A stretch of DNA of 64,000 nt. It comes from Candidatus Shapirobacteria bacterium (GTDB taxonomy: Bacteria; Patescibacteriota; Microgenomatia; UBA12405). Shown in pieces: positions 1-64,000 of the stretch. Under the pieces are notes generated by a model that saw only the letters and a list, made by a program, of their open reading frames with translations, was not told where the DNA came from and ran no database searches. Each line of letters starts with the position of its first letter. The first letter of the stretch is position 1. The position numbers were made by a program, and so were the translations under genes. The stretch lies in NCBI GenBank assembly GCA_018062705.1, contig JAGORQ010000002.1, positions 7,450 through 71,449 of the forward strand, written 5' to 3'.

Positions 1-519
1 ATTCTTGCCACCTCAGCTCTCCAAATTGGTGATATCGTCGTCTCCGGAGCCGATGCCCCCATCAAGGATGGTAACCGTCTTCCTCTCAAAAATATTCCCG
101 TCGGTATCCCAGTTCACGGTCTTGAATTTCAAGTTGGCAAAGGTGCTCAACTAGTCAAGTCTGCCGGTTCCGCCGCCTACATTCAATCAATTGATGGCTC
201 CAAAGCCATTATCAAACTTCCTTCAGGTGAACTCCGAATTTTTAATTCAGAATCAAGCGCCACAGTCGGTCAGGTCAGCAATGCCGATCATAGCAATATC
301 AAGTTAACCAAAGCCGGTGACTCTCGTCATCGGGGTATTCGTCCCACCGTTCGCGGTGTGGCTCAAAATCCTCACTCCCATCCACACGGAGGTGGTGAAG
401 GTCGCTCCAGCATCGGTATGAATCCCAAGACTCCCTGGGGTAAGCCAGCCATGGGCAAGCGGACTCGTTCTCGCAAAAATAAATCTAACAAGTTAATCGT
501 TCAACGGAGAAAGAAGTAA
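1..519 (+). CDS. rplB: 50S ribosomal protein L2, C-terminal part (5' end outside window)
   Basis: Frame 1 is open from position 1; translation ...HRGIRPTVRGVAQNPHSHPHGGGEGRSSIGMNPKTPWGKPAMGKRTRSRK... matches the L2 C-terminus; TAA at 517-519. Confidence 0.9.
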   Translation: MLATSALQIGDIVVSGADAPIKDGNRLPLKNIPVGIPVHGLEFQVGKGAQLVKSAGSAAYIQSIDGSKAIIKLPSGELRIFNSESSATVGQVSNADHSNIKLTKAGDSRHRGIRPTVRGVAQNPHSHPHGGGEGRSSIGMNPKTPWGKPAMGKRTRSRKNKSNKLIVQRRKK

Positions 520-580
520 AATTTAAACATTAAACCATTGATTAAATGGTTTAATGATAAATGATAAATTCTTAATAAAA
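520..580. repeat. R1 ribosomal-operon intergenic element, copy 1 (short)
   Basis: aaacattaaaccattg...attaaatggtttaatgataaatgataaatt between rplB and rpsS. Confidence 0.7.
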
Positions 581-853
581 ATGTCCCGCTCATCCAAAAA
601 AGGTCCTTATCTCGATGCCAACATTTTAGATAAATTAAAAAAAGGTGTCACTGGTCCTATCAAAACCTGGGCTCGTAAAAGCCAAATTGCTCCTGAATAT
701 GTAGGCAAAACTTTTGCAGTTCACAACGGCAAAAAATTCATTGACGTCTATGTCACAGAAGATATGGTTGGTCATTACCTCGGCGAATTTTCCTCAACTC
801 GCACCTTCAAAGGTCATGGTCGTATCGTTAAAAGAGTTATTGAAAAAACTTAA
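581..853 (+). CDS. rpsS: 30S ribosomal protein S19
   Basis: [10 protein letters not shown]...[34 protein letters not shown]; the track ORF starts at 554 inside the repeat, and the ATG at 581 gives the canonical N-terminus. Confidence 0.9.
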
Positions 854-856
854 TCT

Positions 857-1297
857 ATGGCTACTACTATTAAAAAAACTACGGTTACTAAAAAATCTTC
901 TGCTTCCAAAGTAGGGGCTTCGCTGGCCGAAGCCCGTCCAGCCCAAACCACCAAGTCAATCAAATACTCCCATTCTAATTTGAAGGTCTCGCCCCGCAAA
1001 CTTCGTGTGTTAACTTCTGATATTAAAAAAATGGCTCCAGCACCAGCTCTTGCTCGGCTTCAGTTTACCAATACCAATGCCGGTCGTTTACTTCATGCCT
1101 GTCTCAAAACCGCTATCGCCAACGCCAAGAGTCAAAACATTCTCCCCGACACACTCAAATTTACTGAGGTTAGAGTCGACGAAGGTCAAAAGATTAAACG
1201 TATGGACAAATCTCATGGTTCTCGTTTTGCCCGCGGTATCATCATCAAACGTCACTCTCGCCTAAATATAATTTTATCTGGTACAATACAAAGTTAA
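857..1297 (+). CDS. rplV: 50S ribosomal protein L22 with N-terminal extension containing an in-frame R2 hairpin repeat
   Basis: SPRKLRVLTSDIKKMAPAPALARLQFTN...ANAKSQN L22 core; the N-terminal 40 aa include SKVGASLAEA encoded by repeat 908-935. Confidence 0.85.
   Translation: MATTIKKTTVTKKSSASKVGASLAEARPAQTTKSIKYSHSNLKVSPRKLRVLTSDIKKMAPAPALARLQFTNTNAGRLLHACLKTAIANAKSQNILPDTLKFTEVRVDEGQKIKRMDKSHGSRFARGIIIKRHSRLNIILSGTIQS
908..935. repeat. R2 palindromic hairpin, coding subtype, in frame in rplV
   Basis: aaagtaggggcttcgctggccgaagccc. Confidence 0.8.
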
Positions 1298-1409
1298 AAA
1301 AATTTAACCATTAAACCATTTATCATTTTTCATTGAAAATAAAAGAATAAAATATAATTGAATCAATGGTTAAATGGTTCAATGATAAATGAAAAATTCT
1401 TCATAAAGT
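1298..1409. repeat. R1 element, copy 2 (full)
   Basis: aatttaaccattaaaccatttatcatttttcattgaaaa...caatggttaaatggttcaatgataaatgaaaaatt. Confidence 0.85.
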
Positions 1410-2051
1410 ATGGGCAACAAAGTTAATCCAATCGGTTTCAGACTCGAAACAGTCAAAAATAGTCCAGAATGGCAATCTTCTTGGTATGCCAATTCCAAAA
1501 AATACTCCGTCTATCTCGGCGAGGACAAAAAGATCAGAGATTTTATCCAAAAGAAATTAGCTTCTGCTGGTATCGTTTCTACTCGAATTGAGCGTTCTAC
1601 CAAAAAAATGAAAATAATTTTAGTCGTATCCCGACCCGGTTTGGTCATTGGACGTGGTGGAAAAGAATTGGAAATTCTCAAAAAAGAATTGCTCAAATTC
1701 CTGACTCCAGTCTCTGGTAAACAATCACTTGATATCCAAGTTGAAGAATTCAAATATGCCGATCTCTCAGCCAAACTAATTGCCGAAAAAATAGCTTTCC
1801 AACTAGTCAAACGCATGCCCTATCGTCGAGTTGTCCTTTCCACCATGGAAAAAACCATGAGTAGTGGAGCCAAGGGTATCAAAATCCAATTAGGTGGACG
1901 TATCAATGGTGCCGAAATTAGTCGTCGCGAAAAGTTTTCCCAAGGTAAAGTTCCTCTCTCAACTATCAGATCAAAAATTGATTATGCTGAATGTCCTGCG
2001 CTCACTCGCTCAGGTTATATCGGTGTTAAAGTTTACCTATGCTTAGCATAA
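1410..2051 (+). CDS. rpsC: 30S ribosomal protein S3
   Basis: MGNKVNPIGFRL hallmark, KH domain; position after L22. Confidence 0.92.
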   Translation: MGNKVNPIGFRLETVKNSPEWQSSWYANSKKYSVYLGEDKKIRDFIQKKLASAGIVSTRIERSTKKMKIILVVSRPGLVIGRGGKELEILKKELLKFLTPVSGKQSLDIQVEEFKYADLSAKLIAEKIAFQLVKRMPYRRVVLSTMEKTMSSGAKGIKIQLGGRINGAEISRREKFSQGKVPLSTIRSKIDYAECPALTRSGYIGVKVYLCLA

Positions 2052-2162
2052 ATTTAACCATTAAACCATTTATCATTTTTCATTGAAAACAAAAGAATAA
2101 GTAAATAATTGAATCAATGGTTAAATGGTTCAATGTTACAATGATAAATTTTTCAAATAATT
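2052..2162. repeat. R1 element, copy 3 (full)
   Basis: Near-identical to copy 2. Confidence 0.85.
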
Positions 2163-2567
2163 ATGCTACAACCTTCAAGAACAAAATATCGTAAACAATT
2201 CCGTGGCCGGATGCGCGGTCTTTCTCAAGGTCATTCAGTTGAGTTTGGTGAATATGGTCTCAAATCAACCGAATGTGGCTGGTTAACTGCCAATCAAATT
2301 GAAGCCGCTCGTCGCGCTATTGCTCATGCCACCAAAAGAAATGGTCGTATGTGGTGCCGAGTATTTCCTGACAAACCATTTACCGAAAAAGGCGCTGGCG
2401 CTCCATTAGGTGCTGGCAAGGGTGATGTCAAAGGTTATGTTTGTGTCGTCAAGCCAGGCCGGGTAATGTTTGAGATTAGTGGTGTGACTGCCGACGAAGC
2501 CAAAATCGCGATGCGTTTGGCTGCCGCTAAATTACCAGTTGTTTCCAAATTTGTTACTCGTATTTAA
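2163..2567 (+). CDS. rplP: 50S ribosomal protein L16
   Basis: MLQPSRTKYRKQFRGRMRG...; operon order. Confidence 0.92.
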   Translation: MLQPSRTKYRKQFRGRMRGLSQGHSVEFGEYGLKSTECGWLTANQIEAARRAIAHATKRNGRMWCRVFPDKPFTEKGAGAPLGAGKGDVKGYVCVVKPGRVMFEISGVTADEAKIAMRLAAAKLPVVSKFVTRI

Positions 2568-2578
2568 TCCTAGATTTT

Positions 2579-2776
2579 ATGAAAAAAACTGATAAAATTT
2601 CCTACAGACAAAAGGCTCCTGCAGAATTGACCAAATTATTGGCCGATTCAAAAAAGCGTTTGGTCGAAACTCGTGCCAAACAATCAACTGGCAACCTCAA
2701 AGACACCTCCGTCTTCAAAAAAATAAAATACGAGATAAATTATATCTTGACCCTTCTTACTCAAAATGGAAAATAA
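2579..2776 (+). CDS. rpmC: 50S ribosomal protein L29
   Basis: 65 aa, L29-like helical protein between L16 and S17. Confidence 0.8.
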   Translation: MKKTDKISYRQKAPAELTKLLADSKKRLVETRAKQSTGNLKDTSVFKKIKYEINYILTLLTQNGK

Positions 2777-3032
2777 TACAGGCAAAACATTCACCGGTAT
2801 AGTCACTTCAGACAAAATGAACAACACCATTGTTGTTACCTTAAGCTACACCTTCCGCCATCCTAAATACAAAAAAATCGTTAAGAAGAATAAAAAAATC
2901 TATTCTGAAAATAATTTATCCGCCAAAACTGGTGACACTGTTACCGTTCGGGAAACTCGTCCTTTATCCAAACTCAAAAGATTTACCACCGTTACTATCG
3001 TTAAGAAAGGAGTTGAAGTCGATCAGATATAA
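2766..3032 (+). CDS. rpsQ: 30S ribosomal protein S17
   Basis: GIVTSDKMNNTIVVTL...TGDTVTVRETRPLSKLKRF; 11-nt overlap with rpmC. Confidence 0.9.
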   Translation: MENNTGKTFTGIVTSDKMNNTIVVTLSYTFRHPKYKKIVKKNKKIYSENNLSAKTGDTVTVRETRPLSKLKRFTTVTIVKKGVEVDQI

Positions 3033-3095
3033 TATATCTTCAACCATTCCAATGGTTAAATGATAAATGATAAATGATAAATTTTTCAAATAATT
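3033..3095. repeat. R1 element, copy 4 (right-half only)
   Basis: ccaatggttaaatgataaatgataaatgataaatttttcaaataatt. Confidence 0.6.
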
Positions 3096-3464
3096 ATGTT
3101 ACAACTTCGCTCATTCATCAAACCTGCCGACAACTGCGGTGCCAAGTCACTCCAGATTATGCATGTCTACAAAGGTAGTTTTCACAAAAAAGGTACCATT
3201 GGTGATATTGTCCTAGCTATTGTCAAAGAGGCTATTCCGACTGGATTAGTCAAGAAAAAAGAAAAAGTCAAAGTTGTTATTGTCCGCACCAAAAAAGAAG
3301 TTCGTCGTGCCGATGGTAGTTATATCCGTTTTTCGGATAATGCCGGTGTGGTTATCGACAATCAAAACAATCCTCGTGGCACTCGTATTTTTGGGCCAAT
3401 CGCTCGTGAAATCAAAGATTTAGGTTTTAATAAAATTGCCTCGATGGCCAAGGAGGTCTACTAA
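3096..3464 (+). CDS. rplN: 50S ribosomal protein L14
   Basis: MLQLRSFIKPADNCGAKSLQI...; L14 signature. Confidence 0.92.
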   Translation: MLQLRSFIKPADNCGAKSLQIMHVYKGSFHKKGTIGDIVLAIVKEAIPTGLVKKKEKVKVVIVRTKKEVRRADGSYIRFSDNAGVVIDNQNNPRGTRIFGPIAREIKDLGFNKIASMAKEVY

Positions 3465-3466
3465 CT

Positions 3467-3787
3467 ATGAAATTACACAAAGGTGATATCGTCAAAGTTC
3501 TCATCGGCAAAGACAAAGGCCGCGAAGGTGAAATCCTCCAAGCTTTTCCCAAAAAAGGTCAAGTTTTAGTCAAGGGTCTCAATATTTTCAAAAAACATCT
3601 CAAAGCTACCCAAAACCAAGCTGGTAGCATTATCCAAAAAGAACGTCCTTTTGTCACTTCCAAAGTCGCTCTAGTCTGTCCTCAATGCAAAAAAACTACT
3701 CGTGTTGGTTACCAAATCGACAAAGAAGGCAACAAATATCGTGTTTGCAAAAAATGTCATCAACTCATTAATACTAAAACCAAATAA
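3467..3787 (+). CDS. rplX: 50S ribosomal protein L24 with C-terminal Cys4 zinc-ribbon extension
   Basis: KGDIVKVLIGKDKGREGEI KOW motif; C-terminus has CPQC...CKKC. Confidence 0.88.
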   Translation: MKLHKGDIVKVLIGKDKGREGEILQAFPKKGQVLVKGLNIFKKHLKATQNQAGSIIQKERPFVTSKVALVCPQCKKTTRVGYQIDKEGNKYRVCKKCHQLINTKTK

Positions 3788-3789
3788 TT

Positions 3790-4326
3790 ATGGCCATTAC
3801 CAAAGTCCAACAATCAGTCACCGAGAATCTCAAAAAGTTGTTGCCCAAACACAACCTCAATGCCTTGCCCAAACTAACCAAGGTAGTTCTCAATTATCGA
3901 ATTTCCGAAGGTCGCGATAGTCAAGAAAATCTCAATAATGCACTCGCCGAAATTACTGCCATCGCCGGTCAAGTTCCCAAATTATGTAAATCAAAAACTT
4001 CTATCGCCAACTTCAAACTTCGTGAAGGCGAACCTTTGGCCTACAAGGTCACTCTTCGCGACAAAAGAATGTACGATTTTGTTGAAAAACTTTTCAATTT
4101 AGTTTTACCTCGTCTTCGCGACTTCAAAGGCATGCCTCTAAGTTCATTTGATAATGAAGGCAATTACAACCTAGTGATTCGTGATCAGACCTATTTTCCC
4201 GAGATTAATTTAGACAAGGTCACCAAAATTCGTTCAGTCCAAGTCACACTTTGTATTTCTTCCTCTTCAAAAGACGAATCAAAAATGTTATTATCCACCC
4301 TAGGTTTTCCGTTTGAGAAAATCTAA
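3790..4326 (+). CDS. rplE: 50S ribosomal protein L5
   Basis: L5 signature ...[30 protein letters not shown]... Confidence 0.92.
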
Positions 4327-4343
4327 TTTTTAAATTTAATTTA

Positions 4344-4529
4344 ATGGCCAATTTAGCAAAAAAAATCCGCGAAACCAAAAAACTCAACTATTCAGTTAGA
4401 CATCACAACCGTTGTCAACTCTGTGGTCGACCTCGTGGTTTTATTCGTTTATTTGGACTTTGCCGACTTTGTTTTCGCAAATTGGCTCACACTGGAGTTT
4501 TACCAGGTGTCAAAAAATCCAGTTGGTAA
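4344..4529 (+). CDS. rpsZ: 30S ribosomal protein S14 type Z (zinc-binding)
   Basis: 61 aa, CQLCGR...CRLC zinc-ribbon form of S14. Confidence 0.9.
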
Positions 4530-4535
4530 ATTATT

Positions 4536-4922
4536 ATGATTACTTCACTCACCACCGATTTTATTATCAGAATCAAAAATAGCGCTCTCGCTGGACGGAA
4601 GAGTTTTAAGGCTCCTTCATCCAAGTTCAATCGAAGCCTAGCCGAAACCCTCAAACGTAATGGTTTTGTCTCAGCCTATGCTGTGTCCGAAGATTCTCGA
4701 ACTATGACGGTTGATTTTGCCCTAAACAACGATGAACCAAAAGTTTCCGGAGTCAAGTTATTTTCCAAACCTGGTCGTCGCTGGTACGAAACAGCCCTTT
4801 CCCTCCCTTGGGGTCAATCAAAAGAATCCTTAATTATAGTTTCAACTAGTAGCGGTGTTATGTCCCAACGTGAAGCCAAAAAACTTGGCATCGGTGGCGA
4901 AATTATCGCTGAGATTTATTAA
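4536..4922 (+). CDS. rpsH: 30S ribosomal protein S8
   Basis: TDFIIRIKNSALAGRKSF...; operon order. Confidence 0.9.
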   Translation: MITSLTTDFIIRIKNSALAGRKSFKAPSSKFNRSLAETLKRNGFVSAYAVSEDSRTMTVDFALNNDEPKVSGVKLFSKPGRRWYETALSLPWGQSKESLIIVSTSSGVMSQREAKKLGIGGEIIAEIY

Positions 4923-5037
4923 AAGAATTTAACCATTAAACCATTTATCATTTTTCATTGAAAATATAAAAATAAAACAAAAACTTGAATCAATTGCTAA
5001 ATGGTTCAATGTTACAATGATAAATTTTTTTTAAATT
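4923..5037. repeat. R1 element, copy 5 (full)
   Basis: aatttaaccattaaaccatttatcatttttcattgaaaat...gctaaatggttcaatgttacaatgataaatt. Confidence 0.85.
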
Positions 5038-5577
5038 ATGTCTAGAATCGGTCGAAATCCTATCACTATCCCCGCCAACGTCACTGTTACCGTCACTGGT
5101 CGCACAGTCACCGTTGTTGGACCACTTGGTACTCTCAACTTGGCCTTACCTCTCAAAATTAATGTCGAGGTCCGCGACGGTATTGTTTATGTTACTCGCG
5201 TCTCTGAAGATAAAAAAGTCAAAGCATGTCACGGATCAACTCGAGCTCATATCCAAAACATGGTCACTGGTGTCGTCACTCCCTGGAAAAAAGAAATGGA
5301 AATCAGAGGCACTGGTTACAAGTTCACCCTTCAAGGCAACAAATTAGTTGTCAATGCTGGCTACATCCATACAGTTGATGTCGTCGCCCCCACCGGTATA
5401 ACTTTTACTGTCCCAGATGACTCCAAACTAACCATTACTGGTACCGACAAAACAGTTGTTGGTCAAGTCGGTAGCAATATTCGTAAAATCCGCAAACCTG
5501 AACCTTACAAAGGCAAAGGTATCCGTTATCTCAATGAATTTATCAAATTAAAAGCCGGTAAAACCGCCAAAGCCTAA
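5038..5577 (+). CDS. rplF: 50S ribosomal protein L6
   Basis: MSRIGRNPITIP...; two L6 repeats. Confidence 0.92.
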   Translation: MSRIGRNPITIPANVTVTVTGRTVTVVGPLGTLNLALPLKINVEVRDGIVYVTRVSEDKKVKACHGSTRAHIQNMVTGVVTPWKKEMEIRGTGYKFTLQGNKLVVNAGYIHTVDVVAPTGITFTVPDDSKLTITGTDKTVVGQVGSNIRKIRKPEPYKGKGIRYLNEFIKLKAGKTAKA

Positions 5578-5692
5578 GGCACAATTTAACCATTAAACCA
5601 TTTATCATTTTTCATTGAAAACAAAAGAATAAAATATAATTGAATCAATGGTTAAATGGTTCAATGATAAATGAAAAATTTTTTATAAAATT
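5578..5692. repeat. R1 element, copy 6 (full)
   Basis: Near-identical to copy 2. Confidence 0.85.
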
Positions 5693-6034
5693 ATGATCCA
5701 CGATCGAACCCTCAAACGACAAAAAAGAGTCCGCGCCAAAATCTCCGGAAATCTCGGTATTCCTCGCCTTAGTGTTTTCCGTAGCAACACTCATTTATGG
5801 GCCCAAGTTATCGACGATAAACACGGCAAAACTCTTGCCTCGGCTACTACCAAAAACCTCAAAGACATCAAAGGCACCAAAACTGAAAAAGCCATTGCTT
5901 TAGGTGAAGTTATTGCCAAATCTGCTCTCAAAGCCAACGTTATCAAAGTTCGTTTCGACAGAGGGTCCTACAAGTATCATGGACGCGTCAAGGCCTTAGC
6001 CGACTCTGCCCGCGAACATGGCCTTAAATTTTAA
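5693..6034 (+). CDS. rplR: 50S ribosomal protein L18
   Basis: [18 protein letters not shown]...[17 protein letters not shown]. Confidence 0.92.
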
Positions 6035-6130
6035 TATATTTAACCATTTAACCATTTATCATTTAACCAATAATTAAAAACATTTAATCAATAATTAAAT
6101 GGTTCAATGTTACAATGGTTCAATAATTTT
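6035..6130. repeat. R1 element, copy 7 (divergent)
   Basis: tttaaccatttaaccatttatcatttaacc...attaaatggttcaatgttacaatggttcaataatttt. Confidence 0.7.
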
Positions 6131-6607
6131 ATGTCCGATTTTGAAAATAAACAAATTAGAAAAATGGATCGTCCTGAGTCCGAATTTACCGACAAAGTCG
6201 TCGAAATCAAACGTGTTTCCAAAAAAACCAAAGGTGGAAATCAAATCGGTTTTACTGCCTTAGTCGTCACCGGTGATAAAAAATCCCGTGTCGGTGTCGG
6301 TCATGCCAAGGCCAAAAGTGTGGCCGATGCCATTCAAAAAGCCATACGCCGTGGTCGTCGCGATATGCTGACTGTCAAAACCAACAATGGCACAATTATT
6401 GGCGAAATCAAATTCAAATTCAAAGGTTCGATTGTTCTACTTCGTCCTGGTAAACCAGGTTCTGGTCTAATTGCTGGCGGTCCTGTCCGTTCTGTAGTTG
6501 AGTTGGCTGGAATCAAAGACATTGCCTCCAAAATCATCGGTTCCAAAACCAAATCAATTAACGTTTGGGCAACCCTAAAAGCCCTCACCCTTTTACAAAA
6601 AAATTAA
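6131..6607 (+). CDS. rpsE: 30S ribosomal protein S5
   Basis: VVEIKRVSKKTKGGNQIGFTALVVTGD...; the track ORF starts at 6107 inside repeat, so ATG 6131 is preferred; L30 does not follow. Confidence 0.88.
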   Translation: MSDFENKQIRKMDRPESEFTDKVVEIKRVSKKTKGGNQIGFTALVVTGDKKSRVGVGHAKAKSVADAIQKAIRRGRRDMLTVKTNNGTIIGEIKFKFKGSIVLLRPGKPGSGLIAGGPVRSVVELAGIKDIASKIIGSKTKSINVWATLKALTLLQKN

Positions 6608-6704
6608 CCATTTATCATTTTTCATTTATCAAAAAATAAAAAAAATAACCAATCATCAAATCAATGAAAAATGGTTAAATGATAAATGATAAATTCTTTC
6701 TAAT
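6608..6704. repeat. R1 element, copy 8 (divergent)
   Basis: aaccatttatcatttttcatttatc...caatgaaaaatggttaaatgataaatgataaatt. Confidence 0.7.
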
Positions 6705-7124
6705 ATGGATATTCTAAACAATCTAACTCAAACAGTTGATAAACCCGCTCGTCGTCTCGGTCGGGGATATGGCTCCAAAAAAGGTGGTCACACTTCATCT
6801 CGTGGCTCCAAGGGAGACAAGGTCAGAGGCAAAACCAAAATCACTTTCGATGGTACCAAAATCAAAAAAGGCTGGATTAAGCGCACCCCCTTCCTTCGAG
6901 GCAAACACCGAACTCTCAAAATGAGTATCAATGCAATTTTTCAACTCGAACAAATCGACAAAATGTTCAAATCAGGTGACACCGTAGATGCCAAAACCCT
7001 CAATTGTGCCACTGCCAAAATTTTGTCAAAAGGTGATATTACCAAAGCTCTCAACTTCCGTGGAGTCAAAATGTCTGAATCAGCCAAGGCCAAAATTATC
7101 GCAGCAGGTGGTAAGATAGACTAA
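6705..7124 (+). CDS. rplO: 50S ribosomal protein L15
   Basis: [23 protein letters not shown]...; directly follows S5. Confidence 0.9.
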
Positions 7125-8404
7125 TGAATCAGTTCATCAAGTCGCTCTCAATTTATTTTGAAGGCTTCAAAACACCGCTACTTCGTCATAAACTTTTATT
7201 CACTTTAGGAATTCTTATCGCCTTCCGTTTCTTGGCCCACGTTCCCGTGCCCGGCGTCAACCTAGACTTGCTTCGCAGTTTTTTTGCCCAAAATCAGGTA
7301 CTCTCTTTACTCAACATTTTCTCTGGCGGTACTTTAGCCAACTTTTCCATAGTTGCTTTGGGTCTAAACCCTTATATCAATGCTTCGGTCATGTTGCAAT
7401 TGCTCACCCTAGTCTCTCCCAAGTTAGAAGAATTAAGTAAAGAAGGTGAGTATGGTCGTGCCAAAATAAACCAATATACTCGAATCATCACCATCCCTCT
7501 GGCAATTGTTCAGTCTTTGGGTATGTATGGCATTCTCAAATCACAAAACATTATTGGTGGCCTTAGTCCATTGTTATTAGTCGCCTTGGTTAGCACCATG
7601 GTTGCCGGCACCATGATTATGATTTTCTTAGGCGAACTTATCAACCAATATGGAATTGGTAACGGTATTTCTGTTATCATCTTCGCCGGTATCATTGCTC
7701 AACTGCCGGTTAGTTTTGTTCAAACTCTCAGTGTCACCGACTTTAGTAACCCCCAAAACACAATTAATTTAATAATTTTTGCCGCTGTAGCCATCGCCCT
7801 TGTTTTTGGAATAGTTATGGTTGAGGAAGCAGTTCTTCGCATTCCGGTTCATTACGCCAAGCGCGGTCAGGTTACCTATCTTCCCATCAAAGTCGATACG
7901 GCTGGTGTCATGCCAATAATTTTTGCAGTCTCTCTGGCTACCGCCCCCTCGTTAATTGGTCAGTTCCTGTCCAAGCTTTCTAATCCAGCTATTGCCCAAG
8001 CCGGCCTTACTCTATCCCGTTTTTTCCGAACCGATAGTGCCCTATATATACTATTTTATTTCCTGCTCGTTATCGGTTTTACTTATGTTTACACTTCGGT
8101 AGTTTTCAAACCCAAAGACATTGCCGACGAACTCCGCAAATCTGGTGGCTTTATCCCCGGTATCCGCCCTGGTCAGTCCACCGAAAAACGCTTGGAATAT
8201 TTAATTAACCGGGTCATTGCTATCGGTGCCTTGTTTCTCGGTGTCATTGCCGTCTTCCCCTCAATTATCCAAAGTATGACCGGCATCACCACTCTCACCA
8301 TCGGCGGTACTTCGGTCCTGATTGCTGTCTCTGTCGTCATCGAGCTCACTCGCAAAATCGAAAACGTCGTCCAAACATATAACTACGACAAACTAACTTA
8401 TTAA
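7124..8404 (+). CDS. secY: preprotein translocase subunit SecY
   Basis: 426 aa, 10 TM, SecY motifs, follows L15. Confidence 0.93.
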
Positions 8405-8419
8405 CACTTTTGTATCATT

Positions 8420-8755
8420 TTGAAAAAAATATTTTTTTCAATCTTAATAATAGTCTCACTTTTTGTTGTTTCATTAGCTTATACATTCGGCTATTCGTTA
8501 AAACAAAATAATCCCAATCCAGACAAAGGTTGTTTTGTAGGAGGCTGTAATGGTGGCGATATTTGTAGCAATACCAAGGATATTTGGGGCAACTGTGTTA
8601 GTCGAAATGATTTTTGTTACAAAGTTGATAAGTGCGCCATGGTTTCCCAAAATAATTGTCAATTTCGACCAACTTTCAACTCATCAATTTGTTGGGTTGC
8701 CCAAGCACCAGTATTATTAGTCCAAAAAGTTATTGAGTTTATAAACAATATCTAA
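8420..8755 (+). CDS. small Cys-rich secreted protein (10 Cys), hypothetical; TTG start
   Basis: Signal peptide MKKIFFSILIIVSLFVVSLA then CFVGGCNGGDIC...; sits between secY and adk, which is an unusual place. Confidence 0.5.
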   Translation: MKKIFFSILIIVSLFVVSLAYTFGYSLKQNNPNPDKGCFVGGCNGGDICSNTKDIWGNCVSRNDFCYKVDKCAMVSQNNCQFRPTFNSSICWVAQAPVLLVQKVIEFINNI

Positions 8756-8758
8756 AAT

Positions 8759-9343
8759 ATGCCGTTAAACCTTTTTATCATTGGACCGTCCGGCTGTGGT
8801 AAAACTACCCAGGCCAAGCTGATTGCTGAAAAATACAAAATTGATCACTTGTCCATGGGTCAGCTTCTCCGCGATGAAATCACCAAAGGTAGTGGTTTTG
8901 GAATTGAAGCCAAAAAATATATCGACGATGGCAAGCTCGTCCCCGATGATTTAGTCTTTGATGTTCTGATTACCAAGCTCAAGGCTCTCAATTTCGATAA
9001 TTTTATAATTGACGGTTTTCCCCGGGTCTTAAACCAAGGTCGGATTATTGAATATTATCTTCGCAAAAATAACATGCCGATTACTGCCCTAATTCACTTA
9101 AGTGTCACCTTTGCTGAAATTTCTGCCCGAAGGGCTAAAATGGGGGATTCATTTCAAGATAAAACCCGCACCGACAATTCCCCCGAAGATATTGCTAGTC
9201 GTCAAAAATTCTATGATGACAATATCGAAGGTATCCGCGACTATTTCACCCGCAAAAGCGAATTTATCGATATCGACGGCAACCGCCCCATCGAGCCCAT
9301 ATTTGCCGATGTTATTAAGGCAATAGATAAATTAAGAAAGTAA
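8759..9343 (+). CDS. adk: adenylate kinase
   Basis: IIGPSGCGKTTQAKLIAEKY P-loop; LID/NMP regions. Confidence 0.9.
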   Translation: MPLNLFIIGPSGCGKTTQAKLIAEKYKIDHLSMGQLLRDEITKGSGFGIEAKKYIDDGKLVPDDLVFDVLITKLKALNFDNFIIDGFPRVLNQGRIIEYYLRKNNMPITALIHLSVTFAEISARRAKMGDSFQDKTRTDNSPEDIASRQKFYDDNIEGIRDYFTRKSEFIDIDGNRPIEPIFADVIKAIDKLRK

Positions 9344-9369
9344 AGTAGGGGCTCGACTTGCTCGAGCCC
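9341..9369. repeat. R2 hairpin, intergenic subtype, after adk stop
   Basis: taaagtaggggctcgacttgctcgagccc. Confidence 0.8.
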
Positions 9370-9378
9370 AAAAATCAA

Positions 9379-9780
9379 ATGCTCGAAATTCCTGAAGAAA
9401 TTAAAAAACTCTGCGAAAAGTCCATTATCGCTTTTTCGACTTGCTCACCAACCGGACAACCAAACACTGTGGCTGTAGCTTGTGCTGTTGCCATTTCTCC
9501 AAATCAAGTTTTAGTCACCGATAATTTTTTCAATAAAACCAGACAAAATCTAATAAACAATCAACAGGTTTCACTAACATTCTGGAATTTAGAACAAAGT
9601 TTAGACGGTGCCGGTTACCAATTTAAAGGTACGGCTCAAGTAATTACGACCGGAGAGTTAAAAGAAAAAGTTGATCAAATGGAATGTAATCAAGGTTTAG
9701 CTCACAAAGCGGCTATACTTGTAACCATCACAGAAATCTGGGATTTAGCCAATCCGCATTTAATTTGTCAAGAAACTTAA
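9379..9780 (+). CDS. pyridoxamine 5'-phosphate oxidase-like FMN-binding split-barrel protein (putative)
   Basis: AFSTCSPTGQPNTVAVACAVAISPNQVLVTDNFFNKTRQNL; the track start 9358 lies inside the R2 repeat, so ATG 9379 is preferred. Confidence 0.5.
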   Translation: MLEIPEEIKKLCEKSIIAFSTCSPTGQPNTVAVACAVAISPNQVLVTDNFFNKTRQNLINNQQVSLTFWNLEQSLDGAGYQFKGTAQVITTGELKEKVDQMECNQGLAHKAAILVTITEIWDLANPHLICQET

Positions 9781-9849
9781 GTCACTTAAGTAACCCAAGC
9801 AACTTACGACTTTATCCCGTATAATAAACCGAATTACAAATTTCAATTT

Positions 9850-10053
9850 ATGAAAGAACCAACCGTCAAAGCTACTGTTACAGAAGTCCTCCCCAACCAA
9901 CTTTTTCGGGTGGAACTCGAAGACAAAAGATTAATTGTTGCCTACCTTGCAGGCAAACTCAAGATGAATCACATTCGTTGCCTCGCTGGCGACAAAGTTA
10001 GTGTCGTTTTGTCTCCCACCGAAGACAAAGCCCGCATTGTTTATCGGGGATAA
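9850..10053 (+). CDS. infA: translation initiation factor IF-1
   Basis: 67 aa S1-like OB fold, ...IRCLAGDKVSVVLSPTEDKARIVYRG. Confidence 0.9.
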   Translation: MKEPTVKATVTEVLPNQLFRVELEDKRLIVAYLAGKLKMNHIRCLAGDKVSVVLSPTEDKARIVYRG

Positions 10054-10072
10054 TTTACCCCAAATTTACTCT

Positions 10073-10101
10073 TTGATATTAACTAGCATTTAGGTTACAA
10101 T
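10073..10101 (+). promoter_or_regulatory. sigma70-like promoter TTGATA-17-TACAAT upstream of rpmJ-rpsM-rpsK-rpsD-rpoA-rplQ
   Basis: ttgata (10073-10078), 17-nt spacer, tacaat (10096-10101). Confidence 0.45.
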
Positions 10102-10174
10102 ATCCAAGTCTTTATCGCTTATCTAAAAAATGCCATCATTTAAATTAATAATTGCTTCTAATTCGGCACTGCCG

Positions 10175-10217
10175 TCCCCTTGCCCTGTCAAGGGAAAGGG
10201 CTAGGGTTAGGGTTTTA
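10175..10217. repeat. R3 hairpin family (degenerate copy) in 5' UTR of the rpmJ operon
   Basis: tccccttgccctgtcaagggaaagggctagggttagggtttta. Confidence 0.6.
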
Positions 10218-10219
10218 AT

Positions 10220-10333
10220 ATGAAGGTCAAATCAAGCATCAAACGTCGCTGCAAAAACTGTCAAGTCGTTATTCGTAACGGAGTTAGACGGATTATTTGT
10301 TCCACCAAAAAACATACCCAAAAACAGGGTTAA
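10220..10333 (+). CDS. rpmJ: 50S ribosomal protein L36
   Basis: MKVKSSIKRRCKNCQVVIRNGVRRIICSTKKHTQKQG, 37 aa; below the track's 60-aa cutoff, found by hand. Confidence 0.9.
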   Translation: MKVKSSIKRRCKNCQVVIRNGVRRIICSTKKHTQKQG

Positions 10334-10339
10334 TTTTCC

Positions 10340-10756
10340 ATGAGAATCTCAGGTGTCGAAATCCCCGATAATGAAAGAGCCGAAGTCAGTTTGACTCGCT
10401 TTTATGGTATCGGTCCCAAAAACGTTATTGCCTTAGCCAAGGCCGCCAAAATCGACCTCAACACTCGTACCAAGGATTTTTCCCGCGACGATATTGGTAA
10501 TTTAATGAAAGCTATCGAAGAATTCAAAGTTGAAGGCGATCTGAAGAAAGAAGTCCGCGAAAATATTGATCGTCTCAAGGCTATTAAATGTTATCGTGGT
10601 ATCCGCCACATTGTTTCCCTTCCAGCTCGTGGTCAACGCACCAAAAGTAATGCTCGTACTCGCAAGGGTAAGAAGAAAACTGTCGGTTCATTAACCAAAG
10701 AAGCCTGGGCAAAAATCGAAGCTCAACAAAAAGCAGCTACTATTGCCAAAAAATAA
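10340..10756 (+). CDS. rpsM: 30S ribosomal protein S13
   Basis: MRISGVEIPDNERAEVSLTRFYGIGPKN... Confidence 0.92.
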   Translation: MRISGVEIPDNERAEVSLTRFYGIGPKNVIALAKAAKIDLNTRTKDFSRDDIGNLMKAIEEFKVEGDLKKEVRENIDRLKAIKCYRGIRHIVSLPARGQRTKSNARTRKGKKKTVGSLTKEAWAKIEAQQKAATIAKK

Positions 10757-10762
10757 AATCAC

Positions 10763-11176
10763 ATGACAGAAGAAATCAAAAAAACCACCAAATCAAAAGT
10801 TCCTTCAAAGAAGAAGGTAGTTAAGAGCATTGCCGAGGCCACTCTTACCGTCAAATCTAGTTTCAACAATACCATTGTTACTGTTTCCGACATGAAAGGA
10901 AACACTCTCACTTGGTCTTCAGCTGGTCATGCTGGATTCAAGGGTGCCCGCAAGTCCACCCCGTATGCCGCTACCACCGCCATCGAGAAAGCACTCGAGG
11001 CTGCTAGACCCTATGGAATCAAAAAATTGGCTGTATATCTCAAAGGACCCGGTGTTGGTCGCGATGCCGCGCTTCGCTTCCTCCGTGCCAAAAGAGAATA
11101 CGATGTTGACATTATTGCTGATGTCACTCCAATTCCCCACAACGGTCCTCGTCCTTCAAAGGCCCGTAGAGTTTAA
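10763..11176 (+). CDS. rpsK: 30S ribosomal protein S11
   Basis: ...AGHAGFKGARKSTPYAATTAIEKALEAARPYGIK... Confidence 0.92.
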   Translation: MTEEIKKTTKSKVPSKKKVVKSIAEATLTVKSSFNNTIVTVSDMKGNTLTWSSAGHAGFKGARKSTPYAATTAIEKALEAARPYGIKKLAVYLKGPGVGRDAALRFLRAKREYDVDIIADVTPIPHNGPRPSKARRV

Positions 11177-11284
11177 AAATTAAACCATTTAACCATTTTT
11201 CATTTATCATTCAATAAATATTCAAATAACTAAAACCCCCAATGGTTCAATGGTTAAATGAAAAATGATAAATTTTTCTAATTT
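11177..11284. repeat. R1 element, copy 9
   Basis: aaaccatttaaccatttttcatttatcatt...caatggttcaatggttaaatgaaaaatgataaattttt between rpsK and rpsD. Confidence 0.75.
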
Positions 11285-11917
11285 ATGTCAAGAATCACAT
11301 TAGATAGTAAATGCCGACTCTGTCGCGCCGAGGGTTGCAAACTCTATCTCAAAGGTGCTCGCTGTTTGTCAGCCAAGTGTCCAATTGAGAAAAAAGGTGC
11401 AGTTCTCCCCGGTATGCATGGTGCCAAGCGTGTCAAAAAGCCAACCGATTACGGTATTCAGCTTCGTGCCAAGCAAAAAGCCAAACGTATTTACGGCGTC
11501 CAAGAAACTCAGTTCCGCAATTACTTCCTCAAAGCCAAGGCTCTCAAGGGTCTTTTGAGCGACAACTTTTTAGTTCTCCTCGAGCGACGCTTAGACAATG
11601 TGGTTTATCTTGCCGGTTTGGCCGAGTCCCGTTCCCAATCCAAACAACTCATTTCCCATGGTCATGTTTTGGTCAATGGTAAGCGCCTATCAATCGCCTC
11701 ACATTCTCTCAAAGTTAATGATGTCGTCACTTTAGACAAAAAAACCATTGCTCGCACTGCCGATTCAATGAAATTGGTCGAAAAAGACTTCAAAGTCAGC
11801 AGCTGGCTTGAACTAGATAAATCAAAATATACTGTTTCGGTCAAGTCACTGCCTTCAACAGACGACTTCAACCGCAACATTGATATCAATTTAATCATTG
11901 AATATTATTCCCGATAA
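11285..11917 (+). CDS. rpsD: 30S ribosomal protein S4 (zinc-ribbon N-terminus)
   Basis: CRLCRAEGCKLYLKGARCLSAKCP...; S4 domain. Confidence 0.9.
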   Translation: MSRITLDSKCRLCRAEGCKLYLKGARCLSAKCPIEKKGAVLPGMHGAKRVKKPTDYGIQLRAKQKAKRIYGVQETQFRNYFLKAKALKGLLSDNFLVLLERRLDNVVYLAGLAESRSQSKQLISHGHVLVNGKRLSIASHSLKVNDVVTLDKKTIARTADSMKLVEKDFKVSSWLELDKSKYTVSVKSLPSTDDFNRNIDINLIIEYYSR

Positions 11918-11931
11918 TAAGGAAACAAAAT

Positions 11932-12849
11932 ATGGTAGATACTAGCAAATTTCATATCAACACTCTCAAAACCAGCGCCACTCATGGTCGGTTCGAGTTG
12001 ACCCCGTTAATTGGTGGTTTCGGTCACACCTTGGGCAACAGTTTGCGTCGCATACTTTTAATAACTATTCCCGGTTCAGCCATCACTAGCATCAAAATAA
12101 CTGGTGCTAACCATCTTTTTACTACCCTACCCGGTGTCAAAGAAGATTTAGTCGATATTTCCCTCAACCTCAAAAAGGTCAAGTTTACCTACAATCAGGA
12201 TGAACCCATGGTTCTCCATCTTCACAAAAAAGGTGCTGGTGTCGTCACTGCCGCCGACATTGAAGATAGTGCTATCTGTAAAGTTGCCAATCCTGATCAA
12301 TTTATTGCCACCTTGGCTGATTCCAAATCCGTTCTCGATATTGAACTCAAAATCGAAAGGGGAGTCGGTTACACTCTCGCCAAAGAACAAAAAACTGATG
12401 TTGTTGGCGAAATCATTCTCGATGCCACCTTCACTCCCGTTGTCAAAGCCAATTACGAAGTTATACCTACCCGTCTGGGCAAAAAAAGTGATTTTGACAA
12501 GTTAATTATGGAAATCTGGACCGATGGTTCAGTTGAGCCATTAACCGCCCTCAAAATTGCCGCCAAAGACATGATCAAATCTCTTAGTCAAATCGTTGAT
12601 CCCAAGGATTTTGATGATGAAGTGGTGACCATTGATAGTAATCCTGTCTCTTCTGGTTCCGACATTTCTATTGAAGAAATTGAACTACCTCTCCGAGTTA
12701 CCAATGCTCTCAAAAAAGCTGGTTACATTACCATTGACAACCTAGTCAAGGGTGGTCGGGCCGATGTCAGCAAATCCAAAAACGTTGGTGAAAAATCACT
12801 CAAAATTATTGATTCATGGTTGAAGGAAAAAGGGTTTAGCTGGAAATAA
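11932..12849 (+). CDS. rpoA: DNA-directed RNA polymerase subunit alpha
   Basis: 305 aa; N-terminal domain plus C-terminal alpha-CTD; after rpsD. Confidence 0.9.
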   Translation: MVDTSKFHINTLKTSATHGRFELTPLIGGFGHTLGNSLRRILLITIPGSAITSIKITGANHLFTTLPGVKEDLVDISLNLKKVKFTYNQDEPMVLHLHKKGAGVVTAADIEDSAICKVANPDQFIATLADSKSVLDIELKIERGVGYTLAKEQKTDVVGEIILDATFTPVVKANYEVIPTRLGKKSDFDKLIMEIWTDGSVEPLTALKIAAKDMIKSLSQIVDPKDFDDEVVTIDSNPVSSGSDISIEEIELPLRVTNALKKAGYITIDNLVKGGRADVSKSKNVGEKSLKIIDSWLKEKGFSWK

Positions 12850-12901
12850 AGTCATCTAACTTGATGAACTTTACAAACTTGATAAACTTTACAAACTTTT
12901 T

Positions 12902-13354
12902 ATGAAACATCGAATTTCCGGCAAGCAACTTGGCCGCAACCATCATGAGCGTCAAGCTCTACTAAAATCTCAAACTCGTTCCATGTTTATTCATGGAGCT
13001 ATCGAGACTACCAATGCTCGTGTCAAGGCCGTCATTTCCAAGGTCGAGCGTTTGGCCAATCATATCATTACCAAACCGGAAATTTTAGTAAAACGTGAGC
13101 TTCAGTCCCTTTTCCAAGATAGAAATATCGCTTCTCAAATCTACTCCACTTTTCGGGGTGTATTTGGTGACCAAACTTTCAACTTTACCAAGGTTCACAA
13201 AGTTAAATTCCGTCAAGGCGATGATGCTTTAATCGTCAAATTTGCCTTTGTTAAGCCCTATTCTCTCAAGATGGCCGAACCTGTCAAAACTGAGGTCGTC
13301 ACCGAAGCACCAAAAAAAGTTACTAAGAAAGCCCCTGCCAAAAAGGCTAAATAA
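12902..13354 (+). CDS. rplQ: 50S ribosomal protein L17 with Lys-rich C-terminal tail
   Basis: MKHRISGKQLGRNHHERQALLKSQ... Confidence 0.9.
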   Translation: MKHRISGKQLGRNHHERQALLKSQTRSMFIHGAIETTNARVKAVISKVERLANHIITKPEILVKRELQSLFQDRNIASQIYSTFRGVFGDQTFNFTKVHKVKFRQGDDALIVKFAFVKPYSLKMAEPVKTEVVTEAPKKVTKKAPAKKAK

Positions 13355-13356
13355 TT

Positions 13357-13779
13357 ATGAATACTAAAACAACCGTAACCAAAGGTAATCACTTCGACCG
13401 CAAATGGCATTTAGTTGACCTTGAGGGTCAAACTCTTGGCCGTGTTTGCGTCAAGATTGCTAATCTTCTTATGGGCAAAAACAAAATTGATTTTTCACCA
13501 AATCGCGATGCTGGTGATTATGTTGTCTGTATCAATGCTGACAAGGTTCAAGTCACTGGTCGCAAAATGACCCAAAAAATCTATTACCACTACACTGGTT
13601 ATGCTGGTAACATGAAAGAATTCACTTTCAAAGCCATGATGGCTCGGAACCCCGCCGAAGTTATTTCTCGCGGAGTCGCTGGCATGATTCCCAAAAATAA
13701 ACTTCGTGCTCCTCGACTCACTCGTTTAAAAGTTTCCTCTGGTGCCACCCACCCCTACAATGACAAATTCACCAACTAA
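13357..13779 (+). CDS. rplM: 50S ribosomal protein L13
   Basis: ...RKWHLVDLEGQTLGRVCVKIANLLMGKNK... Confidence 0.92.
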   Translation: MNTKTTVTKGNHFDRKWHLVDLEGQTLGRVCVKIANLLMGKNKIDFSPNRDAGDYVVCINADKVQVTGRKMTQKIYYHYTGYAGNMKEFTFKAMMARNPAEVISRGVAGMIPKNKLRAPRLTRLKVSSGATHPYNDKFTN

Positions 13780-14182
13780 ATCAACCAAAAAAAATACTTA
13801 CACTTCGGCCGTTGGTCGTCGCAAGTCGGCCATTGCCAACGTCAAGTTATTTAATGGCAAGGGTGAATCCTTGGTCAACAAGCTAGCTTTAGACAAATAT
13901 TTTCCCGGTACTAGCTTCGCTATCCGCTACCGCAAACCATTTGTAATTACCGAAACACTCGACAAATTCTATTACCAAGTCAAAATCGTTGGTGGTGGTA
14001 AATCCGGCCAGCTCGATGCCTTGGTTCTAGCTATTTCTCGTGCTCTCAAAAAATTAAATGCCGATTTTGGTCCCACTCTCCGCAATGCTGGACTCTTAAC
14101 CGTCGACTCTCGTGTTCGTGAACGTCGTATGGTTGGTACTGGTGGCAAGGCGAGACGTCAGAAACAAAGTCCAAAACGTTAA
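13760..14182 (+). CDS. rpsI: 30S ribosomal protein S9
   Basis: ...YTSAVGRRKSAIANVKL...GGKARRQKQSPKR; ATG 13760 is preferred over the track start 13742 (20-nt overlap with rplM). Confidence 0.88.
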   Translation: MTNSPTKSTKKNTYTSAVGRRKSAIANVKLFNGKGESLVNKLALDKYFPGTSFAIRYRKPFVITETLDKFYYQVKIVGGGKSGQLDALVLAISRALKKLNADFGPTLRNAGLLTVDSRVRERRMVGTGGKARRQKQSPKR

Positions 14183-14202
14183 ATCTTCCCTTCAAACTTT
14201 TA

Positions 14203-14230
14203 AAGCCCGCTTTTGCGGGCTTTTATTTGA
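14203..14230 (+). terminator. Rho-independent terminator after rpsI
   Basis: aaagcccgc tttt gcgggc followed by ttttattt. Confidence 0.75.
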
Positions 14231-14269
14231 CCTATATGTCCTATTTGTCCTAGGCTTTATACTAATCCT

Positions 14270-14998
14270 ATGTCCATTCTCCATGCCATCATTCTCTCTC
14301 TTATCCAGGGTATCTCCGAATTCCTCCCTATTTCCTCCACCGGCCATCTGCATTTATTCCAGTATTTTCTAGGCATCACCCCCTCCCTAACTTTCGACAT
14401 TTTTCTCAACACCGCCTCTTTGCTTTCAGTTTTGTTTTTCTTTCGCAACCAAACCAAATACTTCTTCAATAATCTTCTATATATAATCGTTGGCACCATT
14501 CCGGCAGTTTTGGTCGGTTTACTCTTCAAAAGTCAGCTCGAAACCATTTTTGCCAACAATTCGCTTCTTTGGTCCCAGTTCCTATTTTCTGGGATCGCCT
14601 TATTTCTCACTCGCTATATCAAGCCCAAGGATGAAAAAATGACCTTCGGTAAGGCACTAATTATTGGTATCTTCCAGGCCCTGGCCATCATTCCCGCCAT
14701 TTCCCGTTCCGGTTCAACCATCTTTGCTGGACTGCTTCTAGGTCTCAGCCCGCTTGCCGCCTTCAACTTTTCCTTTAGCTTGTTTATTCCTGCTTCCATC
14801 GGTGCACTAGTTCTCGATATCAAAGATTTGGTCAACATGGGTGCCCTTACCCCAGTATTTATCTTTTCCTTCATCCTTACCTTCTTGGTCGGTGTAGTTG
14901 CCCTCTCCTATCTCAAAAAAGTCCTCCTCGGTCGCCATTTCTGGCTATTTGGTATCTACATGCTCCTCCTCTCCCTCTTCTGCTATATAGTCCTATAA
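14270..14998 (+). CDS. uppP: undecaprenyl-diphosphatase
   Basis: GISEFLPISSTGHL hallmark, 8 TM. Confidence 0.9.
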   Translation: MSILHAIILSLIQGISEFLPISSTGHLHLFQYFLGITPSLTFDIFLNTASLLSVLFFFRNQTKYFFNNLLYIIVGTIPAVLVGLLFKSQLETIFANNSLLWSQFLFSGIALFLTRYIKPKDEKMTFGKALIIGIFQALAIIPAISRSGSTIFAGLLLGLSPLAAFNFSFSLFIPASIGALVLDIKDLVNMGALTPVFIFSFILTFLVGVVALSYLKKVLLGRHFWLFGIYMLLLSLFCYIVL

Positions 14999-15000
14999 CA

Positions 15001-15029
15001 TTGACAAAGTGACCATATTTTGCTAGAAT
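15001..15029 (+). promoter_or_regulatory. sigma70-like promoter TTGACA-17-TAGAAT
   Basis: ttgaca 15001-15006, 17-nt spacer, tagaat 15024-15029. Confidence 0.6.
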
Positions 15030-15034
15030 TGTTA

Positions 15035-15180
15035 CGAATAACCAAATCACACAATAGCTGTGTAATCACGGTTATTCATGTTCTTCTGATATTCTTCCGA
15101 CTTAGTCGGAATAAATCAGAAATGCGAATCTGGCTTCGCCAGGTTGCACTTTAAAAAATCGCGGATAGGATCTTCCTTTG
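15035..15180 (+). ncRNA. conserved structured 5' leader, copy A (unclassified candidate cis-regulatory RNA)
   Basis: Hairpins gaataacc...ggttattc, acaca-atagc-tgtgt, ccgac-ttag-tcgg, ctgg-cttcg-ccag, then aaaaaatcgcggatagg; paralogous to 16230-16345 with compensatory stem changes. Confidence 0.5.
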
Positions 15181-15286
15181 AAACTTTGGGCTTACGAATC
15201 TGAAATCGGAGTAATCCAATCAGAACTTCAACCGTTAGGTTGATTTCAGTCAGTAAGTCCAAAATATATTTCAAGAGGAGTTAGAC

Positions 15287-16054
15287 ATGTTAAACAAAGT
15301 GCTCGGCAAGATCGAACGTGGTTATGCCAAGTTTGTGGCGTGGATGATGGTTCTACTCGGAATTCTGGTTCAGTTCCAGCAATTAAATGCGTTAGGTCTG
15401 TTCAAGATTGCCGACTGGTTCGAAAGTGGAATCATCTCGCAAAGTTGGGGAGTTGCCATTGCCAATAAGCTTTACATTCTCGAACAGTTGTTATACCAAC
15501 TGCAAGGGATGATCTCAAGCTTGATGGCTATTTTCGGCTGGTACTCCGCCCGCAGTTTCGCTGGTTGGTTCCTGGTTATCACTGGGTCCGTTCTGCTTAT
15601 CAGCAAAATGAAGGCGACGGACGAAAGTCCCAAACAGGTAAATTACATCTTGGTGACACTCAAGTTTTTCAACTTGTTTGTAGCAGGCGTGCTCGTATTT
15701 GTCTGTTACTTCACTGTCACCATGTTGTATTTTCCTGATTTGGCGTTCTCGGTAGAGAGTATGTGGAACAGTTGGTTCGGAATATTCAACACTCTAGACG
15801 CCATGGTGATCTACTGCCTGGTTGCTCTCGGCTCCGCGAACCTCCTGATTATTGGAGAGTTCTATAAGCAACCAAAAGCCGGTTGGGTAATTTGGTGTTG
15901 CAATATTTTGATGGGCATAATCTGGATTGTTATGGAGACGCCATCGAATGCTGTTTCACTCGACTCTGCCATGATCTTGCTTGTCTTTACCACCGCCTTC
16001 CACACAATTTCTTCACTGACCATCATGTTCACGGGAGCACCGGAAACCAAATAA
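15287..16054 (+). CDS. hypothetical polytopic membrane protein (about 6-7 TM)
   Basis: 255 aa, hydrophobic; SD agaggag 8 nt upstream; preceded by structured leader A. Confidence 0.6.
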   Translation: MLNKVLGKIERGYAKFVAWMMVLLGILVQFQQLNALGLFKIADWFESGIISQSWGVAIANKLYILEQLLYQLQGMISSLMAIFGWYSARSFAGWFLVITGSVLLISKMKATDESPKQVNYILVTLKFFNLFVAGVLVFVCYFTVTMLYFPDLAFSVESMWNSWFGIFNTLDAMVIYCLVALGSANLLIIGEFYKQPKAGWVIWCCNILMGIIWIVMETPSNAVSLDSAMILLVFTTAFHTISSLTIMFTGAPETK

Positions 16055-16066
16055 ATCTATCCGCGC

Positions 16067-16135
16067 CCTCGGCACAAACTGACCTTGGTCTCCCTTCGGG
16101 GAGACCAGCGTTGGTTGTGCTGAGGAAATTTTTAT
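16067..16135 (+). terminator. long imperfect palindrome plus T-run (terminator), paralogous to 17169-17240
   Basis: cctcggcacaa...ggtctcc cttcg gggagacc...ttgtgctgagg aaatttttata. Confidence 0.6.
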
Positions 16136-16197
16136 ACAATTCACACTTATTTATTTGACATTTTTAATCTAGATTTTTGACATTTAGTCTCATAATA

Positions 16198-16226
16198 TTG
16201 AAATATTAGCAATTTATTGCTAAAAT
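16198..16226 (+). promoter_or_regulatory. sigma70-like promoter TTGAAA-17-TAAAAT
   Basis: ttgaaa 16198-16203, 17-nt spacer, taaaat 16221-16226; aligns with promoter A relative to the leader. Confidence 0.45.
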
Positions 16227-16229
16227 AGC

Positions 16230-16345
16230 CGAAATAATCAAACCATACAAACGCTGTATGATGTTGGTTATTTAAGCACTTCCCGATGCTCACTTCGTTC
16301 GTTCGGGATGGTTATCCAGCTTCGCTGGGTAGCACATTAAAAAAT
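16230..16345 (+). ncRNA. conserved structured 5' leader, copy B
   Basis: cataca-aacgc-tgtatg, cccga...tcggg, ccag-cttcg-ctgg, cacattaaaaaatcgcggataggg. Confidence 0.5.
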
Positions 16346-16440
16346 CGCGGATAGGGATTATTTTTGGACTGAAGAATTAGTTTAAACAACAACAATGTTG
16401 TTAACTATCATTCGGTCCAAAAAAGGAGAATTGTAAGAAA

Positions 16441-17160
16441 ATGAATAAGAAATTGTTTTGCGTTTTGATGGCAGGGATCTTATTCCTTGCTGCTTGTGGC
16501 ACACCTGCTACAAGTATCACCCCGACTGTTGCACCAGTTGTGGCAACAGAAACCCCCACCTCAGCCCCAACCCCTACTTTGGAGCCCACCAATACTCCCA
16601 CCCCGGAGCCCCTTTACTTCGAAATGGATCTATATCTAGCTCAAAAGCAGGACAATCAGTGGGGGATTGGTCACACAACAGAAGAGAGGTGTAAAATTAC
16701 ATTGGATGAGGATGGCAGTAATAGTGCTATCAGGAAATTTCTACTGAACTGTCAATATGATACGGAAAATTCTATTAAGTTTCCGTTTTTGGTCCAGGTA
16801 GTTCATAACGCACAGCAATCCATCGAAACAGTCATGGAAACTAGGGTGGAGCAAATAAGTGTGGTCGCCTACGACTGCACCACACTGAGAGACGGTGGGT
16901 TTCAGTCGATTTCGACTCACTTCAACGGCGCCACAACTATTGGCTTCAGTTTGATCGAAGGAAGGGGTGTATTGCATTACGACGATGCGGGCAATTCGGA
17001 GGCGAGTGAAATGGTGAACGCGACAGTTCCGTCTCTTGGTAACAATCAAGCGTATCTGTTCATCTCCTCTGATGCAAGTAACGTGTTTATCCAAATTTGG
17101 GACATCATGTGTAACGAGCAGTTGTTCCAAAAGGAGACAGTCATTATCTCCTATCCCTAG
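16441..17160 (+). CDS. lipoprotein with PT-rich linker, hypothetical
   Basis: MNKKLFCVLMAGILFLAACG lipobox; TPTPEP linker; SD aaaggag. Confidence 0.65.
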   Translation: MNKKLFCVLMAGILFLAACGTPATSITPTVAPVVATETPTSAPTPTLEPTNTPTPEPLYFEMDLYLAQKQDNQWGIGHTTEERCKITLDEDGSNSAIRKFLLNCQYDTENSIKFPFLVQVVHNAQQSIETVMETRVEQISVVAYDCTTLRDGGFQSISTHFNGATTIGFSLIEGRGVLHYDDAGNSEASEMVNATVPSLGNNQAYLFISSDASNVFIQIWDIMCNEQLFQKETVIISYP

Positions 17161-17168
17161 TCCGCACG

Positions 17169-17240
17169 CCTCGGCACAACCCAAAAATTGGGTCTCTCGA
17201 AAGAGAGACCCGATCAATGGATGTGCTGAGGAAATTTTTA
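17169..17240 (+). terminator. long imperfect palindrome plus T-run (terminator), paralog of 16067-16135
   Basis: cctcggcacaac...gggtctctc gaaa gagagaccc...atgtgctgagg aaatttttata. Confidence 0.6.
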
Positions 17241-17293
17241 TAACAACTTACATTATTTTAGAATTTAGGTTTTAGAGTTTAGAGTTTTTTGCC

Positions 17294-17452
17294 TCAAGCC
17301 TCTCCCAGTCTCTTGTTCAACTTATCCCACACAATATCCGTCAGATTATCCAGCGCGCTAATTATCACTTTTCGCTGATGTTTCGGTTTTTTCTTCTCCG
17401 CTTCTTCCAAATCAACTTTCCAGATTACTTCAATTGGTTCCTGAATTTGCAT
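17294..17452 (-). CDS. small hypothetical protein (52 aa), possible operon partner of 17470..18510
   Basis: MQIQEPIEVIWKVDLEEAEKKKPKHQRKVIISALDNLTDIVWDKLNKRLGEA; found by hand, below the track cutoff. Confidence 0.25.
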   Translation of the reverse strand: MQIQEPIEVIWKVDLEEAEKKKPKHQRKVIISALDNLTDIVWDKLNKRLGEA

Positions 17453-17469
17453 TCAATCATTATACCATC

Positions 17470-18510
17470 TCATTTCACATACTTGTCAGTCACCGCCGAC
17501 ACGTAGGCCACGAAATTATTATCCCCCTCAAATACAAACACTGGTTGCATGTAATTGGTCAAGTTCATCGGTTCAAAAAACGCCAAATAAATTTTTCTAA
17601 TGGTGGCACTATTGCCCACCGAATCATACGCTGGCCAGTAATTTCCTATTTTAAGGTCATTTACTGCCTGATCAACCGTTTTTATCGGGTAAGTTCCAAA
17701 CGACTCTCGATCAATTGGTGAATAACGGTAATTTACTTCAATTGCTTTTCGGTTTTGAATTGATGAACCTGTCAGCACCACCGACACCGTCGCCGAGTTA
17801 ACATCAGCGGTTACGATTTTATATTTACTCTCCAAGTCTTGTCGGAAAAAATCCACTCTCGTAACATTAGCTTCTGATTGCGACGACACTGCCTTCAATC
17901 CACTATATTCAATTTTCCAAAACGACACTTTTTGCAACCCGCCCACCAGATCGGTTGGCAGTTTGTCCGCTTGGCCCAAATACGACTTTGCTTCCAGTAG
18001 CGCTTCATCTTTACTCAGCACTTTTTCTGGGTTAAGCAGCATTTGATCAGTTTCGTAGGGGTATTTCAAATGAAAACTCCCATCCAACACATTCATGGTT
18101 AGTTTCAGACTCGAAGTACTATTAGTAAATTCATAAATACCGTAGCCAACTTCTTTGGGCTCATCTTTAAAGCCCAAATCAGCCGCCGTCTTTTTGTCTT
18201 GCTCCAAGGCCAAAAATGCTGTATCCGGTCTAGCCACAAAATAGACTCTAAATTTGTCATCTACTGTGGGGAACTTATCATTGGGCATTTCAAAGGTGAA
18301 ATTCTTTTTATCAAATTTTTTTGCTGGGAACTGAATCTTGGGCAACACTCCATATCGGGTATCGGGCGGAACGTATGGTGGATGGGCTGCAATCCAGGCA
18401 TTTATCCCCCAGGTAATTACTGTATATAGCACAAAAAAGCTTCCAAAAATAACTCCACTGTACTTCACCAATCTCCGGGTGACATAGGCGGTATAAGTTA
18501 ACGACGACAT
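17470..18510 (-). CDS. hypothetical membrane-anchored protein (N-terminal TM)
   Basis: 346 aa ORF, one N-terminal TM, no recognisable motifs. Confidence 0.6.
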   Translation of the reverse strand: MSSLTYTAYVTRRLVKYSGVIFGSFFVLYTVITWGINAWIAAHPPYVPPDTRYGVLPKIQFPAKKFDKKNFTFEMPNDKFPTVDDKFRVYFVARPDTAFLALEQDKKTAADLGFKDEPKEVGYGIYEFTNSTSSLKLTMNVLDGSFHLKYPYETDQMLLNPEKVLSKDEALLEAKSYLGQADKLPTDLVGGLQKVSFWKIEYSGLKAVSSQSEANVTRVDFFRQDLESKYKIVTADVNSATVSVVLTGSSIQNRKAIEVNYRYSPIDRESFGTYPIKTVDQAVNDLKIGNYWPAYDSVGNSATIRKIYLAFFEPMNLTNYMQPVFVFEGDNNFVAYVSAVTDKYVK

Positions 18511-18600
18511 ACAATAATCTTACACTATAAATTACTAAATCTTAACGTGCATTTGGTTGCTTCGATTCGCTTGATTTCAACCTGTCAATGGCATTTCCAT

Positions 18601-18629
18601 GTAGAGACGCCCCGCGGGGCGTCTCTTTT
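18601..18629. repeat. R4 hairpin gtagagacg CCCCGCGGGG cgtctct
   Basis: Perfect palindrome in the divergent intergenic region; relatives at 37591 and 58895. Confidence 0.7.
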
Positions 18630-18654
18630 GCGATTGAAAATGTTAAACTACACC

Positions 18655-20088
18655 ATGTCTTCACCTGCATCTATTCGCACTCGCATGGCCCCGTCACCTA
18701 CCGGCGAATACCACATTGGCCATATCCGCACACTTCTCTACAATTTTGCCTTAGCCCATCAATCCGCCGGCCAATTTATAATTCGGATAGAGGACACCGA
18801 CCAGAAAAGATTTGTTATCGGTGCCCAAGACAGGATTCTTCAAGTAATCAAAGACTATGGATTAAGTTGGGATGAAGGTCCCGACATTGGCGGACCTTAC
18901 TCTCCCTATGTCCAATCAGAACGCCTCAATATTTATCAAAAATATTTAAAGCAGTTGCTCGACTCAGGTCAGGCTTATTATTGCTTTTGCACCGAAGATC
19001 GACTTACTGAAATGCGCGATTTGCAAAAAGCCAGCGGAAAACTTCCCAAGTATGATCGTCACTGCCTATCACTCTCTCCGGCGGAAGTTCAAAAAAATCT
19101 TGAAGCCGGCCTACCTTATGTTGTCCGTCTGCGGATTCCCGATCGGGAAACTATCGTTATTGAAGATCTCGTTCGAGGCAAAATTAAATTCAATACCAAC
19201 GATGTTGACGATCAGGTACTAGTCAAAAGCAATGGTATTCCCACCTATCATTTTGCCGCCGCTGTCGACGACCATCTGATGAACATCACCCATATACTTC
19301 GCGGTGACGAATGGATTTCTTCTGTACCCAAACTCTATACCATTTATAAATATCTTGATTGGGAACTGCCAAAACTGGCCCATCTTCCAGTATTTTTAGA
19401 CCCAAGTGGTCAGGGGAAAATGAGCAAACGTAAAGGTACAGTCTCCGCCCGAAGCTTTTTAGATGATGGTTATTTGCCTGAGGCTTTACTAAATTTTTTG
19501 ATGTTGCTCGGCTGGAATCCTGGCACAGAGCAGGAATTGTTTAGTCTCGACGAATTCGTCAAAGAATTTAAAATTGAAAAGCTTCATGTCAAACAGCCAA
19601 TTTTTGATCGCAAAAAACTTGATTACTTCAATGGTCTTTACATCCGCGAAAAAATCACTGAGGCCAAATATTTGGAATATTTCAAAAAATTTCTCCCCGA
19701 GGCTTCAGACGAACAGGTCAAAATTCTCGCTCCAATTCTTCGCAGTCGACTAGTTAAATTTAGCGACTTAAAAACTTCTCTAGCGTTTATTTTTGATGAT
19801 ATTAAATACGACAAAGAACTATTGCTCAAAAAGGGGACCTCGCCGGAATTAGCCAAAGAAATGCTAACTAAATCAATAAATTTGTTATCTACAGATTTTT
19901 CTGATCTAGTTTCTCGAATCCAGAATCTAGTTTCTGAAAATTCCTGGAATGTCGGTGAATTCTTTATGGTCTTCCGGGTAGCTATCTGTGGTGTGGCCTT
20001 CACCCCACCTGTGGTTGACTGCTTGCCGGCTCTCGGTCAAGAATCAACCTTACGTAAACTTAATCTTGCACTGAAAAATTTAATATAA
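18655..20088 (+). CDS. gltX: glutamate--tRNA ligase
   Basis: MAPSPTGEYHIGH (HIGH motif), KMSKR as KMSKRKG; the track start 18547 would add 36 aa across the R4 hairpin, so ATG 18655 is preferred. Confidence 0.9.
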   Translation: MSSPASIRTRMAPSPTGEYHIGHIRTLLYNFALAHQSAGQFIIRIEDTDQKRFVIGAQDRILQVIKDYGLSWDEGPDIGGPYSPYVQSERLNIYQKYLKQLLDSGQAYYCFCTEDRLTEMRDLQKASGKLPKYDRHCLSLSPAEVQKNLEAGLPYVVRLRIPDRETIVIEDLVRGKIKFNTNDVDDQVLVKSNGIPTYHFAAAVDDHLMNITHILRGDEWISSVPKLYTIYKYLDWELPKLAHLPVFLDPSGQGKMSKRKGTVSARSFLDDGYLPEALLNFLMLLGWNPGTEQELFSLDEFVKEFKIEKLHVKQPIFDRKKLDYFNGLYIREKITEAKYLEYFKKFLPEASDEQVKILAPILRSRLVKFSDLKTSLAFIFDDIKYDKELLLKKGTSPELAKEMLTKSINLLSTDFSDLVSRIQNLVSENSWNVGEFFMVFRVAICGVAFTPPVVDCLPALGQESTLRKLNLALKNLI

Positions 20089-20096
20089 AAATATTT

Positions 20097-20156
20097 CCCC
20101 CTCTTTCGTCAAAGTCGAAGATATCGCTTCAGCGATGAGGGGGTAGGGGGAGATTT
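20097..20156. repeat. R3 hairpin (long variant with inner hairpin) after gltX
   Basis: ccccctctttcgtcaaagtcgaagatatcgcttcagcgatgagggggtagggggagattta. Confidence 0.7.
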
Positions 20157-20162
20157 AATTTT

Positions 20163-20918
20163 TTGCTACACTATTTTGTGCTTTTAATTTTATTTTTACT
20201 CTCACTCTTTTCTCGCCCAGTCTTTGCCCTCGACCCGATTGCCAAAATCACCAACTTTTCTTCCGACACCTCACCTGAATGGGTCGAGATTACCAATCTT
20301 TCCAGTCAAACAATTGATTTATCCAATTGGAAAATCCGCGACAGTAATAATCAAACAGGCGACGATATCATTATCACCGGTTGTTTGTCGCCAAGTAACA
20401 CTCAAGTTTTTTCCAAAAATTCCAGCTGGCTAAACAATACTGGCGACACCATCTCTCTTTACAACTCCACCGACACTCTAGTTGACCAACTAACTTATTC
20501 TGTTGGTAAAACTGGCGATGCACCAGCATCAACCAATACTTGTGTTCCCACCTCAACTCCAACTCTCACTCCATCTCCAGTTCCCGCCACCAACACACCT
20601 CATCCCACCTCTACTCCTACCGCTACTCCCACCAATACCCCAGTCCCAACCTCCACGCCAACTCGCACGCCGACACCGACTCAAACACCTACTCCCACTC
20701 CCACCAGTGAACCCACACCCATCGACTCGCCAATGCCAACGGCGACGGCGGTCACCGATTTGCCAATTGATATTTCCGGCCCAATCGATTCGGCAACTCC
20801 GACCAAAGCACCAGCCAAATCTTCAAAATTCAACTCCCAAATTCTTCCAACTATTTTTATTATCATTGGCGGTTTGCTTCTAGTTGTCCCTCTAATCATT
20901 TCCAAAATCAAAAAGTGA
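20163..20918 (+). CDS. secreted lamin-tail-domain (LTD) protein with PT linker and C-terminal TM anchor
   Basis: EWVEITNLSSQTIDLSNWKIRD...ISLYN LTD pattern; TPTPTQTPTPTPT linker; TTG start at 20163, or GTG at 20178. Confidence 0.65.
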   Translation: MLHYFVLLILFLLSLFSRPVFALDPIAKITNFSSDTSPEWVEITNLSSQTIDLSNWKIRDSNNQTGDDIIITGCLSPSNTQVFSKNSSWLNNTGDTISLYNSTDTLVDQLTYSVGKTGDAPASTNTCVPTSTPTLTPSPVPATNTPHPTSTPTATPTNTPVPTSTPTRTPTPTQTPTPTPTSEPTPIDSPMPTATAVTDLPIDISGPIDSATPTKAPAKSSKFNSQILPTIFIIIGGLLLVVPLIISKIKK

Positions 20919-21277
20919 CCAAAATTTACCGCTATATTCCAGCTTTTCTTTGGATGTGCTTTATTTTTTACCTGTCTTCCCGCCAAACTACTGGCATTCA
21001 CAGTGTTGTCGTCAATCGGTTTTATATTCTCAAAACTTTTCACCTTGTCGAGTATGCTATTTTAGCTATATTGTTGTTTTACGCCACCCTGTCACATTTT
21101 TCTACCATCCTAATTGCCTACCTCTTCTCCATCACTGATGAGTATCATCAGCTCTTTACTTCCGGCCGTTCCGGACGGCTCTACGATACCCTATATGATT
21201 TAATCGGAGTAGCTATTGGATTAATAATAATTTTAACAATAAAATCAATTTTTAGCTTGAAAAATACTCAAAAGTAA
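20915..21277 (+). CDS. VanZ-like family membrane protein
   Basis: DEYHQLFTSGRSGRLYDTLYDLIGVAIG; GTG start overlapping the upstream stop. Confidence 0.65.
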   Translation: MTKIYRYIPAFLWMCFIFYLSSRQTTGIHSVVVNRFYILKTFHLVEYAILAILLFYATLSHFSTILIAYLFSITDEYHQLFTSGRSGRLYDTLYDLIGVAIGLIIILTIKSIFSLKNTQK

Positions 21278-21347
21278 CTACACATCTATCTAGTAGCAGT
21301 TTGAATTATCTTACTGTAAAATACGTCCATATAACTTTTTTCAATAG

Positions 21348-22382
21348 ATGTCTTCACAGAAGCTTAAAATTTCTATTCTCATACCTTGCTACAACGAGGA
21401 AAAATCCATCCGGTCTTCAATCAATGCTTGCTTAGCTCAAACCCGTCCCTTTGATCAAATTTTAGTTGTCAATGATTGTTCCACCGACAACACCCTAAAA
21501 ATACTAAAAACATTTGGCAAAAAAATTCAAGTTATTGATCTCAAAGTACACGCTGGCAACAAAAGTTACGCCCAAGAACAAGGTTTGCCCTATATTACGG
21601 GTGATATTTTTGTCGCCACTGATGGCGATACCCTTCTCGACCCCAAGTTTAATGAAATTATCGAGTCAGACTTCAAGGACAAAAAAGTTGCGGCAGTCGC
21701 CGGATATGTCCGCAGCCTCAAATACAACTGGTTGACCATGTGCCGGGCTTTTGATTACGTTATTGGTCAAAATATTCACAAGTTAGCCCAAAAATACCTT
21801 GGTTATATTTTTGTTATTCCCGGTGCCGCCAGCGCTTTTCGCACCAATGTTTTCAAAAAGTATATTGGTTTTGATCACGACACTATCACCGAAGATCTGG
21901 ATTTTACCTACAAACTCCACAAAAACAATCTTTATATTCATTACAACAATAAAGCTATTGTCTACACCCAAGACCCCGATACTCTTCGTTCATATATAGG
22001 ACAAATGCGACGCTGGTATGGTGGCGGTTGGCAAAATCTGGTAAAACACATCAATAATGATTTAGTTGAGGATCCTCGTCGGGTACTTGAGTTGTCACTA
22101 ATTTATGTTGAAGGTGTAGTTTTTTCATTTTTAATTTTTCTTGTCCCACTTCTCAATATTCTTTGGGCCGTCAAATTCTTTCTACTCTTGACTATTATAG
22201 TAGCCATAGAAGCCATTCTAGCTTCAATTATTGAAAAAAGACTCGATTTCTTACTTATACCTTTTATCTATCCTTTTATGATGTACGTTAATAGTTATGT
22301 CTCTTTAGAGCAGTTTATCAAGGAGGGGATTTTAAAATCTAAAAACCTTGTTTGGTATCACCCAGCTCGCCGTGAAATATGA
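21348..22382 (+). CDS. family 2 glycosyltransferase, processive-synthase type (QxxRW), with C-terminal TM
   Basis: ILIPCYNEE, DCSTDNT, ATDGDT, QMRRWYGG (QxxRW). Confidence 0.8.
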   Translation: MSSQKLKISILIPCYNEEKSIRSSINACLAQTRPFDQILVVNDCSTDNTLKILKTFGKKIQVIDLKVHAGNKSYAQEQGLPYITGDIFVATDGDTLLDPKFNEIIESDFKDKKVAAVAGYVRSLKYNWLTMCRAFDYVIGQNIHKLAQKYLGYIFVIPGAASAFRTNVFKKYIGFDHDTITEDLDFTYKLHKNNLYIHYNNKAIVYTQDPDTLRSYIGQMRRWYGGGWQNLVKHINNDLVEDPRRVLELSLIYVEGVVFSFLIFLVPLLNILWAVKFFLLLTIIVAIEAILASIIEKRLDFLLIPFIYPFMMYVNSYVSLEQFIKEGILKSKNLVWYHPARREI

Positions 22383-22485
22383 TGTTTGTACCCGGTTTAT
22401 CACTCTTGGTACATTTGTTAATAATTTTTGTTGGTTTTGTCGGCACCACAATCAAAAATATTTGGCAAAAAATAAATTAATCTAT

Positions 22486-22929
22486 ATGAAAAAAATACTT
22501 TCACTCACTGTTTTTATTGCCATTTTCTCACTGGTATCTTATACCGCTGGTTTCACTCTGGACAAATGTCTCACCGAACGCTCAAATATAACACTCGTGG
22601 CCGAAGCACTTAAATTAGGTACCGTGCCAGTTATTGCCCAGTTACCCTCAGACTCATCAGTCTTAGGGGAATCAATTGTGGCACCATCGCCCACACCAGA
22701 CCCTGTCAAGATTTCTCAAATACTACTCTCTTGTCAACCAAAAATTTACTCCGGATATTCGGTTGTTAACTATTATTTAGACAACAAATTAGACTATTCG
22801 TTTGATTCTCGTACCCAAGACGCTTTAACTTATGGTATAAAAAACTATACAGGTACCGCTGATCAGAATTCAAAATTATTGCAGTATTTAACCCAAAAAC
22901 AGGTCAAAATATGTCTCGATTCAAATTAA
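22486..22929 (+). CDS. secreted hypothetical protein
   Basis: Signal peptide [21 protein letters not shown]; the track ORF starts at 22348, overlapping the previous gene. Confidence 0.55.
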
Positions 22930-25900
22930 ACTTAATTCGATCTTTACTTTTCCTTTTTGTTTTTGTAGGTTTTCGCCTGGCTTTCCCCGACTTTTCTAGT
23001 ACCCAAACAGACAATTTAATCAGTAACTCATCAGTTGAAACACCCTCAGTTGGTACCACCCTCCCTCTCGACTGGTATGTAGACAATTGGGGTACCAACA
23101 AAGCAGTTTTTACCTATCCTGTGGCCGGTTATGTTGGTAGTGGCGTCAAGGTTCAGCTTACCTCCCGAACCAGCGGCGATGCCAAATGGTATTTCAAAGA
23201 AATACCAGTAACCGCCTCAAAAACTTACACCTTCACTGATTATTATCAATCAAATGTCGTCAGCTCAGTTGTCGTTGCCACTGTCACCACTACCGGTTCC
23301 TATGTCTACACCACACTGGCAAATCCAGCAATCGCTGCCAATTGGACTAAATTTACCGTCAACTTTACTACACCTGCCAATGCCTCAAAGGTTACTGTTT
23401 ACCACCTCATCAACAAAGTTGGTTGGTTATCTACCGATGAATTTTCTTTAGTCCCGCTGGTCACCCAGACTCCTACTCCCACTTTGACACCCACCATTAC
23501 TCCAACCCACCCACCAACCCCCACTCCTAGCCTCGTTCCCACAGCAACCATCACTCAAATCCCGACTCCGACACCTACAGTAACTGTTGGCAATGTCGTT
23601 CCCAACCCCGGTTTTGAAACCGTTTCTGGCTCCTTGCCAGCCAGTTGGTCGAAGCTAAAATGGGGCACCAACACTACCACTTTTTCCTACCTAACTACCG
23701 GTCACACCGGCTCCCGTTCTGCCAAGGTTCAAACCACCAAATACACCAATGGTGATGCCAAATGGCAATTTACCTCTGTCCCAGTGACTCCTGGTGATTC
23801 TTACCAATTTTCTGACTGGTACAAATCAAACATTGTCACCCATATGGTCGTTAAATTTGTCTTAAACGACAATACTGAGTTTTACCTCGGACTCCACGAT
23901 GCACCAGCATCAACAAACTGGACTCAATACTCTGATAGTTTTGAAGTACCTGCCAACGCCAAAAATATGACTGTATTGCATTTAATTTCCGCGGTGGGCA
24001 CATTAACTATCGACGATTTTTCCTTAGTCAAATACACTCCTACTCCTCTAAATCGCACCTTAGTTACCCTAACTTTTGACGACGGCTGGGAAGACAATGT
24101 CACTACTGTTTTACCCATTTTAAAGTCCAACAATATCCCAGTTACTTACTATTTTGCCACCACTTTTTTATCCAATTCACCTCATACTGGAGCTATCAAT
24201 GTCTCCGGTGATCAGGCAGTTTTATCTGTGTTTAACAATGGTAACGAAATTGGTTCTCATTCAGTCACACACCCTGATTTAACAACTTTGAATGCTACCC
24301 AATTAAATTCCGAGATTACTGATTCCAAAAATTATCTCGAGAACCTCATTGGTACCGGCAGGGTTACCAGCTTTGCCACTCCATACGGTGCCTACAACAC
24401 TACTTCGCTTAATGCCCTCAAAACTCTCTACCGCAGTCATCGTCCCACCGATGAAGGTTTCAATACTGGTGATAGTTTGGATCCTTATCGCCTCAAAGTC
24501 CAAAATATGCTCTCTGATACCACCTTAAGCGAATTCCAGAGTTGGGTTGATCAAGCCATCAAAGACAAGTCTTGGTTGGTACTTGTTTACCACCGTGTTG
24601 CCACCACCAATCTTGATGCTTATGACACTAATCTAGTCGATTTTCAAAATCAACTAAATTATCTTTTATCCAAGAATGTCACTTTCAAAACCGTCAGTGG
24701 TGCTTTGGATGAAATTGCTGGAATTCTTCCAACCTCTACTCCCACCAACACTCCCACCAATACACCCACTAATATTCCTACCAACACCCCAACACTAATT
24801 CCCACAAATACGCCTACATCGACACCCACCAATACTCCAACTTTAATTCCAACTAACACTCCAACAGTAATCCCTACAAATACTCCAACAATGACACCAA
24901 CCAACACTCCCACCAATACCCCAACAATCACCTTAACTCCGACAGTCACTCTTGCTCCCACCATCACTCCCACCGTTGGTCCTACTACCATTCCTATCTA
25001 TCCCACCCCCACATATTTTCCTGCTCCAACTCCCGGTCCAAATTTAGTCCCCAATAACTCACTCGAAACCGCCAACTCTGCCAATGCAAATTTACCAGAT
25101 TCTTGGAATACAGGTAATTGGGGCACAAACACTCCAGTCTTTACCTATCCCGTCCCTGGTGTTGATGGAGCTTCCGCTACCAAAGTCGAACTAACTTCAT
25201 TTACTGATGGTGACGCTAAATGGTATTTTAATGACGTTTCTGTTAATCCTGGTACAATCTACAATTTTTCCAATCAATATCAGTCAAATGTGGCTACTCG
25301 AGTAGTTGTCCGTTTCCATCATGATGCCGGCAACGATAATTATCAGGATATCGCTACCCCACCCTCTTCTGCTAGTTGGACTAGTACTTCCGCCAATATC
25401 ACCATTCCTGCTGATGTCCACACAATTACAATCTTTCACCTCATCGAACAGGTTGGTTATTTAGTTGTCGATAATTACTCACTTCGTGCATCAGCGACAG
25501 CTAATACTCCCTTTTCCCAAGGTATGGTTACCTTATCTTTCGATGATGGTTGGAACTCGGTCTTTCAAAACGCCATTCCCATACTCAATTCCAAAAATTT
25601 CAAAAGTACCCAATTTTTAACCACCACCTTTTTAGATAATTTGGCTGATGGTTACATGTCACTCACCAACGCTCTTACCATGCAGTCCCAGGGACATGAA
25701 ATCGGTGCCCATACCAAAACACACCCAGATCTCAACACGCTCACCGAGTCACAAATTATCAATGAAGTTACCGGCTCTCGCCAAGACCTTTTGTCACTTG
25801 GTTTCAATCCAGTCAAGTCGATTGCGCCTCCTTTTGGTAATGCCAACAGTACTGTCATGCAAATTATCAAGCAATCAGGCTTTACCACATCTAGGACTGC

Positions 25901-26180
25901 TAATCCCGAGGATGCTGGCTATAATTACAAAAACACCGACCCCTTTCAACTAAAAAATCAATCAATGGAAATATCCACCACACTTGATCAAGCTAAATCG
26001 ATGATCGACTCCGCTCGAAGCAATAACAGTTGGCTAATCATGGTATTCCATCAAGTTGACACTAGTGGTGGACAATATTCAGTTTCACCCGCTTTACTCC
26101 AAGGTATCGCCGATTATCTCCAGTCTACCTCTACCACTGTGGTCACTCTCTCTCAAGGTCTCAATGCCATGTTGAATTAA
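22911..26180 (+). CDS. secreted 1089-aa protein with three CBM-like beta-sandwich modules, two polysaccharide deacetylase (NodB/CE4) domains and PT linkers
   Basis: TFDDGWEDN...[10 protein letters not shown] and SFDDGWNSV...[10 protein letters not shown] NodB motifs; three repeats of ...GDAKW(Y/Q)F... Confidence 0.75.
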
Positions 26181-26189
26181 CTCACTCTC

Positions 26190-27158
26190 ATGACCCGAGG
26201 TATAAATACTTTAAAAACTTTTCTTGCGCTATCAATAATAATGACAGTAGCTGGCTGTAACACAACTCCTGTCCCAGTAATTGCTGAAACCGCCACTCCT
26301 GTCAGTTCCCCACCCGACACCCCAACACCTCGACCAACATCAACGCTACTGCCCACAGAAACAGCTTTTCCTTCGCAGGTTCCTGAAGCTACAAACAGTA
26401 ATAATAAGTTAAATATTGGACTATTTGCCGGAGACGCCGCTGAAACCAAAAAATTAATTGACGAAATTGGGGTTGCACCAGATATGTTAGCTACCTTTAT
26501 AGGTCTAGATGGAAGTGGTGACATTCATCAGGAAATGGTTGACCTCGCCAAGAAAAATAAAACTGGCCTAGTAATATATCTAGAGACAAATGAGACCAAT
26601 TCTCAAATGCTTGATACCGAAACCAATGAGTGGTTAACAAAAATTGCCGAAAAATTAGAAGAATCAGAAGTGCCTACAATTGTCGTCTTTTTACCTGAGC
26701 CAAATTTGAGAGGTGAAGACATTCCTTGGGCAGACGGTACGGCTGATAATAGTCCGGAAAAATTTAAAAAAGTCTGGGCTATGGCGCATGAAATTTTCAA
26801 AGACAAAAAAAATATTAAATTAGCTCTTGCCTTAAACGAAATCCAGTCAGGTGACAACTCTACTGCCTATATCCCGCCGGCAGACCAAGTAGATATCTAT
26901 GGTGTCGACGCTTTTCGTTGGCCGGACGATCCTCGAACTACTGAAGACATGTTTACCTCAACTTTAGATTTGTTTGCCAAGACCGGCAAACCAATGTGCG
27001 TATTTTCTACTGCAACCAGCACCGACAAAGCCAAGTGGTACCAGGAAGCCCTCGATTATGCTAAAAAACAAAAATTACACTGTGTTATGTTTTTTAATGT
27101 TAAGAAAGAAAACGATTGGACTGCTCCAAAAGAAATACTTAGAGATGCTCTTAACTAG
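26190..27158 (+). CDS. lipoprotein, GH26-like glycoside hydrolase (putative)
   Basis: Lipobox TVAGCN; VVFLPEPN...W and QVDIYGVDAF align with motifs of the two neighbouring GH26-like proteins. Confidence 0.45.
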   Translation: MTRGINTLKTFLALSIIMTVAGCNTTPVPVIAETATPVSSPPDTPTPRPTSTLLPTETAFPSQVPEATNSNNKLNIGLFAGDAAETKKLIDEIGVAPDMLATFIGLDGSGDIHQEMVDLAKKNKTGLVIYLETNETNSQMLDTETNEWLTKIAEKLEESEVPTIVVFLPEPNLRGEDIPWADGTADNSPEKFKKVWAMAHEIFKDKKNIKLALALNEIQSGDNSTAYIPPADQVDIYGVDAFRWPDDPRTTEDMFTSTLDLFAKTGKPMCVFSTATSTDKAKWYQEALDYAKKQKLHCVMFFNVKKENDWTAPKEILRDALN

Positions 27159-27192
27159 ATAGCATATCCTCTGGCAACTAAATCATGTTGAA

Positions 27193-28152
27193 TTAATTTT
27201 CTTCTCTTCCAGTCAGTATTTTCAGAGTTGACTCAGAGATTTGCCAATCGGGTGTTGGTAAGTCACCCCAAACACCAGGGTGATCAGTTGAGTTAAAATA
27301 AACCAGTCCATCTAGAAGCGGAAACCTGTTAAAACTTTTTGTTGCACCTTCTAACCATTTTTTTTGCATTTCTTCTGATCCGTAAACCCCTAATTCTGCA
27401 ATAATTATCTTCTTTTTGTAATTTTTTACCAATTCATACTTACTAGAAAGTAAGTCAAAAAATGTCGAGCCGTAGTCTTTCTGCCAGTCGGGATAGTAAT
27501 AAATAGACAGTCCAACATAATCCACATAGCTTTCACCTGGATAATATTCTTTTAAATTTTTGTTGCCTGCAGGTGACCACATATATTTAACCTGCTCTGC
27601 CCGCTTTCTACAAGTATCGACAAAATGCTTGTAGGATTCAATGTATTTTTGCGGATTTCCCCCAGACCAAGTGTATCTTCCGGACGGCATATCCATTTCG
27701 TGCCCCCATCGAATAATAACATCTGGATATTTAGCCAAATTGTCACACATTAGATTAACTTTTTCATCATATCTCCCTGCCCGAATGTCATCGAACAACT
27801 GGCTGGAATCACTGTTGCTAGAAAAAATTGGCCATGGCTCAAGCGTTATCAAAATATTCTTTCCAGAGTCGCGTATTTTGTCTAACTGCTCTGAAGTATA
27901 TTTTGTGTCGTAGTTATTCCAACCGACAAACACATGTTGAATCTCAATTCCTTCTAATGCCGACAGTCGTGAATTGTAGTCATATAGTCCAATTATCACT
28001 TTTTGAGGTGCGAAAAGACTGCAGGCAGAAAGTAAAATAGTCAAAAATTCAATCCCAATTAGCTTGGTTAACTGTAGTAAGTTGCTCACAACTGCAATTA
28101 TCTCAAAATTCAAAGAAATATTATTTTTTACATTGTCGGTGATATAATACAC
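27193..28152 (-). CDS. glycoside hydrolase family 26-like protein
   Basis: IRWGHEMDM (GH26 R-x-G-H-E-x-N region), YVDYVGLSIY, IIIAELG. Confidence 0.6.
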   Translation of the reverse strand: MYYITDNVKNNISLNFEIIAVVSNLLQLTKLIGIEFLTILLSACSLFAPQKVIIGLYDYNSRLSALEGIEIQHVFVGWNNYDTKYTSEQLDKIRDSGKNILITLEPWPIFSSNSDSSQLFDDIRAGRYDEKVNLMCDNLAKYPDVIIRWGHEMDMPSGRYTWSGGNPQKYIESYKHFVDTCRKRAEQVKYMWSPAGNKNLKEYYPGESYVDYVGLSIYYYPDWQKDYGSTFFDLLSSKYELVKNYKKKIIIAELGVYGSEEMQKKWLEGATKSFNRFPLLDGLVYFNSTDHPGVWGDLPTPDWQISESTLKILTGREEN

Positions 28153-28159
28153 CCATAAT

Positions 28160-30109
28160 ATGAATTATAAGACAGTAAAACCAGTCATGACAAGGCGTGA
28201 AGGCTGGTTTTATACCTTCTTGGTTGTATCCTGGTTGATATCCGTATTATATTTTTGGATCTGGTGGCTCAATCCGTCTAATATAATTTCCTCTTATGGG
28301 CTGATAGTTAACAGCTTGCTTGTTTCTTGGACAATGCTTATGCCGGGGTACTATTTTTACTTTGTTTCAAAGATGAAAGAACCAACTTTTCCAAAAACTC
28401 TACCAAAAAAATGGCGAGTAGCCATGATTGTTACTAAGGCGCCAGCTGAGCCGTTGTCGATGGTAAAGAAGACACTTCTAGCAATGATAAGTCAAAAATA
28501 TCCACACGATACCTGGGTAGCCGACGAGGATCCGACAATAGAGGCTATTGCCTGGTACGAAAAACATAACGTAAAACTTTCTACCAGAAAAGGGGTACCT
28601 GATTATCACCAGAACAGTTGGCCAAGAAGAACCAAATGTAAAGAGGGGAATTTGGCGTATTTTTATGACAAGTTCGGCTATAGCCAATACGATATAGTTT
28701 GCCAACTAGACGCAGACCATGTGCCCCAAAAAGACTATTTAGAGCATATGATAAGTCCGTTTGTTGAAGAGGATGTGGGTTATGTTGCCGGACCAAGTAT
28801 TTGTGATGCAAATATAGATGTTAGTTGGGTTGTTCGGGCGAGAATGTATGCTGAGGCAACGATGCACGGGAGTCTACAGGCAGGCTACAATAGTGAGGGT
28901 TGGGCACCACTCTGCATTGGTTCACATTATGCAGTTAGAACTGTTGCCTTAAGGCAAATAGGTGGAATCGGACCAGAATTAGCTGAAGATCACACTACTA
29001 CCCTAATGATGAATTCAAATGGCTGGAGGGGTGTTTTTGCATTTAATGCAATTGCTCGAGGTGATGGAGCCACCAATTTTAGTGACAGTATGTTGCAGGA
29101 GTTTCAGTGGTCAAAAAGCCTAGTTATAGTCCTCTTGTCAATTACAAAAAAGTACTGGAATGGATTAACCCCAAAACTAAAATTTCAATTTGCTTTTTCA
29201 CAGTTGTGGTACCCACTCTTTGCGTTTTGTATGCTGACATCCTACCTTCTTCCTCTAATTGCAATTATTCGTGGTCAACCTTGGGTCAATGTAAATTATC
29301 TAGAATTTGTCCTTCACAATTTTTTGTCCAGCTCAATTTGCATTCTAATTGTTTGGTGGATTTCGTCAAAAGGCTGGCTCCGTCCCAAATATGCCAAATT
29401 TATCTCTTGGGAGACAATATTATTTCAACTTGCACGCTGGCCATGGGTTTTAATTGCCTGTATTAGTGCAATAATCTGTGTAGTTTTCAAAAGAGAGTTC
29501 AAAATCAAGGTAACACCCAAGTCATCGACAGTTACAACTTTACCGATAAAAATAACAACTCCTTACTTCATACTAACTGCTTTACCCATTATAGTTATTT
29601 GCTTAAGCAAAGATACACCCTCAAACAGAGGCTATTTCTATCTAGCGCTCACAAGTGCTTTTTCTTACGGGCTTCTTTTAATAAACATCAATTGGTTGCA
29701 CATCAAAAATATATTAAGGGATGGCGAAAAAATAAGAATTATCGATTGGTGGCCTCAATTTTATCTAGGTAGTTTTGCCGCGTTTTTGCTATTTTTTGGT
29801 GCTTATCAACGTGGACAAACAGCGATTTTGGCTACTTTCTTTAGCGCTTCACCCGATTATTATTTAGCTTCTAGTTATAGTGCAAACCTTACAAAACAGC
29901 CAAAAAATAGCCAAAAATTAAAAATCTATACAATAAAAAGTGGCGACAATCTTTGGAATTTGTCAGTTAAAGAGTATCAAAATGGTAGTTGTTGGAAGGA
30001 AGTTCACAAGGTTAATCAAGACAAGATAAAATCTACTTCAAGCATCAAAATCGGCACTAAAATACTTCTTCCAAACATAAATGGGAATATCAGTGCTTTT
30101 TGTAAGTAG
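28160..30109 (+). CDS. cellulose-synthase-like processive GT2 with C-terminal LysM domain
   Basis: QLDADH, AEDHTTT, QEFQWSKS (QxxRW variant); multiple TM; LysM: YTIKSGDNLWNLS...IKIGTKILLP. Confidence 0.75.
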   Translation: MNYKTVKPVMTRREGWFYTFLVVSWLISVLYFWIWWLNPSNIISSYGLIVNSLLVSWTMLMPGYYFYFVSKMKEPTFPKTLPKKWRVAMIVTKAPAEPLSMVKKTLLAMISQKYPHDTWVADEDPTIEAIAWYEKHNVKLSTRKGVPDYHQNSWPRRTKCKEGNLAYFYDKFGYSQYDIVCQLDADHVPQKDYLEHMISPFVEEDVGYVAGPSICDANIDVSWVVRARMYAEATMHGSLQAGYNSEGWAPLCIGSHYAVRTVALRQIGGIGPELAEDHTTTLMMNSNGWRGVFAFNAIARGDGATNFSDSMLQEFQWSKSLVIVLLSITKKYWNGLTPKLKFQFAFSQLWYPLFAFCMLTSYLLPLIAIIRGQPWVNVNYLEFVLHNFLSSSICILIVWWISSKGWLRPKYAKFISWETILFQLARWPWVLIACISAIICVVFKREFKIKVTPKSSTVTTLPIKITTPYFILTALPIIVICLSKDTPSNRGYFYLALTSAFSYGLLLININWLHIKNILRDGEKIRIIDWWPQFYLGSFAAFLLFFGAYQRGQTAILATFFSASPDYYLASSYSANLTKQPKNSQKLKIYTIKSGDNLWNLSVKEYQNGSCWKEVHKVNQDKIKSTSSIKIGTKILLPNINGNISAFCK

Positions 30110-30112
30110 TAT

Positions 30113-31279
30113 TTACTGCACCACGCTCTTGAAGGCATCGAGTGAATCAGTCGAAGACCAAATTAGCCAGTTCTTTTCTTTGTTTTCATTAAACCAAATC
30201 CAACCTTGAACTTTTGGATGTTTGTAGACCTCTTGCCCTAGTCCGGTTCTAATCCAATTACCTTTTTCTGAACCTTCTGCACTTGCAGTTGAAAAAATCA
30301 TAATTGGCTTGTTCATTGTTTCTAGTTTTGATAACCCCGAGGCAAACACTTGAGCAAAACTCATCCAGGGTGAACCAAAATTGAATCCATTAGTTCCTAC
30401 TATGTCAACATAAGCATCTCCGGGGTAATAGTCTGTGAATTGGTTCCCTGGCACATTTGGGTCTGAGTCACTGTTAATTGTCCAGGCAAACTTTACATTG
30501 GCAACATCATTAAAATACCCTCGTACATATCTATAAGCCGCAATATGTTTGGCGGGTGTATTACCATTAACTGTTCCTCCCCATGGGTACCAGTTGCCGT
30601 TCATTTCTTCAAACGGAATCAAAATCACTTGCCCTCCAAAGTTTCTGGCTTGATTGGCAAAACTTGTCAAATATGCGTTCCAATCACCCCGCAAAATCGC
30701 ATCATAATTAAACCTAGTATCGTTTACCCCATTAAAGTTGTAGTCCATCGCCTCCCAAAAAATCACCAAGGTTTGACCTCGAGATTTAGCCAAGTTACCC
30801 AAATCCAAAGGTAGTGCATTTTCGTTGCCCCAGTGGACAAAAGTTGCCAAATAATTCCCCACCTTGCCTACTCGAGCCTCCAAGTCTTTCACTTGGGTTG
30901 TAGTCCAGCCAGTGTAGTAACCCCATTTCATCCCAGCGCTAGTTCCACCACCGGTTGGTACCAGAGTCGGCGTGTTTGAAGGCTTAATCGTTGGTGTGGC
31001 GGTTGGTCTTGGAGTAGCTGTACTGGTTGGTCGAATTGTGACTGTTGGCTTAACCGTTGGTGAGGCGGTTATCTTAGCTGTTACAGTTGCTGTGATTGAT
31101 GCAATCACAGTGGGAATAGTTGTCAGTCTCGGTGTCATAGTCGGTGTCCATTTACGTTTGTTCCAGTTTCTCGCCCCCAAAACATTAGTGGTTGGGTTGT
31201 AAATTATTTTCAAAGTTGTCAATAATCCAACTAAAAACAACGCCGAAACAATGGCAATAAATACATGCTTTTTCTCCAT
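30113..31279 (-). CDS. membrane-anchored GH26-like glycoside hydrolase with T/P-rich linker
   Basis: VILIPFEEMNGNWYPW, YVDIVGTNGF; N-terminal TM. Confidence 0.55.
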   Translation of the reverse strand: MEKKHVFIAIVSALFLVGLLTTLKIIYNPTTNVLGARNWNKRKWTPTMTPRLTTIPTVIASITATVTAKITASPTVKPTVTIRPTSTATPRPTATPTIKPSNTPTLVPTGGGTSAGMKWGYYTGWTTTQVKDLEARVGKVGNYLATFVHWGNENALPLDLGNLAKSRGQTLVIFWEAMDYNFNGVNDTRFNYDAILRGDWNAYLTSFANQARNFGGQVILIPFEEMNGNWYPWGGTVNGNTPAKHIAAYRYVRGYFNDVANVKFAWTINSDSDPNVPGNQFTDYYPGDAYVDIVGTNGFNFGSPWMSFAQVFASGLSKLETMNKPIMIFSTASAEGSEKGNWIRTGLGQEVYKHPKVQGWIWFNENKEKNWLIWSSTDSLDAFKSVVQ

Positions 31280-31370
31280 TGATCTATTATATCAGACCTT
31301 CCACTTGACAACTACATCTGTAGTAAAGTTAACATACACCTAGCCCCCACTTTATATTTTCGCGTCAACT

Positions 31371-32705
31371 ATGCGGTCAAAAAATCTTTCCGTACTGTCT
31401 TTTGCCCTAGTAGCTGCCGGTGCGATGTTTACCCCCGCTCCCGCCCAAGCCTTCGACTTTGGCCAGTTTGTCGGGTCTTTTTGGAATCATTCCATCAATC
31501 CACCAGCCGTTACTCTGTGTATTAAAAATTCTGGTGCAGTGTATGTAGTTGGGGAGGGCTTTAGAAAAGCCGATTGTAAAAAAAATGATCAGTTAATTAG
31601 CTTAAATCTCAAAGGCGCCACTGGCGACAAAGGTCCCACAGGCAATCCGGGGCCTGCCGGTCCCCAGGGTCCAGCCGGTGTTCCAGGTATTGCCGGTCCC
31701 CAGGGCGACAAGGGTGCCACTGGCGATCAGGGAAGTGCTGGTCCCGCTGGTCCTCAGGGTTTAGTTGGTGATCAGGGGCCTTTAGGTCTAAAAGGTGCTA
31801 CCGGTAATCAGGGACCCCAGGGCGACAAAGGTCCTGTCGGCGACCAAGGTCCTGCTGGCCCGGCTGGTCCTCAGGGTGCAGAAGGACCACAGGGTGCTGT
31901 TGGTCCCCAGGGTCCAGCTGGCCCTGGCGGTATTGATGGAAATATAGGACCTATTGGTCCTGTTGGTCCTGCTGGCCCCCAAGGACCTATCGGTCCCCAA
32001 GGTGATGTTGGCCCTATGGGCGCCACCGGCCCCCAGGGTCCCCAGGGTGACACTGGTGCCAAGGGAGAAGTGGGCGACAAAGGTGATACCGGAGCTGTTG
32101 GTGAACAGGGCGCCACCGGTCCCCAAGGACCCGAGGGCAAGCAAGGCCCCCAGGGTTCAAAAGGTGATCAAGGCGATCAAGGTCCCCAGGGACTAACAGG
32201 CAATAATGGTCAAAACGGCCAAGATGGCAAATCAGCCTATGATCTGGCCAAAGAAAATGGATATACCGAAGATATTACTGAATGGCTCCTCAGTTTCAAG
32301 GGTGAAAAGGGCAAAGACGGCACAAACGGTCAGGATGGCGCTCAGGGTATTGAAGGACCACGCGGTCTTCCTGGAGTCGCCGGTCTTCAAGGTGATATCG
32401 GACCTATTGGTCCTGCTGGTGCCAACGGTACCAATGGTGTTAGTGGTTGGGAAATCAAATTTAGTACTGTTTCCAGTGATGATGAATTGCTAAAAACAAA
32501 AGTAGCAGATTGCACTGCTGGCAAAAAAGTGATCGGTGGCGGATTCAAAACCATTGATGCAAGCGACTCAAGCGAAATCGTCGTCACCAATAACTATCCT
32601 CTCGATGGCGATTCTTGGACTGCTACTGCTGGCATCGATAGTAGCTCAGGTGGTGATCAGAGTTTTGCTTTACAAACATATGCCATCTGCATCTCCGCTC
32701 TGTAA
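31371..32705 (+). CDS. collagen-like (G-X-Y repeat) secreted protein with C-terminal globular domain
   Basis: About 230 aa of uninterrupted GXY triplets (GPQGPAGVPGIAGPQGDKG...); signal peptide; 110-aa non-collagen C-terminus. Confidence 0.8.
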   Translation: MRSKNLSVLSFALVAAGAMFTPAPAQAFDFGQFVGSFWNHSINPPAVTLCIKNSGAVYVVGEGFRKADCKKNDQLISLNLKGATGDKGPTGNPGPAGPQGPAGVPGIAGPQGDKGATGDQGSAGPAGPQGLVGDQGPLGLKGATGNQGPQGDKGPVGDQGPAGPAGPQGAEGPQGAVGPQGPAGPGGIDGNIGPIGPVGPAGPQGPIGPQGDVGPMGATGPQGPQGDTGAKGEVGDKGDTGAVGEQGATGPQGPEGKQGPQGSKGDQGDQGPQGLTGNNGQNGQDGKSAYDLAKENGYTEDITEWLLSFKGEKGKDGTNGQDGAQGIEGPRGLPGVAGLQGDIGPIGPAGANGTNGVSGWEIKFSTVSSDDELLKTKVADCTAGKKVIGGGFKTIDASDSSEIVVTNNYPLDGDSWTATAGIDSSSGGDQSFALQTYAICISAL

Positions 32706-32736
32706 AAATAAAGAAAAATTTTTATAAAAATAATAT

Positions 32737-32777
32737 TCCCCCTCCCAAATCTGGGAGGGGCAGAGGTGGGTGATTTT
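32737..32777. repeat. R3-like hairpin after the collagen-like gene
   Basis: tccccctcccaaatctgggaggggcagaggtgggtgatttt. Confidence 0.6.
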
Positions 32778-32840
32778 GTCTTATTCCTAAATCATAAATC
32801 TTATTTCTTAAATCTTTGTCTAAATTTTGTTATTCTTAAT
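32778..32840. repeat. R5 TCTTAAATCT-type repeat (extended copy) upstream of the CAP gene
   Basis: gtcttattcctaaatcataaatcttatttcttaaatctttgtc... Confidence 0.65.
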
Positions 32841-32842
32841 AT

Positions 32843-33700
32843 GTGAAATTCCACTGGCATCATTTATTTGTCCCTCACGAACACAACAACCACCGCGCTT
32901 GGCTACTCCAACCCTACGCTATCGGTTTGTTTATCGCCGTCTATTTACTCAACCAATCCTTTATTAAATCACTGACCATCATTCGTCCGGGAGTTCTCGG
33001 CTATTCCTCTGAAATTACCCCTCAAAAAGTTTTTGATGACACCAATATTGAACGAGAGAAGCAGGGTTTGCCAGCTCTTAAATACAACCCCGCCCTGTCC
33101 GTTTCCGCCACCAAAAAAGCCCAAGACATGTTTCGTAATAATTATTGGGCTCACACCTCTCCTACCGGCACCACTCCTTGGGACTTTTTCAAAGCCGAAA
33201 ATTACCAATATTCAGTTGCTGGTGAAAACCTCGCCAAAGATTTTTACGACACTGATGGAATGATGAAAGCGTGGATGAATTCACCGACTCATCGGGCAAA
33301 TATAGTTTCTGGCAAATATCTAGAAATTGGCATTGGTGTGGTCAACGGTATCCTCAACGGCGTTCAAACCACCCTGGTGGTTCAACATTTCGCCACTCCT
33401 CTGGCCATAATAGGCAACGAACCTGCCCCCACCGATTATCAACGCGCTTCGCAATTTTTAGCCAATCAAAAAGTTTTGGCCGACACCAGTGTTGGTCGGC
33501 CCATTATCAGTCCTCTCAAAATTAGCCAAATAATCGGCGTAATTATGTTTGTAATAATTATTGGCACCTTAATTGTTGATGCCTATGTTAGCCTCACTCG
33601 CCAAACTCCTCGGCTTACCGGCTCGTCCTACGGTCACGTCGGCTATCTTTTTATAATACTTATCTTATTAATTGCCTCTCGACAGGGAATAATTTTTTAA
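32843..33700 (+). CDS. CAP/SCP (YkwD-like) domain protein with TM anchors
   Basis: YWAHTSPTG...VAGENLA...WMNSPTHRANIVSGKYLEIGIGV; GTG start. Confidence 0.7.
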   Translation: MKFHWHHLFVPHEHNNHRAWLLQPYAIGLFIAVYLLNQSFIKSLTIIRPGVLGYSSEITPQKVFDDTNIEREKQGLPALKYNPALSVSATKKAQDMFRNNYWAHTSPTGTTPWDFFKAENYQYSVAGENLAKDFYDTDGMMKAWMNSPTHRANIVSGKYLEIGIGVVNGILNGVQTTLVVQHFATPLAIIGNEPAPTDYQRASQFLANQKVLADTSVGRPIISPLKISQIIGVIMFVIIIGTLIVDAYVSLTRQTPRLTGSSYGHVGYLFIILILLIASRQGIIF

Positions 33701-33701
33701 C

Positions 33702-33965
33702 ATGACTATTTTTCAGGAAATCAAATCAAAACCAACGGTCTACATCACTATATCGCTAATATTTATTACTGGGGCAATAACTTTTTTACTCTTCGCCCAC
33801 AATCCTCATGCCCAGCGCAACATTGTGTATGCCACCGGTGGCTCATATTTTCTCTGGAGTTTACTTCACCATTATCATCGTGGCGACCTGGCCCTCTCCA
33901 TCATCATCGAATATCTTCTCTTCATCCTCTTCGGCATTCTTGTTCTATCTTCCACCTTGATCTAA
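33702..33965 (+). CDS. small membrane protein, hypothetical
   Basis: 87 aa, 2-3 TM. Confidence 0.5.
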   Translation: MTIFQEIKSKPTVYITISLIFITGAITFLLFAHNPHAQRNIVYATGGSYFLWSLLHHYHRGDLALSIIIEYLLFILFGILVLSSTLI

Positions 33966-33969
33966 TTTT

Positions 33970-34006
33970 GCCTTATTCTTACATCTTAAATCTTACTTCT
34001 TAGGTC
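33970..34006. repeat. R5 repeat
   Basis: ccttattcttacatcttaaatcttacttcttaggtct. Confidence 0.65.
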
Positions 34007-34712
34007 TAGTTTGTTCCCCTTGCCACTCTTCTATCTTCTTCGGATCCCCACTAAGCAGTACCTCGGGCACTTTTTTTCCATTAAACTCCGCCGGTCGAGT
34101 ATATTGAGCATATTCAATATAGCCTTCCTTACTGTGGCTTTCATCCTCACTGGACACATCTTTTCCCAACACTCCGGCTTGGAGTCGGGTCACACTATCG
34201 ATAATTACCATTGCTGGAATTTCTCCGCCGGTCAGTACATAGTCACCTATCGATATTTCCTCATCTACCAATGAACTTACTCGCTCGTCAAACCCTTCAT
34301 AATGACCACAAATAATGATCAAATTGTCATATTTTGCCAGTCTCTTGGCATCTTCTTGGGTATATCTTTTCCCCCTAGCACTCGTTAGTATAATTCTCCG
34401 TGTAGGGGGTTTTGACTGAATGTCATTCCCGCGTAGGCGGGAATCTATATTATTATTTTTTTCATTAGTAATTAGTAATTGGTCATTAGTAATTGATGTA
34501 ATTGCTTTTGCAATTACATCAACCCGTATCAGCATTCCCACCCCACCCCCATACGGTTTATCATCCACCGCTCCATAGCTATTCCACGCCCACTGACGCA
34601 TATCATGAGTCTTAAGTTCCAAAATAATTTTATCCACCGCCCGCTTCATCATGCTCTCAGCCATAGGGGATTCAAACATTTTGGGGAACAATGTCACCAC
34701 ATCAATTTTCAT
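33993..34712 (-). CDS. trmD: tRNA (guanine37-N1)-methyltransferase TrmD with in-frame insertion of about 25 aa encoded by a hairpin repeat
   Basis: MKIDVVTLFPKMFE...YGGGVGML...IICGHYEGFDERV...GDYVLTGGE; the insert ITNDQLLITNEKNNNIDSRLRGNDIQSKPP spans about 34405-34497. Confidence 0.85.
   Translation of the reverse strand: MKIDVVTLFPKMFESPMAESMMKRAVDKIILELKTHDMRQWAWNSYGAVDDKPYGGGVGMLIRVDVIAKAITSITNDQLLITNEKNNNIDSRLRGNDIQSKPPTRRIILTSARGKRYTQEDAKRLAKYDNLIIICGHYEGFDERVSSLVDEEISIGDYVLTGGEIPAMVIIDSVTRLQAGVLGKDVSSEDESHSKEGYIEYAQYTRPAEFNGKKVPEVLLSGDPKKIEEWQGEQTRPKK
34425..34444. repeat. R6 hairpin inside trmD coding sequence
   Basis: attcccgcgtaggcgggaat, within the insertion-bearing segment. Confidence 0.55.
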
Positions 34713-34718
34713 AACTTA

Positions 34719-35663
34719 TTATCTCACTTGTGGCAATGCTGGTGTAATTTCAAGAGTGGCCTCACTGGATCTTGGTTTTAACTTCAAAAATACATTTCCA
34801 GAAACTATTTCATTTGAATATTGTAGTTTTGTACCAGTCAATCCTTCACCCAATCTAAAAGGAACCGTATATGTTGTTTCCAAATTAAGTCGGCCATAAT
34901 TAAGTACTGCTAGAGTAGTCGCCGCCGTACAACCAACAGGCTCACTCACATCGTTTCCTTGACCTGTAGGATCGTTAACTACCCAAATCATATTGTTTGC
35001 GTCCTCTCGACTAAATCCACCCCCTCTTATCTCTTCTGCATACAAAGATATCTCGGCAAACCTTCCTTCAAATACATCATCTGTGGAAGTGGAACTACGA
35101 ATACTAGTCGGTTGAATAAAAGTAACCAAGTCATATTTTTTCAAATAAGCTGTTTTATAAGCACGACTTATTAACTCTCTGTTAAATTTAGCTAATTTAG
35201 GATTGTTCTGTTCTTGCGACCTAACTTGGTAGACCTTTGATGACGGGACACCACGGTCAGACATCACAACTATTCGAGTAGACACAGTTGATCTAAATAT
35301 ATTTTCCGCAACATCTGAGCCAAACATGTCCCCTTCAAATATTAATTCTTGAAGTTTTCTCCTGGCCATCATAAAAACCGCCAACTGTTCTCGGGTATCA
35401 TCCCCAGCAAACCCTCCCTTTAAAAAATGTCTTGCGTCTAGATCACCCGGCACGCAATCAAGTCTTAATCGGGGAGGTTCCGCAGTAGTATATAAGTCAG
35501 CCATCTTATAAAAATTAAGTGCAGATAGTTCTGCAGCTTTTTGGGAAATAAATGTTTTACCGCCACCATTAGGTCCTTCATTGACAGTGTACAAAATTTT
35601 TTTATTACCATTCAATCTTGGCTTTTCTATAAGTTCTTTTTCAAAAAACTCCAAAAATGTCAT
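34719..35663 (-). CDS. P-loop kinase, thymidylate-kinase-like N-terminal domain plus unknown C-terminal domain (putative)
   Basis: NEGPNGGGKT Walker A; TTAEPP and DARHF resemble dTMP kinase motifs. Confidence 0.35.
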   Translation of the reverse strand: MTFLEFFEKELIEKPRLNGNKKILYTVNEGPNGGGKTFISQKAAELSALNFYKMADLYTTAEPPRLRLDCVPGDLDARHFLKGGFAGDDTREQLAVFMMARRKLQELIFEGDMFGSDVAENIFRSTVSTRIVVMSDRGVPSSKVYQVRSQEQNNPKLAKFNRELISRAYKTAYLKKYDLVTFIQPTSIRSSTSTDDVFEGRFAEISLYAEEIRGGGFSREDANNMIWVVNDPTGQGNDVSEPVGCTAATTLAVLNYGRLNLETTYTVPFRLGEGLTGTKLQYSNEIVSGNVFLKLKPRSSEATLEITPALPQVR

Positions 35664-35707
35664 CCACAGGATTATACAAAATCATTTACCGATGTATACT
35701 AATTAAT

Positions 35708-36913
35708 ATGAAAACCCACCAAACTGCCGTCATCGTCATCCCCACCTACAACGAAGCTGGGAGCATTGGTGAAATGATTGACTATCTCTGCACCAAAACT
35801 ATTCCCGAAATTGAGGCCAAAAAGCACGGTCTCACTGCCGACTGGCGTATAAAAATATTGGTCGTCGACGGTAACTCACCCGATGGTACTGGCAAAATTG
35901 TCGAATCCAAGGCCAAAAAATATTCCGAAGTCCATCTGTTTACTGAGACATCCAAAGACGGTATCGGTGCCGCCTATCTCAAAGGTTTCAAGTATGCCAT
36001 GGAGAAGCTCGGTGCCGATTTTCTTTTCGAGTTTGATGGTGATTTTCAACACCCTCCCGAAACTATTCCACCAATGCTTCTGGCTATGGAACAGGGGTAC
36101 GACTATGTCATCGGTTCCCGCAAAATTGAGGGTGGTAGCAACCCCAAGGGTTGGGGATTCAAACGAGTTTTCTTTTCCGAGGTAGGTGGTTTTACTGCTC
36201 GAGTTATTCTTTTCTTCCCTTTCAAAAACTTTTTCAAAGTCACCGATCCTACTACTGGTCTCAAGGTGACCCGTGTCAAAGGTTTTGCCGACCATCTCAA
36301 CCTCAGTTTTTCTCATCTCTACACCAAAAGTTTTGGTTACAAACTTCAGTTGTTGTTTGAGACATTGGCCCTCGGCGCCAAATTCAAAGAAGTTCCTCTC
36401 GAATTTCATGTCCGCAATGCTGATGAATCCAAAATCGAACCTCAAACCGCCAAAGACATTTTTCGAGTGGCTATAATCACTCGTTGGCATGATGAATTTA
36501 TTCAAAAATTCCTCAAATTCGGTATCGTCGGTGGTGCTGGTTTTGTGGTCAACGTTGTCGGTGCCAAGATTTTTAAATCACTCATGCTTACCCCCACTTC
36601 AAATCTCAGTTATCTAAATGGCATTAGTAACGCTATGGCGTCAGAGCTCGCCATCATCTCCAATTTTATTTTCAACAATCTTTGGACTTTTGCTAAGGAC
36701 AAAATTACCTCCAAATCAGTTTTATTTTCCAAATTTCTCACTTTCAATTTTTCTTCGATAATCACTGGCATACTAATTCCATCGGTCGTTATCGGCATTC
36801 TCACCAGTCTCTTTGGCGACCGCTTATTTTTATATCAAATCATCGCCATCTTCGGACTGACTATTCCACTCAACTGGTTTGTCTACAATAAATTTATTTG
36901 GAAAAAAAAGTAA
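35708..36913 (+). CDS. polyprenol-phosphate glycosyltransferase (GT2, DPM1/GtrB-like) fused to GtrA-like membrane domain
   Basis: VIVIPTYNEAGSIGEMI...VVDGNSPDGT...FDGDFQHPPE; C-terminus FGIVGGAGFVVNV is GtrA-like; ATG 35708 preferred over the track 35657. Confidence 0.75.
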   Translation: MKTHQTAVIVIPTYNEAGSIGEMIDYLCTKTIPEIEAKKHGLTADWRIKILVVDGNSPDGTGKIVESKAKKYSEVHLFTETSKDGIGAAYLKGFKYAMEKLGADFLFEFDGDFQHPPETIPPMLLAMEQGYDYVIGSRKIEGGSNPKGWGFKRVFFSEVGGFTARVILFFPFKNFFKVTDPTTGLKVTRVKGFADHLNLSFSHLYTKSFGYKLQLLFETLALGAKFKEVPLEFHVRNADESKIEPQTAKDIFRVAIITRWHDEFIQKFLKFGIVGGAGFVVNVVGAKIFKSLMLTPTSNLSYLNGISNAMASELAIISNFIFNNLWTFAKDKITSKSVLFSKFLTFNFSSIITGILIPSVVIGILTSLFGDRLFLYQIIAIFGLTIPLNWFVYNKFIWKKK

Positions 36914-36946
36914 ATTATTATTTTTTTTAGTTATTTCTCCCTTTTT

Positions 36947-36989
36947 CAAGGGGAGATGTCCCGAAAGCTTTCGGGACAGAGGGGTTTTA
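36947..36989. repeat. R3-like double hairpin
   Basis: ctccctttttcaaggggagatgtcccgaaagctttcgggacagaggggtttta. Confidence 0.55.
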
Positions 36990-36990
36990 A

Positions 36991-37473
36991 ATGACAATTA
37001 CTCATCATCAAGTCAATCAGCCAGGTCCTACCGACAAAATATATTTCTATCCCAAAGAGTATTATGTTTTCGACAATTTCTCTTCATTCCAAGTGGAATG
37101 GCAAGGAGTTCTTTGGCCCACCTCCGAACATGCTTTTCAAGCGGTTGGCTTTTTTGACACCGCACCAGATGTTTACGAAAAAATAAAATTAACTCGATCA
37201 GCCCACGATGCTCAAAAAATTGCTCATGAAAATAAAGATAAGTTGCCTGCAGAATGGGATAAAATTAATGTCGGCATTATGATGGATATTTTGCGTCACA
37301 AAATTGACCAACATCCTTACGTTCTCAAAAAACTTCTTCAATCAGGCGATAGAGAAATCATCGAAGACTCCTGGCGCGATCCTGTTTGGGGTTGGGGTGA
37401 ACATCAAGATGGTCAAAATCTGCTTGGCAAAATCTGGATGGAATTGCGAAAGGAATATCAATCCAAAAAATAA
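36991..37473 (+). CDS. NADAR (YbiA-like, DUF1768) domain protein
   Basis: FYPKEYYVFDNFSSFQVEW...WPTSEHAFQA...WGWGEHQDGQNLLGKIWMELR. Confidence 0.8.
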   Translation: MTITHHQVNQPGPTDKIYFYPKEYYVFDNFSSFQVEWQGVLWPTSEHAFQAVGFFDTAPDVYEKIKLTRSAHDAQKIAHENKDKLPAEWDKINVGIMMDILRHKIDQHPYVLKKLLQSGDREIIEDSWRDPVWGWGEHQDGQNLLGKIWMELRKEYQSKK

Positions 37474-37474
37474 T

Positions 37475-37504
37475 CCACCGTAGGGGCTCAACTTGCTTGA
37501 GCCC
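37475..37504. repeat. R2 hairpin (variant)
   Basis: ccaccgtaggggctcaacttgcttgagccc + ttttt. Confidence 0.8.
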
Positions 37505-37515
37505 TTTTTATATGG

Positions 37516-37535
37516 ATTCCCGCCTTCGCGGGTAT
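37516..37535. repeat. R6 hairpin attcccgc cttc gcgggtat (relative of the trmD insert hairpin)
   Basis: Compare 34425-34444 attcccgc gtag gcgggaat. Confidence 0.5.
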
Positions 37536-37590
37536 GACCGTTTTTCTGTCAATCAAACTTTGATTATTCCCAAACCTATCCCGTATTTTC

Positions 37591-37615
37591 GTAGAGACGG
37601 CATATATGCCGTCTC
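37591..37615. repeat. R4 hairpin gtagagacgg catatatg ccgtctc
   Basis: Same arms as 18601 and 58895. Confidence 0.7.
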
Positions 37616-37633
37616 AAAATAATAAAAATTAGT

Positions 37634-37663
37634 CCACCGTAGGGGCTCGACTTGCTCGAGCCC
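37634..37663. repeat. R2 hairpin
   Basis: ccaccgtaggggctcgacttgctcgagccc. Confidence 0.8.
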
Positions 37664-37668
37664 GTAAG

Positions 37669-38076
37669 TTAATTTATCTTTCTCACCTCACCCTCTGTCA
37701 TTTGTATTAGTTCATCCATACTCGTCTCAAACACCGCATTGTTTTTCCCCGAGCTTGCCCAAATTTTGTCATATTTGCCCAGATCAATATCAATATAAGT
37801 TTTAAACTTCTCCTTGTGTCCCCACGGTGCCACTCCACCAATCACCATCCAGGTTTTTTCTTTGACAAAATCAGCATCGGCTTTTTGTAAACCCAACTTC
37901 TTCTCGTCCACCCGATTAACTCCCGAGGCGATCACCAATACAGGTTGGCCAGTTTCGTCTTTAAAAATGAGTGATTTGGCAATTTGCGCCACCTTACAAC
38001 CAATTTGTGTCGCCGCCTCTTGTGCCGTCCTCGTCAACTCTTTAAAAACTATCTCATTAGGAAAAATACTTTTCAT
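37669..38076 (-). CDS. YbaK/ProX-like aminoacyl-tRNA deacylase
   Basis: LIFKDETGQPVLVIASGVNRVDEKKL... Confidence 0.65.
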   Translation of the reverse strand: MKSIFPNEIVFKELTRTAQEAATQIGCKVAQIAKSLIFKDETGQPVLVIASGVNRVDEKKLGLQKADADFVKEKTWMVIGGVAPWGHKEKFKTYIDIDLGKYDKIWASSGKNNAVFETSMDELIQMTEGEVRKIN

Positions 38077-38088
38077 AAAAAATATTAT

Positions 38089-38125
38089 CCCCCTCTTATC
38101 AAAGAGGGGGTAGGGGGAGATTTAA
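38089..38125. repeat. R3 hairpin (canonical)
   Basis: tccccctcttatcaaagagggggtagggggagattta. Confidence 0.75.
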
Positions 38126-38182
38126 ATTGAAAATTAAAAATTATTCGCGATAGAATAAACTAACTATTAATTTAAGCAAACA

Positions 38183-38650
38183 ATGAACAAAGAAACAAAA
38201 AACGACTTCAATTCCATAATGTCCCAACTCGACACATTTTTCGACACTTATCTTGTCAAAAAAGCCCCAACCTTGCCCGATAATATCAAGGAAGTTATCG
38301 TCAAATATTATCCCTATGTTATTATAATTTCTCTTATCTTCACTCTTCCCTTAATTCTCGGCCTACTTGGTTTGTCGGCTCTAGTGGCACCTTTTGCTTT
38401 TTTGGGTGGCATGCGCAACGGCGTTACTTTTTCTCTGGCCAATATTTCAATTCTTGTCACCACTGTGCTCAATACCCTGGCCATATCCGGTTTACTCAAA
38501 CGTCAATTCGCCGGCTGGCAATATCTGTATTACAGCGCCCTAGTTTCCGCCACTTTTTCCCTGTTGATGTTCAATCTCGGTAGTTTCGTCATTGGCATGG
38601 CTATCTCCATGTACTTTCTCTATCAAATAAAATCGTATTATAAAAAGTAA
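38183..38650 (+). CDS. hypothetical membrane protein
   Basis: 155 aa, 4 TM. Confidence 0.55.
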   Translation: MNKETKNDFNSIMSQLDTFFDTYLVKKAPTLPDNIKEVIVKYYPYVIIISLIFTLPLILGLLGLSALVAPFAFLGGMRNGVTFSLANISILVTTVLNTLAISGLLKRQFAGWQYLYYSALVSATFSLLMFNLGSFVIGMAISMYFLYQIKSYYKK

Positions 38651-38656
38651 TCAATT

Positions 38657-39892
38657 ATGAAGAGTGTTGTTACCCCCTCCCTGTCAAGGGAGGGGGATAG
38701 GGGGAGGATTGAAGATGTTAAGGAGGGGACCGAGGGGTGGATTAGTAAATCAAAAAAAATTACTCCGTACCTGATAGTTGTTGTATTAGCCATTGCTCTA
38801 GCCTATTTTTTAGTAAGTTTTTTTCAATTAAAACAAGTTTTCGTCACCGCCACCAAACCCAAAAATCCTACCCCTACCTCAGTTCAACCAACTCCAACAC
38901 TGGATCCCGACCGACCAGTATCTATTTTGTTGCTCGGTTATGGCGGAGGCACCCATGATGGAGGCAGTCTCACTGATTCAATTATGTTGGCTGAAGTTCG
39001 CCCTCACGATCAACAAGTCGACCTAATTTCCATCCCTCGCGATTTATGGGTCGAGCTCCCTGTGGGCAACACCACACCATTTTTTTCCAAAATAAATGCC
39101 GCCTATGTAATTGGCAGTGACGATCGACGTTATCCCCACAAATCGGCCGAATTTACTGGACCAGCCGGTGGTGGTGAAATGGCCAAAACAGTTGTTTCCC
39201 AAATTACCGGCAAAAAAATTGACTATTTTCTAGCCATCGATTTCCAAGGTTTTGTCAAAGTTATTGATCAGCTTGGTGGTATTGATCTCAAGGTCACCCG
39301 TCCACTTGATGACCCTTTTTACCCAATTGATGTCGGCACTACTGATATTTGTGGCAAGTCAGCCGAAGAAATAACCGCTATTACTGCCACTATGTCTGGT
39401 GAAAAACTCGAGCATGCCTTTACCTGTCGATACGAAAATCTCCATTTTGGTGTCGGCACCACTCATGTTGATGGTGCGACTGCTCTCAAGTTTGCCCGTT
39501 CCCGCCACGCTCCCAACGATGGTGGTGATTTTAATCGAGCCACTCGCCAGCGCCAAGTCATTATGGCAGTCAAAACCAAAGCCTTGACTCTCAATTCTTT
39601 TAGCAAAATCTTCTCGATTATTAAAACCCTTTCTTATCATGTTCGCACTGATCTAACACCTCTGGTCATCGAAAGTTATCTGCCTCGAGCCGTCGAATTT
39701 TCCAATTACAAAATAAACTCTCTACCACTAACCGACAAAACAGTTTTAAAAATTGATGTTAGTGTCGACCGTCAATCAATTTTGGTCCCCACTGGCGGTA
39801 TTGGTCAATACGATTATATTCATCAATATCTCCAAAATCCTTCAATTCTGACTCCAACAATAACCCCAACCCCTTCTCCAATTATTAATTAG
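38657..39892 (+). CDS. LytR-CpsA-Psr (LCP) family protein with in-frame R3 hairpin repeat near N-terminus
   Basis: ILLLGYGGGTHDGGSLTDSIMLAEV...LISIPRDLWVELP...KINAAY; repeat 38673-38710 encodes VTPSLSREGDRGRIE. Confidence 0.75.
   Translation: MKSVVTPSLSREGDRGRIEDVKEGTEGWISKSKKITPYLIVVVLAIALAYFLVSFFQLKQVFVTATKPKNPTPTSVQPTPTLDPDRPVSILLLGYGGGTHDGGSLTDSIMLAEVRPHDQQVDLISIPRDLWVELPVGNTTPFFSKINAAYVIGSDDRRYPHKSAEFTGPAGGGEMAKTVVSQITGKKIDYFLAIDFQGFVKVIDQLGGIDLKVTRPLDDPFYPIDVGTTDICGKSAEEITAITATMSGEKLEHAFTCRYENLHFGVGTTHVDGATALKFARSRHAPNDGGDFNRATRQRQVIMAVKTKALTLNSFSKIFSIIKTLSYHVRTDLTPLVIESYLPRAVEFSNYKINSLPLTDKTVLKIDVSVDRQSILVPTGGIGQYDYIHQYLQNPSILTPTITPTPSPIIN
38673..38710. repeat. R3 hairpin in frame in the LCP gene
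   Basis: ccccctccctgtcaagggagggggatagggggaggatt. Confidence 0.75.
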
Positions 39893-39993
39893 TAATTTGA
39901 AATTGATTAAAAATTTTAAATTTTAAATTAAAAATTTAGCAATTTTTCATTTGTCCATTGAAAAATTGATAGTATTGGCTTACCTTTATATAG

Positions 39994-41463
39994 GTGTTCA
40001 AACACATTACAAAATTCGCTGTTGCTTTATCATTAATCCTAATTTTAGGAGTTTTTTTATATCCTAGCTCTCTAAAATCTAGCCCTCCCACCCAAGTCAA
40101 AGATACTCTAAGTAATTCCCAGCTTTCATTTTTTGGTCGATTAGCACCAGGCGCCAATACCGGCGACTCTACCATTAGAATCAGTCTTACTTCAGGTACC
40201 GCGCCCTCAATTACCACCAACAATTTATTTGTCGGCGACACTATCGCCATTGGCACCACTGGTAGTAGTAGTGGTCCGGTCACACTTTTTACTATCAAAG
40301 ATATTGGCTCCACTGCCGATATTCAACTCAATACTGGTATTGGTCAAAGCAATGCCTTTACTGGCGCCGCCGTTATCGCGACACGATCGGCTATTCATAC
40401 AATTTCACTCACTCCTCAATCAAACTCCACCGGTGGTTTTTGGCAATTTTTAATCAAAGCCTCTACTGGCGCTGGCGAAACTTACAATGACGGTATTCCT
40501 GATCAGCAAGGTTTTGATCTGGGTCAAGATGTTGGCGCCACTACTACCGGTTCAGGCACTCGCCTCAAAGTTTCCGATATTACTTGTCCCAACTGGGGCA
40601 TTGGCACCACCACCGCTTACTCCATTGGTACTACCGTTGTTGGTAGCAATACTTATCACCTAATTACTTGCGCTCTAGGGGTCGGTGGCACCAATCAAAT
40701 TGGTGTAGGTTACTCTGCCACTATCGGTCGCAACCTAGCTTCAGGTAGTCAATTAATCAATCCAGCACCATCCACTGGGCACACCGAAGGCAGTGCTGAT
40801 GTTTACACTTTTTACGTTCGCCACCTAGACAATACCAGCACCCTAATTTCTGCCGACTCACTCCAAGGTAAAATTGCCGTTATTGAAGCTGTCCGAGTGA
40901 CGGCCGATATTGATCCTACTTTAACTTTTACTATTTCCAATAGTAATGTTGGTGTCGGTGGTACACCTTGTGGCTTGGCGGGTTTTGGTGCCAACGCCGC
41001 CAATACTACCGCTGATTCACTGGCCTATGGCTCCATTCCTCTAGGTGTACCTAACGACTTAGCCCAACAGCTCACCTGTGTTACCAATGCCACTAGTGGA
41101 TATGTAGTAACTGTTTATGAAGATGGTCCAATGCACAATATTGGTAATGGCACTACGCTTCGTGACACCGACTGCAACGGTATTGGTTGTACCCCGTCAT
41201 CAGCTACTGCCTGGTCTTCATATTCAACATCCGGCTTTGGTTATACTCTCCAAAATGTTAATGTTGGTCAAACTGCCACTACCTACCCTCTCTACCGACC
41301 TTTTGGCAACGGGCGCCTGAATGCTCAAACCATTATGCAAAATTCGTCCACCCCTACCGCCAACGAACAAGCTTATATTTGCTATCGATTAGTTGCCTCC
41401 ACCACCCAAGAAGCTGGTAGTTACGAAAGTAAGCTAGTCTACACCGCCACCGCCTCATTCTAG
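39994..41463 (+). CDS. secreted Thr/Gly/Ser-rich hypothetical protein
   Basis: Signal peptide; 489 aa; GTG start. Confidence 0.55.
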   Translation: MFKHITKFAVALSLILILGVFLYPSSLKSSPPTQVKDTLSNSQLSFFGRLAPGANTGDSTIRISLTSGTAPSITTNNLFVGDTIAIGTTGSSSGPVTLFTIKDIGSTADIQLNTGIGQSNAFTGAAVIATRSAIHTISLTPQSNSTGGFWQFLIKASTGAGETYNDGIPDQQGFDLGQDVGATTTGSGTRLKVSDITCPNWGIGTTTAYSIGTTVVGSNTYHLITCALGVGGTNQIGVGYSATIGRNLASGSQLINPAPSTGHTEGSADVYTFYVRHLDNTSTLISADSLQGKIAVIEAVRVTADIDPTLTFTISNSNVGVGGTPCGLAGFGANAANTTADSLAYGSIPLGVPNDLAQQLTCVTNATSGYVVTVYEDGPMHNIGNGTTLRDTDCNGIGCTPSSATAWSSYSTSGFGYTLQNVNVGQTATTYPLYRPFGNGRLNAQTIMQNSSTPTANEQAYICYRLVASTTQEAGSYESKLVYTATASF

Positions 41464-41480
41464 CCTGCTATACTTAATAT

Positions 41481-42140
41481 GTGAAAATTAACAAATTAGC
41501 ACTCGCCACGCTAATTCTTTTAGTTCCTTCGCTTACTGCCAATATCAAATATTCTCTTAACCCCCAAGTGGGCGACAAGGTAATAAAAATAATTGATGGC
41601 GACACTTTCAAATTAGAAAATAACCAAACCATCCGTCTCGCCAGTATTGATGCCCCAGAAGTTGGTTTTTGCTACAGCTCTGAGGCCACCATGGCGCTAT
41701 CGGATTTAATTTTAAATAAACGGGTAACCCTGCTTGAACCTTATGCATCTGTCGATGGTCGAATAATTGCACTGGTAATTAGTAATGGACAAATAATTAA
41801 TGAAGTCATGGTTCGCAATGGATATGCTACCGACACCTACGACAACTTTTCTGCCAAAAAAGCTCTCCAGTCAGCCAACGACTACGCTCGTCAAAAAAGT
41901 CTCGGAATTTATAGCGAACAATGTTCTCAGGTAGTTCCTTCAGATCTCGGTTGTGTTATCAAAGGCAATCATCATCAAGCGGACAATTCAAAAATATATT
42001 CCTATCCCGGTTGCACCAACTACAACCGCACCATTGTCGGACTGTTCGAGGGTGACCAGTGGTTTTGTTCCGAGTCAGAAGCCAAAAAAGCCGGTTACGT
42101 CAGGTCAGGTGATTGTCAATCCGACTTTGGTAAATTTTAA
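41481..42140 (+). CDS. secreted thermonuclease (SNase-like) with Cys-containing C-terminal extension
   Basis: IDGDTFKL...IRLASIDAPE...GRIIALV...NEVMVRNGYA; GTG start. Confidence 0.75.
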   Translation: MKINKLALATLILLVPSLTANIKYSLNPQVGDKVIKIIDGDTFKLENNQTIRLASIDAPEVGFCYSSEATMALSDLILNKRVTLLEPYASVDGRIIALVISNGQIINEVMVRNGYATDTYDNFSAKKALQSANDYARQKSLGIYSEQCSQVVPSDLGCVIKGNHHQADNSKIYSYPGCTNYNRTIVGLFEGDQWFCSESEAKKAGYVRSGDCQSDFGKF

Positions 42141-42167
42141 CCATAAATTGCTATAATATCCCTGCGA

Positions 42168-42238
42168 TACCCCGTCGGCTAATGGTAGGCCATTACGCTC
42201 TGAACGTAAGAATTGTGGTTCGAATCCATGCGGGGTAA
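42168..42238 (+). tRNA. tRNA-Gln (anticodon CTG), no encoded CCA
   Basis: Manual fold: acceptor taccccg/cggggta, D arm ggct-aatggta-ggcc, anticodon arm ttacg-CT[CTG]AA-cgtaa, T arm tgtgg-ttcgaat-ccatg, discriminator A. Confidence 0.8.
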
Positions 42239-43672
42239 CCCTAGTGTATGATCGTTATATTTTGCGATTAGATTAAACGGTTTTACCCAATCGCTTACGA
42301 GTAATTTGTTCTCGATACGTAAGTTCGAAAGTGTCATGCCTATTAGTTGTCGTTTTTGCTCAGCATTCGAACTTTCAAATATCTGACTAGCTCGTGATGT
42401 CAGCTTTATCACCTGTTCTATGGTGGAATAATAGTTATTCTCTGCTTCACCGAGGTTGCTGATTTGAACATTGAAGTCAGCGATTTTGTTATCAATCTCA
42501 ACCTTGAGTTTGTCGTATTCATTGCCAGTAATACGCTGATCGAGTAATGTTGTCAGTAAGGTCTCTTTTCTTTTTGTATACATCTCAAGATCACGATTGA
42601 GTTTTCGGCTCATTTCTTCTCTAAATTCCTTTTTGCCTTCGTTTACTGATTTGAGAGTTGTTAGGACGTCGCTAATTACCTGCTCTGGCAATATCAATTT
42701 CTCAAACAATTTACTGACTTGGTTATTTATCAAATGTTCTGCCATCATGACGGCATTGTGTTTGCCCTTAGATTCACTGCATTGATAATAAAACTCGCCT
42801 TTGTGAAGCTCAGGTGAAGCTGAACAGCCACAAACAGCACAGGTTAACTTACCTCGATAGACTGCTGGCTTGGCATGTATTTTTCTACGCTTCTTATTAA
42901 ATCCATTTCTAATTTCTTGGACTTTGTCGAACAACTGTCTATCAATGATAGTTTCGTAGATATGGGAGAACAGTTGGCCTTTGTGAAACATCAAGCCGTA
43001 GTAAAATGTGTTAGTTAAAATTTTGGAAATGTTGCCGTTAGACATTTTAACCTTGTAGTCGTCCAATACCTTTTTTCGGACTGTTTGGAACGAGTGGTTG
43101 CCTGAAGCATAAAGTGAATAGATTTCTTTGACAACTTTTGAATTAAATGGGTGAGGCTTGATATTCTTTTTGCCTTCTTCGTCAAGGTAATTTATATATC
43201 CGTATGGTGGCTTGCCTGGCAACTTACCTTCAATTACCATCTGCTCGATTTTTCTTTTGACATTGTCACTTAACTGTAAAACGTAACTTCTGGCAAACAT
43301 CACGGCCATATCCCAGCGAAGCAAATCAGCACTGTTTGATGTTTGGCTGATAACTAAGTTTTCTCGATAAAAATGAATTTCAATTTTACCCTTTTTTCGT
43401 AATTCATCTAGTTGAACTGACTCTTTGAAGCTTCGTTGTAGTCGGTCAACAGTGTCAACAACTAATGCAATTGGCTCCTTTATATGTTCAATTTCTTTGA
43501 TGACTTCTTGAAATTTCTTACGATCATTTTTGGTGGACGACTCTTCAATCTCGACAGTCTTCCAAACATTTAGACTTTTGTGTCTGACATATTCAGCAAT
43601 ACGGACTAGCTGAGCTTCATTGGAATCCTGCTTTTTGTCCGAAACTCTGGCTAATACGATGGCTTTCATCAT
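42179..43672 (-). CDS. large serine recombinase (integrase)
   Basis: AIVLARVSDKKQ catalytic Ser region, recombinase domain, CAVCGC...C zinc ribbon; C-terminal 19 codons overlap the tRNA-Gln 3' part. Confidence 0.8.
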   Translation of the reverse strand: MMKAIVLARVSDKKQDSNEAQLVRIAEYVRHKSLNVWKTVEIEESSTKNDRKKFQEVIKEIEHIKEPIALVVDTVDRLQRSFKESVQLDELRKKGKIEIHFYRENLVISQTSNSADLLRWDMAVMFARSYVLQLSDNVKRKIEQMVIEGKLPGKPPYGYINYLDEEGKKNIKPHPFNSKVVKEIYSLYASGNHSFQTVRKKVLDDYKVKMSNGNISKILTNTFYYGLMFHKGQLFSHIYETIIDRQLFDKVQEIRNGFNKKRRKIHAKPAVYRGKLTCAVCGCSASPELHKGEFYYQCSESKGKHNAVMMAEHLINNQVSKLFEKLILPEQVISDVLTTLKSVNEGKKEFREEMSRKLNRDLEMYTKRKETLLTTLLDQRITGNEYDKLKVEIDNKIADFNVQISNLGEAENNYYSTIEQVIKLTSRASQIFESSNAEQKRQLIGMTLSNLRIENKLLVSDWVKPFNLIAKYNDHTLGLPRMDSNHNSYVQSVMAYH

Positions 43673-44415
43673 TAGATATCAAATTTATTAAAGCCTTCAT
43701 ACTTACTAAACGATAGTAAATAAATACTTTTAAGTAGATTTGGTGATATAGCTTTAAGTTCACTAAATACCGTGTTGGTTTTATTTCTGTCTTTCATTGA
43801 ATGAATAACATCATCAAGGATTATTGGTAGTTTTTCACATAAGTTTTTAAATGAGTCTTTTTGGCTTGTAACGATTTCGTAAAACTTATCGATTGAAATT
43901 TTTCTGATTCTCTCGTCTGATACAGTTTCACTGTCGAGTGATACTTTCCATATTTCATTTTGACTCTTTTTTGCAATAACTTCTACGAGAGCACAAGTGG
44001 CTTGTTTATCTTTGGCAACTTTACTCATCATTCTCATATATGTTTTTTGAGAAGATGAAGAGTTCATTGTGTTGTGCTTATTTTTCATTTCAACATAGAA
44101 ATGTAATTTTTCATTTACGACATCATAGCCGTGTGTCGGAACAGTCCAAGCTGAATCAATATACTTGAATAGGTTTTGATGAAAATATCCAATTTCGTTT
44201 GTGTTTGTTTTGTCTATTTGTCTGATAATTTCACTTTCAATTGTGTCTTCAATACTTTTACTGTAAATTTTTGAATCAAATGTCATTTTAATGGGATCAA
44301 TTAAGTTCTTGTTAAATGTTGACAGTGATATATCAAAACGATATTTTTCAACAGTATTCTTTACATGGTTGTAAATATCTTTGTCAGCAATAAAACCAAG
44401 ATTATATGTGTTCAT
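43672..44415 (-). CDS. hypothetical protein, candidate type II restriction endonuclease
   Basis: Immediately downstream of, and co-oriented with, the C5-MTase; no recognisable motifs. Confidence 0.35.
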   Translation of the reverse strand: MNTYNLGFIADKDIYNHVKNTVEKYRFDISLSTFNKNLIDPIKMTFDSKIYSKSIEDTIESEIIRQIDKTNTNEIGYFHQNLFKYIDSAWTVPTHGYDVVNEKLHFYVEMKNKHNTMNSSSSQKTYMRMMSKVAKDKQATCALVEVIAKKSQNEIWKVSLDSETVSDERIRKISIDKFYEIVTSQKDSFKNLCEKLPIILDDVIHSMKDRNKTNTVFSELKAISPNLLKSIYLLSFSKYEGFNKFDI

Positions 44416-44419
44416 ATTG

Positions 44420-45679
44420 TTATTTAATAACTTTTAATAAATTTATGGCTACTTCTCTGACAATATTTACTCCAAGTGCATTACCGAGTAAACCAAGGCT
44501 TTTTCCATAACTTTCAGGAAATTTATATGAGTCTGGAAAACCTTGAACCCTTGCCGCTTCTCGGACTGAAAGTTGTCTATATAACTTTTTTCTGTAAATA
44601 TTTTCAACAAAATACTCTTTTTTGTCTTTAGTGTTTATTGGAATATCTATTGTGCTCACAAAATCTCTTACACCAGTTTTAGTTAAAGTTGAAAATACAT
44701 GTGAGCTTGGAGTAAATATTCGATAAATGCCGAATACACCTGACGAATTTTTTGAATTTACAAAGTCATATTTCCCATCTCGGTATAATAATATTTTTTT
44801 CTCTATGAGACTTGATAAATCATTAGTTTTTAAATTAGGAATTATTTTTTGGATGTCTGTAAAGCTTAGCGGATTACCATCTTTTGTTCCATATTTCTTT
44901 TTTCTGCGATTTTTCAATATTGCAAAACAGATATTCTTTTCATTATCATTTGTGTCTATAATGTCCCACGAATGGATTGTATGATCTCCGTTTCTAGTAT
45001 CACAAAAAGTAAAGTAATTATCTTTGTTGATTGTATATGACATCCCGAATGAATTTTTTATATTTGTGTCATTTTTTACTGATTTGTGTAAATGTGTTTT
45101 GTAATCTTCAAGTATTTCTGACATGTTTGGTAATATCTTGTATGTATCGGGAAAAACAAACTCAAGAATATTGTCTTTTTTAATTCCAACGATAAATACT
45201 CTTTCTCTGTTTTGCGGTAATCCATAATCAAAAGCATTTAACACTTTGTAGTTGACCTTGTAGCCAACTTGTTCAAATGACTCAATAATTAGTGACAAAT
45301 TTTCATGATTTCTTGGATCAGCTAAACCTTTGACATTTTCAAATATAAAAGCCTTTGGCTTAACATTTTCTACAAATTTGATTGTGTCAAACCATAAAGC
45401 TCCTCGTGGATCTTCAAAACCGTGTTTTTTTCCTGCAACTGACCACGATTGACAAGGGACACCACCAGTTATTAAATCAGCATATGGATATTTTTTGATT
45501 TTCGTAATGTCTCCTAGATTTTCTTCTTCTGATGAGTCAAAGTTAGCTGTGTATACCTGAATAGCTGTTTTATCTATTTCGGAATAGCCAACACATTTAC
45601 CGCCCTGTTCTTCCAACGCTATCCTAAAGCCACCAATACCTGCAAATAGGTCAATAAAAGTAAAATTATTTTTTGTCAT
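44420..45679 (-). CDS. DNA (cytosine-5)-methyltransferase
   Basis: FAGIGG (motif I), GGVPCQSWS (motif IV), ENV (motif VI). Confidence 0.9.
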   Translation of the reverse strand: MTKNNFTFIDLFAGIGGFRIALEEQGGKCVGYSEIDKTAIQVYTANFDSSEEENLGDITKIKKYPYADLITGGVPCQSWSVAGKKHGFEDPRGALWFDTIKFVENVKPKAFIFENVKGLADPRNHENLSLIIESFEQVGYKVNYKVLNAFDYGLPQNRERVFIVGIKKDNILEFVFPDTYKILPNMSEILEDYKTHLHKSVKNDTNIKNSFGMSYTINKDNYFTFCDTRNGDHTIHSWDIIDTNDNEKNICFAILKNRRKKKYGTKDGNPLSFTDIQKIIPNLKTNDLSSLIEKKILLYRDGKYDFVNSKNSSGVFGIYRIFTPSSHVFSTLTKTGVRDFVSTIDIPINTKDKKEYFVENIYRKKLYRQLSVREAARVQGFPDSYKFPESYGKSLGLLGNALGVNIVREVAINLLKVIK

Positions 45680-45836
45680 TATATTTAATAAATCTATCTA
45701 ATTCAATTTTATTTATTCTATATTGTCGGCCTGCTTTGACTGATTCAAGCCTTCCAGAGCGGATCCATCGGTAAACAGTGAGGTATGCAACTTTGAGCAT
45801 TTTGGAGACTTCTTCGATTGAGTAATACTTGTCCAT
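45666..45836 (-). CDS. small HTH protein (excisionase/AlpA-like or controller), 56 aa
   Basis: MDKYYSIEEVSKMLKVAYLTVYRWIRSGRLESVKAGRQYRINKIELDRFIKYNDKK; found by hand; 14-nt overlap with the MTase start. Confidence 0.6.
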   Translation of the reverse strand: MDKYYSIEEVSKMLKVAYLTVYRWIRSGRLESVKAGRQYRINKIELDRFIKYNDKK

Positions 45837-45841
45837 ATTGG

Positions 45842-47008
45842 TTATTCTAATTTAACATCATTTAACATTAAAGTGGGATAGTCAGTAAGATGAAGTGGAC
45901 GATAATCTATCAACATCTGCCTGATTGTAGGAAATAATTGAGGTAGGCGTTGATTTGTCGACCACATTTTTACTTTACTTTTATATCGATACCATTGGTC
46001 GTCGCTTTTAGTTCGAATCATTGATCTAATTTCCCTCATACTGTGGGTTTTTAATAGCTCATTGGTGGCATACATTGCCAAAATATCGATTATTGAGGCT
46101 TGCGGATTTGATACCTGTAGCTGCAACAACACTTCTTCTTTTGACTTGAATTTGGTATCGACGACTTGAGGATAGTTAGCAATTATTATGTCAAATTGAT
46201 TCAACACCACGGCCTGCGATAACTCACTTTTGAAAAGTGCTCCAAATTCTAGTGATTTGATTTCCTTACCAGCCTCGGCAATTTTCTTTTTGATCACCTC
46301 ACGTCGATTTAGTCTGACTTCAAGCCGTAGCACTTCGAATGTCGATTCCTTGTTCTTTTTAATAAGGTTATCGAGCAAATTCAATTGAACTACTGCTTCA
46401 TGTTTTTCTTCCGATTTCTTAGGACTGACTCTGGCCTGCTCAAGGTCTTTTACCTTGTCATACATAGCAAACTCAAAACTATTGGTCCGATATTTTAGAC
46501 ATATGCCTTCATTTTGATAATCGCATTTATTGAAGCCAAGTCTTTGAGTAATGTCAGCTTTTGATATTTGCTGAAGAATATATTGGCAACGATAACTATT
46601 TTCAAACACTAAGTTCTTCGAGTAGTGAATACCCGAGACTTCGGCTTGGTGTATGAAATGTGGCATGAGGAATATACCAGCCCAATCGTGGAGCCTGTCA
46701 TGAAGCCAAGGGACCAGTCTATCAATATCGGCGTCAATTACTTCATCAAAATTATTTCCATAAAGTGCCTTTGGAACTGAAAATTGAATCCTTAGACCTA
46801 GTTGTGACTTTCCAAAAACCATTCGTCGCTGAAGTGTTAAACAAGGCAAATACCCAAATAATTTGTATTCAGCAATAGTCGGATTTTTGACGATCCTGTC
46901 GTGGCCTGCTTTTTGAAATAGATCTGAAGTGGATCTAAATCCAAATTTGTTTGAGTCGGTAATGGCAAACATATTTTGCTCAATAACCAATATCACCGTG
47001 TCGATCAT
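45842..47008 (-). CDS. hypothetical, possible Rep_trans-type rolling-circle replication initiator
   Basis: FAMYDKVKD (Y-D-K) and RLEVRL (RxExR) resemble Rep_trans motifs. Confidence 0.35.
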   Translation of the reverse strand: MIDTVILVIEQNMFAITDSNKFGFRSTSDLFQKAGHDRIVKNPTIAEYKLFGYLPCLTLQRRMVFGKSQLGLRIQFSVPKALYGNNFDEVIDADIDRLVPWLHDRLHDWAGIFLMPHFIHQAEVSGIHYSKNLVFENSYRCQYILQQISKADITQRLGFNKCDYQNEGICLKYRTNSFEFAMYDKVKDLEQARVSPKKSEEKHEAVVQLNLLDNLIKKNKESTFEVLRLEVRLNRREVIKKKIAEAGKEIKSLEFGALFKSELSQAVVLNQFDIIIANYPQVVDTKFKSKEEVLLQLQVSNPQASIIDILAMYATNELLKTHSMREIRSMIRTKSDDQWYRYKSKVKMWSTNQRLPQLFPTIRQMLIDYRPLHLTDYPTLMLNDVKLE

Positions 47009-47270
47009 AATTCATTACTTCTTCAAATTTTTTTATAATTACTTCTTCAATTTCACGACCAATTTGACTGCTAATAGGGTAAATAAATGGAATGTTTTTG
47101 TCACCTATTTTTTTGTTTGGATATATCAATCTATACCCGCCTAGTGGACGGGTATGTATAGCAACTGAGCCAACATAAATAGAGTTATCAAAAACGAAGC
47201 TAGCAAAGCCAACCAAACCATTGATTGGACGAATAGGTGTGATAGATATTTCATTTATTTTTTGATTCAT
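46980..47270 (-). CDS. SpoVG-like protein
   Basis: ISITPIRPINGLVGFASFVFDNSIYVGSVAIHTRPLGGYRLIYP...PISSQIGREIEEVIIKKFEE aligns with SpoVG. Confidence 0.6.
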   Translation of the reverse strand: MNQKINEISITPIRPINGLVGFASFVFDNSIYVGSVAIHTRPLGGYRLIYPNKKIGDKNIPFIYPISSQIGREIEEVIIKKFEEVMNYDRHGDIGY

Positions 47271-47472
47271 TTTGCTTTTTTAATTTGGCAAGTTGTATGC
47301 CTTTTTTAATACTATCGATTTGAGCCTGTTTGTAGGCTGTTTCAAATGCTAGCCATAGCATTTCCTCAAATTGTGAGTTCTGATTTTGTTTCATACTTTT
47401 TCTCCTTGGCCATATTGGCCTGATCAATTTCAAATAATAATTGAACATATTCGGCAAGTTTTGATAAGTCAT
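47251..47472 (-). CDS. small hypothetical protein (start uncertain, overlaps alternative ORF 47366..47554)
   Basis: ORF track only. Confidence 0.25.
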   Translation of the reverse strand: MTYQNLPNMFNYYLKLIRPIWPRRKSMKQNQNSQFEEMLWLAFETAYKQAQIDSIKKGIQLAKLKKQNESKNK

Positions 47473-47627
47473 CAGCAGATAGGTTAAGACCCTCTGGTGT
47501 ATTGATAATTTTTGGCGTTACCTCAGTAACTCCTTGGTGGCTCCTCTCTTGCACAAATGTAGATTACAGTTGATTGATTGTGCCGTCGATTACATTGGAA
47601 AAGGTGACACTGTCACTTTCTTACATG

Positions 47628-48353
47628 TCACGATTTCGTATAGCGGTTATAAAGTTTTTTTACACTTGTGCCATTTACCTTCCCGTCTTTTACATCTTGA
47701 TCGTCAGGGTTTTCTTCACAAAGAATGTCAGCGATTTTGTCGAAAGTATTTTTCTTTGATTCATTTCTTAGCTCCACAATTCGTTTTAGTCGTTCTGCCT
47801 TATCTAATTTGGCAATGGCTGGTATTATACCCTTGTAGTGATCAAACACTTGACCAACTATTTCACCTCCCTTTTCGTCAACCCAATCTTTTAATCCAGA
47901 AATAGTAATCGGTCCATGAATTTTAATTTTTAGCCAAAGTGAGTGGTCGGCAAAGTTATGGTCGGTCTGATATTTATATGATGATGAAATTCGATAGGAC
48001 CCAATCTCTCTTCGTTTACTTGCCTTTTTTAATTGTTCGTCAGCATATGGGGCAATGCCTGATTCTATGATCATCTCTAAGTCTGATTCACTTCCATCCA
48101 GTCCATATTCTTTTGCCATGTCGTAAATCAGCTTGGTATATTCCTTAAATAATTTGTCGCATTGGAACATCCTTTGATCAAACTTAAAAGTATTTCTCCA
48201 ATTTACCGTATCTTCCTCAAATCCTTCCATGCCATATTTATTTCTAATCTCATCAACTTTTGCCTTAAAATCCTTATTACATAAATACAGTAATTCAACT
48301 TTTGGTGATAGTTTATCATTAGCCATTTCTTTACATCTTGAATTATCAAACAC
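47628..48353 (-). CDS. hypothetical protein (island cargo)
   Basis: 241 aa, no recognisable motifs. Confidence 0.5.
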   Translation of the reverse strand: MFDNSRCKEMANDKLSPKVELLYLCNKDFKAKVDEIRNKYGMEGFEEDTVNWRNTFKFDQRMFQCDKLFKEYTKLIYDMAKEYGLDGSESDLEMIIESGIAPYADEQLKKASKRREIGSYRISSSYKYQTDHNFADHSLWLKIKIHGPITISGLKDWVDEKGGEIVGQVFDHYKGIIPAIAKLDKAERLKRIVELRNESKKNTFDKIADILCEENPDDQDVKDGKVNGTSVKKLYNRYTKS

Positions 48354-48465
48354 CCTATTCTATCAGTCCAAAATAACTAAATCTAAAGGAATTATAGGAA
48401 ATATAAACCATATGATTTACATTTACGACTTGGGTTGATGAGTAGTTGTTTGGTAGAATCAGGCT

Positions 48466-49452
48466 ATGAAGATGCAATTAAACGAAGCAACTGATTTGTC
48501 TGTTAGATTTCTTCAAAGGCTAGAATTGTCCGAGGTTGAGTCAAAATATATTACTGAAAACCTGGTCGAAGCCGAATTAGCTGGTCGTAAAACTCATGGA
48601 TTTATTCGTCTACTCTCATTTAAGAAAACATTCGATAGTCAAAAGCTAATTACAGGTGAATTGCCTCTAAAAGTTATTAGTGAGACATCAAACTCTATTC
48701 ATATTGATGGCCAATTCAAGCTTGGGTATGGTCCGATATACCAGTCACTGGAAATGGCAATTCCAAAAGCCAAACAATCAAAATTGTTTAGCGTGGGCAT
48801 TAAAGACTTGGGTGTAACTGGTTACATTGGTGCATATGCCAAAAAAGCCACTGAGCAAGATTTAATCTTTATCGGTTTTAATAATTCTGCTGGTGGATTA
48901 GTGCCTTATGGCTCGATAAGTGCGATGTGGGGCACAAACCCAATTACTGTTGGTATTCCTACTAATAACTATCCAGTAATTTTGGATATGGCTTCAAGCC
49001 AAATTACTTGGGGTGATTTATTAGTGGCTAAAAATTCAGGTAAAGAAATTAAAAGTGGAACTGCTATCGATGGCGAAGGAAGGATAACAACTGATCCATC
49101 AAAAGCAATGGAAGGTGGACTGCTACCCTTCTTCGGTCACAAAGGGTCAGGACTAGCGTTTATTGTTGAGTTGCTAGGTGGAGCTTTGACAGGATCAAGA
49201 GTAGGTAATAATGTTGCTGGCGGTTGGGGATCATTTTATATCTTGATTGACCCGACATTATTTAGACCTATACAAGATTTTAAGGATAATATCCAAACTG
49301 CAATTGACGAGTTAAAAAATTCACCCAAAATGGCAGGATTTGATGAAATATATTTTCCTGGTGAACAGTCGGCAAAGTTAAGTGAAGAGCAAAGGAAATC
49401 AAACACAGTTGAAATTGATGATGGGTTATTAGAAAAGATAAAAAATATATAA
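48466..49452 (+). CDS. Ldh_2 family (malate/L-lactate/sulfolactate dehydrogenase-like) oxidoreductase
   Basis: GRKTHGFIRL, FFGHKGSGLAFIVELLGG. Confidence 0.7.
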   Translation: MKMQLNEATDLSVRFLQRLELSEVESKYITENLVEAELAGRKTHGFIRLLSFKKTFDSQKLITGELPLKVISETSNSIHIDGQFKLGYGPIYQSLEMAIPKAKQSKLFSVGIKDLGVTGYIGAYAKKATEQDLIFIGFNNSAGGLVPYGSISAMWGTNPITVGIPTNNYPVILDMASSQITWGDLLVAKNSGKEIKSGTAIDGEGRITTDPSKAMEGGLLPFFGHKGSGLAFIVELLGGALTGSRVGNNVAGGWGSFYILIDPTLFRPIQDFKDNIQTAIDELKNSPKMAGFDEIYFPGEQSAKLSEEQRKSNTVEIDDGLLEKIKNI

Positions 49453-49454
49453 TT

Positions 49455-49868
49455 ATGATTAAACTATCCAAAGCAACTGATAAAGAAAATCTAGGTAAAG
49501 AATGGCAAAGTTTCACTGTTGAAAAGTATGGTAAGGGTGCAAAATGGATAGAAAAAAATTATAGATTCAAAGCAGTTGATAATGGAAAAATACTAGGAAC
49601 TATTGAAGGAAAATATGAGCCAGGAGTTATTTATATTGCCGCCTTAATGGTAACTGATGAGGCTAGAGGTAAAGGAGTTGGAACATTGCTAATAGATAAG
49701 GTTGAAGAATATGGTAAAAAACTAGGTGCTCACAGAACATGGCTTAGCACTGGTAAAGATTGGTCAAATCGGTCTTTTTACGAAAAACTAGGATTCAAAG
49801 AAATGGCAAAATTATCTGATTTTTATTTTCATCAAGATTTTGTTGTTTACACCAGATTAATAAAATAG
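49455..49868 (+). CDS. GNAT family N-acetyltransferase
   Basis: ARGKGVGTLLIDKVEEYGKKLG motif A. Confidence 0.7.
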   Translation: MIKLSKATDKENLGKEWQSFTVEKYGKGAKWIEKNYRFKAVDNGKILGTIEGKYEPGVIYIAALMVTDEARGKGVGTLLIDKVEEYGKKLGAHRTWLSTGKDWSNRSFYEKLGFKEMAKLSDFYFHQDFVVYTRLIK

Positions 49869-49878
49869 TCATACCCAT

Positions 49879-50895
49879 ATGAAAATCCAAGCACTAGCAG
49901 TCTTAAAATCAGGTGAGTCATTGTCCACTTTTGAATATGAGGCAATAATTGGACCAAATGATGTATTGATTGATTTGAAGTATTGTTCAATGACCAAAGG
50001 CGATATTCGTTTTATGTCCAACTTTTGGAATGACACTAAATTTCCACTGGTTCCAAGTTCCGAAGCGTTTGGAGTTATTAGCCAAATCGGAACCGAGGTA
50101 AAAGACCTTGTGGTTGGTGATTACGTCGGTCTTGGTTATCAAATGAGCTCTTGTCACCGATGTGAGTATTGTTTGTCAGGTAAAGAGCAGTTTTGCCTTG
50201 ATCAAAAGGTTGTATGTGTCGGAGGGTTTGGTGGATTAGCTAAACAAATTGTTTTTGATAGTCGATTTGTTTTTAAGATTCCAAGTAACCTTCAGGATCC
50301 GAAGTATGTGCCATTGATGTGCTCTGGCTTGACTGTTTTTTCAGCAATTAATAGAGGTGGACCAAAATCAGGAATGAAAGTTGGGGTTGTAGGGATTGGC
50401 AATCTTGGACACCTAGCTGTGCAAATACTAGCCAAAATGGGCTGTGAAGTGTCGGTTTTTACTCATCGACCTGAAAAGAAAGCTGAACTTTTAGCTCTTG
50501 GAGCAACTGAAGTTATTGACAGCACATCAGTTGATGAGTTGAAGAATCAATCGAAAAAGTTTGACTTGATATTATCAACATCTTCAAAGTCACTTGATTG
50601 GCCATTATACATTTCTGCCCTCAAACCACTTGGCAATTTAATGTTTGTAGGTCTGCCTGAAAAAGAAATAACATTCCCGATTGAAATGATGGCTGACTAC
50701 GCCCAGCGTGGAGTTTTGGGAAGTTATATTGGCAGTCCATCAGAAATGAAAGAGTTGCTCGAATTTTCTAGTAACTATAATTTATCAGCCAATGTCAAGG
50801 TAGTTCCTGTTGCTCAAGTTGCTCAGGCGGTAGCTGATATTGTCGAAGACAAATCAAACTTTAGCACTGTAATTGACTTGACCGATTGGAAATAG
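49879..50895 (+). CDS. zinc-dependent alcohol dehydrogenase (MDR, cinnamyl-ADH-like)
   Basis: CHRCEYCLSGKEQFC structural zinc site; VVGIGNLGH Rossmann. Confidence 0.8.
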   Translation: MKIQALAVLKSGESLSTFEYEAIIGPNDVLIDLKYCSMTKGDIRFMSNFWNDTKFPLVPSSEAFGVISQIGTEVKDLVVGDYVGLGYQMSSCHRCEYCLSGKEQFCLDQKVVCVGGFGGLAKQIVFDSRFVFKIPSNLQDPKYVPLMCSGLTVFSAINRGGPKSGMKVGVVGIGNLGHLAVQILAKMGCEVSVFTHRPEKKAELLALGATEVIDSTSVDELKNQSKKFDLILSTSSKSLDWPLYISALKPLGNLMFVGLPEKEITFPIEMMADYAQRGVLGSYIGSPSEMKELLEFSSNYNLSANVKVVPVAQVAQAVADIVEDKSNFSTVIDLTDWK

Positions 50896-51008
50896 TCCAT
50901 TTGGTAAGTTAATCCAAAAGGAGTTTAACTGGTCCAAACGGATGAAATCAGTGTTATTCTGTTCACATTGAAAGTTTAATAACGCATCTACTAGGGGTAA
51001 CTAAAACT

Positions 51009-51305
51009 ATGAAAAAACTCTTCACTTACGATCGTTACCCACAGGGTCGGCCAACCTCCAAAAAAGTTGAAATCAAATGTATTAATTGCGCCACCACCCA
51101 GTTTATCTATCAAAAAGATGGTAGTGGTACTCTTGAAAAACTATTTCTCGACCTAATTCTCGACAATCCCCAAGTCAAAAACAATCAAAAGTTAATTTGT
51201 CCCAGTTGCGAAAAAGTCTTAGGCACAAAGTTTAGTCACGGTTCAGTCAATCGCCTAGCCTTCAAGCTATATCCCGGGTCTATTTACTATAAAGTGGTAA
51301 AATAA
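51009..51305 (+). CDS. small zinc-ribbon protein (CxxC...CxxC), hypothetical
   Basis: CINC...CPSC. Confidence 0.5.
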   Translation: MKKLFTYDRYPQGRPTSKKVEIKCINCATTQFIYQKDGSGTLEKLFLDLILDNPQVKNNQKLICPSCEKVLGTKFSHGSVNRLAFKLYPGSIYYKVVK

Positions 51306-51416
51306 TAACCATGCAAACTATCGACGAGCTCGCCACCGAACTAAAGCTAAACCCAGAACAGGTTGAAAAAATTCAACACTATATCAACAAACTAGTTGTT
51401 GAACTGCTTGAAAGTA

Positions 51417-52103
51417 TCAAGGAAGATAATGATCGTAACTTTGATGAGACAATCGCCAATCTCCAATAGCCATCTCTTCGCCGTGACCGGGTAACACCCT
51501 AACTCTATTTGGAAGTTCCAGTATGCTTTGTAAGCTGGCATCCATCTGCTTTTTTGATGAATATTCGTGAGTTGTCTCACCCACTGTCCCGTCGGCAAAC
51601 ATCATGTCACCAGTAATAATAAATTCCGCCTCGGGGCTATAAAAACACAGCCCGCCAGGTGTATGTCCCGGAGTTTTCATCACTTTTAGTCTAAATTCAC
51701 CCAATCTAATTGCCCTGGCCCGGGTCATATCGATATCTATCCTTTTAATATTCGGTACTTTTATTTTCCGTTTCAAAAAATGCTCAGCTGTTTCTCCCAA
51801 TCGTTGCACCAAAAACAAATCGGCTCCATGTACCGCCAGTGGAATATTGAGCATCAATTTTATATCCAAAGCTCCGAGCATATGATCAAAATGTCCATGG
51901 GTGGCAATAATTGACAAAACTTTTATCCCCAGTCTTTGAATTTCGTCCACAATTTCCACTCCGGCATCTGCCGGGTCAATCACCACCCCTTCCTTTGTTT
52001 CTTCATCCCACACCAAGTAGCAGTTGGTATTCATATCACCCAGCACTAATTTTTCATACTTCAGCATTTTTCTATTATATTCAATTTTTCCAACATTATC
52101 CAC
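51417..52103 (-). CDS. MBL-fold metallo-hydrolase (glyoxalase II-like)
   Basis: IIATHGHFDHMLG, GHTPGG. Confidence 0.85.
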   Translation of the reverse strand: MDNVGKIEYNRKMLKYEKLVLGDMNTNCYLVWDEETKEGVVIDPADAGVEIVDEIQRLGIKVLSIIATHGHFDHMLGALDIKLMLNIPLAVHGADLFLVQRLGETAEHFLKRKIKVPNIKRIDIDMTRARAIRLGEFRLKVMKTPGHTPGGLCFYSPEAEFIITGDMMFADGTVGETTHEYSSKKQMDASLQSILELPNRVRVLPGHGEEMAIGDWRLSHQSYDHYLP

Positions 52104-52150
52104 CTCTTTTTAAATTTTAAATTCTAAATTTTAAAATTAAACTGGTATAA

Positions 52151-52810
52151 TTGAGTATGCCTCTATCCAACACTCCTGCCAAGCGTTTATTTGTCGGTGG
52201 TTTGCCCTTCAAATATACCGAAGGTCAGCTACTAACCCTGTTCGCACCATTTGGTCGGATAATTTCTCTCCAAATTGCCCACAATCAGTGGGGCAAAAGC
52301 CGAGGACTAGGTTTTGTTGAATTTGATTTACTCGAATCAGCCGTTGCCGCCCAAAAAGAACTCCACAATCACCGGGTTGATGTCGACCGCACCATAATTG
52401 TCGATTTTGCCAAACCGGATCCACTAACCACACCCGAGGGTATTGCTAATCGCGAAGAGGCACTCCGCCGTCGACCAGTTCGTCGTCAGGCCGAATTTGT
52501 CCCTACCGGCCGACCTTTTGATCGTGGTAGCAAGTTTACTGCTTCCCGCCCAGCCCACAATACCGACCGTGATACTTATGGTAAAGATGGCTATTTTTCG
52601 GATAGGGCCAGTAAACCAGGTCTTAAAAAGTTTGGCACCAAAAGTTTTGGTCCCAAAAGTGCCCGCAAACCTGGTGCTCAAAATAGTTTTGGTGTTTTTG
52701 GCAAGGCGCCAAAGTTTGGTTCTCCCGATCGTCAATCAGTCTACGATTCTCGTGCTCATCATTCCCGCGTCGGTGCCAAGTTTGCCTCCAAAAATAGAAA
52801 ACAGAAATAG
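52151..52810 (+). CDS. RRM-domain RNA-binding protein with Arg/Lys/Gly-rich tail
   Basis: LFVGGL (RNP-2), RGLGFVEF (RNP-1). Confidence 0.8.
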   Translation: MSMPLSNTPAKRLFVGGLPFKYTEGQLLTLFAPFGRIISLQIAHNQWGKSRGLGFVEFDLLESAVAAQKELHNHRVDVDRTIIVDFAKPDPLTTPEGIANREEALRRRPVRRQAEFVPTGRPFDRGSKFTASRPAHNTDRDTYGKDGYFSDRASKPGLKKFGTKSFGPKSARKPGAQNSFGVFGKAPKFGSPDRQSVYDSRAHHSRVGAKFASKNRKQK

Positions 52811-52818
52811 ACTTTTAT

Positions 52819-53886
52819 ATGGATTTACGACAGTTAATCAATTCCAAATTTGTCATTGGCTTAGCGCCAATGGATGGTGTAACTGACGAAGCTTATCGTC
52901 AAACTCAGTGTCACATCTACAAACCCGACGTAATTTTCACCGAATTCACCAGTGCCGAGGGCATTTCTCGTGGTGGCGTCAAGCTCTATGACGAATTGTT
53001 ATATTCTGCCAACGAACGCCCAATTATCGGCCAAATCTTTGGCAAAGATCCAGAAAGTTTTTATAAATCTGCCATTATTTTAACCCATCTTGGTTTTGAT
53101 GGCATTGACATCAATATGGGCTGCCCCGCCAAAAATGTCACCCAGCATGGATCTGGCGCCGCCTTAATTGGCAAACCTGAGCTTGCCTCCGAACTAATCG
53201 AATCAGTCCGGCAGGGGATTAATGACTATTGTGAGGGCAAGGTCGGCATCAATGACATTGGCCTCAAAAAATCCACCCTCGACGTTATCGATCGCAATTT
53301 AAAATACTCCGGTCTTACCCCCTCGTTATCAAAGAGGGGGCAGGGGGAGATTTTGATCCCAACTTTGTCTCTCAAAACCCGCCTCGGCATCGACTCCGAC
53401 GTTTCCGACACCTGGATTCCCCACGTCCTCAAACACAAATTGGATTTTATGACCCTTCATGGTCGAACTCTCCGCCAAGGTTATTCAGGTCTGTCCAATT
53501 GGGAGAGTATTTCTCGCGCCGCCATGATCGCCAAAGAATTACACACCCCTTTTTGGGGCAACGGTGATGTTACCAATATTTCCCAAGCCCAAGACTACGG
53601 CACAAAATACGGAGTTACTGGAATATTAATAGGTCGCTCAAGTATGGGTAATCCCTGGATTTTCACCGACCACCTCCCCACATGGACCGAAAAATTTGCT
53701 GTCATGAAGTATCACACCCAAAAATTTATCGAGGTTTACCCCGAGCGTCGGCTAGATCCATTACGTCATCACTTCATTCTTTTTGTTTCCGGTCATCCTC
53801 GCGCCGCCGAACTTCGCCAAAAAGTCATCCGAATTGAATCATTTGAGCAACTTTGTGCCCTTGAACCCGACTTCATCAACTGCTAA
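52819..53886 (+). CDS. dus: tRNA-dihydrouridine synthase with in-frame R3 hairpin repeat
   Basis: LAPMDGVTDEAYR, GIDINMGCPAKNV; repeat 53317-53353 encodes LTPSLSKRGQGEILIP. Confidence 0.85.
   Translation: MDLRQLINSKFVIGLAPMDGVTDEAYRQTQCHIYKPDVIFTEFTSAEGISRGGVKLYDELLYSANERPIIGQIFGKDPESFYKSAIILTHLGFDGIDINMGCPAKNVTQHGSGAALIGKPELASELIESVRQGINDYCEGKVGINDIGLKKSTLDVIDRNLKYSGLTPSLSKRGQGEILIPTLSLKTRLGIDSDVSDTWIPHVLKHKLDFMTLHGRTLRQGYSGLSNWESISRAAMIAKELHTPFWGNGDVTNISQAQDYGTKYGVTGILIGRSSMGNPWIFTDHLPTWTEKFAVMKYHTQKFIEVYPERRLDPLRHHFILFVSGHPRAAELRQKVIRIESFEQLCALEPDFINC
53317..53353. repeat. R3 hairpin in frame in dus
   Basis: ccccctcgttatcaaagagggggcagggggagatttt. Confidence 0.75.
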
Positions 53887-53896
53887 AGTTATCCGT

Positions 53897-54301
53897 ATGT
53901 CCGATACCAATCAAAACGCTATAACCCTAGTTAATGTCGAAAGTCTCATCAATAGTCATGACTCTCGCCTCAAAACCCTCACCGACGAAATGCGCACCCA
54001 AAAGCAAATGCTCAACGATTTGCTCGAAAACGACAATGAATATGTCGATGCCGCCAAAGAAGCTGCCAAGTTTGCCAAGATGAAAACACTCTCCAAGAAA
54101 AAAGTTATGGCCAAGCCCGAAGCCAAAATGGTCGTCGAAAAACTCACTGATCTTCAATCCCAGCTCAAAGAGCTTAGAGTCGCTCTTTCCGACTATTTAT
54201 CCCAATATGTCACCCTGGCTGGCACCAATCAAATCGAATTAACCGACGGTATTCTCCGCCAAATCATCTACACCGCCAAGCTCGTCAAAAAAGGTGATTA
54301 A
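53897..54301 (+). CDS. coiled-coil hypothetical protein
   Basis: 134 aa; the track start 53783 overlaps dus, so ATG 53897 is preferred. Confidence 0.5.
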   Translation: MSDTNQNAITLVNVESLINSHDSRLKTLTDEMRTQKQMLNDLLENDNEYVDAAKEAAKFAKMKTLSKKKVMAKPEAKMVVEKLTDLQSQLKELRVALSDYLSQYVTLAGTNQIELTDGILRQIIYTAKLVKKGD

Positions 54302-54383
54302 TTATTTTTTAAAAAACTTTTGTAACTTGTTTTTTGGAACTTGTTTGGAAATTGTAGATTTGTAATTTGTAGATTTAATAAAA

Positions 54384-54692
54384 ATGTCACACATAATTGG
54401 CACCAAACAAAACTTCAAACCAGAGGTGTCTGAATATAAAGGTATGGTTTTAGTTGATTTTTGGGCTGAATGGTGCGGTCCATGTAAAATGCTTTCACCA
54501 TTACTCGATGAAATTAGCACCGAAAATCCTGACTTAAAAGTCGTTAAAGTTGATGCTGACACCGAAATTGATTTGGCCAATAACTACAATATCAACAGTT
54601 TGCCCACCGTTTTAGTTTTTGATAATGGCAAATTGATTAAAACCATCGTCGGCTTCCGCCAAAAATCCGAGTACCTCAACGCTTTAAAATAA
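54384..54692 (+). CDS. trxA: thioredoxin
   Basis: WAEWCGPCKM. Confidence 0.92.
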   Translation: MSHIIGTKQNFKPEVSEYKGMVLVDFWAEWCGPCKMLSPLLDEISTENPDLKVVKVDADTEIDLANNYNINSLPTVLVFDNGKLIKTIVGFRQKSEYLNALK

Positions 54693-54757
54693 ACTTTTTT
54701 CGTAAAGTAGGGGTTTGCCTGCCTGCCGACAGGTAGGATTAAATGATATAATTCCTC

Positions 54758-55789
54758 ATGAATCTCCCCCAAGTACAGGCTTTTTTAAAAGAGTCTGGTC
54801 AACCAGATTACCGTTTTCGCCAAATTTCCAAAAACTATTTTTCTGGTCGCTATCAAAGCTTTTTGGAGATGACTGATCTGCCTTTGAATTTGCGTGAATC
54901 ACTCAACACCAATTCACCATTACTTTCTGTCACTCTCGACAAAATAATTGATAGTCCCAACACTCACAAAGCCCGCCTTACCCTTTCTGATGGCAAACAA
55001 ATTGAAACTGTCCTAATGGACTACGGTAGCTGGTCGACTGTCTGTGTCAGCTCCCAGGTTGGTTGTGCTCTAGGTTGTACTTTTTGCGCTACCGGCAAAA
55101 TGGGCTTTACCCGAAATTTAACTCCCGAAGAAATTGTTGACCAAATAATTTTTTGGAAATATTATTTACATAAAAGTAAAGTAGGGGCTTCGCTGGCCGA
55201 AGCCCACGAGGGGGGTTTAAGAATTGTTTTCATGGGCATGGGTGAACCCTTTCTCAATTTTGACAACTTCGTCTCCGCCACCACAATCATCAATAGTCCC
55301 GAGGGCTTAAATATTGGTCAACGCAAAATGAGTGTCTCTACTGCTGGTGTCGTTCCTGGCATCAAAAAATTTATGGAGCTGGACACCCAAATTAATTTGG
55401 CCATTTCCCTCCATTCAGCTGACCAAGCCACCCGCGCCCAAATGATGCCTATCGCTCGTCAATATACTCTGGACGAATTAATTCCTGCTATCAAAGATTA
55501 TGCCGACAAAACTAATCGTCAGGTGTTTTTTGAATATCTTTTGGCCAAAAACATCAACGATACACCGTTTCACCTAGATCTGCTCATCGACCTAATGTCT
55601 CAACACAAACTTTTTTACCTCAATCTCATCCCCCTCAATCCTATCAAGGGTGGGCTCACCCCCAGCGCCCAGTCTACTTTAAATAACTTTGAAACTGAAT
55701 TAACCCGTCACCACATCAACTATTCCATCCGCCAATCCTTGGGACAATCAGCCGCCTCCGCCTGTGGCCAACTTATAGTCGAAAAATAG
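54758..55789 (+). CDS. rlmN: 23S rRNA/tRNA adenine-C2 methyltransferase RlmN (radical SAM) with in-frame R2 hairpin repeat
   Basis: CVSSQVGCALGCTFCATG; repeat 55175-55206 encodes HKSKVGASLAEAHE. Confidence 0.85.
   Translation: MNLPQVQAFLKESGQPDYRFRQISKNYFSGRYQSFLEMTDLPLNLRESLNTNSPLLSVTLDKIIDSPNTHKARLTLSDGKQIETVLMDYGSWSTVCVSSQVGCALGCTFCATGKMGFTRNLTPEEIVDQIIFWKYYLHKSKVGASLAEAHEGGLRIVFMGMGEPFLNFDNFVSATTIINSPEGLNIGQRKMSVSTAGVVPGIKKFMELDTQINLAISLHSADQATRAQMMPIARQYTLDELIPAIKDYADKTNRQVFFEYLLAKNINDTPFHLDLLIDLMSQHKLFYLNLIPLNPIKGGLTPSAQSTLNNFETELTRHHINYSIRQSLGQSAASACGQLIVEK
55175..55206. repeat. R2 hairpin, coding subtype, in frame in rlmN
   Basis: aagtaaagtaggggcttcgctggccgaagccc. Confidence 0.8.
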
Positions 55790-55804
55790 GTTATAATAGT
55801 ATTG

Positions 55805-55841
55805 CCCTATTCTTAAATCTTAAATCCTACTTCTTAAATCT
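55805..55841. repeat. R5 repeat between rlmN and obg
   Basis: ccctattcttaaatcttaaatcctacttcttaaatct. Confidence 0.7.
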
Positions 55842-55847
55842 TTTTGT

Positions 55848-56807
55848 ATGCTCATCGACGAAGCCAAAATTAATGTCAAAGCTGGTGATGGTGGCGACGG
55901 TATCGTCCACTTCTACCGCGACCGCTGGCGACCCAAGGGTGGCCCCGACGGTGGTGACGGTGGCAAGGGTGGCGATGTGTATTTTCAGGCCGTCTCCGAT
56001 ATCAGTAAACTTCATCAATTTCGTCACGCCCACAAATTTCAAGCCGAACGTGGCGTCAACGGCGGTGGCAATCAATGTTCAGGTAAAAACGGCGTTGACT
56101 TAATCCTTGAAGTTCCAGTTGGCACTATAGTCGAATACGATAATGGTACTAGCCTTGAATTTACTACTGTTGGCCAGACAGAGATGATCGCTCGGGGTGG
56201 CAAAGGTGGCGTGGGTAATTATCGTTTTCGTTCGGCCACCAATCAAACTCCTGAAGAGAAAACCATGGGCTACAAGACCGTCTGGCGGGCGCTTCATTTA
56301 AAGCTAAAACTAATTGCCGATATTGGTTTAATTGGCTTGCCGAATGCCGGCAAAACCTCTCTTCTCAACGAGATCACCGCCGCTCATGCACCAGTAGCCA
56401 ATTACGCCTTTACCACCCTTGAGCCAAATTTGGGTGTTACCTTGGGCAACTTAATTTTAGCCGATGTCCCCGGATTAATTGAAGGTGCATCCGAGGGCAA
56501 AGGTCTGGGCACACGCTTTTTACGCCATATCGAGCGTACCCGGCTATTAGTTCATTGTATTTCCGCCGAGTCTACCGATCCCAAAAAAGATTATCAAACC
56601 ATTCGGACCGAGCTCACCAATTACAGCACTAAATTAGCCACCAAACCAGAAATAGTAATTGTCACCAAATCTGATTTAATCGAGCCAAAAGCACTGGTAA
56701 AATTTATCAAATCAGTCAAAGCCTCTCTCGCTGTTTCTATTATCGACGACAAATCCCTCAAAGACTTCAACGACCTTTTATCAAAAAGTCTTATTCTTAA
56801 ATCTTAA
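55848..56807 (+). CDS. obg: GTPase Obg; C-terminus and stop supplied by an R5 repeat
   Basis: MLIDEAKINVKAGDGGDGIVHFYRDRWRPKGGPDGGDGGKGGDVYF; G1-G4 motifs. Confidence 0.9.
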   Translation: MLIDEAKINVKAGDGGDGIVHFYRDRWRPKGGPDGGDGGKGGDVYFQAVSDISKLHQFRHAHKFQAERGVNGGGNQCSGKNGVDLILEVPVGTIVEYDNGTSLEFTTVGQTEMIARGGKGGVGNYRFRSATNQTPEEKTMGYKTVWRALHLKLKLIADIGLIGLPNAGKTSLLNEITAAHAPVANYAFTTLEPNLGVTLGNLILADVPGLIEGASEGKGLGTRFLRHIERTRLLVHCISAESTDPKKDYQTIRTELTNYSTKLATKPEIVIVTKSDLIEPKALVKFIKSVKASLAVSIIDDKSLKDFNDLLSKSLILKS

Positions 56808-56825
56808 ATCTTATTTCTTAAATCT
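56788..56825. repeat. R5 repeat forming the last codons and stop of obg
   Basis: gtcttattcttaaatcttaaatcttatttcttaaatct. Confidence 0.7.
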
Positions 56826-56830
56826 GGTTT

Positions 56831-57259
56831 TTATGCCAGTGCCTTTTTCACTTTCTCCCAATCTTTCTTCAAGTACATAGCAATTTTGCTAACACTACCC
56901 TTGGCACTATCAAGTTCTGATTTGAACTCCGACACTACCTCATCGACCACTTTTCCGTATTTGTCTTTATCAATTTTTTCACCCGCAGTTTTAACTTGGG
57001 CCACTTTGCCAACTACCGAATTTTTAACCTCATTGTACTTTTGAGTTGCCTCGTCAGTCGCTTTACCAAACACATCCAATACTCTTTCCTTAGTTTCTTT
57101 AGTTTCAGTTTTAATTTTTTTACTCAACTCTTTAGCTAACATGGAAATTGCCTCACGTGTACTTTTACCCGATTGTGGCGCCAATAGTAATCCACCCAGT
57201 GCTCCCACCACTGCACCCAATAATCCAGCTACAAACATACTTCCTTTAGATTTTGACAT
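56831..57259 (-). CDS. YtxH-like (DUF948) membrane-anchored protein
   Basis: VAGLLGAVVGALGGLLLAPQSGKSTRE. Confidence 0.55.
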   Translation of the reverse strand: MSKSKGSMFVAGLLGAVVGALGGLLLAPQSGKSTREAISMLAKELSKKIKTETKETKERVLDVFGKATDEATQKYNEVKNSVVGKVAQVKTAGEKIDKDKYGKVVDEVVSEFKSELDSAKGSVSKIAMYLKKDWEKVKKALA

Positions 57260-57325
57260 TATATATATAAAAATTAACTACTCCAGTCTAATTGATTCCT
57301 CCGATACTGTCAATTCAAACAGAAT

Positions 57326-57377
57326 CCCTCTTTCTTCAAAGAGGGAAACTCCGACGCTAGTCGGAGAGGGAGATTTA
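57326..57377. repeat. R3-like double hairpin
   Basis: ccctctttcttcaaagagggaaactccgacgctagtcggagagggagattta. Confidence 0.6.
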
Positions 57378-57381
57378 GTCC

Positions 57382-58299
57382 TTATTTTTCTATATCTCTC
57401 TCCATCCAGTGAGCATCGGTCTTCACCGTCATTTCCAAAAACACTTTTCGAGAAGACATTAGCTCAAGTTCTTTTCGTGCATTAAAACCGATATCCCGAA
57501 TTTTTCGACCATCTTTACCGATAATCATTTTCTTGTAACGGTCAGCGGTAGTATAAATTGATGCCTTAATTACAATTATTTTTTTCTTGTCCTGAATTGC
57601 ATCCACCACCACGTTGACTGAGTAGGGGACTTCCCGGCGTAAATAGAGATAGGCTTTTTCTCGAATAATTTCAGCAATAAAGTCTTTTGAATCCATCCCC
57701 ATTTTTGGTTTATCCTTGTTTGTCATTATCTCGGCGTCATTTTCAATTTCTTCCTGTTTGGAATCGGGAAGCATTTCAAAAATCATTTTGATTAATCCTT
57801 TGACAAATTTCTCTTTCAGCGCACTAATCTCAATATAGCCATTAAATTCGTCTTCCAAATAGTTATAATCGGCACGGTGATTAGCTGGTCCTTCGGCTTG
57901 ATCAATTTTGTTGTACACCAGAATCTTTTTGGCGTTACTTTTGCGAATAATTCCCAATACTTTATTTTCCTCATCACTTTTTTCCCGAGACACATCCACC
58001 AGGCAAACTATAATATCCGCTCGGCTGGTTTCCTTTGGTGCTTCGGTGTTTACCCGCTTGCCAATCAAGTCAACCACTTTTCCGAGTACTCCGGGAGTGT
58101 CGGAGAAAATAATTGTTCCTCGCTCATCTTCAAACACCACCCGCTGATTTTTGCGGGTTGTTTGGGGTAGTGGTGAGGTTATCGCCACCTTTTGTTGCAT
58201 AATCGCGTTAAGCAAAGTTGATTTGCCGGTGTTGGGTCTACCCAAAATCACCACCCGTCCAAATTTTCGTATACTATCTGTAGTTGTATTTTTATCCAT
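57382..58299 (-). CDS. era: GTPase Era
   Basis: VVILGRPNTGKSTLLNAI, DTPG, NKID; C-terminal KH domain. Confidence 0.9.
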   Translation of the reverse strand: MDKNTTTDSIRKFGRVVILGRPNTGKSTLLNAIMQQKVAITSPLPQTTRKNQRVVFEDERGTIIFSDTPGVLGKVVDLIGKRVNTEAPKETSRADIIVCLVDVSREKSDEENKVLGIIRKSNAKKILVYNKIDQAEGPANHRADYNYLEDEFNGYIEISALKEKFVKGLIKMIFEMLPDSKQEEIENDAEIMTNKDKPKMGMDSKDFIAEIIREKAYLYLRREVPYSVNVVVDAIQDKKKIIVIKASIYTTADRYKKMIIGKDGRKIRDIGFNARKELELMSSRKVFLEMTVKTDAHWMERDIEK

Positions 58300-58321
58300 T
58301 AGTCATATTTTACCCTAAAAC

Positions 58322-58822
58322 ATGATTAAAAACATAATTAACCCAAATTCAGGTATATATCTAAATTATGATTATCTAATGCTCCCGGTCAGTCTAAATA
58401 TAATTTCAAAAATAAAAATCAGCAATCAGATGTTTTACTCAAAAAATGGTTATCACGTCAGCCTACTTTGTCTTGAAAAATATTCTAAATCAGACCAACA
58501 AAAAATACTTAATATAGCCAATAAATATCCAATAAAAATTAACAAAATATTAAAAATCTACCGCTTAGCCCAACTTGACAACCAAAAATCAATAATTGTT
58601 CGTGTCAAAGTTACTGGGTTGAAGAAATTATTATCTGAACTCAACACTCAATATAGTTATCATTTTTTATATCCACCAACACACACCACTTTGTTTACCC
58701 TAAGAAACCAAACTGGAATTGCAATTAATTCAAAACAAGAATTCCTTAATCTTACGTATTCAATTAATCAGACAGACTCACAAAAATTGGCAAAATCATT
58801 CAAAAATATTTTACATCTATAA
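58322..58822 (+). CDS. 2H phosphoesterase superfamily protein (LigT-like), putative
   Basis: Two H-x-[ST]-x motifs: YHVSLLC and THTTLFT. Confidence 0.45.
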   Translation: MIKNIINPNSGIYLNYDYLMLPVSLNIISKIKISNQMFYSKNGYHVSLLCLEKYSKSDQQKILNIANKYPIKINKILKIYRLAQLDNQKSIIVRVKVTGLKKLLSELNTQYSYHFLYPPTHTTLFTLRNQTGIAINSKQEFLNLTYSINQTDSQKLAKSFKNILHL

Positions 58823-58894
58823 ATTCTACTTGTTGTCACAAGTATCTGGTTGGCCCATCTGGCTTTGTACCTGGTGTAATGTCTGAGATTCCCC

Positions 58895-58922
58895 TGTAGA
58901 GACGGGGCACGCCCCGTCTCTT
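58895..58922. repeat. R4 hairpin ctgtagagacggggcacgccccgtctctt upstream of lon
   Basis: Same arms as 18601. Confidence 0.7.
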
Positions 58923-58979
58923 AAGTTGTTGTTAATTTAGTTCTTGCCACCTAGCAAACCACATGTTAGACTGCTAAAT

Positions 58980-61361
58980 ATGACTGAAAACCAACCACTC
59001 ATCGAGTCTCAAAACAATGAAGTTGCCTTGCAACCTGTCAAGAAAGTTTTACCATTAATTCCTCTCCGCAACCTGATCCTCTTCCCTTCAGTCGAGACCT
59101 CTCTTTTCTTTGGTCGCAAAGAATCGATGAATGCCCTGCTTCATGCCTACGACAACACCAATAAGTTAGTCATTATCACCACCCAAAAGAATTCCAAAAC
59201 CGAAAAGCCCGAGCTTTCCGATCTTTACACTGTCGGTGTCCTCGCCAAAATCGAACATATTCTTCATACCGATGGTTCACTTCACGCCATTGTTCGTGGT
59301 GTCTCTCGAGTCAATATCGTTAATTTAAATCAGACCGATCCTTTTTATACAGTCGAATTTGTTGATTTACCTATCATCCCCGAGTCAGTCACCGACATTC
59401 AACAAACCGCCCAGGCTCTCATGGATCAGCTCAAAAAAGCTTTTGCCATGGGTCGTCAATTCGATCTACCAGCCATGATGCAGTTATCTACTGGTGTTAG
59501 TAGTAGCGACCTAGCCGACCAAGTCTCTTTTTCGGTTGAAGCTAAATTAACCGAAAAACAGGCGATGTTGGAAATGCTTCTGGTCAGTCAGCGAATTAGA
59601 AGTTGTACCGAATTTTTGGTTCGGGAGATGAAAGTGGCCGAGCTCGAGCGCCAAATTGAAGACAAAACCCAAGAAAAATTCAATGTCAACATGAAGCGCA
59701 ATGTTTTAGAAGAGCGCAAACATCAAATCGAAAAAGAACTCAAAAAATTAGGTAATAGTGGTGGCAGTGATACCAACGATTTGGAGCGCAAAATCCGCAA
59801 ATCCAAGATGCCCAAAAGCATCAAGAAAAAAGTCTTAAAAGAGTTTCATCGGCTCGAAGAAATGGGCTCAATGTCCCCCGAATCTAGCTATATTCGCACT
59901 TATTTAGAAACGGTCTTAGAAATGCCCTGGGGCAAATATTCTCAATCAAAACTCAGTCTCAAACAAGCTGAAAAAGTCCTTGAAGACGAACATTACGGCC
60001 TCAAAGATGTCAAAGACAGAATTCTCGAATACCTTTCTGTTATCAAACTCAAAGAAAAAAACAAATCATCTGACACCGGCGCCACTGCCAACATTCTTTG
60101 TTTTATTGGTCCTCCGGGGGTTGGTAAAACCTCACTAGGTAAATCCATAGCCAGGTCTTTGGGTCGCGAATTTGTTCGTGCCTCTCTTGGTGGTATTCGG
60201 GATGAAGCCGAAATCCGCGGTCACCGTCGCACCTACGTCGGTGCCATGCCTGGTCGAATCGTCAAAGGTCTCAAAGACGCCAAATCGATGAATCCAGTGT
60301 TTATGCTAGATGAAGTCGACAAAATTGGCGCCGATTATCGGGGTGACCCGTCCGCCGCCCTGTTGGAAACGCTCGATCCCGAGCAAAACCGCGAATTTGC
60401 CGATCATTACCTTGATTTTCCCCTAGATTTATCCAAAGTCTTTTTTATTCTCACTGGCAACGAAGTTAGCACAATTCCCTATGCACTCCGCGACCGGCTA
60501 GAAATTATCAACTTTAGCGGTTACACCCAAGAAGAAAAATTCCACATCGCCAAAAAATATTTGGTCGGCAAAGAATTGGTCGCCAACGGTCTCAGCCCCA
60601 AGCATATCAAAGAAATCAAAGACGACACACTTCGCTTTATCATCGACAAATACACCCGTGAAGCTGGTGTCCGTACTCTCGATCGCACTATTGCCACCTT
60701 GTTTCGCAAGGTAGCCAAACAAATAGTTGCTGGTAAATCAAAAGTAGTTGATTTAAACGATATTAAAATAATCAAAAAATTCCTCGGACCCGAAAAATTT
60801 TCTTCCCAACTTAAGGGTAAAAAAGATGAAGTCGGTGTTAGTACTGGCCTAGCTTGGACTAGTGTTGGTGGTGATATTTTATTTATCGAAGTCAACATTA
60901 TGCCTGGAAAAGGTTCTCTCATACTCACCGGAAAACTCGGTTCGGTAATGAAGGAATCCTGTCAAGCTGCGGTGTCTTTTGTTAGATCTCAGGCAAAAGA
61001 ATGGGGGATTAAACAAGATTTTCACAAAATTGATATTCATATTCATGTTCCCGAGGGTGCTACCCCCAAGGATGGTCCCAGCGCCGGCGGTGCTATCACC
61101 ACAGCGCTAGTTTCTGCGCTCAAGGAGGTGCCGATGCCTCGTGATATTGGTATGACTGGTGAAATTACTCTTCGGGGAAATATCTTAGAAATTGGCGGGC
61201 TCAAAGAAAAATCAATTGCCGCTCATCGGGCTGGTCTTCGGACAGTTTTTATCCCCAAGGATAATCAAAAATCTTTAGTTGATGTCCCCTCCGAAGTCAA
61301 AAAAGCCATCAAATTCATCCCCGTCGAACACTACAGCGAAATTTACAAAAAGATTTTTTAA
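58980..61361 (+). CDS. lon: ATP-dependent protease Lon
   Basis: GPPGVGKTSLGKSIA, catalytic PKDGPSAG; ATG 58980 (MTENQ) is preferred over the track 58944. Confidence 0.9.
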   Translation: MTENQPLIESQNNEVALQPVKKVLPLIPLRNLILFPSVETSLFFGRKESMNALLHAYDNTNKLVIITTQKNSKTEKPELSDLYTVGVLAKIEHILHTDGSLHAIVRGVSRVNIVNLNQTDPFYTVEFVDLPIIPESVTDIQQTAQALMDQLKKAFAMGRQFDLPAMMQLSTGVSSSDLADQVSFSVEAKLTEKQAMLEMLLVSQRIRSCTEFLVREMKVAELERQIEDKTQEKFNVNMKRNVLEERKHQIEKELKKLGNSGGSDTNDLERKIRKSKMPKSIKKKVLKEFHRLEEMGSMSPESSYIRTYLETVLEMPWGKYSQSKLSLKQAEKVLEDEHYGLKDVKDRILEYLSVIKLKEKNKSSDTGATANILCFIGPPGVGKTSLGKSIARSLGREFVRASLGGIRDEAEIRGHRRTYVGAMPGRIVKGLKDAKSMNPVFMLDEVDKIGADYRGDPSAALLETLDPEQNREFADHYLDFPLDLSKVFFILTGNEVSTIPYALRDRLEIINFSGYTQEEKFHIAKKYLVGKELVANGLSPKHIKEIKDDTLRFIIDKYTREAGVRTLDRTIATLFRKVAKQIVAGKSKVVDLNDIKIIKKFLGPEKFSSQLKGKKDEVGVSTGLAWTSVGGDILFIEVNIMPGKGSLILTGKLGSVMKESCQAAVSFVRSQAKEWGIKQDFHKIDIHIHVPEGATPKDGPSAGGAITTALVSALKEVPMPRDIGMTGEITLRGNILEIGGLKEKSIAAHRAGLRTVFIPKDNQKSLVDVPSEVKKAIKFIPVEHYSEIYKKIF

Positions 61362-62458
61362 CGTAAAGTAGGGGCTCGACTAGCTCGAGCCCGACCAGTG
61401 GTGTCTCTTTGAGTTGATAAAGAAGATATCCCCACCGCCAAATAAAAAAACAAATACTCGTTAATATTCACCACATTTACTGCCGAAATAAACAAGAAAC
61501 CAACTAAACAAAGCAGGGCATTTACCTGTCTTGCCCTATACAATCTCAAAAGCGCTTCAGCACACAACCAGGCATAAATAACCATTGCCGGCACTCCGCC
61601 AGCCACACCCATTTCCAGCCATTCGTTATGAGCCTTGTCCACTCGAATATTTTTCAAGTCAAAGTCATTTTGTTTCAAAGTTGAACCAAATGCTACCTCA
61701 AAATTTTCTACTCCCCAGCCAAAAACTGGCTTTTTGGCTATAGCCTCGATGCCCCTTTGCCAAATTACACCTCTTTGGTCAAAGCTGGAAACTTCTCTTT
61801 TAGGGTAAATCAAAATTCCGGAAATCAAACAGAATACTCCAGCCAACACCAGCAATCTTCTATTCAATACTCTTTGCCATAGCTTTACAGCAATTATCAT
61901 CCCAAATGCGATTAAAGCTGATCGTGAGCCGGTCAGCCAAATTCCACCACCAATTATCCCCAACAGCCACCAATTATTAATAAAAGGCGATGTTAAGGCC
62001 AAATAGCCTCCTGCAAAATTAGGATTACCCAAAAAACCAGCTACCCGGCCATCAGCACCAGCGAATTTCTGGAAAAATATCAACAAGGTCACCAAGCTAG
62101 CCCCCACTGTCATAATTGTACCTAGTTTTTCCAAAATTTTATTCCTATTTAGCTTTGCTACCAACCAGTACCAACCCAAATAACCTACCATAGTAATTAA
62201 ACCTTGATACCTGTAATATTGCCCAAAAAAACTGTTTGGATTTCCATTAACCAATGAGCAGATAAGTAACCAGCCTAACATTATCAAGATTAACTTATCT
62301 AGTTTAGTAAAACTCTTGACAGACCTATAATAATATGGTATAACTAACCCAATTACAAACAAAAACAACAGAATTTTTGGCAGTTCAAATTTATCATAAA
62401 ATCCGCTCCAAAATACCTGTGGCAAAATTATGAACAAAAAAGTTGTTAGCCAAACCAT
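61358..62458 (-). CDS. O-antigen ligase (Wzy_C)-like polytopic membrane protein
   Basis: ...WLTGSRSALIAFGMIIAV...; the track ORF extends to 62794, but its N-terminal 112 aa (VGV repeats) are the shadow of the opposite PT-linker gene, so the start at 62458 is inferred. Confidence 0.55.
   Translation of the reverse strand: MVWLTTFLFIILPQVFWSGFYDKFELPKILLFLFVIGLVIPYYYRSVKSFTKLDKLILIMLGWLLICSLVNGNPNSFFGQYYRYQGLITMVGYLGWYWLVAKLNRNKILEKLGTIMTVGASLVTLLIFFQKFAGADGRVAGFLGNPNFAGGYLALTSPFINNWWLLGIIGGGIWLTGSRSALIAFGMIIAVKLWQRVLNRRLLVLAGVFCLISGILIYPKREVSSFDQRGVIWQRGIEAIAKKPVFGWGVENFEVAFGSTLKQNDFDLKNIRVDKAHNEWLEMGVAGGVPAMVIYAWLCAEALLRLYRARQVNALLCLVGFLFISAVNVVNINEYLFFYLAVGISSLSTQRDTTGRARASRAPTLR
61363..61392. 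repeat. R2 hairpin after lon stop
   Basis: gtaaagtaggggctcgactagctcgagccc. Confidence 0.8.
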
Positions 62459-62906
62459 CTTCTTTTTATTATTCTCTTTTATTGCTCCACTATCAATCAT
62501 TAGCCACACTTGGAATGTAAATGCTGTTAGTCCATTAACCTCACCAATTACCCCACCCACTACACCTTTTCCCACACTACCTTTAACTCCTCCATTAACT
62601 TCGCCAGTTACGCCTACTATTATCCCGACGATTATCCCAACCACCACACCTACACTTATACCCACCAATACTCCAACAAATAGACCTACAAATACCCCAA
62701 CCGTTACTCCAACAAATAAGCCAATCTGCAAGACCGGCGTCAATAGTTTTGCCGTCTCTGGGTATTGCAAAAAGGGATTGGCTAGCTCAGTCAAATTTAC
62801 CTGCTACGATGGCTATACTAAATCTGTCAAAGGTGTTTGCGCTCCAGTTTCCAGTTGGAAAATGCTCGTCACTCTAACTTGCATGAATCACAAAGTCTGT
62901 CGCTAA
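62430..62906 (+). CDS. secreted PT-linker protein with C-terminal Cys-rich domain
   Basis: Signal peptide, [23 protein letters not shown], then CKTG...C...C...C. Confidence 0.55.
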   Translation: MNKKVVSQTIFFLLFSFIAPLSIISHTWNVNAVSPLTSPITPPTTPFPTLPLTPPLTSPVTPTIIPTIIPTTTPTLIPTNTPTNRPTNTPTVTPTNKPICKTGVNSFAVSGYCKKGLASSVKFTCYDGYTKSVKGVCAPVSSWKMLVTLTCMNHKVCR

Positions 62907-62920
62907 AAAACTGTAGTGAA

Positions 62921-62950
62921 GTAAAGTAGGGGCTCGACTTGCTCGAGCCC
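62921..62950. repeat. R2 hairpin between convergent genes
   Basis: gtaaagtaggggctcgacttgctcgagccc. Confidence 0.8.
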
Positions 62951-62954
62951 GCTA

Positions 62955-64000
62955 TTACATTCGTTCGAGTGTTTTTATTCCTAGTAGTTCCAATCCCACT
63001 TTAATGGTACTGGCAGTAGTTTTAGTCAAAAATATTCGCCAGGTTTCTTCTTTTTCATCAATTATTCGATGTTTGGCGTAAAATTCGTTGTATTTCCTAC
63101 TAAGTGTTAACAAATACTCAGCAATTACCGCTGGATTAAATCTCTCTGATGCTTCAACAATCTTTTCTTCAAATTTATAAAACTCTCGTAGTAGTGCCAT
63201 TTCCTCATCATTAACTACCGATGGTGCTTCTTCGATGTTTTTTTGCTCCTGAATTTTAGTTTTACCAAGGACACTTTGGCATCGAGCATAGGTGTACTGC
63301 AAATAAGGTCCACTGTTACCCTCCATACTCATCACTTTGTCCCAGTCAAAAATAATATCCTTAGTCGGATCCTGGGCTAAATCATTAAATTTAATCGCTC
63401 CAATTGCCACTGTTTCAACTTCATCATGACTATTTTCTGGTGCCATTTTCTTGGCCTGTTCCATGGCTGTTTCAATTACGTCAGCCAAATGAATGGTGTC
63501 ACCTTTTCGGGTTGAAAATTTCCCCTCTTTCCACCTAATTAATCCGTGGCCAATATGTTTGTAGCCATCTTTAGGTTCCCAGCCAACCAGTTTTGCCGAC
63601 TCAAAAAGTTGTTGAAAATACAGCTTTTGTTCCGAGCCAACTTCATAAATTATCAAATCCGGATTCCAGGTCTCCATCCGGTATTTAATTGTCGCCAAAT
63701 CTCGAGTCAAATAGTTGGTGGCACCATCAGACTTCAACAAAATTGCTGGTGGAAGTTTGTCAAACTCAACTAACCACGTGCCTTCGCTTTCTTTTACCAA
63801 CTTTTTGTTTTTAAATAACTCCACAATTCCCGGTAGCATTTTTTCATAAAACGACTCTCCCAAAGCATTATCAATTTTTACATCCAACAGTTCATACACA
63901 CGGTTAAACTCTTTTAGAGAAATATCCACACATTTTTGCCAAATCTCCCGCGCCTCAGGATCACCTTTTTCTAGTTTAGCAAACCACTCTCTGGCCTCAT
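62955..64000 (-). CDS. argS: arginine--tRNA ligase, C-terminal part (5' end outside window)
   Basis: LKSDGATNYLTRDLATIKYR; the frame stays open to position 64000. Confidence 0.85.
   Translation of the reverse strand, partial: EAREWFAKLEKGDPEAREIWQKCVDISLKEFNRVYELLDVKIDNALGESFYEKMLPGIVELFKNKKLVKESEGTWLVEFDKLPPAILLKSDGATNYLTRDLATIKYRMETWNPDLIIYEVGSEQKLYFQQLFESAKLVGWEPKDGYKHIGHGLIRWKEGKFSTRKGDTIHLADVIETAMEQAKKMAPENSHDEVETVAIGAIKFNDLAQDPTKDIIFDWDKVMSMEGNSGPYLQYTYARCQSVLGKTKIQEQKNIEEAPSVVNDEEMALLREFYKFEEKIVEASERFNPAVIAEYLLTLSRKYNEFYAKHRIIDEKEETWRIFLTKTTASTIKVGLELLGIKTLERM

What the first reader, a model, noticed from the sequence alone, without database searches (positions are those of the whole stretch)
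16067..17240. Paralogous 60-70 bp imperfect palindromes with conserved outer arms close both units (cassette-like architecture)
- After both genes the sequence ccgc(g/a)c(c/g)CCTCGGCACAA...inner GC hairpin...(t/a)TGTGCTGAGGaaatttttata recurs.
- The outer arms (cctcggcacaa / ttgtgctgagg, G-U tolerant) are conserved. The inner hairpin differs but stays paired (ggtctcc-cttcg-gggagacc versus gggtctctc-gaaa-gagagaccc).
- They are followed by a T-run, so they most simply read as Rho-independent terminators.
- With the paralogous 5' leaders, the gene looks exchangeable between conserved flanks, as in a gene-cassette system. I considered integron attC sites: the imperfect-palindrome layout is similar, but the outer arms do not match the RYYYAAC/GTTRRRY core and no intI is nearby.
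Basis: seen in the sequence. Interest (0 to 1): 0.55.

Follow-up and report, generated by a model that had tools for sequence, protein, structure and literature searches.

The report
Shared leader–terminator frame around orphan genes
Two neighbouring, unrelated orphan envelope genes in a Shapirobacteria (CPR) genome each sit in the same self-contained expression frame (promoter, structured 5' leader, long terminator hairpin); this looks like transcription termination plus a possible 5'-3' mRNA pairing, and it fails the tests for an integron-type cassette system.

Summary
Hairpins at 16067-16125 and 17169-17231 (-44 and -42 kcal/mol, z about -7.7) share identical outer arms and an identical 21-nt 3' arm plus tail. 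Their inner stems differ but stay paired. Each closes a complete unit: a sigma-70 promoter, a roughly 250-nt structured leader homologous between the units, an unrelated orphan CDS (a polytopic membrane protein and a lipoprotein), and the hairpin with its T-run.

In five related Shapirobacteria loci, uppP directly abuts a convergent 52-54-aa gene. The two units are therefore a 2.3-kb insertion.

A third unit, in a distant metagenome contig (L136), carries the only homologue of gene 1 (33% aa) inside the same frame. There the hairpin is a canonical intrinsic terminator, and the flanks are better conserved than the CDS.

G·U pairs, UUCG/GAAA tetraloops and compensatory changes point to RNA-level function on the coding strand.

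An invariant leader motif (CGCGGAUAGG) is complementary to the motif just 5' of each hairpin. This is significant against shuffles in the window units and weak in L136.

No attC cores, integrase or further copies were found.

Verdict: paralogous terminators within a duplicated UTR frame. The cassette-like layout is real, but a cassette mechanism is unsupported.

The parts
14270..14998 (+). uppP (BacA), the left border of the insertion. Its stop codon lies 2 nt before the -35 box of unit 1.
   Evidence: Pfam PF02673, E 7e-56; synteny in relatives
15001..15029 (+). Unit 1 promoter: TTGACA-17-TAGAAT with TG extension (11 of 12 matches).
   Evidence: homologous to the unit 2 and L136 promoters
15036..15077 (+). 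Unit 1 leader hairpin P1, a 5'-terminal stem-loop with an inner 5-bp stem.
   Evidence: 7 pairs with compensatory change across 3 units
15084..15148 (+). Unit 1 leader hairpins P2 and P3. Both are present in the two window units and absent in L136.
15150..15169 (+). Unit 1 single-stranded leader motif TTTAAAAAATCGCGGATAGG. CGCGGATAG at 15160-15168 is complementary to 16057-16065.
15185..15264 (+). Unit 1 leader hairpin P4, a long stem with conserved base UUUGGRCU/AGUCCAAAA just 5' of the SD (GAGGAG, 15275-15280).
15287..16054 (+). CDS 1: a 255-aa hydrophobic membrane protein and near-orphan. Its only homologue is P0123 (33% aa over residues 124-249).
16057..16065 (+). Unit 1 pre-hairpin motif CTATCCGCG, complementary to the leader motif.
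16067..16125 (+). Hairpin 1: 11-bp conserved outer stem, two inner stems, UUCG loop. It is the terminator / 3' stem-loop of unit 1.
16126..16136 (+). Tail AAATTTTTATA, identical in both units.
16198..16226 (+). Unit 2 promoter: TTGAAA-17-TAAAAT with TG extension.
16232..16333 (+). Unit 2 leader hairpins P1, P2 and P3.
16337..16358 (+). Unit 2 single-stranded leader motif TTAAAAAATCGCGGATAGGGAT. GCGGATAGGGAT at 16347-16358 is complementary to 17153-17165, leaving one G bulged.
16361..16423 (+). Unit 2 leader hairpin P4. The SD AGGAGA at 16424-16429 follows directly.
   Evidence: (I12)
16441..17160 (+). CDS 2: a 239-aa predicted lipoprotein (signal peptide ending LAAC|G, PT-rich linker). It is a complete orphan.
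17147..17165 (+). Unit 2 pre-hairpin motif TCTCCT-ATCCCTA-G-TCCGC, overlapping the last codons and the stop codon. It is complementary to the SD and to the leader motif.
17169..17231 (+). Hairpin 2: 10-bp conserved outer stem, inner 12-bp stem, GAAA loop. It is the terminator / 3' stem-loop of unit 2.
17232..17242 (+). Tail AAATTTTTATA.
17294..17452 (-). Conserved 52-aa gene, the right border of the insertion. In relatives it lies 0-25 nt from, or overlaps, the uppP stop.

Best explanation
The two palindromes are the Rho-independent terminators, or at least the 3'-end stem-loops, of two tandem, self-contained transcription units.

The units share one UTR frame:
- a sigma-70 promoter;
- a leader of about 250 nt, made of a 5'-terminal hairpin P1, optional hairpins P2/P3, the single-stranded motif UUUAAAAAAUCGCGGAUAGG, and a long hairpin P4 next to the SD;
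- the CDS;
- a short motif CUAUCCGC;
- a hairpin of about 60 nt followed by a U-run.

The frame is ancestrally tied to the gene 1 family, because the same frame surrounds the gene 1 homologue in a distant genome. In this genome the frame was duplicated in tandem, and in one copy the CDS was replaced by, or recruited, an unrelated lipoprotein gene. The pair lies inserted between uppP and a conserved small gene.

The outer arms, tail, pre-hairpin motif and leader motif stayed identical while neighbouring sequence diverged to about 70%. The likely reason is that they act in the RNA: the base of the terminator stem with its U-run, and a 9-12-bp helix between the 5' leader and the 3' UTR. By analogy with hbs and icaR mRNAs, such a helix would tune mRNA stability or translation.

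What is shown: the anatomy, the homology of the flanks, the unrelatedness of the CDSs, the insertion, the RNA-strand bias and the complementarity. What is inferred: termination itself, the 5'-3' pairing in vivo, and the duplication-plus-replacement history.
For: - Position and strand: the hairpins start 8-12 nt after the stop codons, on the coding strand, and are followed by a T-run.
- Third unit: in L136 the homologous hairpin (-48 kcal/mol) is followed directly by TTTTTTATT, which is a canonical intrinsic terminator.
- RNA-level signature: a G·U pair is kept in the invariant outer stem, and every hairpin folds 4.5-9 kcal/mol better on the + strand than on the - strand. The loops are UUCG and GAAA.
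- Compensatory pairs across three units: 5 in the hairpin, 7 in P1 and 6 in P4.
- Complete units: strong promoters at 15001 and 16198, and SDs.
- Flanks homologous, CDSs not.
- Frame inherited with gene 1: in L136, promoter, P1, motif, P4, pre-hairpin motif and hairpin all align. Flank identity is 55-77% nt against 33% aa / 55% nt for the CDS.
- Insertion: uppP abuts the 52-54-aa gene in L121, L123, L124/L125, L141 and L142.
- Native composition: GC3 is 0.51-0.59 against 0.55 in uppP.
- 5'-3' complementarity: cofold puts the leader motif onto the pre-hairpin motif in all three units, with ddG of -15.7, -19.8 and -7.6 kcal/mol. Of 150 shuffles of the pre-hairpin segment, 0, 0 and 28 reached the observed value.
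- Non-neutral conservation (arithmetic): at about 70% background identity, uninterrupted identity over 19-25 nt has a probability of about 1e-3 to 1e-4 per block.
- Known precedent: hbs has a 14-bp 5'/3'-UTR helix that modulates RNase Y cleavage (PMC5737220), and icaR has a 3'-UTR/SD pairing (PMC3868564). Related Shapirobacteria encode RNase Y.
Against: - In the two window units, three A's separate the stem from the U-run. This is atypical for efficient intrinsic termination, and the simple scanner did not call the full hairpins.
- There are no transcript data.
- Only three units are known, and two of them are paralogues. Covariation statistics are therefore weak.
- The 5'-3' complementary motifs are conserved on both sides rather than clearly covarying.
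- In L136 the complementarity is only 7-8 bp and is not significant against shuffles.
- Identity of the outer arms between the two window units could partly reflect gene conversion rather than selection.
- The route by which the second CDS entered the frame is not documented by any intermediate.
Confidence: 0.6

Rival explanations
1. Mobile gene cassettes. The hairpins would be recombination sites, attC-like or of a new kind, folded from single-stranded DNA. Each promoter-leader-gene-hairpin unit would then be an exchangeable cassette, inserted at the uppP junction by a site-specific recombinase.
For: - The architecture is an imperfect palindrome with conserved outer arms and a variable paired centre.
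- The cargo genes are orphans.
- The block is an insertion relative to relatives.
- The same junction carries a different extra gene in L140.
- The third unit sits in a different genomic context, next to tRNA genes.
Against: - No exact R''/R' attC cores and no consistent near-match pair.
- No tyrosine recombinase among the ORFs scanned. The only recombinase is a large serine recombinase 25 kb away, on a tRNA-Gln island.
- Each unit has its own promoter and a 250-nt leader, unlike cassettes.
- The hairpins favour the + RNA strand through G·U pairs.
- Only 2 copies in 64 kb, and none in 120 kb of related loci.
- Zero hits in metagenome and viral scans.
- No match in phage or plasmid records.
- Host-like GC3.
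- No convincing target-site duplication.
Confidence: 0.08
2. 3'UTR-derived small RNAs. Each 3' end (single-stranded seed CUAUCCGCG, then hairpin, then U-tail) would be released or accumulate as an sRNA. It would pair in trans with the CGCGGAUAGG motif of its own leader and of the neighbouring unit, cross-regulating the two envelope genes.
For: - The layout of seed plus terminator hairpin plus U-tail is the standard anatomy of sRNAs from mRNA 3' ends (review PMC9438474).
- The 3' UTR is better conserved than the CDS.
- Cross-pairing energies between leader X and 3' UTR Y are as good as the cognate ones: W1 with W2 gives -14.5, and W2 with W1 gives -11.7 kcal/mol.
Against: - There are no expression data.
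- No Hfq/ProQ evidence was sought or found here.
- The seed in unit 2 overlaps the coding sequence.
- The same complementarity is explained equally well by pairing in cis.
Confidence: 0.12
3. Processing or stability hairpins without termination. The long, interrupted 25-30-bp helices would be RNase III-type substrates or 3'-exonuclease barriers. They would define and stabilise mRNA ends while transcription reads through, as with phage T7 inter-genic RNase III sites (own knowledge).
For: - Helix length is at least two turns, with internal loops.
- The AAA spacer weakens a classical terminator.
- No terminator lies between uppP and unit 1, so read-through transcripts are likely.
Against: - The L136 homologue has a perfect U-tract at the stem.
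- A T-run is conserved in all three units.
- Each unit has its own strong promoter, which makes polycistronic processing unnecessary.
Confidence: 0.12
4. DNA-level inverted repeats. CGCGGATAG ... CTATCCGCG would flank each gene as recombinase sites for gene inversion (an inverton-like switch), or as operator pairs for a DNA-binding protein.
For: Perfect 9-bp (unit 1) and 12-bp (unit 2) inverted repeats bracket each CDS. GGATAGG/CCTATCC is kept in L136.
Against: - No invertase is adjacent.
- Two independent assemblies show the same orientation.
- The repeat in unit 2 has a 1-nt bulge. This is tolerable in RNA but unusual for recombinase sites.
- The promoter lies outside the repeats, and the leader motif sits in an otherwise RNA-structured region.
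Confidence: 0.03
5. A plain tandem duplication whose similar flanks are just residual homology with no special function. The palindromes would be generic terminators.
For: The two units are adjacent and in direct orientation, only two copies exist here, and this genome carries several other repeated intergenic hairpin families.
Against: - The CDSs share nothing at all while the flanks keep 70-100% identity.
- Identity is concentrated in short blocks of 11, 19 and 25 nt, against a 70% background.
- The same frame is retained in a genome whose CDS is only 33% identical.
Confidence: 0.05

Closest known systems
Rho-independent (intrinsic) terminators
   Same: A GC-rich stem-loop on the coding strand a few nt after the stop codon, with stable UUCG/GAAA tetraloops and a downstream U-run. 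The L136 homologue is textbook.
   Different: The stems are unusually long (about 25-30 bp, with internal loops). In the two window copies an AAA spacer separates the stem from the U-run. The base of the stem, the tail and an upstream 9-12-nt motif are sequence-conserved between unrelated genes.
5'/3'-UTR base-pairing in bacterial mRNAs (B. subtilis hbs, PMC5737220; S. aureus icaR, PMC3868564)
   Same: A structured 5' UTR carries a segment complementary to a 3'-UTR segment next to the terminator. The helix is 9-12 bp here, against 14 bp in hbs. In unit 2 the 3' segment also covers the SD, as in icaR. Related Shapirobacteria encode RNase Y.
   Different: The pairing is only predicted here. The same pair of motifs serves two unrelated genes and a distant homologue. 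The helix, the terminator hairpin and an A-run/U-run could form a three-way junction, which has not been described for hbs or icaR.
Phage morons (PMC3594210)
   Same: Independent transcription units (own promoter, one gene, own terminator) inserted between two genes that are adjacent in relatives. They often encode envelope or accessory proteins.
   Different: There is no prophage context and no phage or plasmid similarity. Composition is host-like. The units share a long structured leader, which is not a feature of morons.
Integron gene cassettes / attC sites (including CALIN clusters)
   Same: An imperfect palindrome 3' of each orphan ORF, with conserved outer parts and a variable paired centre. 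The arrangement is tandem.
   Different: There are no R''/R' cores and no IntI. Each unit has its own promoter and a long leader. The hairpin is optimised for the top (RNA) strand and is followed by a U-run. Only two copies are present.
sRNAs derived from mRNA 3' ends (PMC9438474)
   Same: A conserved single-stranded segment followed by the mRNA's own terminator hairpin and U-tail. The 3' UTR is more conserved than the CDS.
   Different: The putative target is the 5' leader of the same and the sister mRNA. There is no evidence of processing or of a chaperone.
Conserved 5' regions of variable surface-lipoprotein gene families in Mycoplasma (vlp/vsp; own knowledge, not checked here)
   Same: Near-identical promoter and leader regions sit in front of divergent envelope-protein genes in tandem.
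   Different: Those families share signal peptides and repeats and vary by slipped-strand or site-specific switching. Here the proteins are unrelated and no switch element is seen.

Membership tests
Integron attC site / gene cassette | R'' (RYYYAAC) and R' (GTTRRRY) core sites at the outer ends of the palindrome | tested here: not met
   Regex on all three hairpins found no exact match and no consistent one-mismatch pair. The conserved outer arms are CCTCGGCACAA/TTGTGCTGAGG.
Integron attC site / gene cassette | Integron integrase (tyrosine recombinase IntI) adjacent, or a cluster of attC sites (CALIN) | tested here: not met
   Pfam scan of 35 window ORFs found no Phage_integrase hit. The only recombinase is a large serine recombinase at 42179-43672. 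Only two hairpins of this type occur in 64 kb. The IntegronFinder attC covariance model was not available.
Integron attC site / gene cassette | Promoterless cassette with a short 5' region | tested here: not met
   Each unit has a 10-11/12 sigma-70 promoter with TG extension and a leader of about 210-250 nt.
Integron attC site / gene cassette | Recombinogenic bottom-strand fold with extrahelical bases | tested here: inconclusive
   The top strand folds better than the bottom strand in all three hairpins (-45.9/-39.7, -42.1/-37.6, -48.1/-38.7 kcal/mol with RNA parameters). DNA folding and extrahelical-base geometry were not assessed.
Rho-independent terminator | Stable GC-rich stem-loop downstream of the stop codon, on the sense strand | tested here: met
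Rho-independent terminator | U-tract immediately 3' of the stem | tested here: inconclusive
   L136 has TTTTTTATT abutting the stem (met). Both window copies have AAA and then TTTTT.
Rho-independent terminator | Transcript 3' ends at the U-tract | not testable with these tools
   No transcriptome data are available here.
5'/3'-UTR interacting mRNA (hbs / icaR type) | Complementary segments in the 5' UTR and 3' UTR that are predicted to pair | tested here: met
   RNAcofold pairs the motifs in all three units. The result is significant against shuffles in W1 and W2 (0 of 150 each) and not in L136 (28 of 150).
5'/3'-UTR interacting mRNA (hbs / icaR type) | Covariation or experimental proof of the long-range helix | tested here: inconclusive
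   Both motifs are conserved. The only register difference is UAGGGAU/AUCCCUA in unit 2 against UAGGAU/AUCUA in unit 1. Three units are too few.
Phage moron | Autonomous promoter-gene-terminator unit inserted between genes that are adjacent in relatives | tested here: met
Phage moron | Located in a phage or prophage genome | tested here: not met
   The neighbours are ribosomal-protein genes, uppP and gltX. There were no phage hits.
Any Rfam family (riboswitch, ribozyme, leader, sRNA) | Match to a curated covariance model | tested here: not met
   Only a tRNA reached gathering threshold in the window. At E<=10 the region 14950-17350 gave only chance-level hits of 19 bits or less.

The most novel reading that the evidence does not exclude
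The frame may be a portable 'closed-loop' mRNA module of CPR bacteria.

The invariant leader segment UUUAAAAAAUCGCGGAUAGG would pair with the 3' UTR on both sides of the terminator hairpin: CUAUCCGCG before it and the U-run after it. This would build a three-way junction that ties the mRNA ends together. The stop codon would then lie next to the SD-proximal P4 hairpin, and the junction would govern decay, re-initiation or termination.

Because function would reside in the flanks, new or orphan ORFs could be dropped into duplicated frames and be expressed at once, giving a route for recruiting novel envelope genes. The released 3' ends might additionally cross-regulate sister units.
Probability: 0.2. 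Interest if true: 0.65.

Novelty: new member of a known kind. Interest (0 to 1): 0.38.

Why it matters
CPR/Patescibacteria genomes are full of orphan envelope genes, and their origin and regulation are unknown. Here two unrelated orphans use the same promoter-leader-terminator frame. The frame is more conserved than the one protein family that can be traced with it.

If the predicted 5'-3' UTR helix is real, it would extend the few known bacterial cases (hbs, icaR) to a reusable module shared by different genes. It would also give a concrete, testable handle on how newly acquired or newly born genes become expressed.

If it is not real, the locus is simply a pair of paralogous terminators and leaders left by a local duplication. 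That is still useful as an annotation of a new, un-catalogued 5' UTR motif.

Tried and rejected
- **Rfam.** At gathering threshold (whole window) and at E<=10 (14950-17350), nothing relevant appeared.
- **Genome-contig scan.** I used the 16-mer AAAAATCGCGGATAGG, which was too short.
- **Metagenome-contig scans.** The hairpin pattern CCTCGGCACAN{25,55}TGTGCTGAGGAAA gave 0 hits. The leader 19-mer gave 5 hits, all in unrelated sequence and apparently coding. Both scans need exact arms, so an L136-type variant would be missed.
- **Viral-contig scans.** Five patterns were used: 0 relevant hits. The 18-mer tail hit unrelated sequences with no hairpin context.
- **blastn against phage and plasmid records.** No match.
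- **Protein searches.** Gene 2 has no homologue. Gene 1 has one homologue.
- **Profile and covariance-model searches.** nhmmer profiles and two covariance models (R1 hairpin, R2 P4) were run over all DNA held, including about 120 kb of Shapirobacteria loci. No further copy was found. One R2 hit inside a DNA-polymerase exonuclease gene in L141 (E 0.0014, rough calibration) was judged spurious.
- **Frame-shift or overprinting origin of gene 2 from gene 1.** tblastn and blastn were negative.
- **AlphaFold2 of gene 2 without an alignment.** pLDDT was 42, which is unusable, and no fold search was made.
- **Target-site duplication.** Only an AT-rich TATAACA occurs at both block borders. This is too weak to count.
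- **Leader peptide.** The 44-aa ORF in leader 1 has no counterpart of at least 40 aa in leader 2.
Full report
**What is there**

Reading 14500-18500 with the ORF list shows two tandem units on the + strand, lying between uppP (14270-14998, Pfam BacA) and a convergent 52-aa ORF (17294-17452, - strand).

Each unit contains, in order:
- A strong sigma-70-like promoter. Unit 1 has TTGACA-17-TAGAAT at 15001-15029. Unit 2 has TTGAAA-17-TAAAAT at 16198-16226. Both have a TG extension, and they are the two best promoter-like sites in 14-19 kb.
- A long leader.
- An SD and a CDS. CDS 1 is 15287-16054 (255 aa, hydrophobic). CDS 2 is 16441-17160 (239 aa, lipoprotein-type signal peptide and PT-rich linker).
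- A long hairpin (16067-16125 and 17169-17231), followed by AAATTTTTATA.

**Check of the observation**

- Stability: the hairpins fold at -44.0 and -42.1 kcal/mol (z -7.8 and -7.7; no shuffle of 200 is as stable).
- Conserved blocks: the 5' arm CCTCGGCACAA and the 21-nt block TGTGCTGAGGAAATTTTTATA are identical in both copies. The 21-mer occurs twice in the window where 0.01 is expected, even with three mismatches allowed.
- Inner stems and loops differ (UUCG versus GAAA) but remain paired.
- A sliding-window fold of the whole window, both strands, finds no other non-coding hairpin of this strength.
- The leaders are homologous at about 70% identity. They share an invariant 19-mer, TTAAAAAATCGCGGATAGG, and three hairpins with compensatory changes.
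- An independent Logan assembly of the same sample reproduces everything.

**The genes**

- The two proteins are unrelated (BLASTP E 0.14). They share no nucleotide or frame-shifted similarity.
- Neither matches Pfam or NCBIfam.
- In 5.8 billion clustered proteins, each finds only itself, annotated as a hypothetical protein of a Candidatus Shapirobacteria MAG.
- An exhaustive HMMER scan of 1.84 billion representatives finds one remote relative of gene 1, P0123. It is 33% identical over residues 124-249.
- Their codon-position GC matches uppP, so they look like native coding genes.
- A single-sequence AlphaFold model of gene 2 was unusable (pLDDT 42).

**The block is an insertion**

UppP homologues of 59-66% identity were traced to their contigs.
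- In L121, L123 (same protein as L122), L124/L125, L141 and L142, the uppP stop is overlapped by, or lies within 25 nt of, the stop of a convergent 52-54-aa gene.
- For L121, L123, L124 and L125, that gene aligns with window 17294-17452 at 33-52% identity.
- The 2.3 kb holding both units is therefore lineage-specific.
- In L140 the same junction holds a different extra gene (UPF0259) with no such frame. The junction may simply tolerate insertions.

**A third unit**

The contig encoding P0123 (L136 = L137 = L138; extended as L139) carries the same frame around that gene:
- promoter TTGACT-17-TATAAT;
- P1, with the inner stem ACAUA/UAUGU in place of ACACA/UGUGU or AUACA/UGUAU;
- the motif UUUAAAAACUGGAUAGGA;
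- a long P4 hairpin with the same base (UUUUGGACUUAC...GUAAGUCCAAAA) just 5' of the SD;
- after the stop codon, AACCUAUCCGCC;
- a 75-nt hairpin (-48.1 kcal/mol) followed directly by UUUUUUAUU.

P2 and P3 are absent. RNAalifold on the three units gives compensatory pairs in P1 (7), P4 (6) and the hairpin (5).

Segment identities form a mosaic:
- W1 is closest to W2 in the leader motif (89%), the hairpin (70%) and the tail (77%).
- W1 is closest to L136 in the promoter (76%), P4 (70%) and the pre-hairpin motif (77%).
- Between W1 and L136, all flanks (55-77% nt) are at least as conserved as the CDS (33% aa, about 55% nt).

So the frame is old, it travels with the gene 1 family, and it is under constraint. 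Unit 2 is a copy of the frame that holds a different gene.

**RNA rather than DNA**

- The invariant outer stem keeps a G·U pair, and further G·U pairs occur in W1 and L136.
- All three hairpins are 4.5-9 kcal/mol more stable on the coding strand than on its complement.
- The loops are the stable RNA tetraloops UUCG and GAAA.
- Together with the position 8-12 nt after the stop codon and the U-run, this makes a Rho-independent terminator or 3' stem-loop the simplest reading. The L136 copy is canonical.
- The window copies are atypical only in the AAA spacer.

**An extra layer: 5'-3' complementarity**

- Unit 1: the invariant leader motif CGCGGAUAG (15160-15168) is the exact complement of CUAUCCGCG (16057-16065), which ends 1 nt before hairpin 1.
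- Unit 2: GCGGAUAGGGAU (16347-16358) pairs with AUCCCUA-G-UCCGC (17153-17165). The adjacent UCUCCU (17147-17152) is complementary to the SD AGGAGA (16424-16429).
- L136: GGAUAGG pairs with CCUAUCC.
- RNAcofold places these helices in the MFE of all three units. The gains are -15.7, -19.8 and -7.6 kcal/mol. Of 150 shuffles of the 20-nt pre-hairpin segment, 0, 0 and 28 reached these values.
- The leader A-run could in addition pair with the U-run, giving a three-way junction with the terminator. That is my inference from the sequence.
- The closest documented precedents are the 14-bp 5'/3'-UTR helix of B. subtilis hbs, which modulates RNase Y cleavage (PMC5737220), and the 3'-UTR/SD pairing of S. 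aureus icaR (PMC3868564). Related Shapirobacteria encode RNase Y.
- With three units, two of them paralogues, this remains a hypothesis.

**Cassette and attC reading**

- No R''/R' cores were found.
- No tyrosine recombinase appeared among 35 scanned ORFs. The one recombinase is a large serine recombinase beside tRNA-Gln and an Eco47II-type R-M pair, 25 kb away.
- Each unit has its own promoter and a long leader.
- There is no phage or plasmid similarity.
- nhmmer and two covariance models found no further copies in the window or in about 120 kb of related loci.
- Exact-pattern scans of metagenome and viral collections found no copies.

Caveats on these negatives:
- My GTDB scan used a 16-mer that was too short. 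It saturated with chance hits, so that collection was not really searched.
- The other scans needed exact arms and would miss L136-like variants.

Absence of more copies is therefore only weakly established.

**Conclusion**

The palindromes are paralogous terminator hairpins belonging to a duplicated promoter-leader-terminator frame. The cassette-like layout is real, but the evidence favours duplication of a functional UTR frame with replacement of one CDS over any dedicated cassette-exchange mechanism. The leader is an un-catalogued structured 5' UTR with no Rfam match. The conserved complementarity between leader and pre-terminator motif is the one feature that could make this more than ordinary.

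Noticed in passing
window 15150-15169 / 16057-16065 and 16347-16358 / 17147-17165: The invariant leader motif is complementary to the segment just 5' of each hairpin. In unit 2 the complementarity extends to the SD. The leader A-run could also pair with the terminator U-run, which would give a three-way junction.
   Followed up: partly
window 890, 9324, 37459, 37618, 54686, 55160, 61347, 62905 (about 47 nt each): An eight-copy intergenic repeat, GTAAAGTAGGGGCTCGACTTGCTCGAGCCC (a short GC hairpin after a conserved AAAGTA), mostly at gene ends and usually without a T-run. It looks like a REP-like or terminator family.
   Followed up: no
window 473-11285 (about 6-8 copies, e.g. 1294-1413, 2044-2164, 4919-5040, 5576-5695, 6030-6138, 11171-11285): AT-rich inverted-repeat elements of about 100-120 nt (ATTTAACCATTAAACCATTTATCATTTTTCATTGAAAA ... 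AATGGTTAAATGGTTCAATGATAAATGAAAAAT), mostly in spacers between genes of the ribosomal-protein operon.
   Followed up: no
window 20118, 38085, 38670, 53315: A four-copy repeat, TTATCCCCCTCTTATCAAAGAGGGGGTAGGGGGAGATTT (a G/C-run hairpin followed by GGGGGAG).
   Followed up: no
window 32776, 33968, 55802, 56786: A four-copy 47-nt direct repeat, TTGYCTTATTCTTAAATCTTAAATCTTAYTTCTTAAATCT. Its function is unknown.
   Followed up: no
window 42168-45679: tRNA-Gln (CTG), overlapped at its 5' end by the end of a large serine recombinase ORF (42179-43672, -). An Eco47II-type restriction endonuclease and a C5 DNA methylase follow. This is probably a small integrated R-M island.
   Followed up: no
window 31371-32705: A gene made largely of collagen-like GXY triplet repeats (13 or more copies of a degenerate repeat unit, spaced in multiples of 9 nt).
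   Followed up: no
L140 10729-11700: In one related Shapirobacteria genome the same uppP / small-gene junction holds a different extra gene (253 aa, UPF0259) with no leader or hairpin. The junction may be a recurrent insertion point.
   Followed up: partly
window 16137-16197: Between hairpin 1 and the unit 2 promoter there are two further copies of TTTGACATTT, 22 nt apart. They could be extra -35-like boxes or operator sites. The 20 nt after each T-run are also similar among the three units (CAAnTnAC).
   Followed up: no
window 15287-15652: Gene 1 carries an N-terminal half of about 120 aa that is absent from its only homologue, P0123 (143 aa). NCBI annotated the gene as only 181 aa, starting at M75, although a good SD precedes the ATG at 15287.
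   Followed up: no

Follow-up and report, generated by a model that had tools for sequence, protein, structure and literature searches.

The nine contiguous genes described here, which include two synthases, a deacetylase and three hydrolase-like proteins, raise the question of whether they encode a single biosynthetic pathway. They lie, with very short spacers, in a 64,000-nucleotide stretch of DNA (the window) from a Candidatus Shapirobacteria, a CPR bacterium with a tiny genome. A preliminary description had presented them as an island for one polymer of the PNAG or chitin type. All nine open reading frames were recovered at the coordinates first given (Table 1), every domain call held in Pfam, NCBIfam and PDB-match checks, and the Pfam matches exceeded the gathering score with LysM as the only exception. 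The notion of a compositional island was rejected, the G+C content of the region (0.40-0.43) being the same as that of its flanks. The answer is that the region is not one PNAG/chitin pathway; it consists of two adjacent synthase modules, each conserved independently of the other. Module 1 extends over 21348-27158 plus 30113-31279, the latter segment (a GH26-B gene) lying beyond module 2 (27193-30109). We consider it somewhat probable that these are two surface-glycan synthase modules, each widely conserved, which adjoin here by chance of position; this grading covers the explanation as a whole, including the roles proposed below. Module 1 would produce a partly deacetylated poly-HexNAc and module 2 a polymer of the β-glucan type.

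Table 1. Genes and domains of the region (positions in the window).
Feature	Position	Strand	Matches and sites
LTD surface protein	20163-20918	+	PF00932 4.6e-13
VanZ-like small membrane protein	20915-21277	+	PF04892 4.4e-14; NF037970 3.2e-16
GT2s, PgaC/IcaA-like processive GT2, 344 aa	21348-22382	+	PF13641 3.2e-25
Small membrane-anchored protein, 147 aa	22486-22929	+	no Pfam match of its own
Giant secreted CBM/CE4 protein, 1089 aa	22911-26180	+	PF01522 (Polysacc_deac_1) 4.6e-53 in two stretches; PF02018 (CBM_4_9) 6.9e-10
Giant protein, CBM1	23001-23465	+	
Giant protein, CBM2	23586-24026	+	
Giant protein, CE4-1	24036-24770	+	followed by PTNT linker
Giant protein, CBM3	25026-25484	+	
Giant protein, CE4-2	25491-26177	+	
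Divergent GH26-B paralogue, 322 aa, lipoprotein	26190-27158	+	PF02156 3.8e-8; lipobox VAGC; acid/base Glu170 (26697-26699); Ser273 at nucleophile position (27006-27008)
GH26-A, 319 aa, lipoprotein	27193-28152	-	lipobox LSAC; CtLic26A E 4e-11
GT2L, cellulose-synthase-like GT2, 649 aa	28160-30109	+	BcsA 4hg6 E 4e-13; QEFQW aa 313 (29096-29110)
GT2L, LysM, predicted extracellular, aa 590-638	29927-30073	+	PF01476 19.7 bits (cut-off 20.9); NCBIfam LysM 1.3e-6
GH26-B, 388 aa	30113-31279	-	CtLic26A E 2.8e-34; acid/base Glu225 (30605-30607); Ser330 at nucleophile position (30290-30292)

The grouping of the genes exceeds chance, because the parts recur jointly in other genomes, whereas neither the CBM giant protein nor GH26-B was found in any of 61 control loci centred on distant GT2s. 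A second Shapirobacteria contig (L001) carries together the GT2s synthase (75% identity), the small protein, the double-CE4 protein (56%) and, directly adjoining the CE4 gene, the orthologue of the 388-aa GH26-B protein (61%); GT2L is absent from it, so that module 1 stands alone there. Among 19 close GT2s loci from several CPR phyla, many of them incomplete, the CBM/CE4 giant protein is encoded next door in 10 and GH26-B beside GT2s in 5, and GT2L occurs in none. Thus, the proposed unit of a processive GT2, a CE4 deacetylase and a glycanase-like protein is conserved both in the second contig and in CPR phyla. In 80 metagenome loci containing GT2L, GH26-A is fused to the synthase in 8 and lies within 6 kb in 53 (61 of 80 in total); neither GH26-B, nor CE4, nor GT2s was found near GT2L in any of them. 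The GT2L/GH26-A pair occurs in CPR and cyanobacteria, and GH26-A is the sole type of partner alongside the closest LysM-bearing relatives (L086, L090 and L091). The match lists of GT2s and GH26-B have 10 contigs in common, those of GT2L and GH26-B none. The claim of a single pathway had to be abandoned on these grounds: GT2L and the 319-aa GH26 protein form a separate module, alone in the 61 loci.

The synthase of module 1 has QMRRW at aa 219 and three C-terminal TM helices, the N-terminal TM being absent. The TIGR03937 model (PgaC_IcaA) gives it 152.6 bits compared with 68.9 for the next family, a score far below the equivalog cut-off of 422.3, and identity with E. coli PgaC is 31% over 262 aa (E 1e-34). 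Hyaluronan synthases and BcsA are the nearest folds to its model (pLDDT 91.3; TMq 0.72-0.78). The family is spread CPR-wide at 56-77% identity. GT2s would polymerise UDP-N-acetylhexosamine, most likely GlcNAc, and thread the chain across the membrane via its own three-helix domain. Beside it would stand the small anchored protein with its wall-binding-type module. This protein has its most likely start at 22486 (MKKIL...), not at the TTG at 22348; it has 251 relatives, and in L001, L008 and L017 its orthologue is encoded between GT2s and the CE4 gene. Its C-terminal module of about 50 aa, of a type seen as tandem repeats on peptidoglycan hydrolases, resembles the C-terminal part of DUF3597 and accompanies Amidase_2, Peptidase_M23, GH25 and LysM in relatives.

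The giant protein comprises three CBM copies of about 150 aa each, 41-47% identical among themselves, and two CE4 domains sharing 37% identity. The catalytic motifs (T/S)FDDGW, H(S/T)xxH and LxxxxH are intact in CE4-1 (TFDDGW aa 388, HSVTH 450, LVLVYH 556) and in CE4-2 (SFDDGW aa 876, HTKTH 934, LIMVFH 1042), and the catalytic Asp and His are therefore present in both. Metal and catalytic residues are conserved; in all orthologues the motif-3 Arg is changed to Ala. The models that score best are those of HfsH and PdaB, not those of PgaB or IcaB. Presumably, the protein docks onto the polymer via its three CBM modules while the two CE4 domains take off part of the acetyl groups, although the usual ligands of CBM_4_9 modules are glucans or xylans.

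With a processive QxxRW GT2 nearest to PgaC/IcaA, an extracytoplasmic CE4 de-N-acetylase and a barrel-fold glycanase component, module 1 is reminiscent of pgaABCD and icaADBC. The glycanase forms the C-terminal part of PgaB (PMC5933820). In contrast to these systems, GT2s lacks the two N-terminal helices, the PgaD/IcaD partner (absent beside it) and the c-di-GMP element; the deacetylase is a CBM3/CE4x2 protein unlike PgaB or IcaB; the glycanase-like partner is a GH26 without nucleophile, not GH153; no outer-membrane porin is found in module 1, and every equivalog cut-off is missed.

All three hydrolase-like proteins fall into GH26, clan GH-A (33.5, 31.3 and 43.0 bits in Pfam; cut-off 20.2), and from their lipoboxes and TM segments all of them are predicted to be membrane-tethered, not released. 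Their assignment as PNAG/chitin-type hydrolases did not stand: they are of the lichenase type, and two are without the nucleophile. The 388-aa GH26-B protein consists of an N-terminal TM anchor, a Pro/Thr linker and a lichenase-fold barrel; in its model (pLDDT 96.3) the barrel has eight strands, with the Ser on strand 7. CtLic26A (Clostridium thermocellum endoglucanase H, 2bv9) is its top match in sequence and in structure (31% identity, TM 0.88), sharing the barrel, the acid/base Glu and most cleft residues. The two differ in that GH26-B has Ser in place of Glu222, lacks His108 of the HE motif, and is membrane-anchored in a biosynthetic cluster, not in a cellulosome. The 322-aa paralogue is 24-28% identical to GH26-B homologues. 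Throughout the family, Ser occupies the nucleophile position (72/72) and the acid/base Glu is kept (72/72), and the cleft residues N111, W114, W117, N186, W255 and K260 are also conserved. The position just before the acid/base is occupied by E, S or H, so that GH26-B lacks the constant second carboxylate of GH18, GH20 and GH84. Some homologues carry PG_binding_1, and in three (P0149, P0166 and P0199) the CBM type of module 1 is fused to GH26-B.

We know of no GH26 or clan GH-A enzyme with activity on HexNAc polymers or with a substrate-assisted mechanism. Catalysis by GH26 requires both Glu, and mutation of the nucleophile to Ala kills activity (PMC10470212). Because an invariant Ser replaces the nucleophile Glu, GH26-B is, as judged from its sequence, not a classical hydrolase, and the double-displacement reaction is excluded. 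The membrane-tethered GH26-B proteins would engage the same polymer as the CE4 protein. We tentatively suggest that they do so by an altered mechanism, in which acid catalysis, with the 2-acetamido group of the substrate as nucleophile, trims or remodels the polymer; where the enzyme has no nucleophile of its own, substrate-assisted catalysis by the C2 NAc group is the established route (PMC8819650). About equally likely, and thus also only a tentative possibility, is a binding-only role: a non-catalytic, lectin-like pseudoenzyme that binds the growing polymer or keeps it at the membrane and cleaves no bond. The loss of the nucleophile from every member, the inactivity of GH26 nucleophile mutants as hydrolases, the membrane tether and the fusion of relatives to CBM and PG_binding_1 all agree with it. 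However, the acid, which catalytically dead lectins (for example the chitinase-like lectins of GH18) usually lose, is retained here, and binding alone leaves the fixed Ser unexplained. GH26-B also calls to mind Cellvibrio Man26A E320G (PDB 1odz) and the nucleophile-to-Ser/Gly/Ala glycosynthases, which are retaining clan GH-A barrels in which the acid/base is intact and the nucleophile is replaced by a small residue, so that they are unable to hydrolyse their own products (PMC8819650). Those are laboratory mutants in need of glycosyl fluoride donors, whereas GH26-B occurs naturally as a conserved lineage, for which no activated donor is known.

It is unlikely that module 1 is centred on peptidoglycan, with CE4 de-N-acetylating the cell's own murein as PgdA or PdaA do, GH26-B and the small protein binding or processing murein, and GT2s attaching a short glycan to the wall instead of making a free polymer. 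The CE4 domains do match PdaB, PdaA and PgdA models, PG_binding_1 is present on GH26-B homologues, the module of the small protein is found on amidases, M23 peptidases and GH25 lysozymes, and lytic transglycosylases use a single-Glu mechanism without an enzyme nucleophile; but the GT2s fold and its QxxRW motif are those of processive, channel-forming synthases, the CBM modules belong to CBM_4_9 and not to a murein-binding type, and the GH26-B cleft closely matches a beta-glucan lichenase.

The synthase of module 2, GT2L, is 100% identical to one NCBI Shapirobacteria protein. It contains DADH, AED and a gating loop (FKIKVTPK, aa 447). It had been counted as a second QxxRW enzyme, yet the motif reads QEFQW, and Q313, E314, Q316 and W317 (QExQW) are among the family invariants. 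Since the QxxRW arginine, which in BcsA contacts the UDP diphosphate, is lost, the sugar donor of GT2L may be unusual. An additional, ninth hydrophobic segment spans aa 527-557; without exception, family members with a C-terminal LysM or GH26 have one hydrophobic segment more than short members. By this topology argument the LysM is predicted to lie outside the cell, occupying the C-terminus where relatives have GH26. Coupling of GT2L to peptidoglycan through LysM, as previously suggested, is plausible.

GH26-A has the HE motif, the acid/base Glu152 and the nucleophile Glu253 all intact, and both catalytic Glu are kept in 52-53 of 53 family members. CtLic26A is its best PDB match as well, although a distant one, followed by a beta-1,3-xylanase (E 1.3e-8). 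Identity is 49.5% with the divergent neighbour of GT2L-LysM in L086, and 41.6% (Taylorbacteria) and 34% (Pannus) with GT2L-fused GH26 domains, to which GH26-A is orthologous by sequence comparison. We infer that GT2L synthesises a beta-linked glycan, probably a glucan whose linkages resemble those of lichenan, and exports it, that the external LysM can hold the synthase to peptidoglycan, and that the catalytically intact lipoprotein GH26-A may cut or release the nascent chain, like BcsZ for cellulose.

The BcsA-BcsZ, clostridial CcsA-CcsZ and Streptomyces CslA-CslZ systems likewise combine a membrane GT2 (D, DxD, (T)ED, FxVTxK gating loop) with an extracytoplasmic endo-glycanase that is dedicated to it and matches it in specificity. 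Unlike them, GT2L has QExQW instead of QxxRW and neither a PilZ domain nor BcsB; its hydrolase is a lichenase-type GH26, not GH8, GH5 or GH6, and is fused to the synthase via the extra TM helix in about 10% of the family. Sinorhizobium BgsA and Romboutsia RiGT2 are BcsA-like GT2s making lichenase-sensitive beta-glucan without BcsB (PMC10374906). However, RiGT2 has QxxRW and a PilZ domain, BgsA binds c-di-GMP, GT2L is a separate family, and a GH26 partner has been reported for neither.

More unlikely still is that the secreted CBM/CE4 and GH26 proteins serve foraging or attack, stripping and cutting polysaccharides of the environment or of host cells (for instance mixed-linkage glucan, host walls, and xylan or mannan in acetylated form), with the GT2 genes as mere neighbours. 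CBM_4_9 modules and Pro/Thr linkers are typical features of secreted enzymes that degrade polysaccharides. CtLic26A, the nearest relative of solved structure, belongs to a degradative endoglucanase, and CPR bacteria scavenge from hosts (PMC10633639). Against this stand the linkage to synthases across phyla, the covalent fusion of GH26-A to GT2L, the lack in GH26-B of the nucleophile that a degradative GH26 needs, and the tethering of all three GH26 proteins. The least probable reading makes all nine genes one PNAG/chitin-type pathway, with two synthases, a deacetylase and three hydrolases acting on a LysM-bound GlcNAc polymer; it would account for the contiguity, for the GH26-B gene beyond module 2 and for a LysM, a domain that binds GlcNAc-containing glycans, but it is already disfavoured by synteny (the mutual exclusion of the two modules in the 80 and 19 loci, module 1 by itself in L001, GH26-A only beside the LysM-bearing relatives), and GT2L is cellulose-synthase-like, neither PgaC- nor chitin-synthase-like.

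The first two genes, also included in the proposed island, are neighbours and not conserved members of either module: BLAST revealed no counterpart of the LTD protein in loci L001-L023 or L086-L169, and the related loci examined held none of the VanZ-like protein. The LTD protein consists of a signal peptide, a lamin-tail domain, a Pro/Thr linker and a C-terminal TM anchor, with hydrophobic segments at aa 5-23 and 227-245. The VanZ-like reading frame overlaps the stop codon end of the LTD gene by 4 nt.

The region contains exactly the nine ORFs listed in the preliminary description, and every domain assigned to them there was recovered with Pfam and NCBIfam. They encode an LTD protein, a VanZ protein, a 344-aa GT2 with a QMRRW motif (GT2s), a small protein with no family match in either collection, a 1089-aa protein combining two CE4 domains with CBM_4_9-type modules, three proteins that pass the GH26 gathering score, and a 649-aa GT2 (GT2L) that resembles cellulose synthase and has a LysM-like tail. 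Entries 100% identical to the 649-aa and 344-aa proteins exist at NCBI under Candidatus Shapirobacteria. Elsewhere, the window carries a run of ribosomal-protein-sized genes, gltX and trmD. The G+C content of the region (0.40-0.43) equals that of its flanks; the region is thus not a compositional island, and its acquisition as a horizontally transferred island was discarded for this reason. The strong negative GC skew originates from the codons of Pro/Thr linkers, one of which is a degenerate tandem repeat. In the CE4 protein, a degenerate 12/24/72-nt repeat encodes the PTNT linker joining the two halves of the molecule, and its length could vary from strain to strain. Scanning the region for promoters and terminators revealed no clear operon boundaries. 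The LTD and VanZ genes were dropped as module members, since neither has a counterpart in any related locus. What the window juxtaposes is two glycan systems: module 1, formed by GT2s, the small protein, the CBM/CE4 giant and two GH26 proteins (388 aa and a divergent 322-aa paralogue, collectively GH26-B), and module 2, formed by GT2L and the 319-aa GH26 protein (GH26-A).

Separation of the two modules is apparent from synteny. In a second Shapirobacteria contig (L001), homologues of GT2s (75% identity), the small protein (35%), the double-CE4 protein (56%) and the 388-aa GH26-B protein (61%) make up one block, set in a different genomic neighbourhood and devoid of a cellulose-synthase-like GT2. 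In the window, the GH26-B gene of module 1 is located beyond module 2. Scanning the GT2s family alignment against one genome per species yielded 19 close loci, and sequence affinity places all of them in CPR (Saccharibacteria, Taylor-, Zambryski-, Portnoy-, Woese- and Gracilibacteria). The CBM-bearing giant adjoins GT2s in 10 of the 19, with CE4 visible in five, and GH26-B does so in 5 of the 19, in every instance with a Ser at the nucleophile position. The giant, CE4 and GH26-B are all absent from 61 control loci around distant GT2 proteins; ten contigs are common to the match lists of GT2s and GH26-B. The synthase-deacetylase-glycanase logic originally proposed for the entire region therefore fits module 1, as judged from synteny, but does not extend to the whole region, where two systems lie side by side.

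GT2s scores 152.6 bits with the PgaC/IcaA model TIGR03937, far below the equivalog cut-off of 422.3, the next family scoring 68.9. It is 31% identical to Escherichia coli PgaC in an alignment that begins at PgaC residue 76, past the N-terminal helices. The QMRRW motif lies at residue 219, and the D92/D94 and E182/D183 columns are invariant across the family. The structural model (pLDDT 91.3) consists of a GT-A domain, an interface helix in which QMRRW lies, and a C-terminal set of three long helices, and lacks any N-terminal helix; the nearest folds are hyaluronan synthases and BcsA, which are channel-forming processive synthases. In contrast to PgaC/IcaA, GT2s lacks the pair of N-terminal TM helices and has no small partner with two TM segments (PgaD/IcaD). 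The adjoining small protein is predicted to have a single TM segment, serving as N-terminal anchor, and an extracytoplasmic module. This C-terminal module of about 50 aa matches part of DUF3597 and recurs in tandem on Amidase_2, M23, GH25 and LysM proteins, so that it is probably wall-binding.

The 1089-aa protein scores 178.9 bits with PF01522. In both CE4 domains the Asp-His-His metal triad is intact, along with the catalytic Asp and the catalytic His, and these residues are conserved in the orthologues; motifs 1, 2 and 5 read TFDDGW, HSVTH and LVLVYH in the first domain and SFDDGW, HTKTH and LIMVFH in the second. The Arg of motif 3 (RxPY) is absent (FATPYG and IAPPFG) and is replaced by Ala or another residue in all ten aligned domains. 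Top scores were obtained with the HfsH and PdaB models; PgaB matched weakly. The CBM module of about 150 aa, present in three copies in this protein, also occurs in other CPR proteins, joined to GH26-B domains (38-48% identity), which speaks for a common glycan as the target of CE4 and GH26-B.

The assignment of the three putative hydrolases to GH26 and clan GH-A held up. All three exceed the PF02156 cut-off of 20.2 bits, with 33.5, 31.3 and 43.0 bits for the 322-, 319- and 388-aa proteins, respectively, and the AlphaFold model of the 388-aa domain (pLDDT 96.3) is a (beta/alpha)8 barrel with eight strand-helix units and a Ser on strand 7. Its best PDB fold matches are all GH26 enzymes, and the GH26 lichenase of C. 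thermocellum, CtLic26A (TM 0.88, rmsd 2.1 A), comes well ahead of any mannanase. The 388-aa protein matches CtLic26A across the whole domain (E 2.8e-34); the 319-aa protein matches it at E 4e-11, followed by a beta-1,3-xylanase. Judged by sequence, the three GH26 proteins are of lichenase rather than mannanase type. In a joint alignment including CtLic26A, the acid/base Glu after strand 4 (Glu225, Glu170 and Glu152 in the 388-, 322- and 319-aa proteins) is kept in 72/72 GH26-B and 53/53 GH26-A sequences. The strand-7 nucleophile is retained in the 319-aa protein (Glu253) and in 52 of the 53 GH26-A sequences. In GH26-B it is replaced by Ser (Ser330 in the 388-aa protein, Ser273 in the 322-aa paralogue) without exception among the 72. 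The Ser of the 388-aa protein aligns with Glu222, the nucleophile of CtLic26A, a position occupied by Gln in PDB 2cip. The CtLic26A cleft residues N111, W114, W117, N186, W255 and K260 are also conserved in GH26-B (n = 72). CPR genomes account for nearly all of the best 120 database homologues of the 388-aa protein, and every homologue in this set carries Ser in place of the nucleophile.

GH26 catalysis needs both Glu residues, and nucleophile-to-Ala mutants are dead (PMC10470212); GH26-B, having Ser at the nucleophile position, is thus not expected to be a classical retaining hydrolase. Any explanation must account for the retained acid/base, the invariant Ser and the conserved cleft together. 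A fixed Glu-Glu pair akin to the Asp-Glu pair of GH20 was found unsupported, its first position, that of the His in the HE motif, being E, S or H in GH26-B. For beta-retaining barrels without an enzyme nucleophile, the known routes use the 2-acetamido group of the substrate (PMC8819650). Such a route would fit the PgaC-type partner synthase and the de-N-acetylase. Removal of the nucleophile reportedly turned a GH1 enzyme into a substrate-assisted N-acetylglucosaminidase. What a site of this kind can do is shown by engineered nucleophile-to-Ser/Gly glycosynthases from GH26 and other families (PDB 1odz; PMC8819650). Considering the residue pattern, the 2-acetamido precedent and the engineered glycosynthases, we favour GH26-B being an enzyme of altered mechanism. 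A purely binding role is nearly as likely, and GH26-B has no second carboxylate at a fixed position. If GH26-B is still an enzyme, it could be an endo-N-acetylhexosaminidase using the acetamido group of its substrate as nucleophile, which would make it the first substrate-assisted case in GH26 or clan GH-A. Alternatively, it could be a natural transferase resembling a glycosynthase, by which the polymer of module 1 is attached to the wall. With substrate assistance, transfer or binding as possible outcomes, a clade with an invariant Ser, linked to a HexNAc-type synthase and a deacetylase, constitutes a natural experiment in glycosidase mechanism.

Turning to module 2, GT2L had been described as a second QxxRW protein; the motif reads QEFQW instead and aligns with QRGRW of BcsA. 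Across 32 family members, Q313, E314, Q316 and W317 never vary. Of the BcsA motifs (DxD, TED, FFCGS-like and the FxVTxK gating loop), GT2L contains the counterparts DADH, AED, LCIGS and FKIKVTPK, all at columns invariant in the family; the invariant columns include DxDH, KEGNLA, CxGS, AED, Q-E-x-Q-W and the gating-loop TPK. With the arginine of QxxRW lost, the donor of GT2L may be an unusual one. The protein scores 69.3 bits with TIGR03030, against a cut-off of 699.1. Whereas BcsA has a C-terminal PilZ domain and a BcsB partner, GT2L gives no PilZ match and no BcsB gene is found in any locus. Orthology with the Romboutsia mixed-linkage glucan synthase was dismissed, as RiGT2 has both PilZ and QxxRW. 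The GT2L family is large, with 48-64% identity across CPR, cyanobacteria, Chloroflexi and others, and its members end in LysM, GH26 or nothing. Short members stop after the eighth BcsA-like helix, and all bearers of LysM or GH26 have one extra hydrophobic segment; by homology to BcsA, the LysM or GH26 domain would be extracellular. The tail of GT2L scores 19.7 bits with PF01476 (gathering 20.9), 1.3e-6 with the NCBIfam LysM model and E 0.003-0.03 with PDB LysM chains, and two homologues (P0002 and P0003) have PF01476 matches on record.

A C-terminal GH26 domain occurs in at least 11 of the best 120 GT2L family members. GH26-A is 41.6% and 34% identical to the fused domains of Taylorbacteria and of the cyanobacterium Pannus, respectively, and 49.5% identical to the divergent neighbour of the closest LysM-bearing GT2L homologue; on the strength of these alignments, it is orthologous to the GH26 domain fused to GT2L relatives. 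Among 80 metagenome GT2L loci, 8 have the synthase fused to GH26-A; in another 53 the GH26-A gene lies no more than 6 kb away and, as a rule, overlaps the stop codon of the synthase. Most of the other 19 have short flanks. GH26-B, CE4 and the small GT2 occur in none of the 80. In both Taylorbacteria and Pannus the fused gene stands by itself; synthase and hydrolase thus apparently form a complete unit, resembling BcsA-BcsZ as a synthase with its cognate hydrolase. The affinity of GH26-A to lichenase and beta-1,3-xylanase suggests that the product is a beta-glucan with non-cellulosic linkages. The best sigma-70-like match of the region (TTGTCA-18-TATAAT, 11/12) falls inside the first GT2L codons, upstream of the divergent GH26-A gene, to which it points. 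A mere 7 nt separate the annotated starts of GT2L and GH26-A, so that translation of GH26-A probably begins further downstream, ahead of the LSAC lipobox.

The region is thus a variation on synthase-dependent glycan systems already known, and two of its features are unexplained. We infer its sugar identity, linkage and topology, and the chemistry of GH26-B. The observation made in the preliminary description is confirmed, and its interpretation is supported in part. One comprehensive reading would make GH26-B a natural, CPR-wide clan GH-A lineage, permanently changed from Glu to Ser at the nucleophile and still an enzyme, working with the PgaC-like synthase and the CBM/CE4 giant in a CPR-specific wall-polymer machine, while the QExQW synthase and GH26-A would form a second polymer system, one shared with cyanobacteria. 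Taken jointly, these propositions are offered tentatively and seem rather unlikely all to hold. CPR bacteria, whose genomes are tiny, live attached to other cells, and to our knowledge almost nothing has been reported on their surface polymers. The two conserved, experimentally tractable modules are candidates for their wall or attachment glycans. Module 1 was found in CPR genomes only in the searches made here; module 2 is common to CPR, cyanobacteria and Chloroflexi, and the GT2L family may make a new bacterial beta-glycan. The literature searched contained no paper describing either module, no description of nucleophile-less GH26 proteins, no characterised member of the cellulose-synthase-like QExQW family, and nothing relevant on GT2-GH26 fusions, QxxQW GT2 proteins or CPR PgaC-like clusters. 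A connection with the EPS genes that are essential in Southlakia epibionticum (SEML1_0081-0083) was ruled out, since they encode Wzy, GT2 and Wzx from another pathway.

Positions of the region and of accessory features in the window and in related loci
Feature	Sequence	Positions	Strand
Region under study	window	20163-31279	
Tandem repeat in CE4 protein	window	24738-24932	
Sigma-70-like match	window	28193-28164	-
BacA/UppP	window	14270-14998	+
Collagen-like protein	window	31371-32705	+
CAP/SCP-domain protein	window	32843-33700	+
CAP/SCP-domain protein	L003	9079-9921	
CAP/SCP-domain protein	L017	7678-8700	
CAP/SCP-domain protein	L089	5112-6101	
GT2-GtrA fusion	window	35657-36913	+
LCP (LytR-CpsA-Psr) ligase	window	38657-39892	+
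tRNA-Gln to methylase segment	window	42168-47008	
440-aa secreted protein	L001	16603-17925	-

Several neighbouring genes deserve mention. CAP/SCP-domain proteins recur beside the cellulose-synthase-like GT2 or GH26-B; one is also seen in locus L018, and a GH26-B homologue (P0161) is fused to CAP. A role as third conserved component is unsupported, the occurrence being sporadic and nil among the 80 GT2L loci from metagenomes. The window further encodes, between GH26-B and CAP, a 444-aa secreted collagen-like protein with Gly-X-Y repeats (PF01391, 2.7e-40) and a C-terminal globular domain, absent from related loci. The LCP ligase, the GT2-GtrA fusion and BacA/UppP are parts of a lipid-carrier-dependent wall-glycopolymer route; further wall polymers may thus exist beyond the two synthase-dependent ones. 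In L001, two genes from the module 1 synthase, the 440-aa secreted protein has a motif pair reminiscent of clan GH-A (GNELG ... ITES), as well as a Pro/Thr linker and a C-terminus resembling a dockerin. Finally, tRNA-Gln (CTG) in the window is directly followed, on the minus strand, by genes for a large serine recombinase, an Eco47II-type restriction endonuclease and a C5 cytosine methylase. The segment lies in a G+C trough (0.31 versus about 0.41) and has the look of an integrated mobile element that brings along a restriction-modification system.

What the first reader, a model, noticed from the sequence alone, without database searches (positions are those of the whole stretch)
33993..34712. 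trmD carries an in-frame insertion of about 25 aa built from AT-rich sequence plus a GC hairpin (R6) related to an intergenic copy at 37516
- Between the conserved GGGVGML...DVIAKAITS segment and RRIILTSARGKRY, TrmD has ITNDQLLITNEKNNNIDSRLRGNDIQSKPP.
- The DNA encoding it includes the perfect hairpin attcccgc-gtag-gcgggaat (34425-34444). Its arms match attcccgc-cttc-gcgggtat at 37516-37535, which is intergenic.
- The adjacent native DVIAKAITS codons form a second perfect 11-4-11 palindrome, gatgtaattgc-tttt-gcaattacatc.
- TrmD is an essential, compact enzyme, so an element inserted into it is notable.
Basis: partly seen in the sequence, partly recalled or inferred. Interest (0 to 1): 0.55.

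Follow-up and report, generated by a model that had tools for sequence, protein, structure and literature searches.

The report
Repeat DNA inserted in-frame in trmD
An essential tRNA-methylating enzyme of a tiny uncultured bacterium carries about 26 extra amino acids that come from two kinds of "junk" repeat DNA lodged in a floppy surface loop, a known kind of event (like the palindromic elements of Rickettsia) that turns out to be common and fast-changing in this bacterial group.

Summary
trmD (33993-34712, minus strand; Candidatus Shapirobacteria, a CPR bacterium) is intact but carries 26 extra residues, in two nested pieces.

- **Heptamer piece:** a 21-nt block of heptamer repeats.
- **Hairpin piece:** a 57-nt block whose 27-nt core, TGTC-ATTCCCGC-GTAG-GCGGGAAT-CTA, is a CGTC-1 REP. 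This is the family published as Neisseria dRS3 and Rickettsia RPE-6. The same 23-mer occurs in at least 120 genome loci across many phyla.

The intergenic copy at 37516 is a true relative (26/29), but in reverse orientation.

The insert lies in a low-confidence loop between helix 64-75 and strand 105-116, before the SPOUT knot. All family-invariant residues are kept, and only one of the six reading frames is open.

Among 110 related TrmDs, this loop holds at least six other repeat-derived inserts. Alleles that are 97-98% identical differ only there. RlmN shows the same pattern, and rlmN, dus and the L22 gene in this window also carry in-frame hairpin repeats.

Verdict: a real, probably near-neutral intragenic REP insertion that survived selection. 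It is a new member of a known kind. The loop hot spots and their fast turnover are the more interesting part.

The parts
33993..34712 (-). trmD coding sequence, 239 aa, intact and in-frame across the insert
   Evidence: ORF list. Pfam PF01746 E 8e-51 across residues 22-234. 27 solved TrmD chains matched, best E 1e-54. The identical protein is named TrmD of Candidatus Shapirobacteria. All family-invariant residues are kept.
34401..34457 (-). 57-nt insert piece 2 (codons 86-104, NNNIDSRLRGNDIQSKPPT), which contains the GC hairpin
   Evidence: This piece is absent from L129 (P0075), which otherwise carries the same ITNDQLLITNEK loop.
34421..34447 (+). REP core, TGTC tag - ATTCCCGC - GTAG - GCGGGAAT - CTA tail. 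Its element polarity is on the + strand, so it is antisense to trmD.
   Evidence: Exact hairpin. It matches the consensus of 173 instances from many phyla, yCGTCATTCCCGC-GNAR-GCGGGAATCCAG. It matches the CGTC-1 definition and the dRS3 patterns. The Rfam FtrB model holds the same hairpin.
34464..34494 (-). Heptamer tandem array (ATTACTA/ATGACCA type, 4.4 copies), encoding ITNDQLLITN. Of this, 21 nt (codons 77-83, 34464-34484) are extra relative to insert-free relatives.
   Evidence: TRF period 7, and period 21 x 2.0. Insert-free L001 reads IKNEKSR. A 36-nt exact run is shared with L129 despite 70% gene-wide identity. Period-7 arrays are an intergenic hallmark of this window: 17 found against 1.35 in shuffles.
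34493..34522 (.). Perfect 13-4-13 palindrome, TTGATGTAATTGC-TTTT-GCAATTACATCAA, in the codons for VDVIAKAITSI at the upstream edge of the insert
   Evidence: longest perfect hairpin in the window. RNA hairpin -18 kcal/mol. Relative L126 keeps an 8-bp version with a compensatory synonymous change.
37513..37539 (-). Second, intergenic copy of the CGTC-1 REP (GGTC-ATaCCCGC-GAAG-GCGGGAAT-CCA) between convergent genes
   Evidence: A weak FtrB match falls on the same strand as the element polarity.
37475..37504 (+). GTAG-tagged REP of a second family (CCACC-GTAG-GGGCTCAA-CTTGC-TTGAGCCC), terminator-like, next to REP copy 2. A sister copy lies at 37634-37663.

Best explanation
The extra 26 residues of this TrmD are repeat DNA of the intergenic type that became fixed in-frame inside the gene, in two steps.

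**Step 1.** A 21-nt block of heptamer repeats was added, turning ITN-EK into ITN-DQLLITN-EK.

**Step 2.** A 57-nt piece was inserted between EK and the RRIIL strand. Its 27-nt core is a small palindromic REP of the CGTC-1 type (the family of Neisseria dRS3 and Rickettsia RPE-6).

Both pieces lie in the connection between helix 64-75 and strand 105-116. That is the end of the strand opposite the S-adenosylmethionine-binding loops, and it comes before the knotted part of the chain. The enzyme most likely still folds and works.

Because trmD is essential, only insertions that keep the frame, have no stop codon, and fall in a permissive loop can persist. What we see is the survivor of that filter. 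It is not a designed module.

**Shown:** the anatomy, the family identity of the hairpin, the existence of intermediate and empty alleles, the intact motifs, and the rapid turnover of this loop in relatives.

**Inferred:** how the REP moved (transposition by an unidentified enzyme, or copying or recombination from another REP copy), that the insert is near-neutral, and that the protein is active.
For: **Gene integrity**
- The ORF is intact and the Pfam match spans the insert.
- 63 family-invariant residues are present, including LTSARG, GHYEGFDER and GDYVLTGGE.
- Solved TrmDs align on both sides of the insert.
- The model is recognised as TrmD with probability 1.0.

**Two nested events**
- L001 reads KAIKAIKNEKSRIIL.
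- L129 reads KKITNDQLLITNEKPKIIL.
- The window reads SITNDQLLITNEK[19 aa]RRIIL.

**REP identity**
- Tag TGTC, an 8-bp stem starting with AT, a 4-nt loop and a 3-nt tail fit the published CGTC-1 definition. That paper equates CGTC-1 with dRS3 and RPE-6.
- The trmD sense strand, ATTCCCGCCTACGCGGGAAT, fits the dRS3 Nf1-subtype pattern ATTCCCRCCTRCGCGGRAAK exactly.
- The 23-mer was found in at least 120 loci of many phyla. The element is polar, with a G-N-A-R loop.

**Location in the protein**
- Residues 80-102 have pLDDT below 50, between helix 64-75 and strand 105-116.

**Signs of a selection filter**
- Only 1 of the 6 frames of the 93-nt insert is open, and it is the one in use.
- In the sense orientation the hairpin has no U-tract after it. 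The T-rich tail is on the antisense strand.

**Generality**
- The same loop carries other repeat-derived peptides in relatives: DSRFREND, ASSxTPRND, LCPPxADISLEKGDFK, ITNFQKTNLQFPNKSQ, PLPLTGE and PPSLDRDG. Other GC hairpins are seen in their DNA.
- Alleles 97-98% identical differ only there.
- RlmN relatives show the same pattern at one loop, 40 of 105.
- rlmN, dus, the L22 N-terminus and a Wzy tail in this window carry in-frame hairpin repeats.
- The same CGTC-1 REP sits in-frame in GatB, TGT, a DNA methylase and a P-type ATPase of other CPR and DPANN genomes.
- Published precedent exists for intragenic REPs and RPEs.
Against: - No close relative with an empty site for the REP piece was found. 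The nearest TrmDs are 75% identical, so the exact boundaries of the 57-nt piece and any target duplication are undefined.
- Only about 27-29 nt of the 57 are shared with other copies. The origin of the remaining roughly 28 nt is unknown.
- There are only two copies of this REP in 64 kb, and both are singletons. No transposase of the RAYT/IS200 type was found among the 51 ORFs scanned. No mobilising enzyme is therefore identified.
- The heptamer insert is 36/36 identical to that of a relative whose gene is only 70% identical. Simple neutral vertical descent does not explain this.
- Three different GTCATT-tagged REPs occupy the same loop in the same orientation and frame in different lineages. 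This may mean targeting or REP-to-REP replacement, not random hits.
- Enzyme activity and expression are untested.
Confidence: 0.8

Rival explanations
1. The hairpins have been co-opted for a function. One version is at RNA or DNA level: they stabilise or pace the trmD mRNA, or act as a terminator for antisense transcription coming from the convergent genes on the + strand. Another version is at protein level: the loop serves as an added surface.
For: On the + strand the REP is followed by CTATATTATTATTTTTTT and scores as terminator-like. It faces the convergent genes 32843-33965 (+). The 151-nt mRNA segment folds far better than shuffles, z = -5.9. The native palindrome is kept in L126 through a compensatory synonymous change. 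In Francisella the same hairpin is part of an expressed small RNA, FtrB.
Against: The inserts at this site are unrelated in sequence between lineages, and many relatives have none. They come and go between 97-98% identical alleles, which argues against a conserved role. The hairpins of relatives have no consistent T-tract on either strand. Copy 2 has no T-tract on its polarity strand. Deleting FtrB gave no phenotype.
Confidence: 0.1
2. The loop grew by local replication slippage or template switching on native codons. On this view no pre-existing repeat element was inserted.
For: The heptamer piece is a tandem array with a 21-nt periodicity that overlaps the native AITS codons. The unit CAATTAC is the reverse complement of the native GTAATTG in the VIA codons, and a perfect 13-bp palindrome sits at the junction. 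Heptamer arrays arise all over this genome.
Against: The GC hairpin matches a consensus shared by many phyla at the tag, stem, loop type and tail, and it matches an intergenic copy at 26/29. Local slippage cannot produce that. The heptamer block is 36/36 identical in L129, which lacks the palindrome and has different flanking codons. So this rival can at most explain the 21-nt piece.
Confidence: 0.05
3. The insert is an assembly artefact or a chimeric join created by repeats.
For: The exact protein is known from a single 73-kb contig. It was not found in the contig index. Reads are not available here.
Against: Both flanks are collinear trmD and the frame is kept. A join through a 27-nt repeat would not return to the same gene in frame. 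The heptamer piece recurs identically in an independent JGI assembly. REPs and other hairpins at the same codon position are seen in many independent assemblies from JGI, ENA, NCBI and Logan.
Confidence: 0.02
4. trmD has been inactivated by the insertion and is a decaying gene.
For: CPR genomes are reduced. No activity data exist.
Against: There is no frameshift or stop codon, and every family-invariant residue is kept. Relatives with inserts are equally conserved, and near-identical alleles differ only in the loop. The insert is outside the conserved core.
Confidence: 0.03

Closest known systems
CGTC-1 REPs (Di Nocera, De Gregorio and Rocco 2013, PMC3733652), which include the Neisseria dRS3 repeats and Rickettsia conorii RPE-6
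   Same: The tag is CGTC or TGTC. The stem is 8 bp and starts with AT. The loop is 4 nt and there is a 3-nt tail. The sequence is ATTCCC-N8-GGGAAT. Copies are found between convergent genes and sometimes wholly inside ORFs, where they encode short peptides. No dedicated transposase is known.
   Different: The host is a CPR (Patescibacteria) bacterium, a group outside the five phyla listed in that paper. Copy number in the window is low (2 in 64 kb). The copies are singletons, not head-to-head dimers. The tail of the trmD copy is CTA, not CCA.
Rickettsia palindromic elements (RPE; Ogata et al. 2000, as reviewed in PMC10969869)
   Same: Palindromic repeats are inserted in-frame into unrelated housekeeping genes, at positions judged compatible with the protein fold. 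They add a peptide segment.
   Different: Classical RPE-1 is about 100-150 bp with its own conserved peptide. Here the conserved core is 27-29 nt within a 57-nt piece, and it is combined with a heptamer microsatellite. Translation of the insert has not been shown here.
REPIN-RAYT systems (Bertels and Rainey; bioRxiv 10.1101/2021.07.10.451892)
   Same: The most common Neisseria REP 21-mer, ATTCCCGCGCAGGCGGGAATC, has the same stem and flank as the trmD hairpin. It differs only in the loop.
   Different: In the window there is no inverted doublet and no RAYT gene. REPINs are described as extragenic and vertically inherited within a lineage. Here the element is intragenic, and its 23-mer is shared by many phyla.
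Francisella small RNA FtrB (Rfam RF02748; PMC3091763)
   Same: The FtrB consensus contains GUCAUUCCCGCGUAGGCGGGAAUC, identical to the trmD REP including the GUAG loop. The window matches the model on the element's polarity strand.
   Different: The score is 30.8 bits against a gathering score of 66. Only the hairpin part aligns with confidence. In the window that strand is antisense to a coding gene, so this is not an FtrB gene.
Heptanucleotide tandem repeats of cyanobacteria (STRR; recalled from memory, Mazel et al. 1990, not checked here)
   Same: Short arrays of 7-nt units, mostly intergenic. The unit TTGGTCA resembles part of the trmD array (ATTGGTC on the + strand).
   Different: The phylum is different and the units are AT-rich. 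No relationship was tested.

Membership tests
CGTC-1 REP (= dRS3 = RPE-6) | Terminal CGTC motif, often changed to TGTC or CCTC | tested here: met
   Copy 1 has TGTC at 34421-34424. 54 of 173 instances from many phyla have T at that position. Copy 2 has GGTC, a rarer variant.
CGTC-1 REP (= dRS3 = RPE-6) | 8-bp stem with A and T in the first two positions, and a 4-nt loop | tested here: met
   ATTCCCGC / GCGGGAAT with loop GTAG. Copy 2 has one stem mismatch and loop GAAG. The loop fits the G-N-A-R pattern seen in 173 instances.
CGTC-1 REP (= dRS3 = RPE-6) | Short unpaired tail, mostly CCA | tested here: inconclusive
   Copy 1 has CTA (T at that position in 21 of 173 instances). Copy 2 has CCA.
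CGTC-1 REP (= dRS3 = RPE-6) | dRS3 pattern ATTCCC(N8)GGGAAT, and Nf1-target subtype ATTCCCRCCTRCGCGGRAAK | tested here: met
   The trmD sense strand, ATTCCCGCCTACGCGGGAAT, fits both patterns. The patterns are quoted from PMC3898611.
CGTC-1 REP (= dRS3 = RPE-6) | A repeated family within the genome (tens to thousands of copies), mostly as head-to-head dimers | tested here: inconclusive
   There are 2 singleton copies in the 64-kb window. The rest of the genome is not available. Doublets of the same REP occur in-frame in other CPR and DPANN genes (L049, L099).
REPIN-RAYT system | Two REPs in inverted orientation forming a REPIN | tested here: not met
   The two copies are 3 kb apart and no partner lies within 130 nt.
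REPIN-RAYT system | A cognate RAYT (Y1/IS200-like transposase) gene flanked by the REPs | tested here: not met
   There is no Y1 transposase family among the 51 ORFs scanned with Pfam. About 21 short ORFs of the ribosomal-protein region were not scanned, and the window is only part of the genome. This is absence in the window only.
Rickettsia palindromic elements (in-frame intragenic repeats) | A palindromic repeat inserted in-frame in a conserved protein-coding gene, with homologues that lack it | tested here: met
Rickettsia palindromic elements (in-frame intragenic repeats) | The insertion lies on the protein surface, compatible with fold and function | tested here: inconclusive
   The model gives pLDDT below 50 for residues 80-102, between helix 64-75 and strand 105-116. 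Solved TrmDs have a 7-residue connection there. No coordinates were measured and no activity was tested.
Rickettsia palindromic elements (in-frame intragenic repeats) | The element is about 100-150 bp and encodes its own conserved peptide (RPE-1 type) | tested here: not met
   The conserved core is only 27-29 nt. This fits the small RPE-6 / CGTC-1 class.
TrmD (SPOUT tRNA m1G37 methyltransferase) | Pfam tRNA_m1G_MT domain above threshold, with the conserved knot-loop motifs | tested here: met
   173 bits against a cut-off of 27.3. LTSARG, GHYEGFDER and SIGDYVLTGGEIPAM are present and invariant in 38 relatives. Foldseek probability to TrmD structures is 1.0.
TrmD (SPOUT tRNA m1G37 methyltransferase) | Catalytic activity on G37 of tRNA | not testable with these tools
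   This needs an enzyme assay or tRNA modification mapping.
Intein or self-splicing intron (considered) | Splicing motifs and adequate size (intein more than about 130 aa; group I or II intron more than about 200 nt) | tested here: not met
   The insert is 78-93 nt. No Rfam intron family matched.

The most novel reading that the evidence does not exclude
The helix-to-strand loop of TrmD, and the matching loop of RlmN, may not just be tolerant sites. They may be preferred landing or exchange sites. On this reading, hairpin repeats in these CPR genomes are inserted or swapped by a hairpin-directed process: REP-to-REP replacement, or template switching at palindromes such as the 13-bp one next to the insert. 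That process would work without a known RAYT and would generate fast, strain-level variation in surface loops of essential RNA-modifying enzymes.

The data do not exclude this reading:
- Three different GTCATT-tagged REPs lie in the same orientation and frame at one loop.
- A 36-nt insert is identical in genes that are 70% identical.
- Loops are replaced between alleles that are 97% identical.
Probability: 0.2. Interest if true: 0.6.

Novelty: new member of a known kind. Interest (0 to 1): 0.38.

Why it matters
**For annotation.** Peptides such as DSRLRGND, VIPAKAGIQ, VGASLAEA or PSLSKRGQGE inside CPR proteins are translated repeat DNA and not functional motifs. Weak Rfam FtrB hits outside Francisella are hits to this REP.

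**For biology.** The result extends the CGTC-1/dRS3/RPE-6 palindrome to CPR bacteria, with one copy also seen in a DPANN (Nanoarchaeota) MAG, and shows the same 23-mer in many phyla. It also shows that even very small genomes tolerate repeat DNA inside essential genes.

**For protein evolution.** A few permissive loops in these enzymes turn over quickly. That gives a natural map of sites in TrmD and RlmN that tolerate insertions. TrmD is an antibiotic target, so such a map may be useful. It also offers a test bed for how small palindromic repeats move when no transposase is known.

Tried and rejected
- **Peptide search in papers.** A search for the translated repeat peptides (SRLRGND, VIPAKAGIQ and others) found nothing.
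- **Exact-protein lookup.** The window TrmD was not in the contig index, so no second assembly of the same allele was obtained.
- **Rfam.** Only sub-threshold hits were found. The FtrB hit is explained by the shared REP. No intron or riboswitch matched.
- **Wider homology between the two REP copies.** An apparent shared TTGACwGAA motif upstream did not hold up when a third copy (L130) was added. Only about 27-29 nt are common.
- **Other copies of the heptamer block.** I searched for the 32-nt block in the window and in all fetched loci, allowing up to 5 mismatches. Only the trmD copies of the window and L129 were found.
- **RAYT in the window.** None was found among 51 ORFs. This says little about the whole genome.
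- **Open-frame test in high-GC genomes.** This was rejected as uninformative, because long spurious open frames are common there. Only the low-GC or clearly annotated CPR and DPANN cases were used.
- **Distant TrmD relatives.** The metagenome scan returned mostly distant sequences. It did not yield a close relative with an empty site for the REP piece.
- **Antisense-terminator idea.** It was kept only as a low-probability rival, because hairpins in relatives lack a consistent T-tract.

Full report

Yes. The minus-strand ORF 33993-34712 encodes a 239-aa protein that matches Pfam tRNA_m1G_MT over residues 22-234 (E 8e-51). The identical sequence is named TrmD of Candidatus Shapirobacteria, a CPR/Microgenomates bacterium, on a 73-kb contig.

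Twenty-seven distinct solved TrmD sequences match. They align in two blocks, residues 1-72 and 105-235. The best match, S. aureus TrmD, has 7 residues where this protein has 32.

The hairpin ATTCCCGC-GTAG-GCGGGAAT is at 34425-34444, and a one-mismatch copy is at 37516-37535. The second palindrome is longer than reported: 13-4-13 at 34493-34522. It is the longest perfect hairpin in the window.

The two GC hairpins are best aligned as reverse complements. The match then runs into the flanks, 26 of 29. A 29-mer search with up to 3 mismatches finds only these two sites, against 0.00 expected.

**2. Anatomy of the insert**

DNA of relatives resolves two nested events:

| Source | Loop sequence |
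|---|---|
| L001 (insert-free) | KAIKAIKNEKSRIILT |
| L129 | KKITNDQLLITNEKPKIILT |
| Window | SITNDQLLITNEK-NNNIDSRLRGNDIQSKPPT-RRIILT |

- **Piece 1** is a heptamer tandem array (34464-34494, period 7, 4.4 copies). Of it, 21 nt are extra relative to insert-free relatives.
- **Piece 2** is 57 nt (34401-34457) and holds the GC hairpin.

Period-7 arrays are strongly enriched in this window: 17 against 1.35 in shuffles. Twelve of the 17 are intergenic. Piece 1 therefore looks like this genome's intergenic DNA.

Among three copies of the hairpin element, only about 27-29 nt are shared. The conserved core is TGTC-ATTCCCGC-GTAG-GCGGGAAT-CTA at 34421-34447. Its polarity is on the + strand, so it is antisense to trmD.

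**3. What the hairpin is**

The hits came from Bacteroidota, several classes of Proteobacteria, Chloroflexota, Planctomycetota, Nitrospirota, several CPR groups, a Nanoarchaeota MAG, Neisseria and Coxiellaceae.

The 173 instances give the polar consensus yCGTCATTCCCGC-GNAR-GCGGGAATCCAG. There is no conservation beyond that.

This is the published CGTC-1 REP. Its definition is a CGTC tag (often TGTC), an 8-bp stem beginning with AT, a 4-nt loop and a CCA tail. The same paper equates CGTC-1 with Neisseria dRS3 and with R. conorii RPE-6. It records REPs lying wholly inside ORFs, and it notes that CGTC REPs lack a dedicated transposase (PMC3733652).

Three further links to known elements:
- The trmD sense strand fits the dRS3 Nf1-target pattern ATTCCCRCCTRCGCGGRAAK exactly (PMC3898611).
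- The most common Neisseria REP 21-mer, from which its RAYT-associated REPINs are built, has the same stem (bioRxiv 10.1101/2021.07.10.451892).
- The Francisella small RNA FtrB contains the identical hairpin. This explains the sub-threshold Rfam hits at both window copies.

**4. Where the insert sits in the protein**

An AlphaFold model built on 38 relatives has helix 64-75, pLDDT below 50 for residues 80-102, and strand 105-116. The model is recognised as TrmD.

The insert is therefore a helix-to-strand connection just before the strand whose far end carries LTSARG.

By the general rule for alpha/beta folds, ligand-binding loops follow the C-terminal ends of strands. From my recollection of the TrmD structures, the knot is formed by the segments that start at this LTSARG loop. 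On those grounds the insert is on the opposite side from the AdoMet pocket and N-terminal to the knot. This is an inference. No distances were measured.

All 63 residues that are invariant across the 38 relatives are present.

**5. Signs of a selection filter**

- Of the six reading frames of the 93-nt insert, only the one in use is open.
- In the mRNA the hairpin (-13 kcal/mol) is not followed by a U-tract. The T-rich tail is on the other strand, where the site scores as terminator-like.

Both points fit survival of the one orientation and frame that does not damage an essential gene.

**6. The site is a hot spot, and not only in TrmD**

*TrmD loop.* In 110 related TrmDs the segment is 13-15 residues long in 32 and longer in the rest. 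At least six further insert types occur:
- DSRFREND, a degenerate CGTC-1 REP (L130).
- ASSxTPRND, another GTCATT-tagged REP (L131).
- LCPPxADISLEKGDFK.
- ITNFQKTNLQFPNKSQ.
- PLPLTGE.
- PPSLDRDG.

GC hairpins are visible in the DNA of these relatives. On a neighbour-joining tree the insert types are scattered.

Near-identical alleles differ only in the loop:

| Pair | Identity outside the loop | Difference in the loop |
|---|---|---|
| P0012 / P0042 | 204/208 | +20 aa |
| P0098 / P0099 | 213/220 | loop replaced |

*RlmN loop.* RlmN behaves the same way. 40 of 105 relatives have inserts of 3-27 residues of repeat type at the position where the window protein has KVGASLAEA.

*Other genes in this window.* A GTAG-tagged REP has seven copies, all on the + strand. 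It lies in-frame in rlmN and in the L22 N-terminal extension, and it supplies the tail of a Wzy-like ORF. Dus carries an in-frame copy of a third hairpin family.

*Other genomes.* The CGTC-1 REP lies in-frame in GatB, TGT, a DNA methylase and a P-type ATPase of other CPR and DPANN genomes.

**7. Explanation and rivals**

The best-supported reading is a near-neutral, in-frame intragenic REP plus a heptamer repeat, retained because it fell in a permissive loop (confidence about 0.8).

Rivals:
- **Functional co-option** as an RNA or DNA signal or as a protein surface (0.10).
- **Purely local slippage** (0.05). This is possible only for the heptamer piece.
- **Pseudogenisation** (0.03).
- **Assembly artefact** (0.02).

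Three things remain unexplained:
- The 36-nt identity of the heptamer block with a gene that is 70% identical overall.
- The 13-bp palindrome, which is kept in a relative through a compensatory synonymous change.
- The same orientation and frame for three different REPs in this loop.

Together these leave room for a targeted or hairpin-templated exchange process (probability about 0.2).

**8. Novelty**

In-frame palindromic repeats in housekeeping genes have been known since the Rickettsia RPE work and the 2013 REP survey. The trmD case is therefore a new member of a known kind.

In the searchable literature I found no report of the following:
- This REP in CPR bacteria.
- A repeat-derived insert in trmD.
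- The strain-level turnover of such inserts at single loops of TrmD and RlmN.

Interest is moderate.

Noticed in passing
window 911-935, 9345-9369, 37480-37504, 37639-37663, 55181-55205, 61368-61392, 62926-62950: A second REP family with a 5' GTAG tag (GTAG-GGGCTCGA-CTTGC-TCGAGCCC and the variant GGGCTTCG-CTGGC-CGAAGCCC). There are seven copies and all lie on the + strand whatever the gene orientation. This may reflect a replication-strand bias.
   Followed up: partly
window 54758-55789 (+), hairpin 55185-55205; window 857-1297 (+), hairpin 915-935; window 61358-62794 (-), hairpin 61372-61392: The GTAG REP lies in-frame inside the RlmN-like radical SAM gene (KSKVGASLAEAHEGG) and in the N-terminal extension of the L22 ORF (SKVGASLAEARP). 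It also supplies the last residues and the stop codon of a Wzy_C ORF. 40 of 105 RlmN relatives carry other repeat-type inserts at the same loop.
   Followed up: yes
window 53319-53341 in ORF 52819-53886 (+); compare 38089-38110 and 38673-38696: The Dus (tRNA dihydrouridine synthase) ORF contains CCCCCTC-GTTATCAAA-GAGGGGG in-frame (TPSLSKRGQGE). This is almost identical to the intergenic terminator-like hairpin at 38089-38110. A related hairpin, CCCCCTCCCT-GTCA-AGGGAGGGGG, lies in the first codons of the LytR-family ORF at 38657.
   Followed up: partly
window 34493-34522; L126 1501-2196: The 13-bp perfect palindrome in the VDVIAKAITSI codons is the longest perfect hairpin in the window. Relative L126 keeps GTAATCGC-CAAG-GCGATTAC, a compensatory pair of synonymous changes (ATT to ATC with GCA to GCG). 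The cause could be selection for a hairpin or templated 'quasipalindrome' correction. It is unknown.
   Followed up: partly
window 34459-34494 and L129 about 616-651: The heptamer block AATTACTAATGACCAATTACTAATTACTAATGAAAA is 36/36 identical in two trmD genes that are only 70% identical overall. The next longest exact run between them is 17 nt. No other copy was found in the window or in the fetched loci.
   Followed up: partly
L037 6317-6339, L049 6952-6974, L099 1511-1533, L116 7688-7710: The same CGTC-1 REP lies in-frame in GatB (Saccharibacteria), TGT (Parcubacteria, as an inverted doublet giving VIPAKAGIQ...DSRLRGND), a DNA methylase (Nanoarchaeota MAG, doublet) and a P-type ATPase (Magasanikbacteria).
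   Followed up: yes
window 34412-34506 (+) and 37465-37552 (-): Both REP copies give sub-threshold hits to Rfam FtrB (Francisella sRNA B), whose consensus contains this very hairpin. FtrB-like hits outside Francisella are likely to be hits to the repeat and not to sRNA genes.
   Followed up: yes
window 34719-35663 (-): A 314-aa ORF with no Pfam match sits directly upstream of trmD. At that position relative L126 has a 231-aa thymidylate kinase, and the P0016 contig has a 314-aa ORF with no recorded Pfam hit. The window ORF has a P-loop-like NEGPNGGGKT, so it may be a divergent, enlarged kinase.
   Followed up: no
window 42179-45679 (-): A large serine recombinase (Resolvase plus Recombinase domains) lies next to an Eco47II-type restriction enzyme and a C-5 cytosine methylase. 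ORFs without Pfam matches follow, then a SpoVG-like ORF. This is probably a small integrated mobile island.
   Followed up: no
window 528-556, 1302-1384, 2052-2135, 4927-4945, 5584-5666, 6038-6124, 11179-11260: Paired 8-nt tandem motifs, ATTAAACC ... AATGGTTA, recur in the gaps between ribosomal-protein genes. They include a 12-5-12 perfect palindrome at 528-556. This is a third kind of intergenic repeat.
   Followed up: no
window, whole: Tandem arrays of period 7 are about 12-fold over-represented (17 against 1.35 in shuffles) and are mostly intergenic. GC-rich perfect hairpins number about 19 distinct sites, against about 1 expected.
   Followed up: yes
window 33993-34712 (-), residue E191: In the alignment to S. 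aureus TrmD (DDSF), this protein reads DESH, and E191 is invariant in the 38 Shapirobacteria TrmDs aligned. From memory, the second Asp of that motif corresponds to the catalytic base D169 of E. coli TrmD. If so, this clade uses Glu at that position.
   Followed up: no
window 31371-32705 (+): A 444-aa secreted-looking protein has long collagen-like Gly-X-Y repeats (Pfam Collagen, 5 stretches). It lies next to glycosyl hydrolase, glycosyltransferase and polysaccharide deacetylase genes.
   Followed up: no
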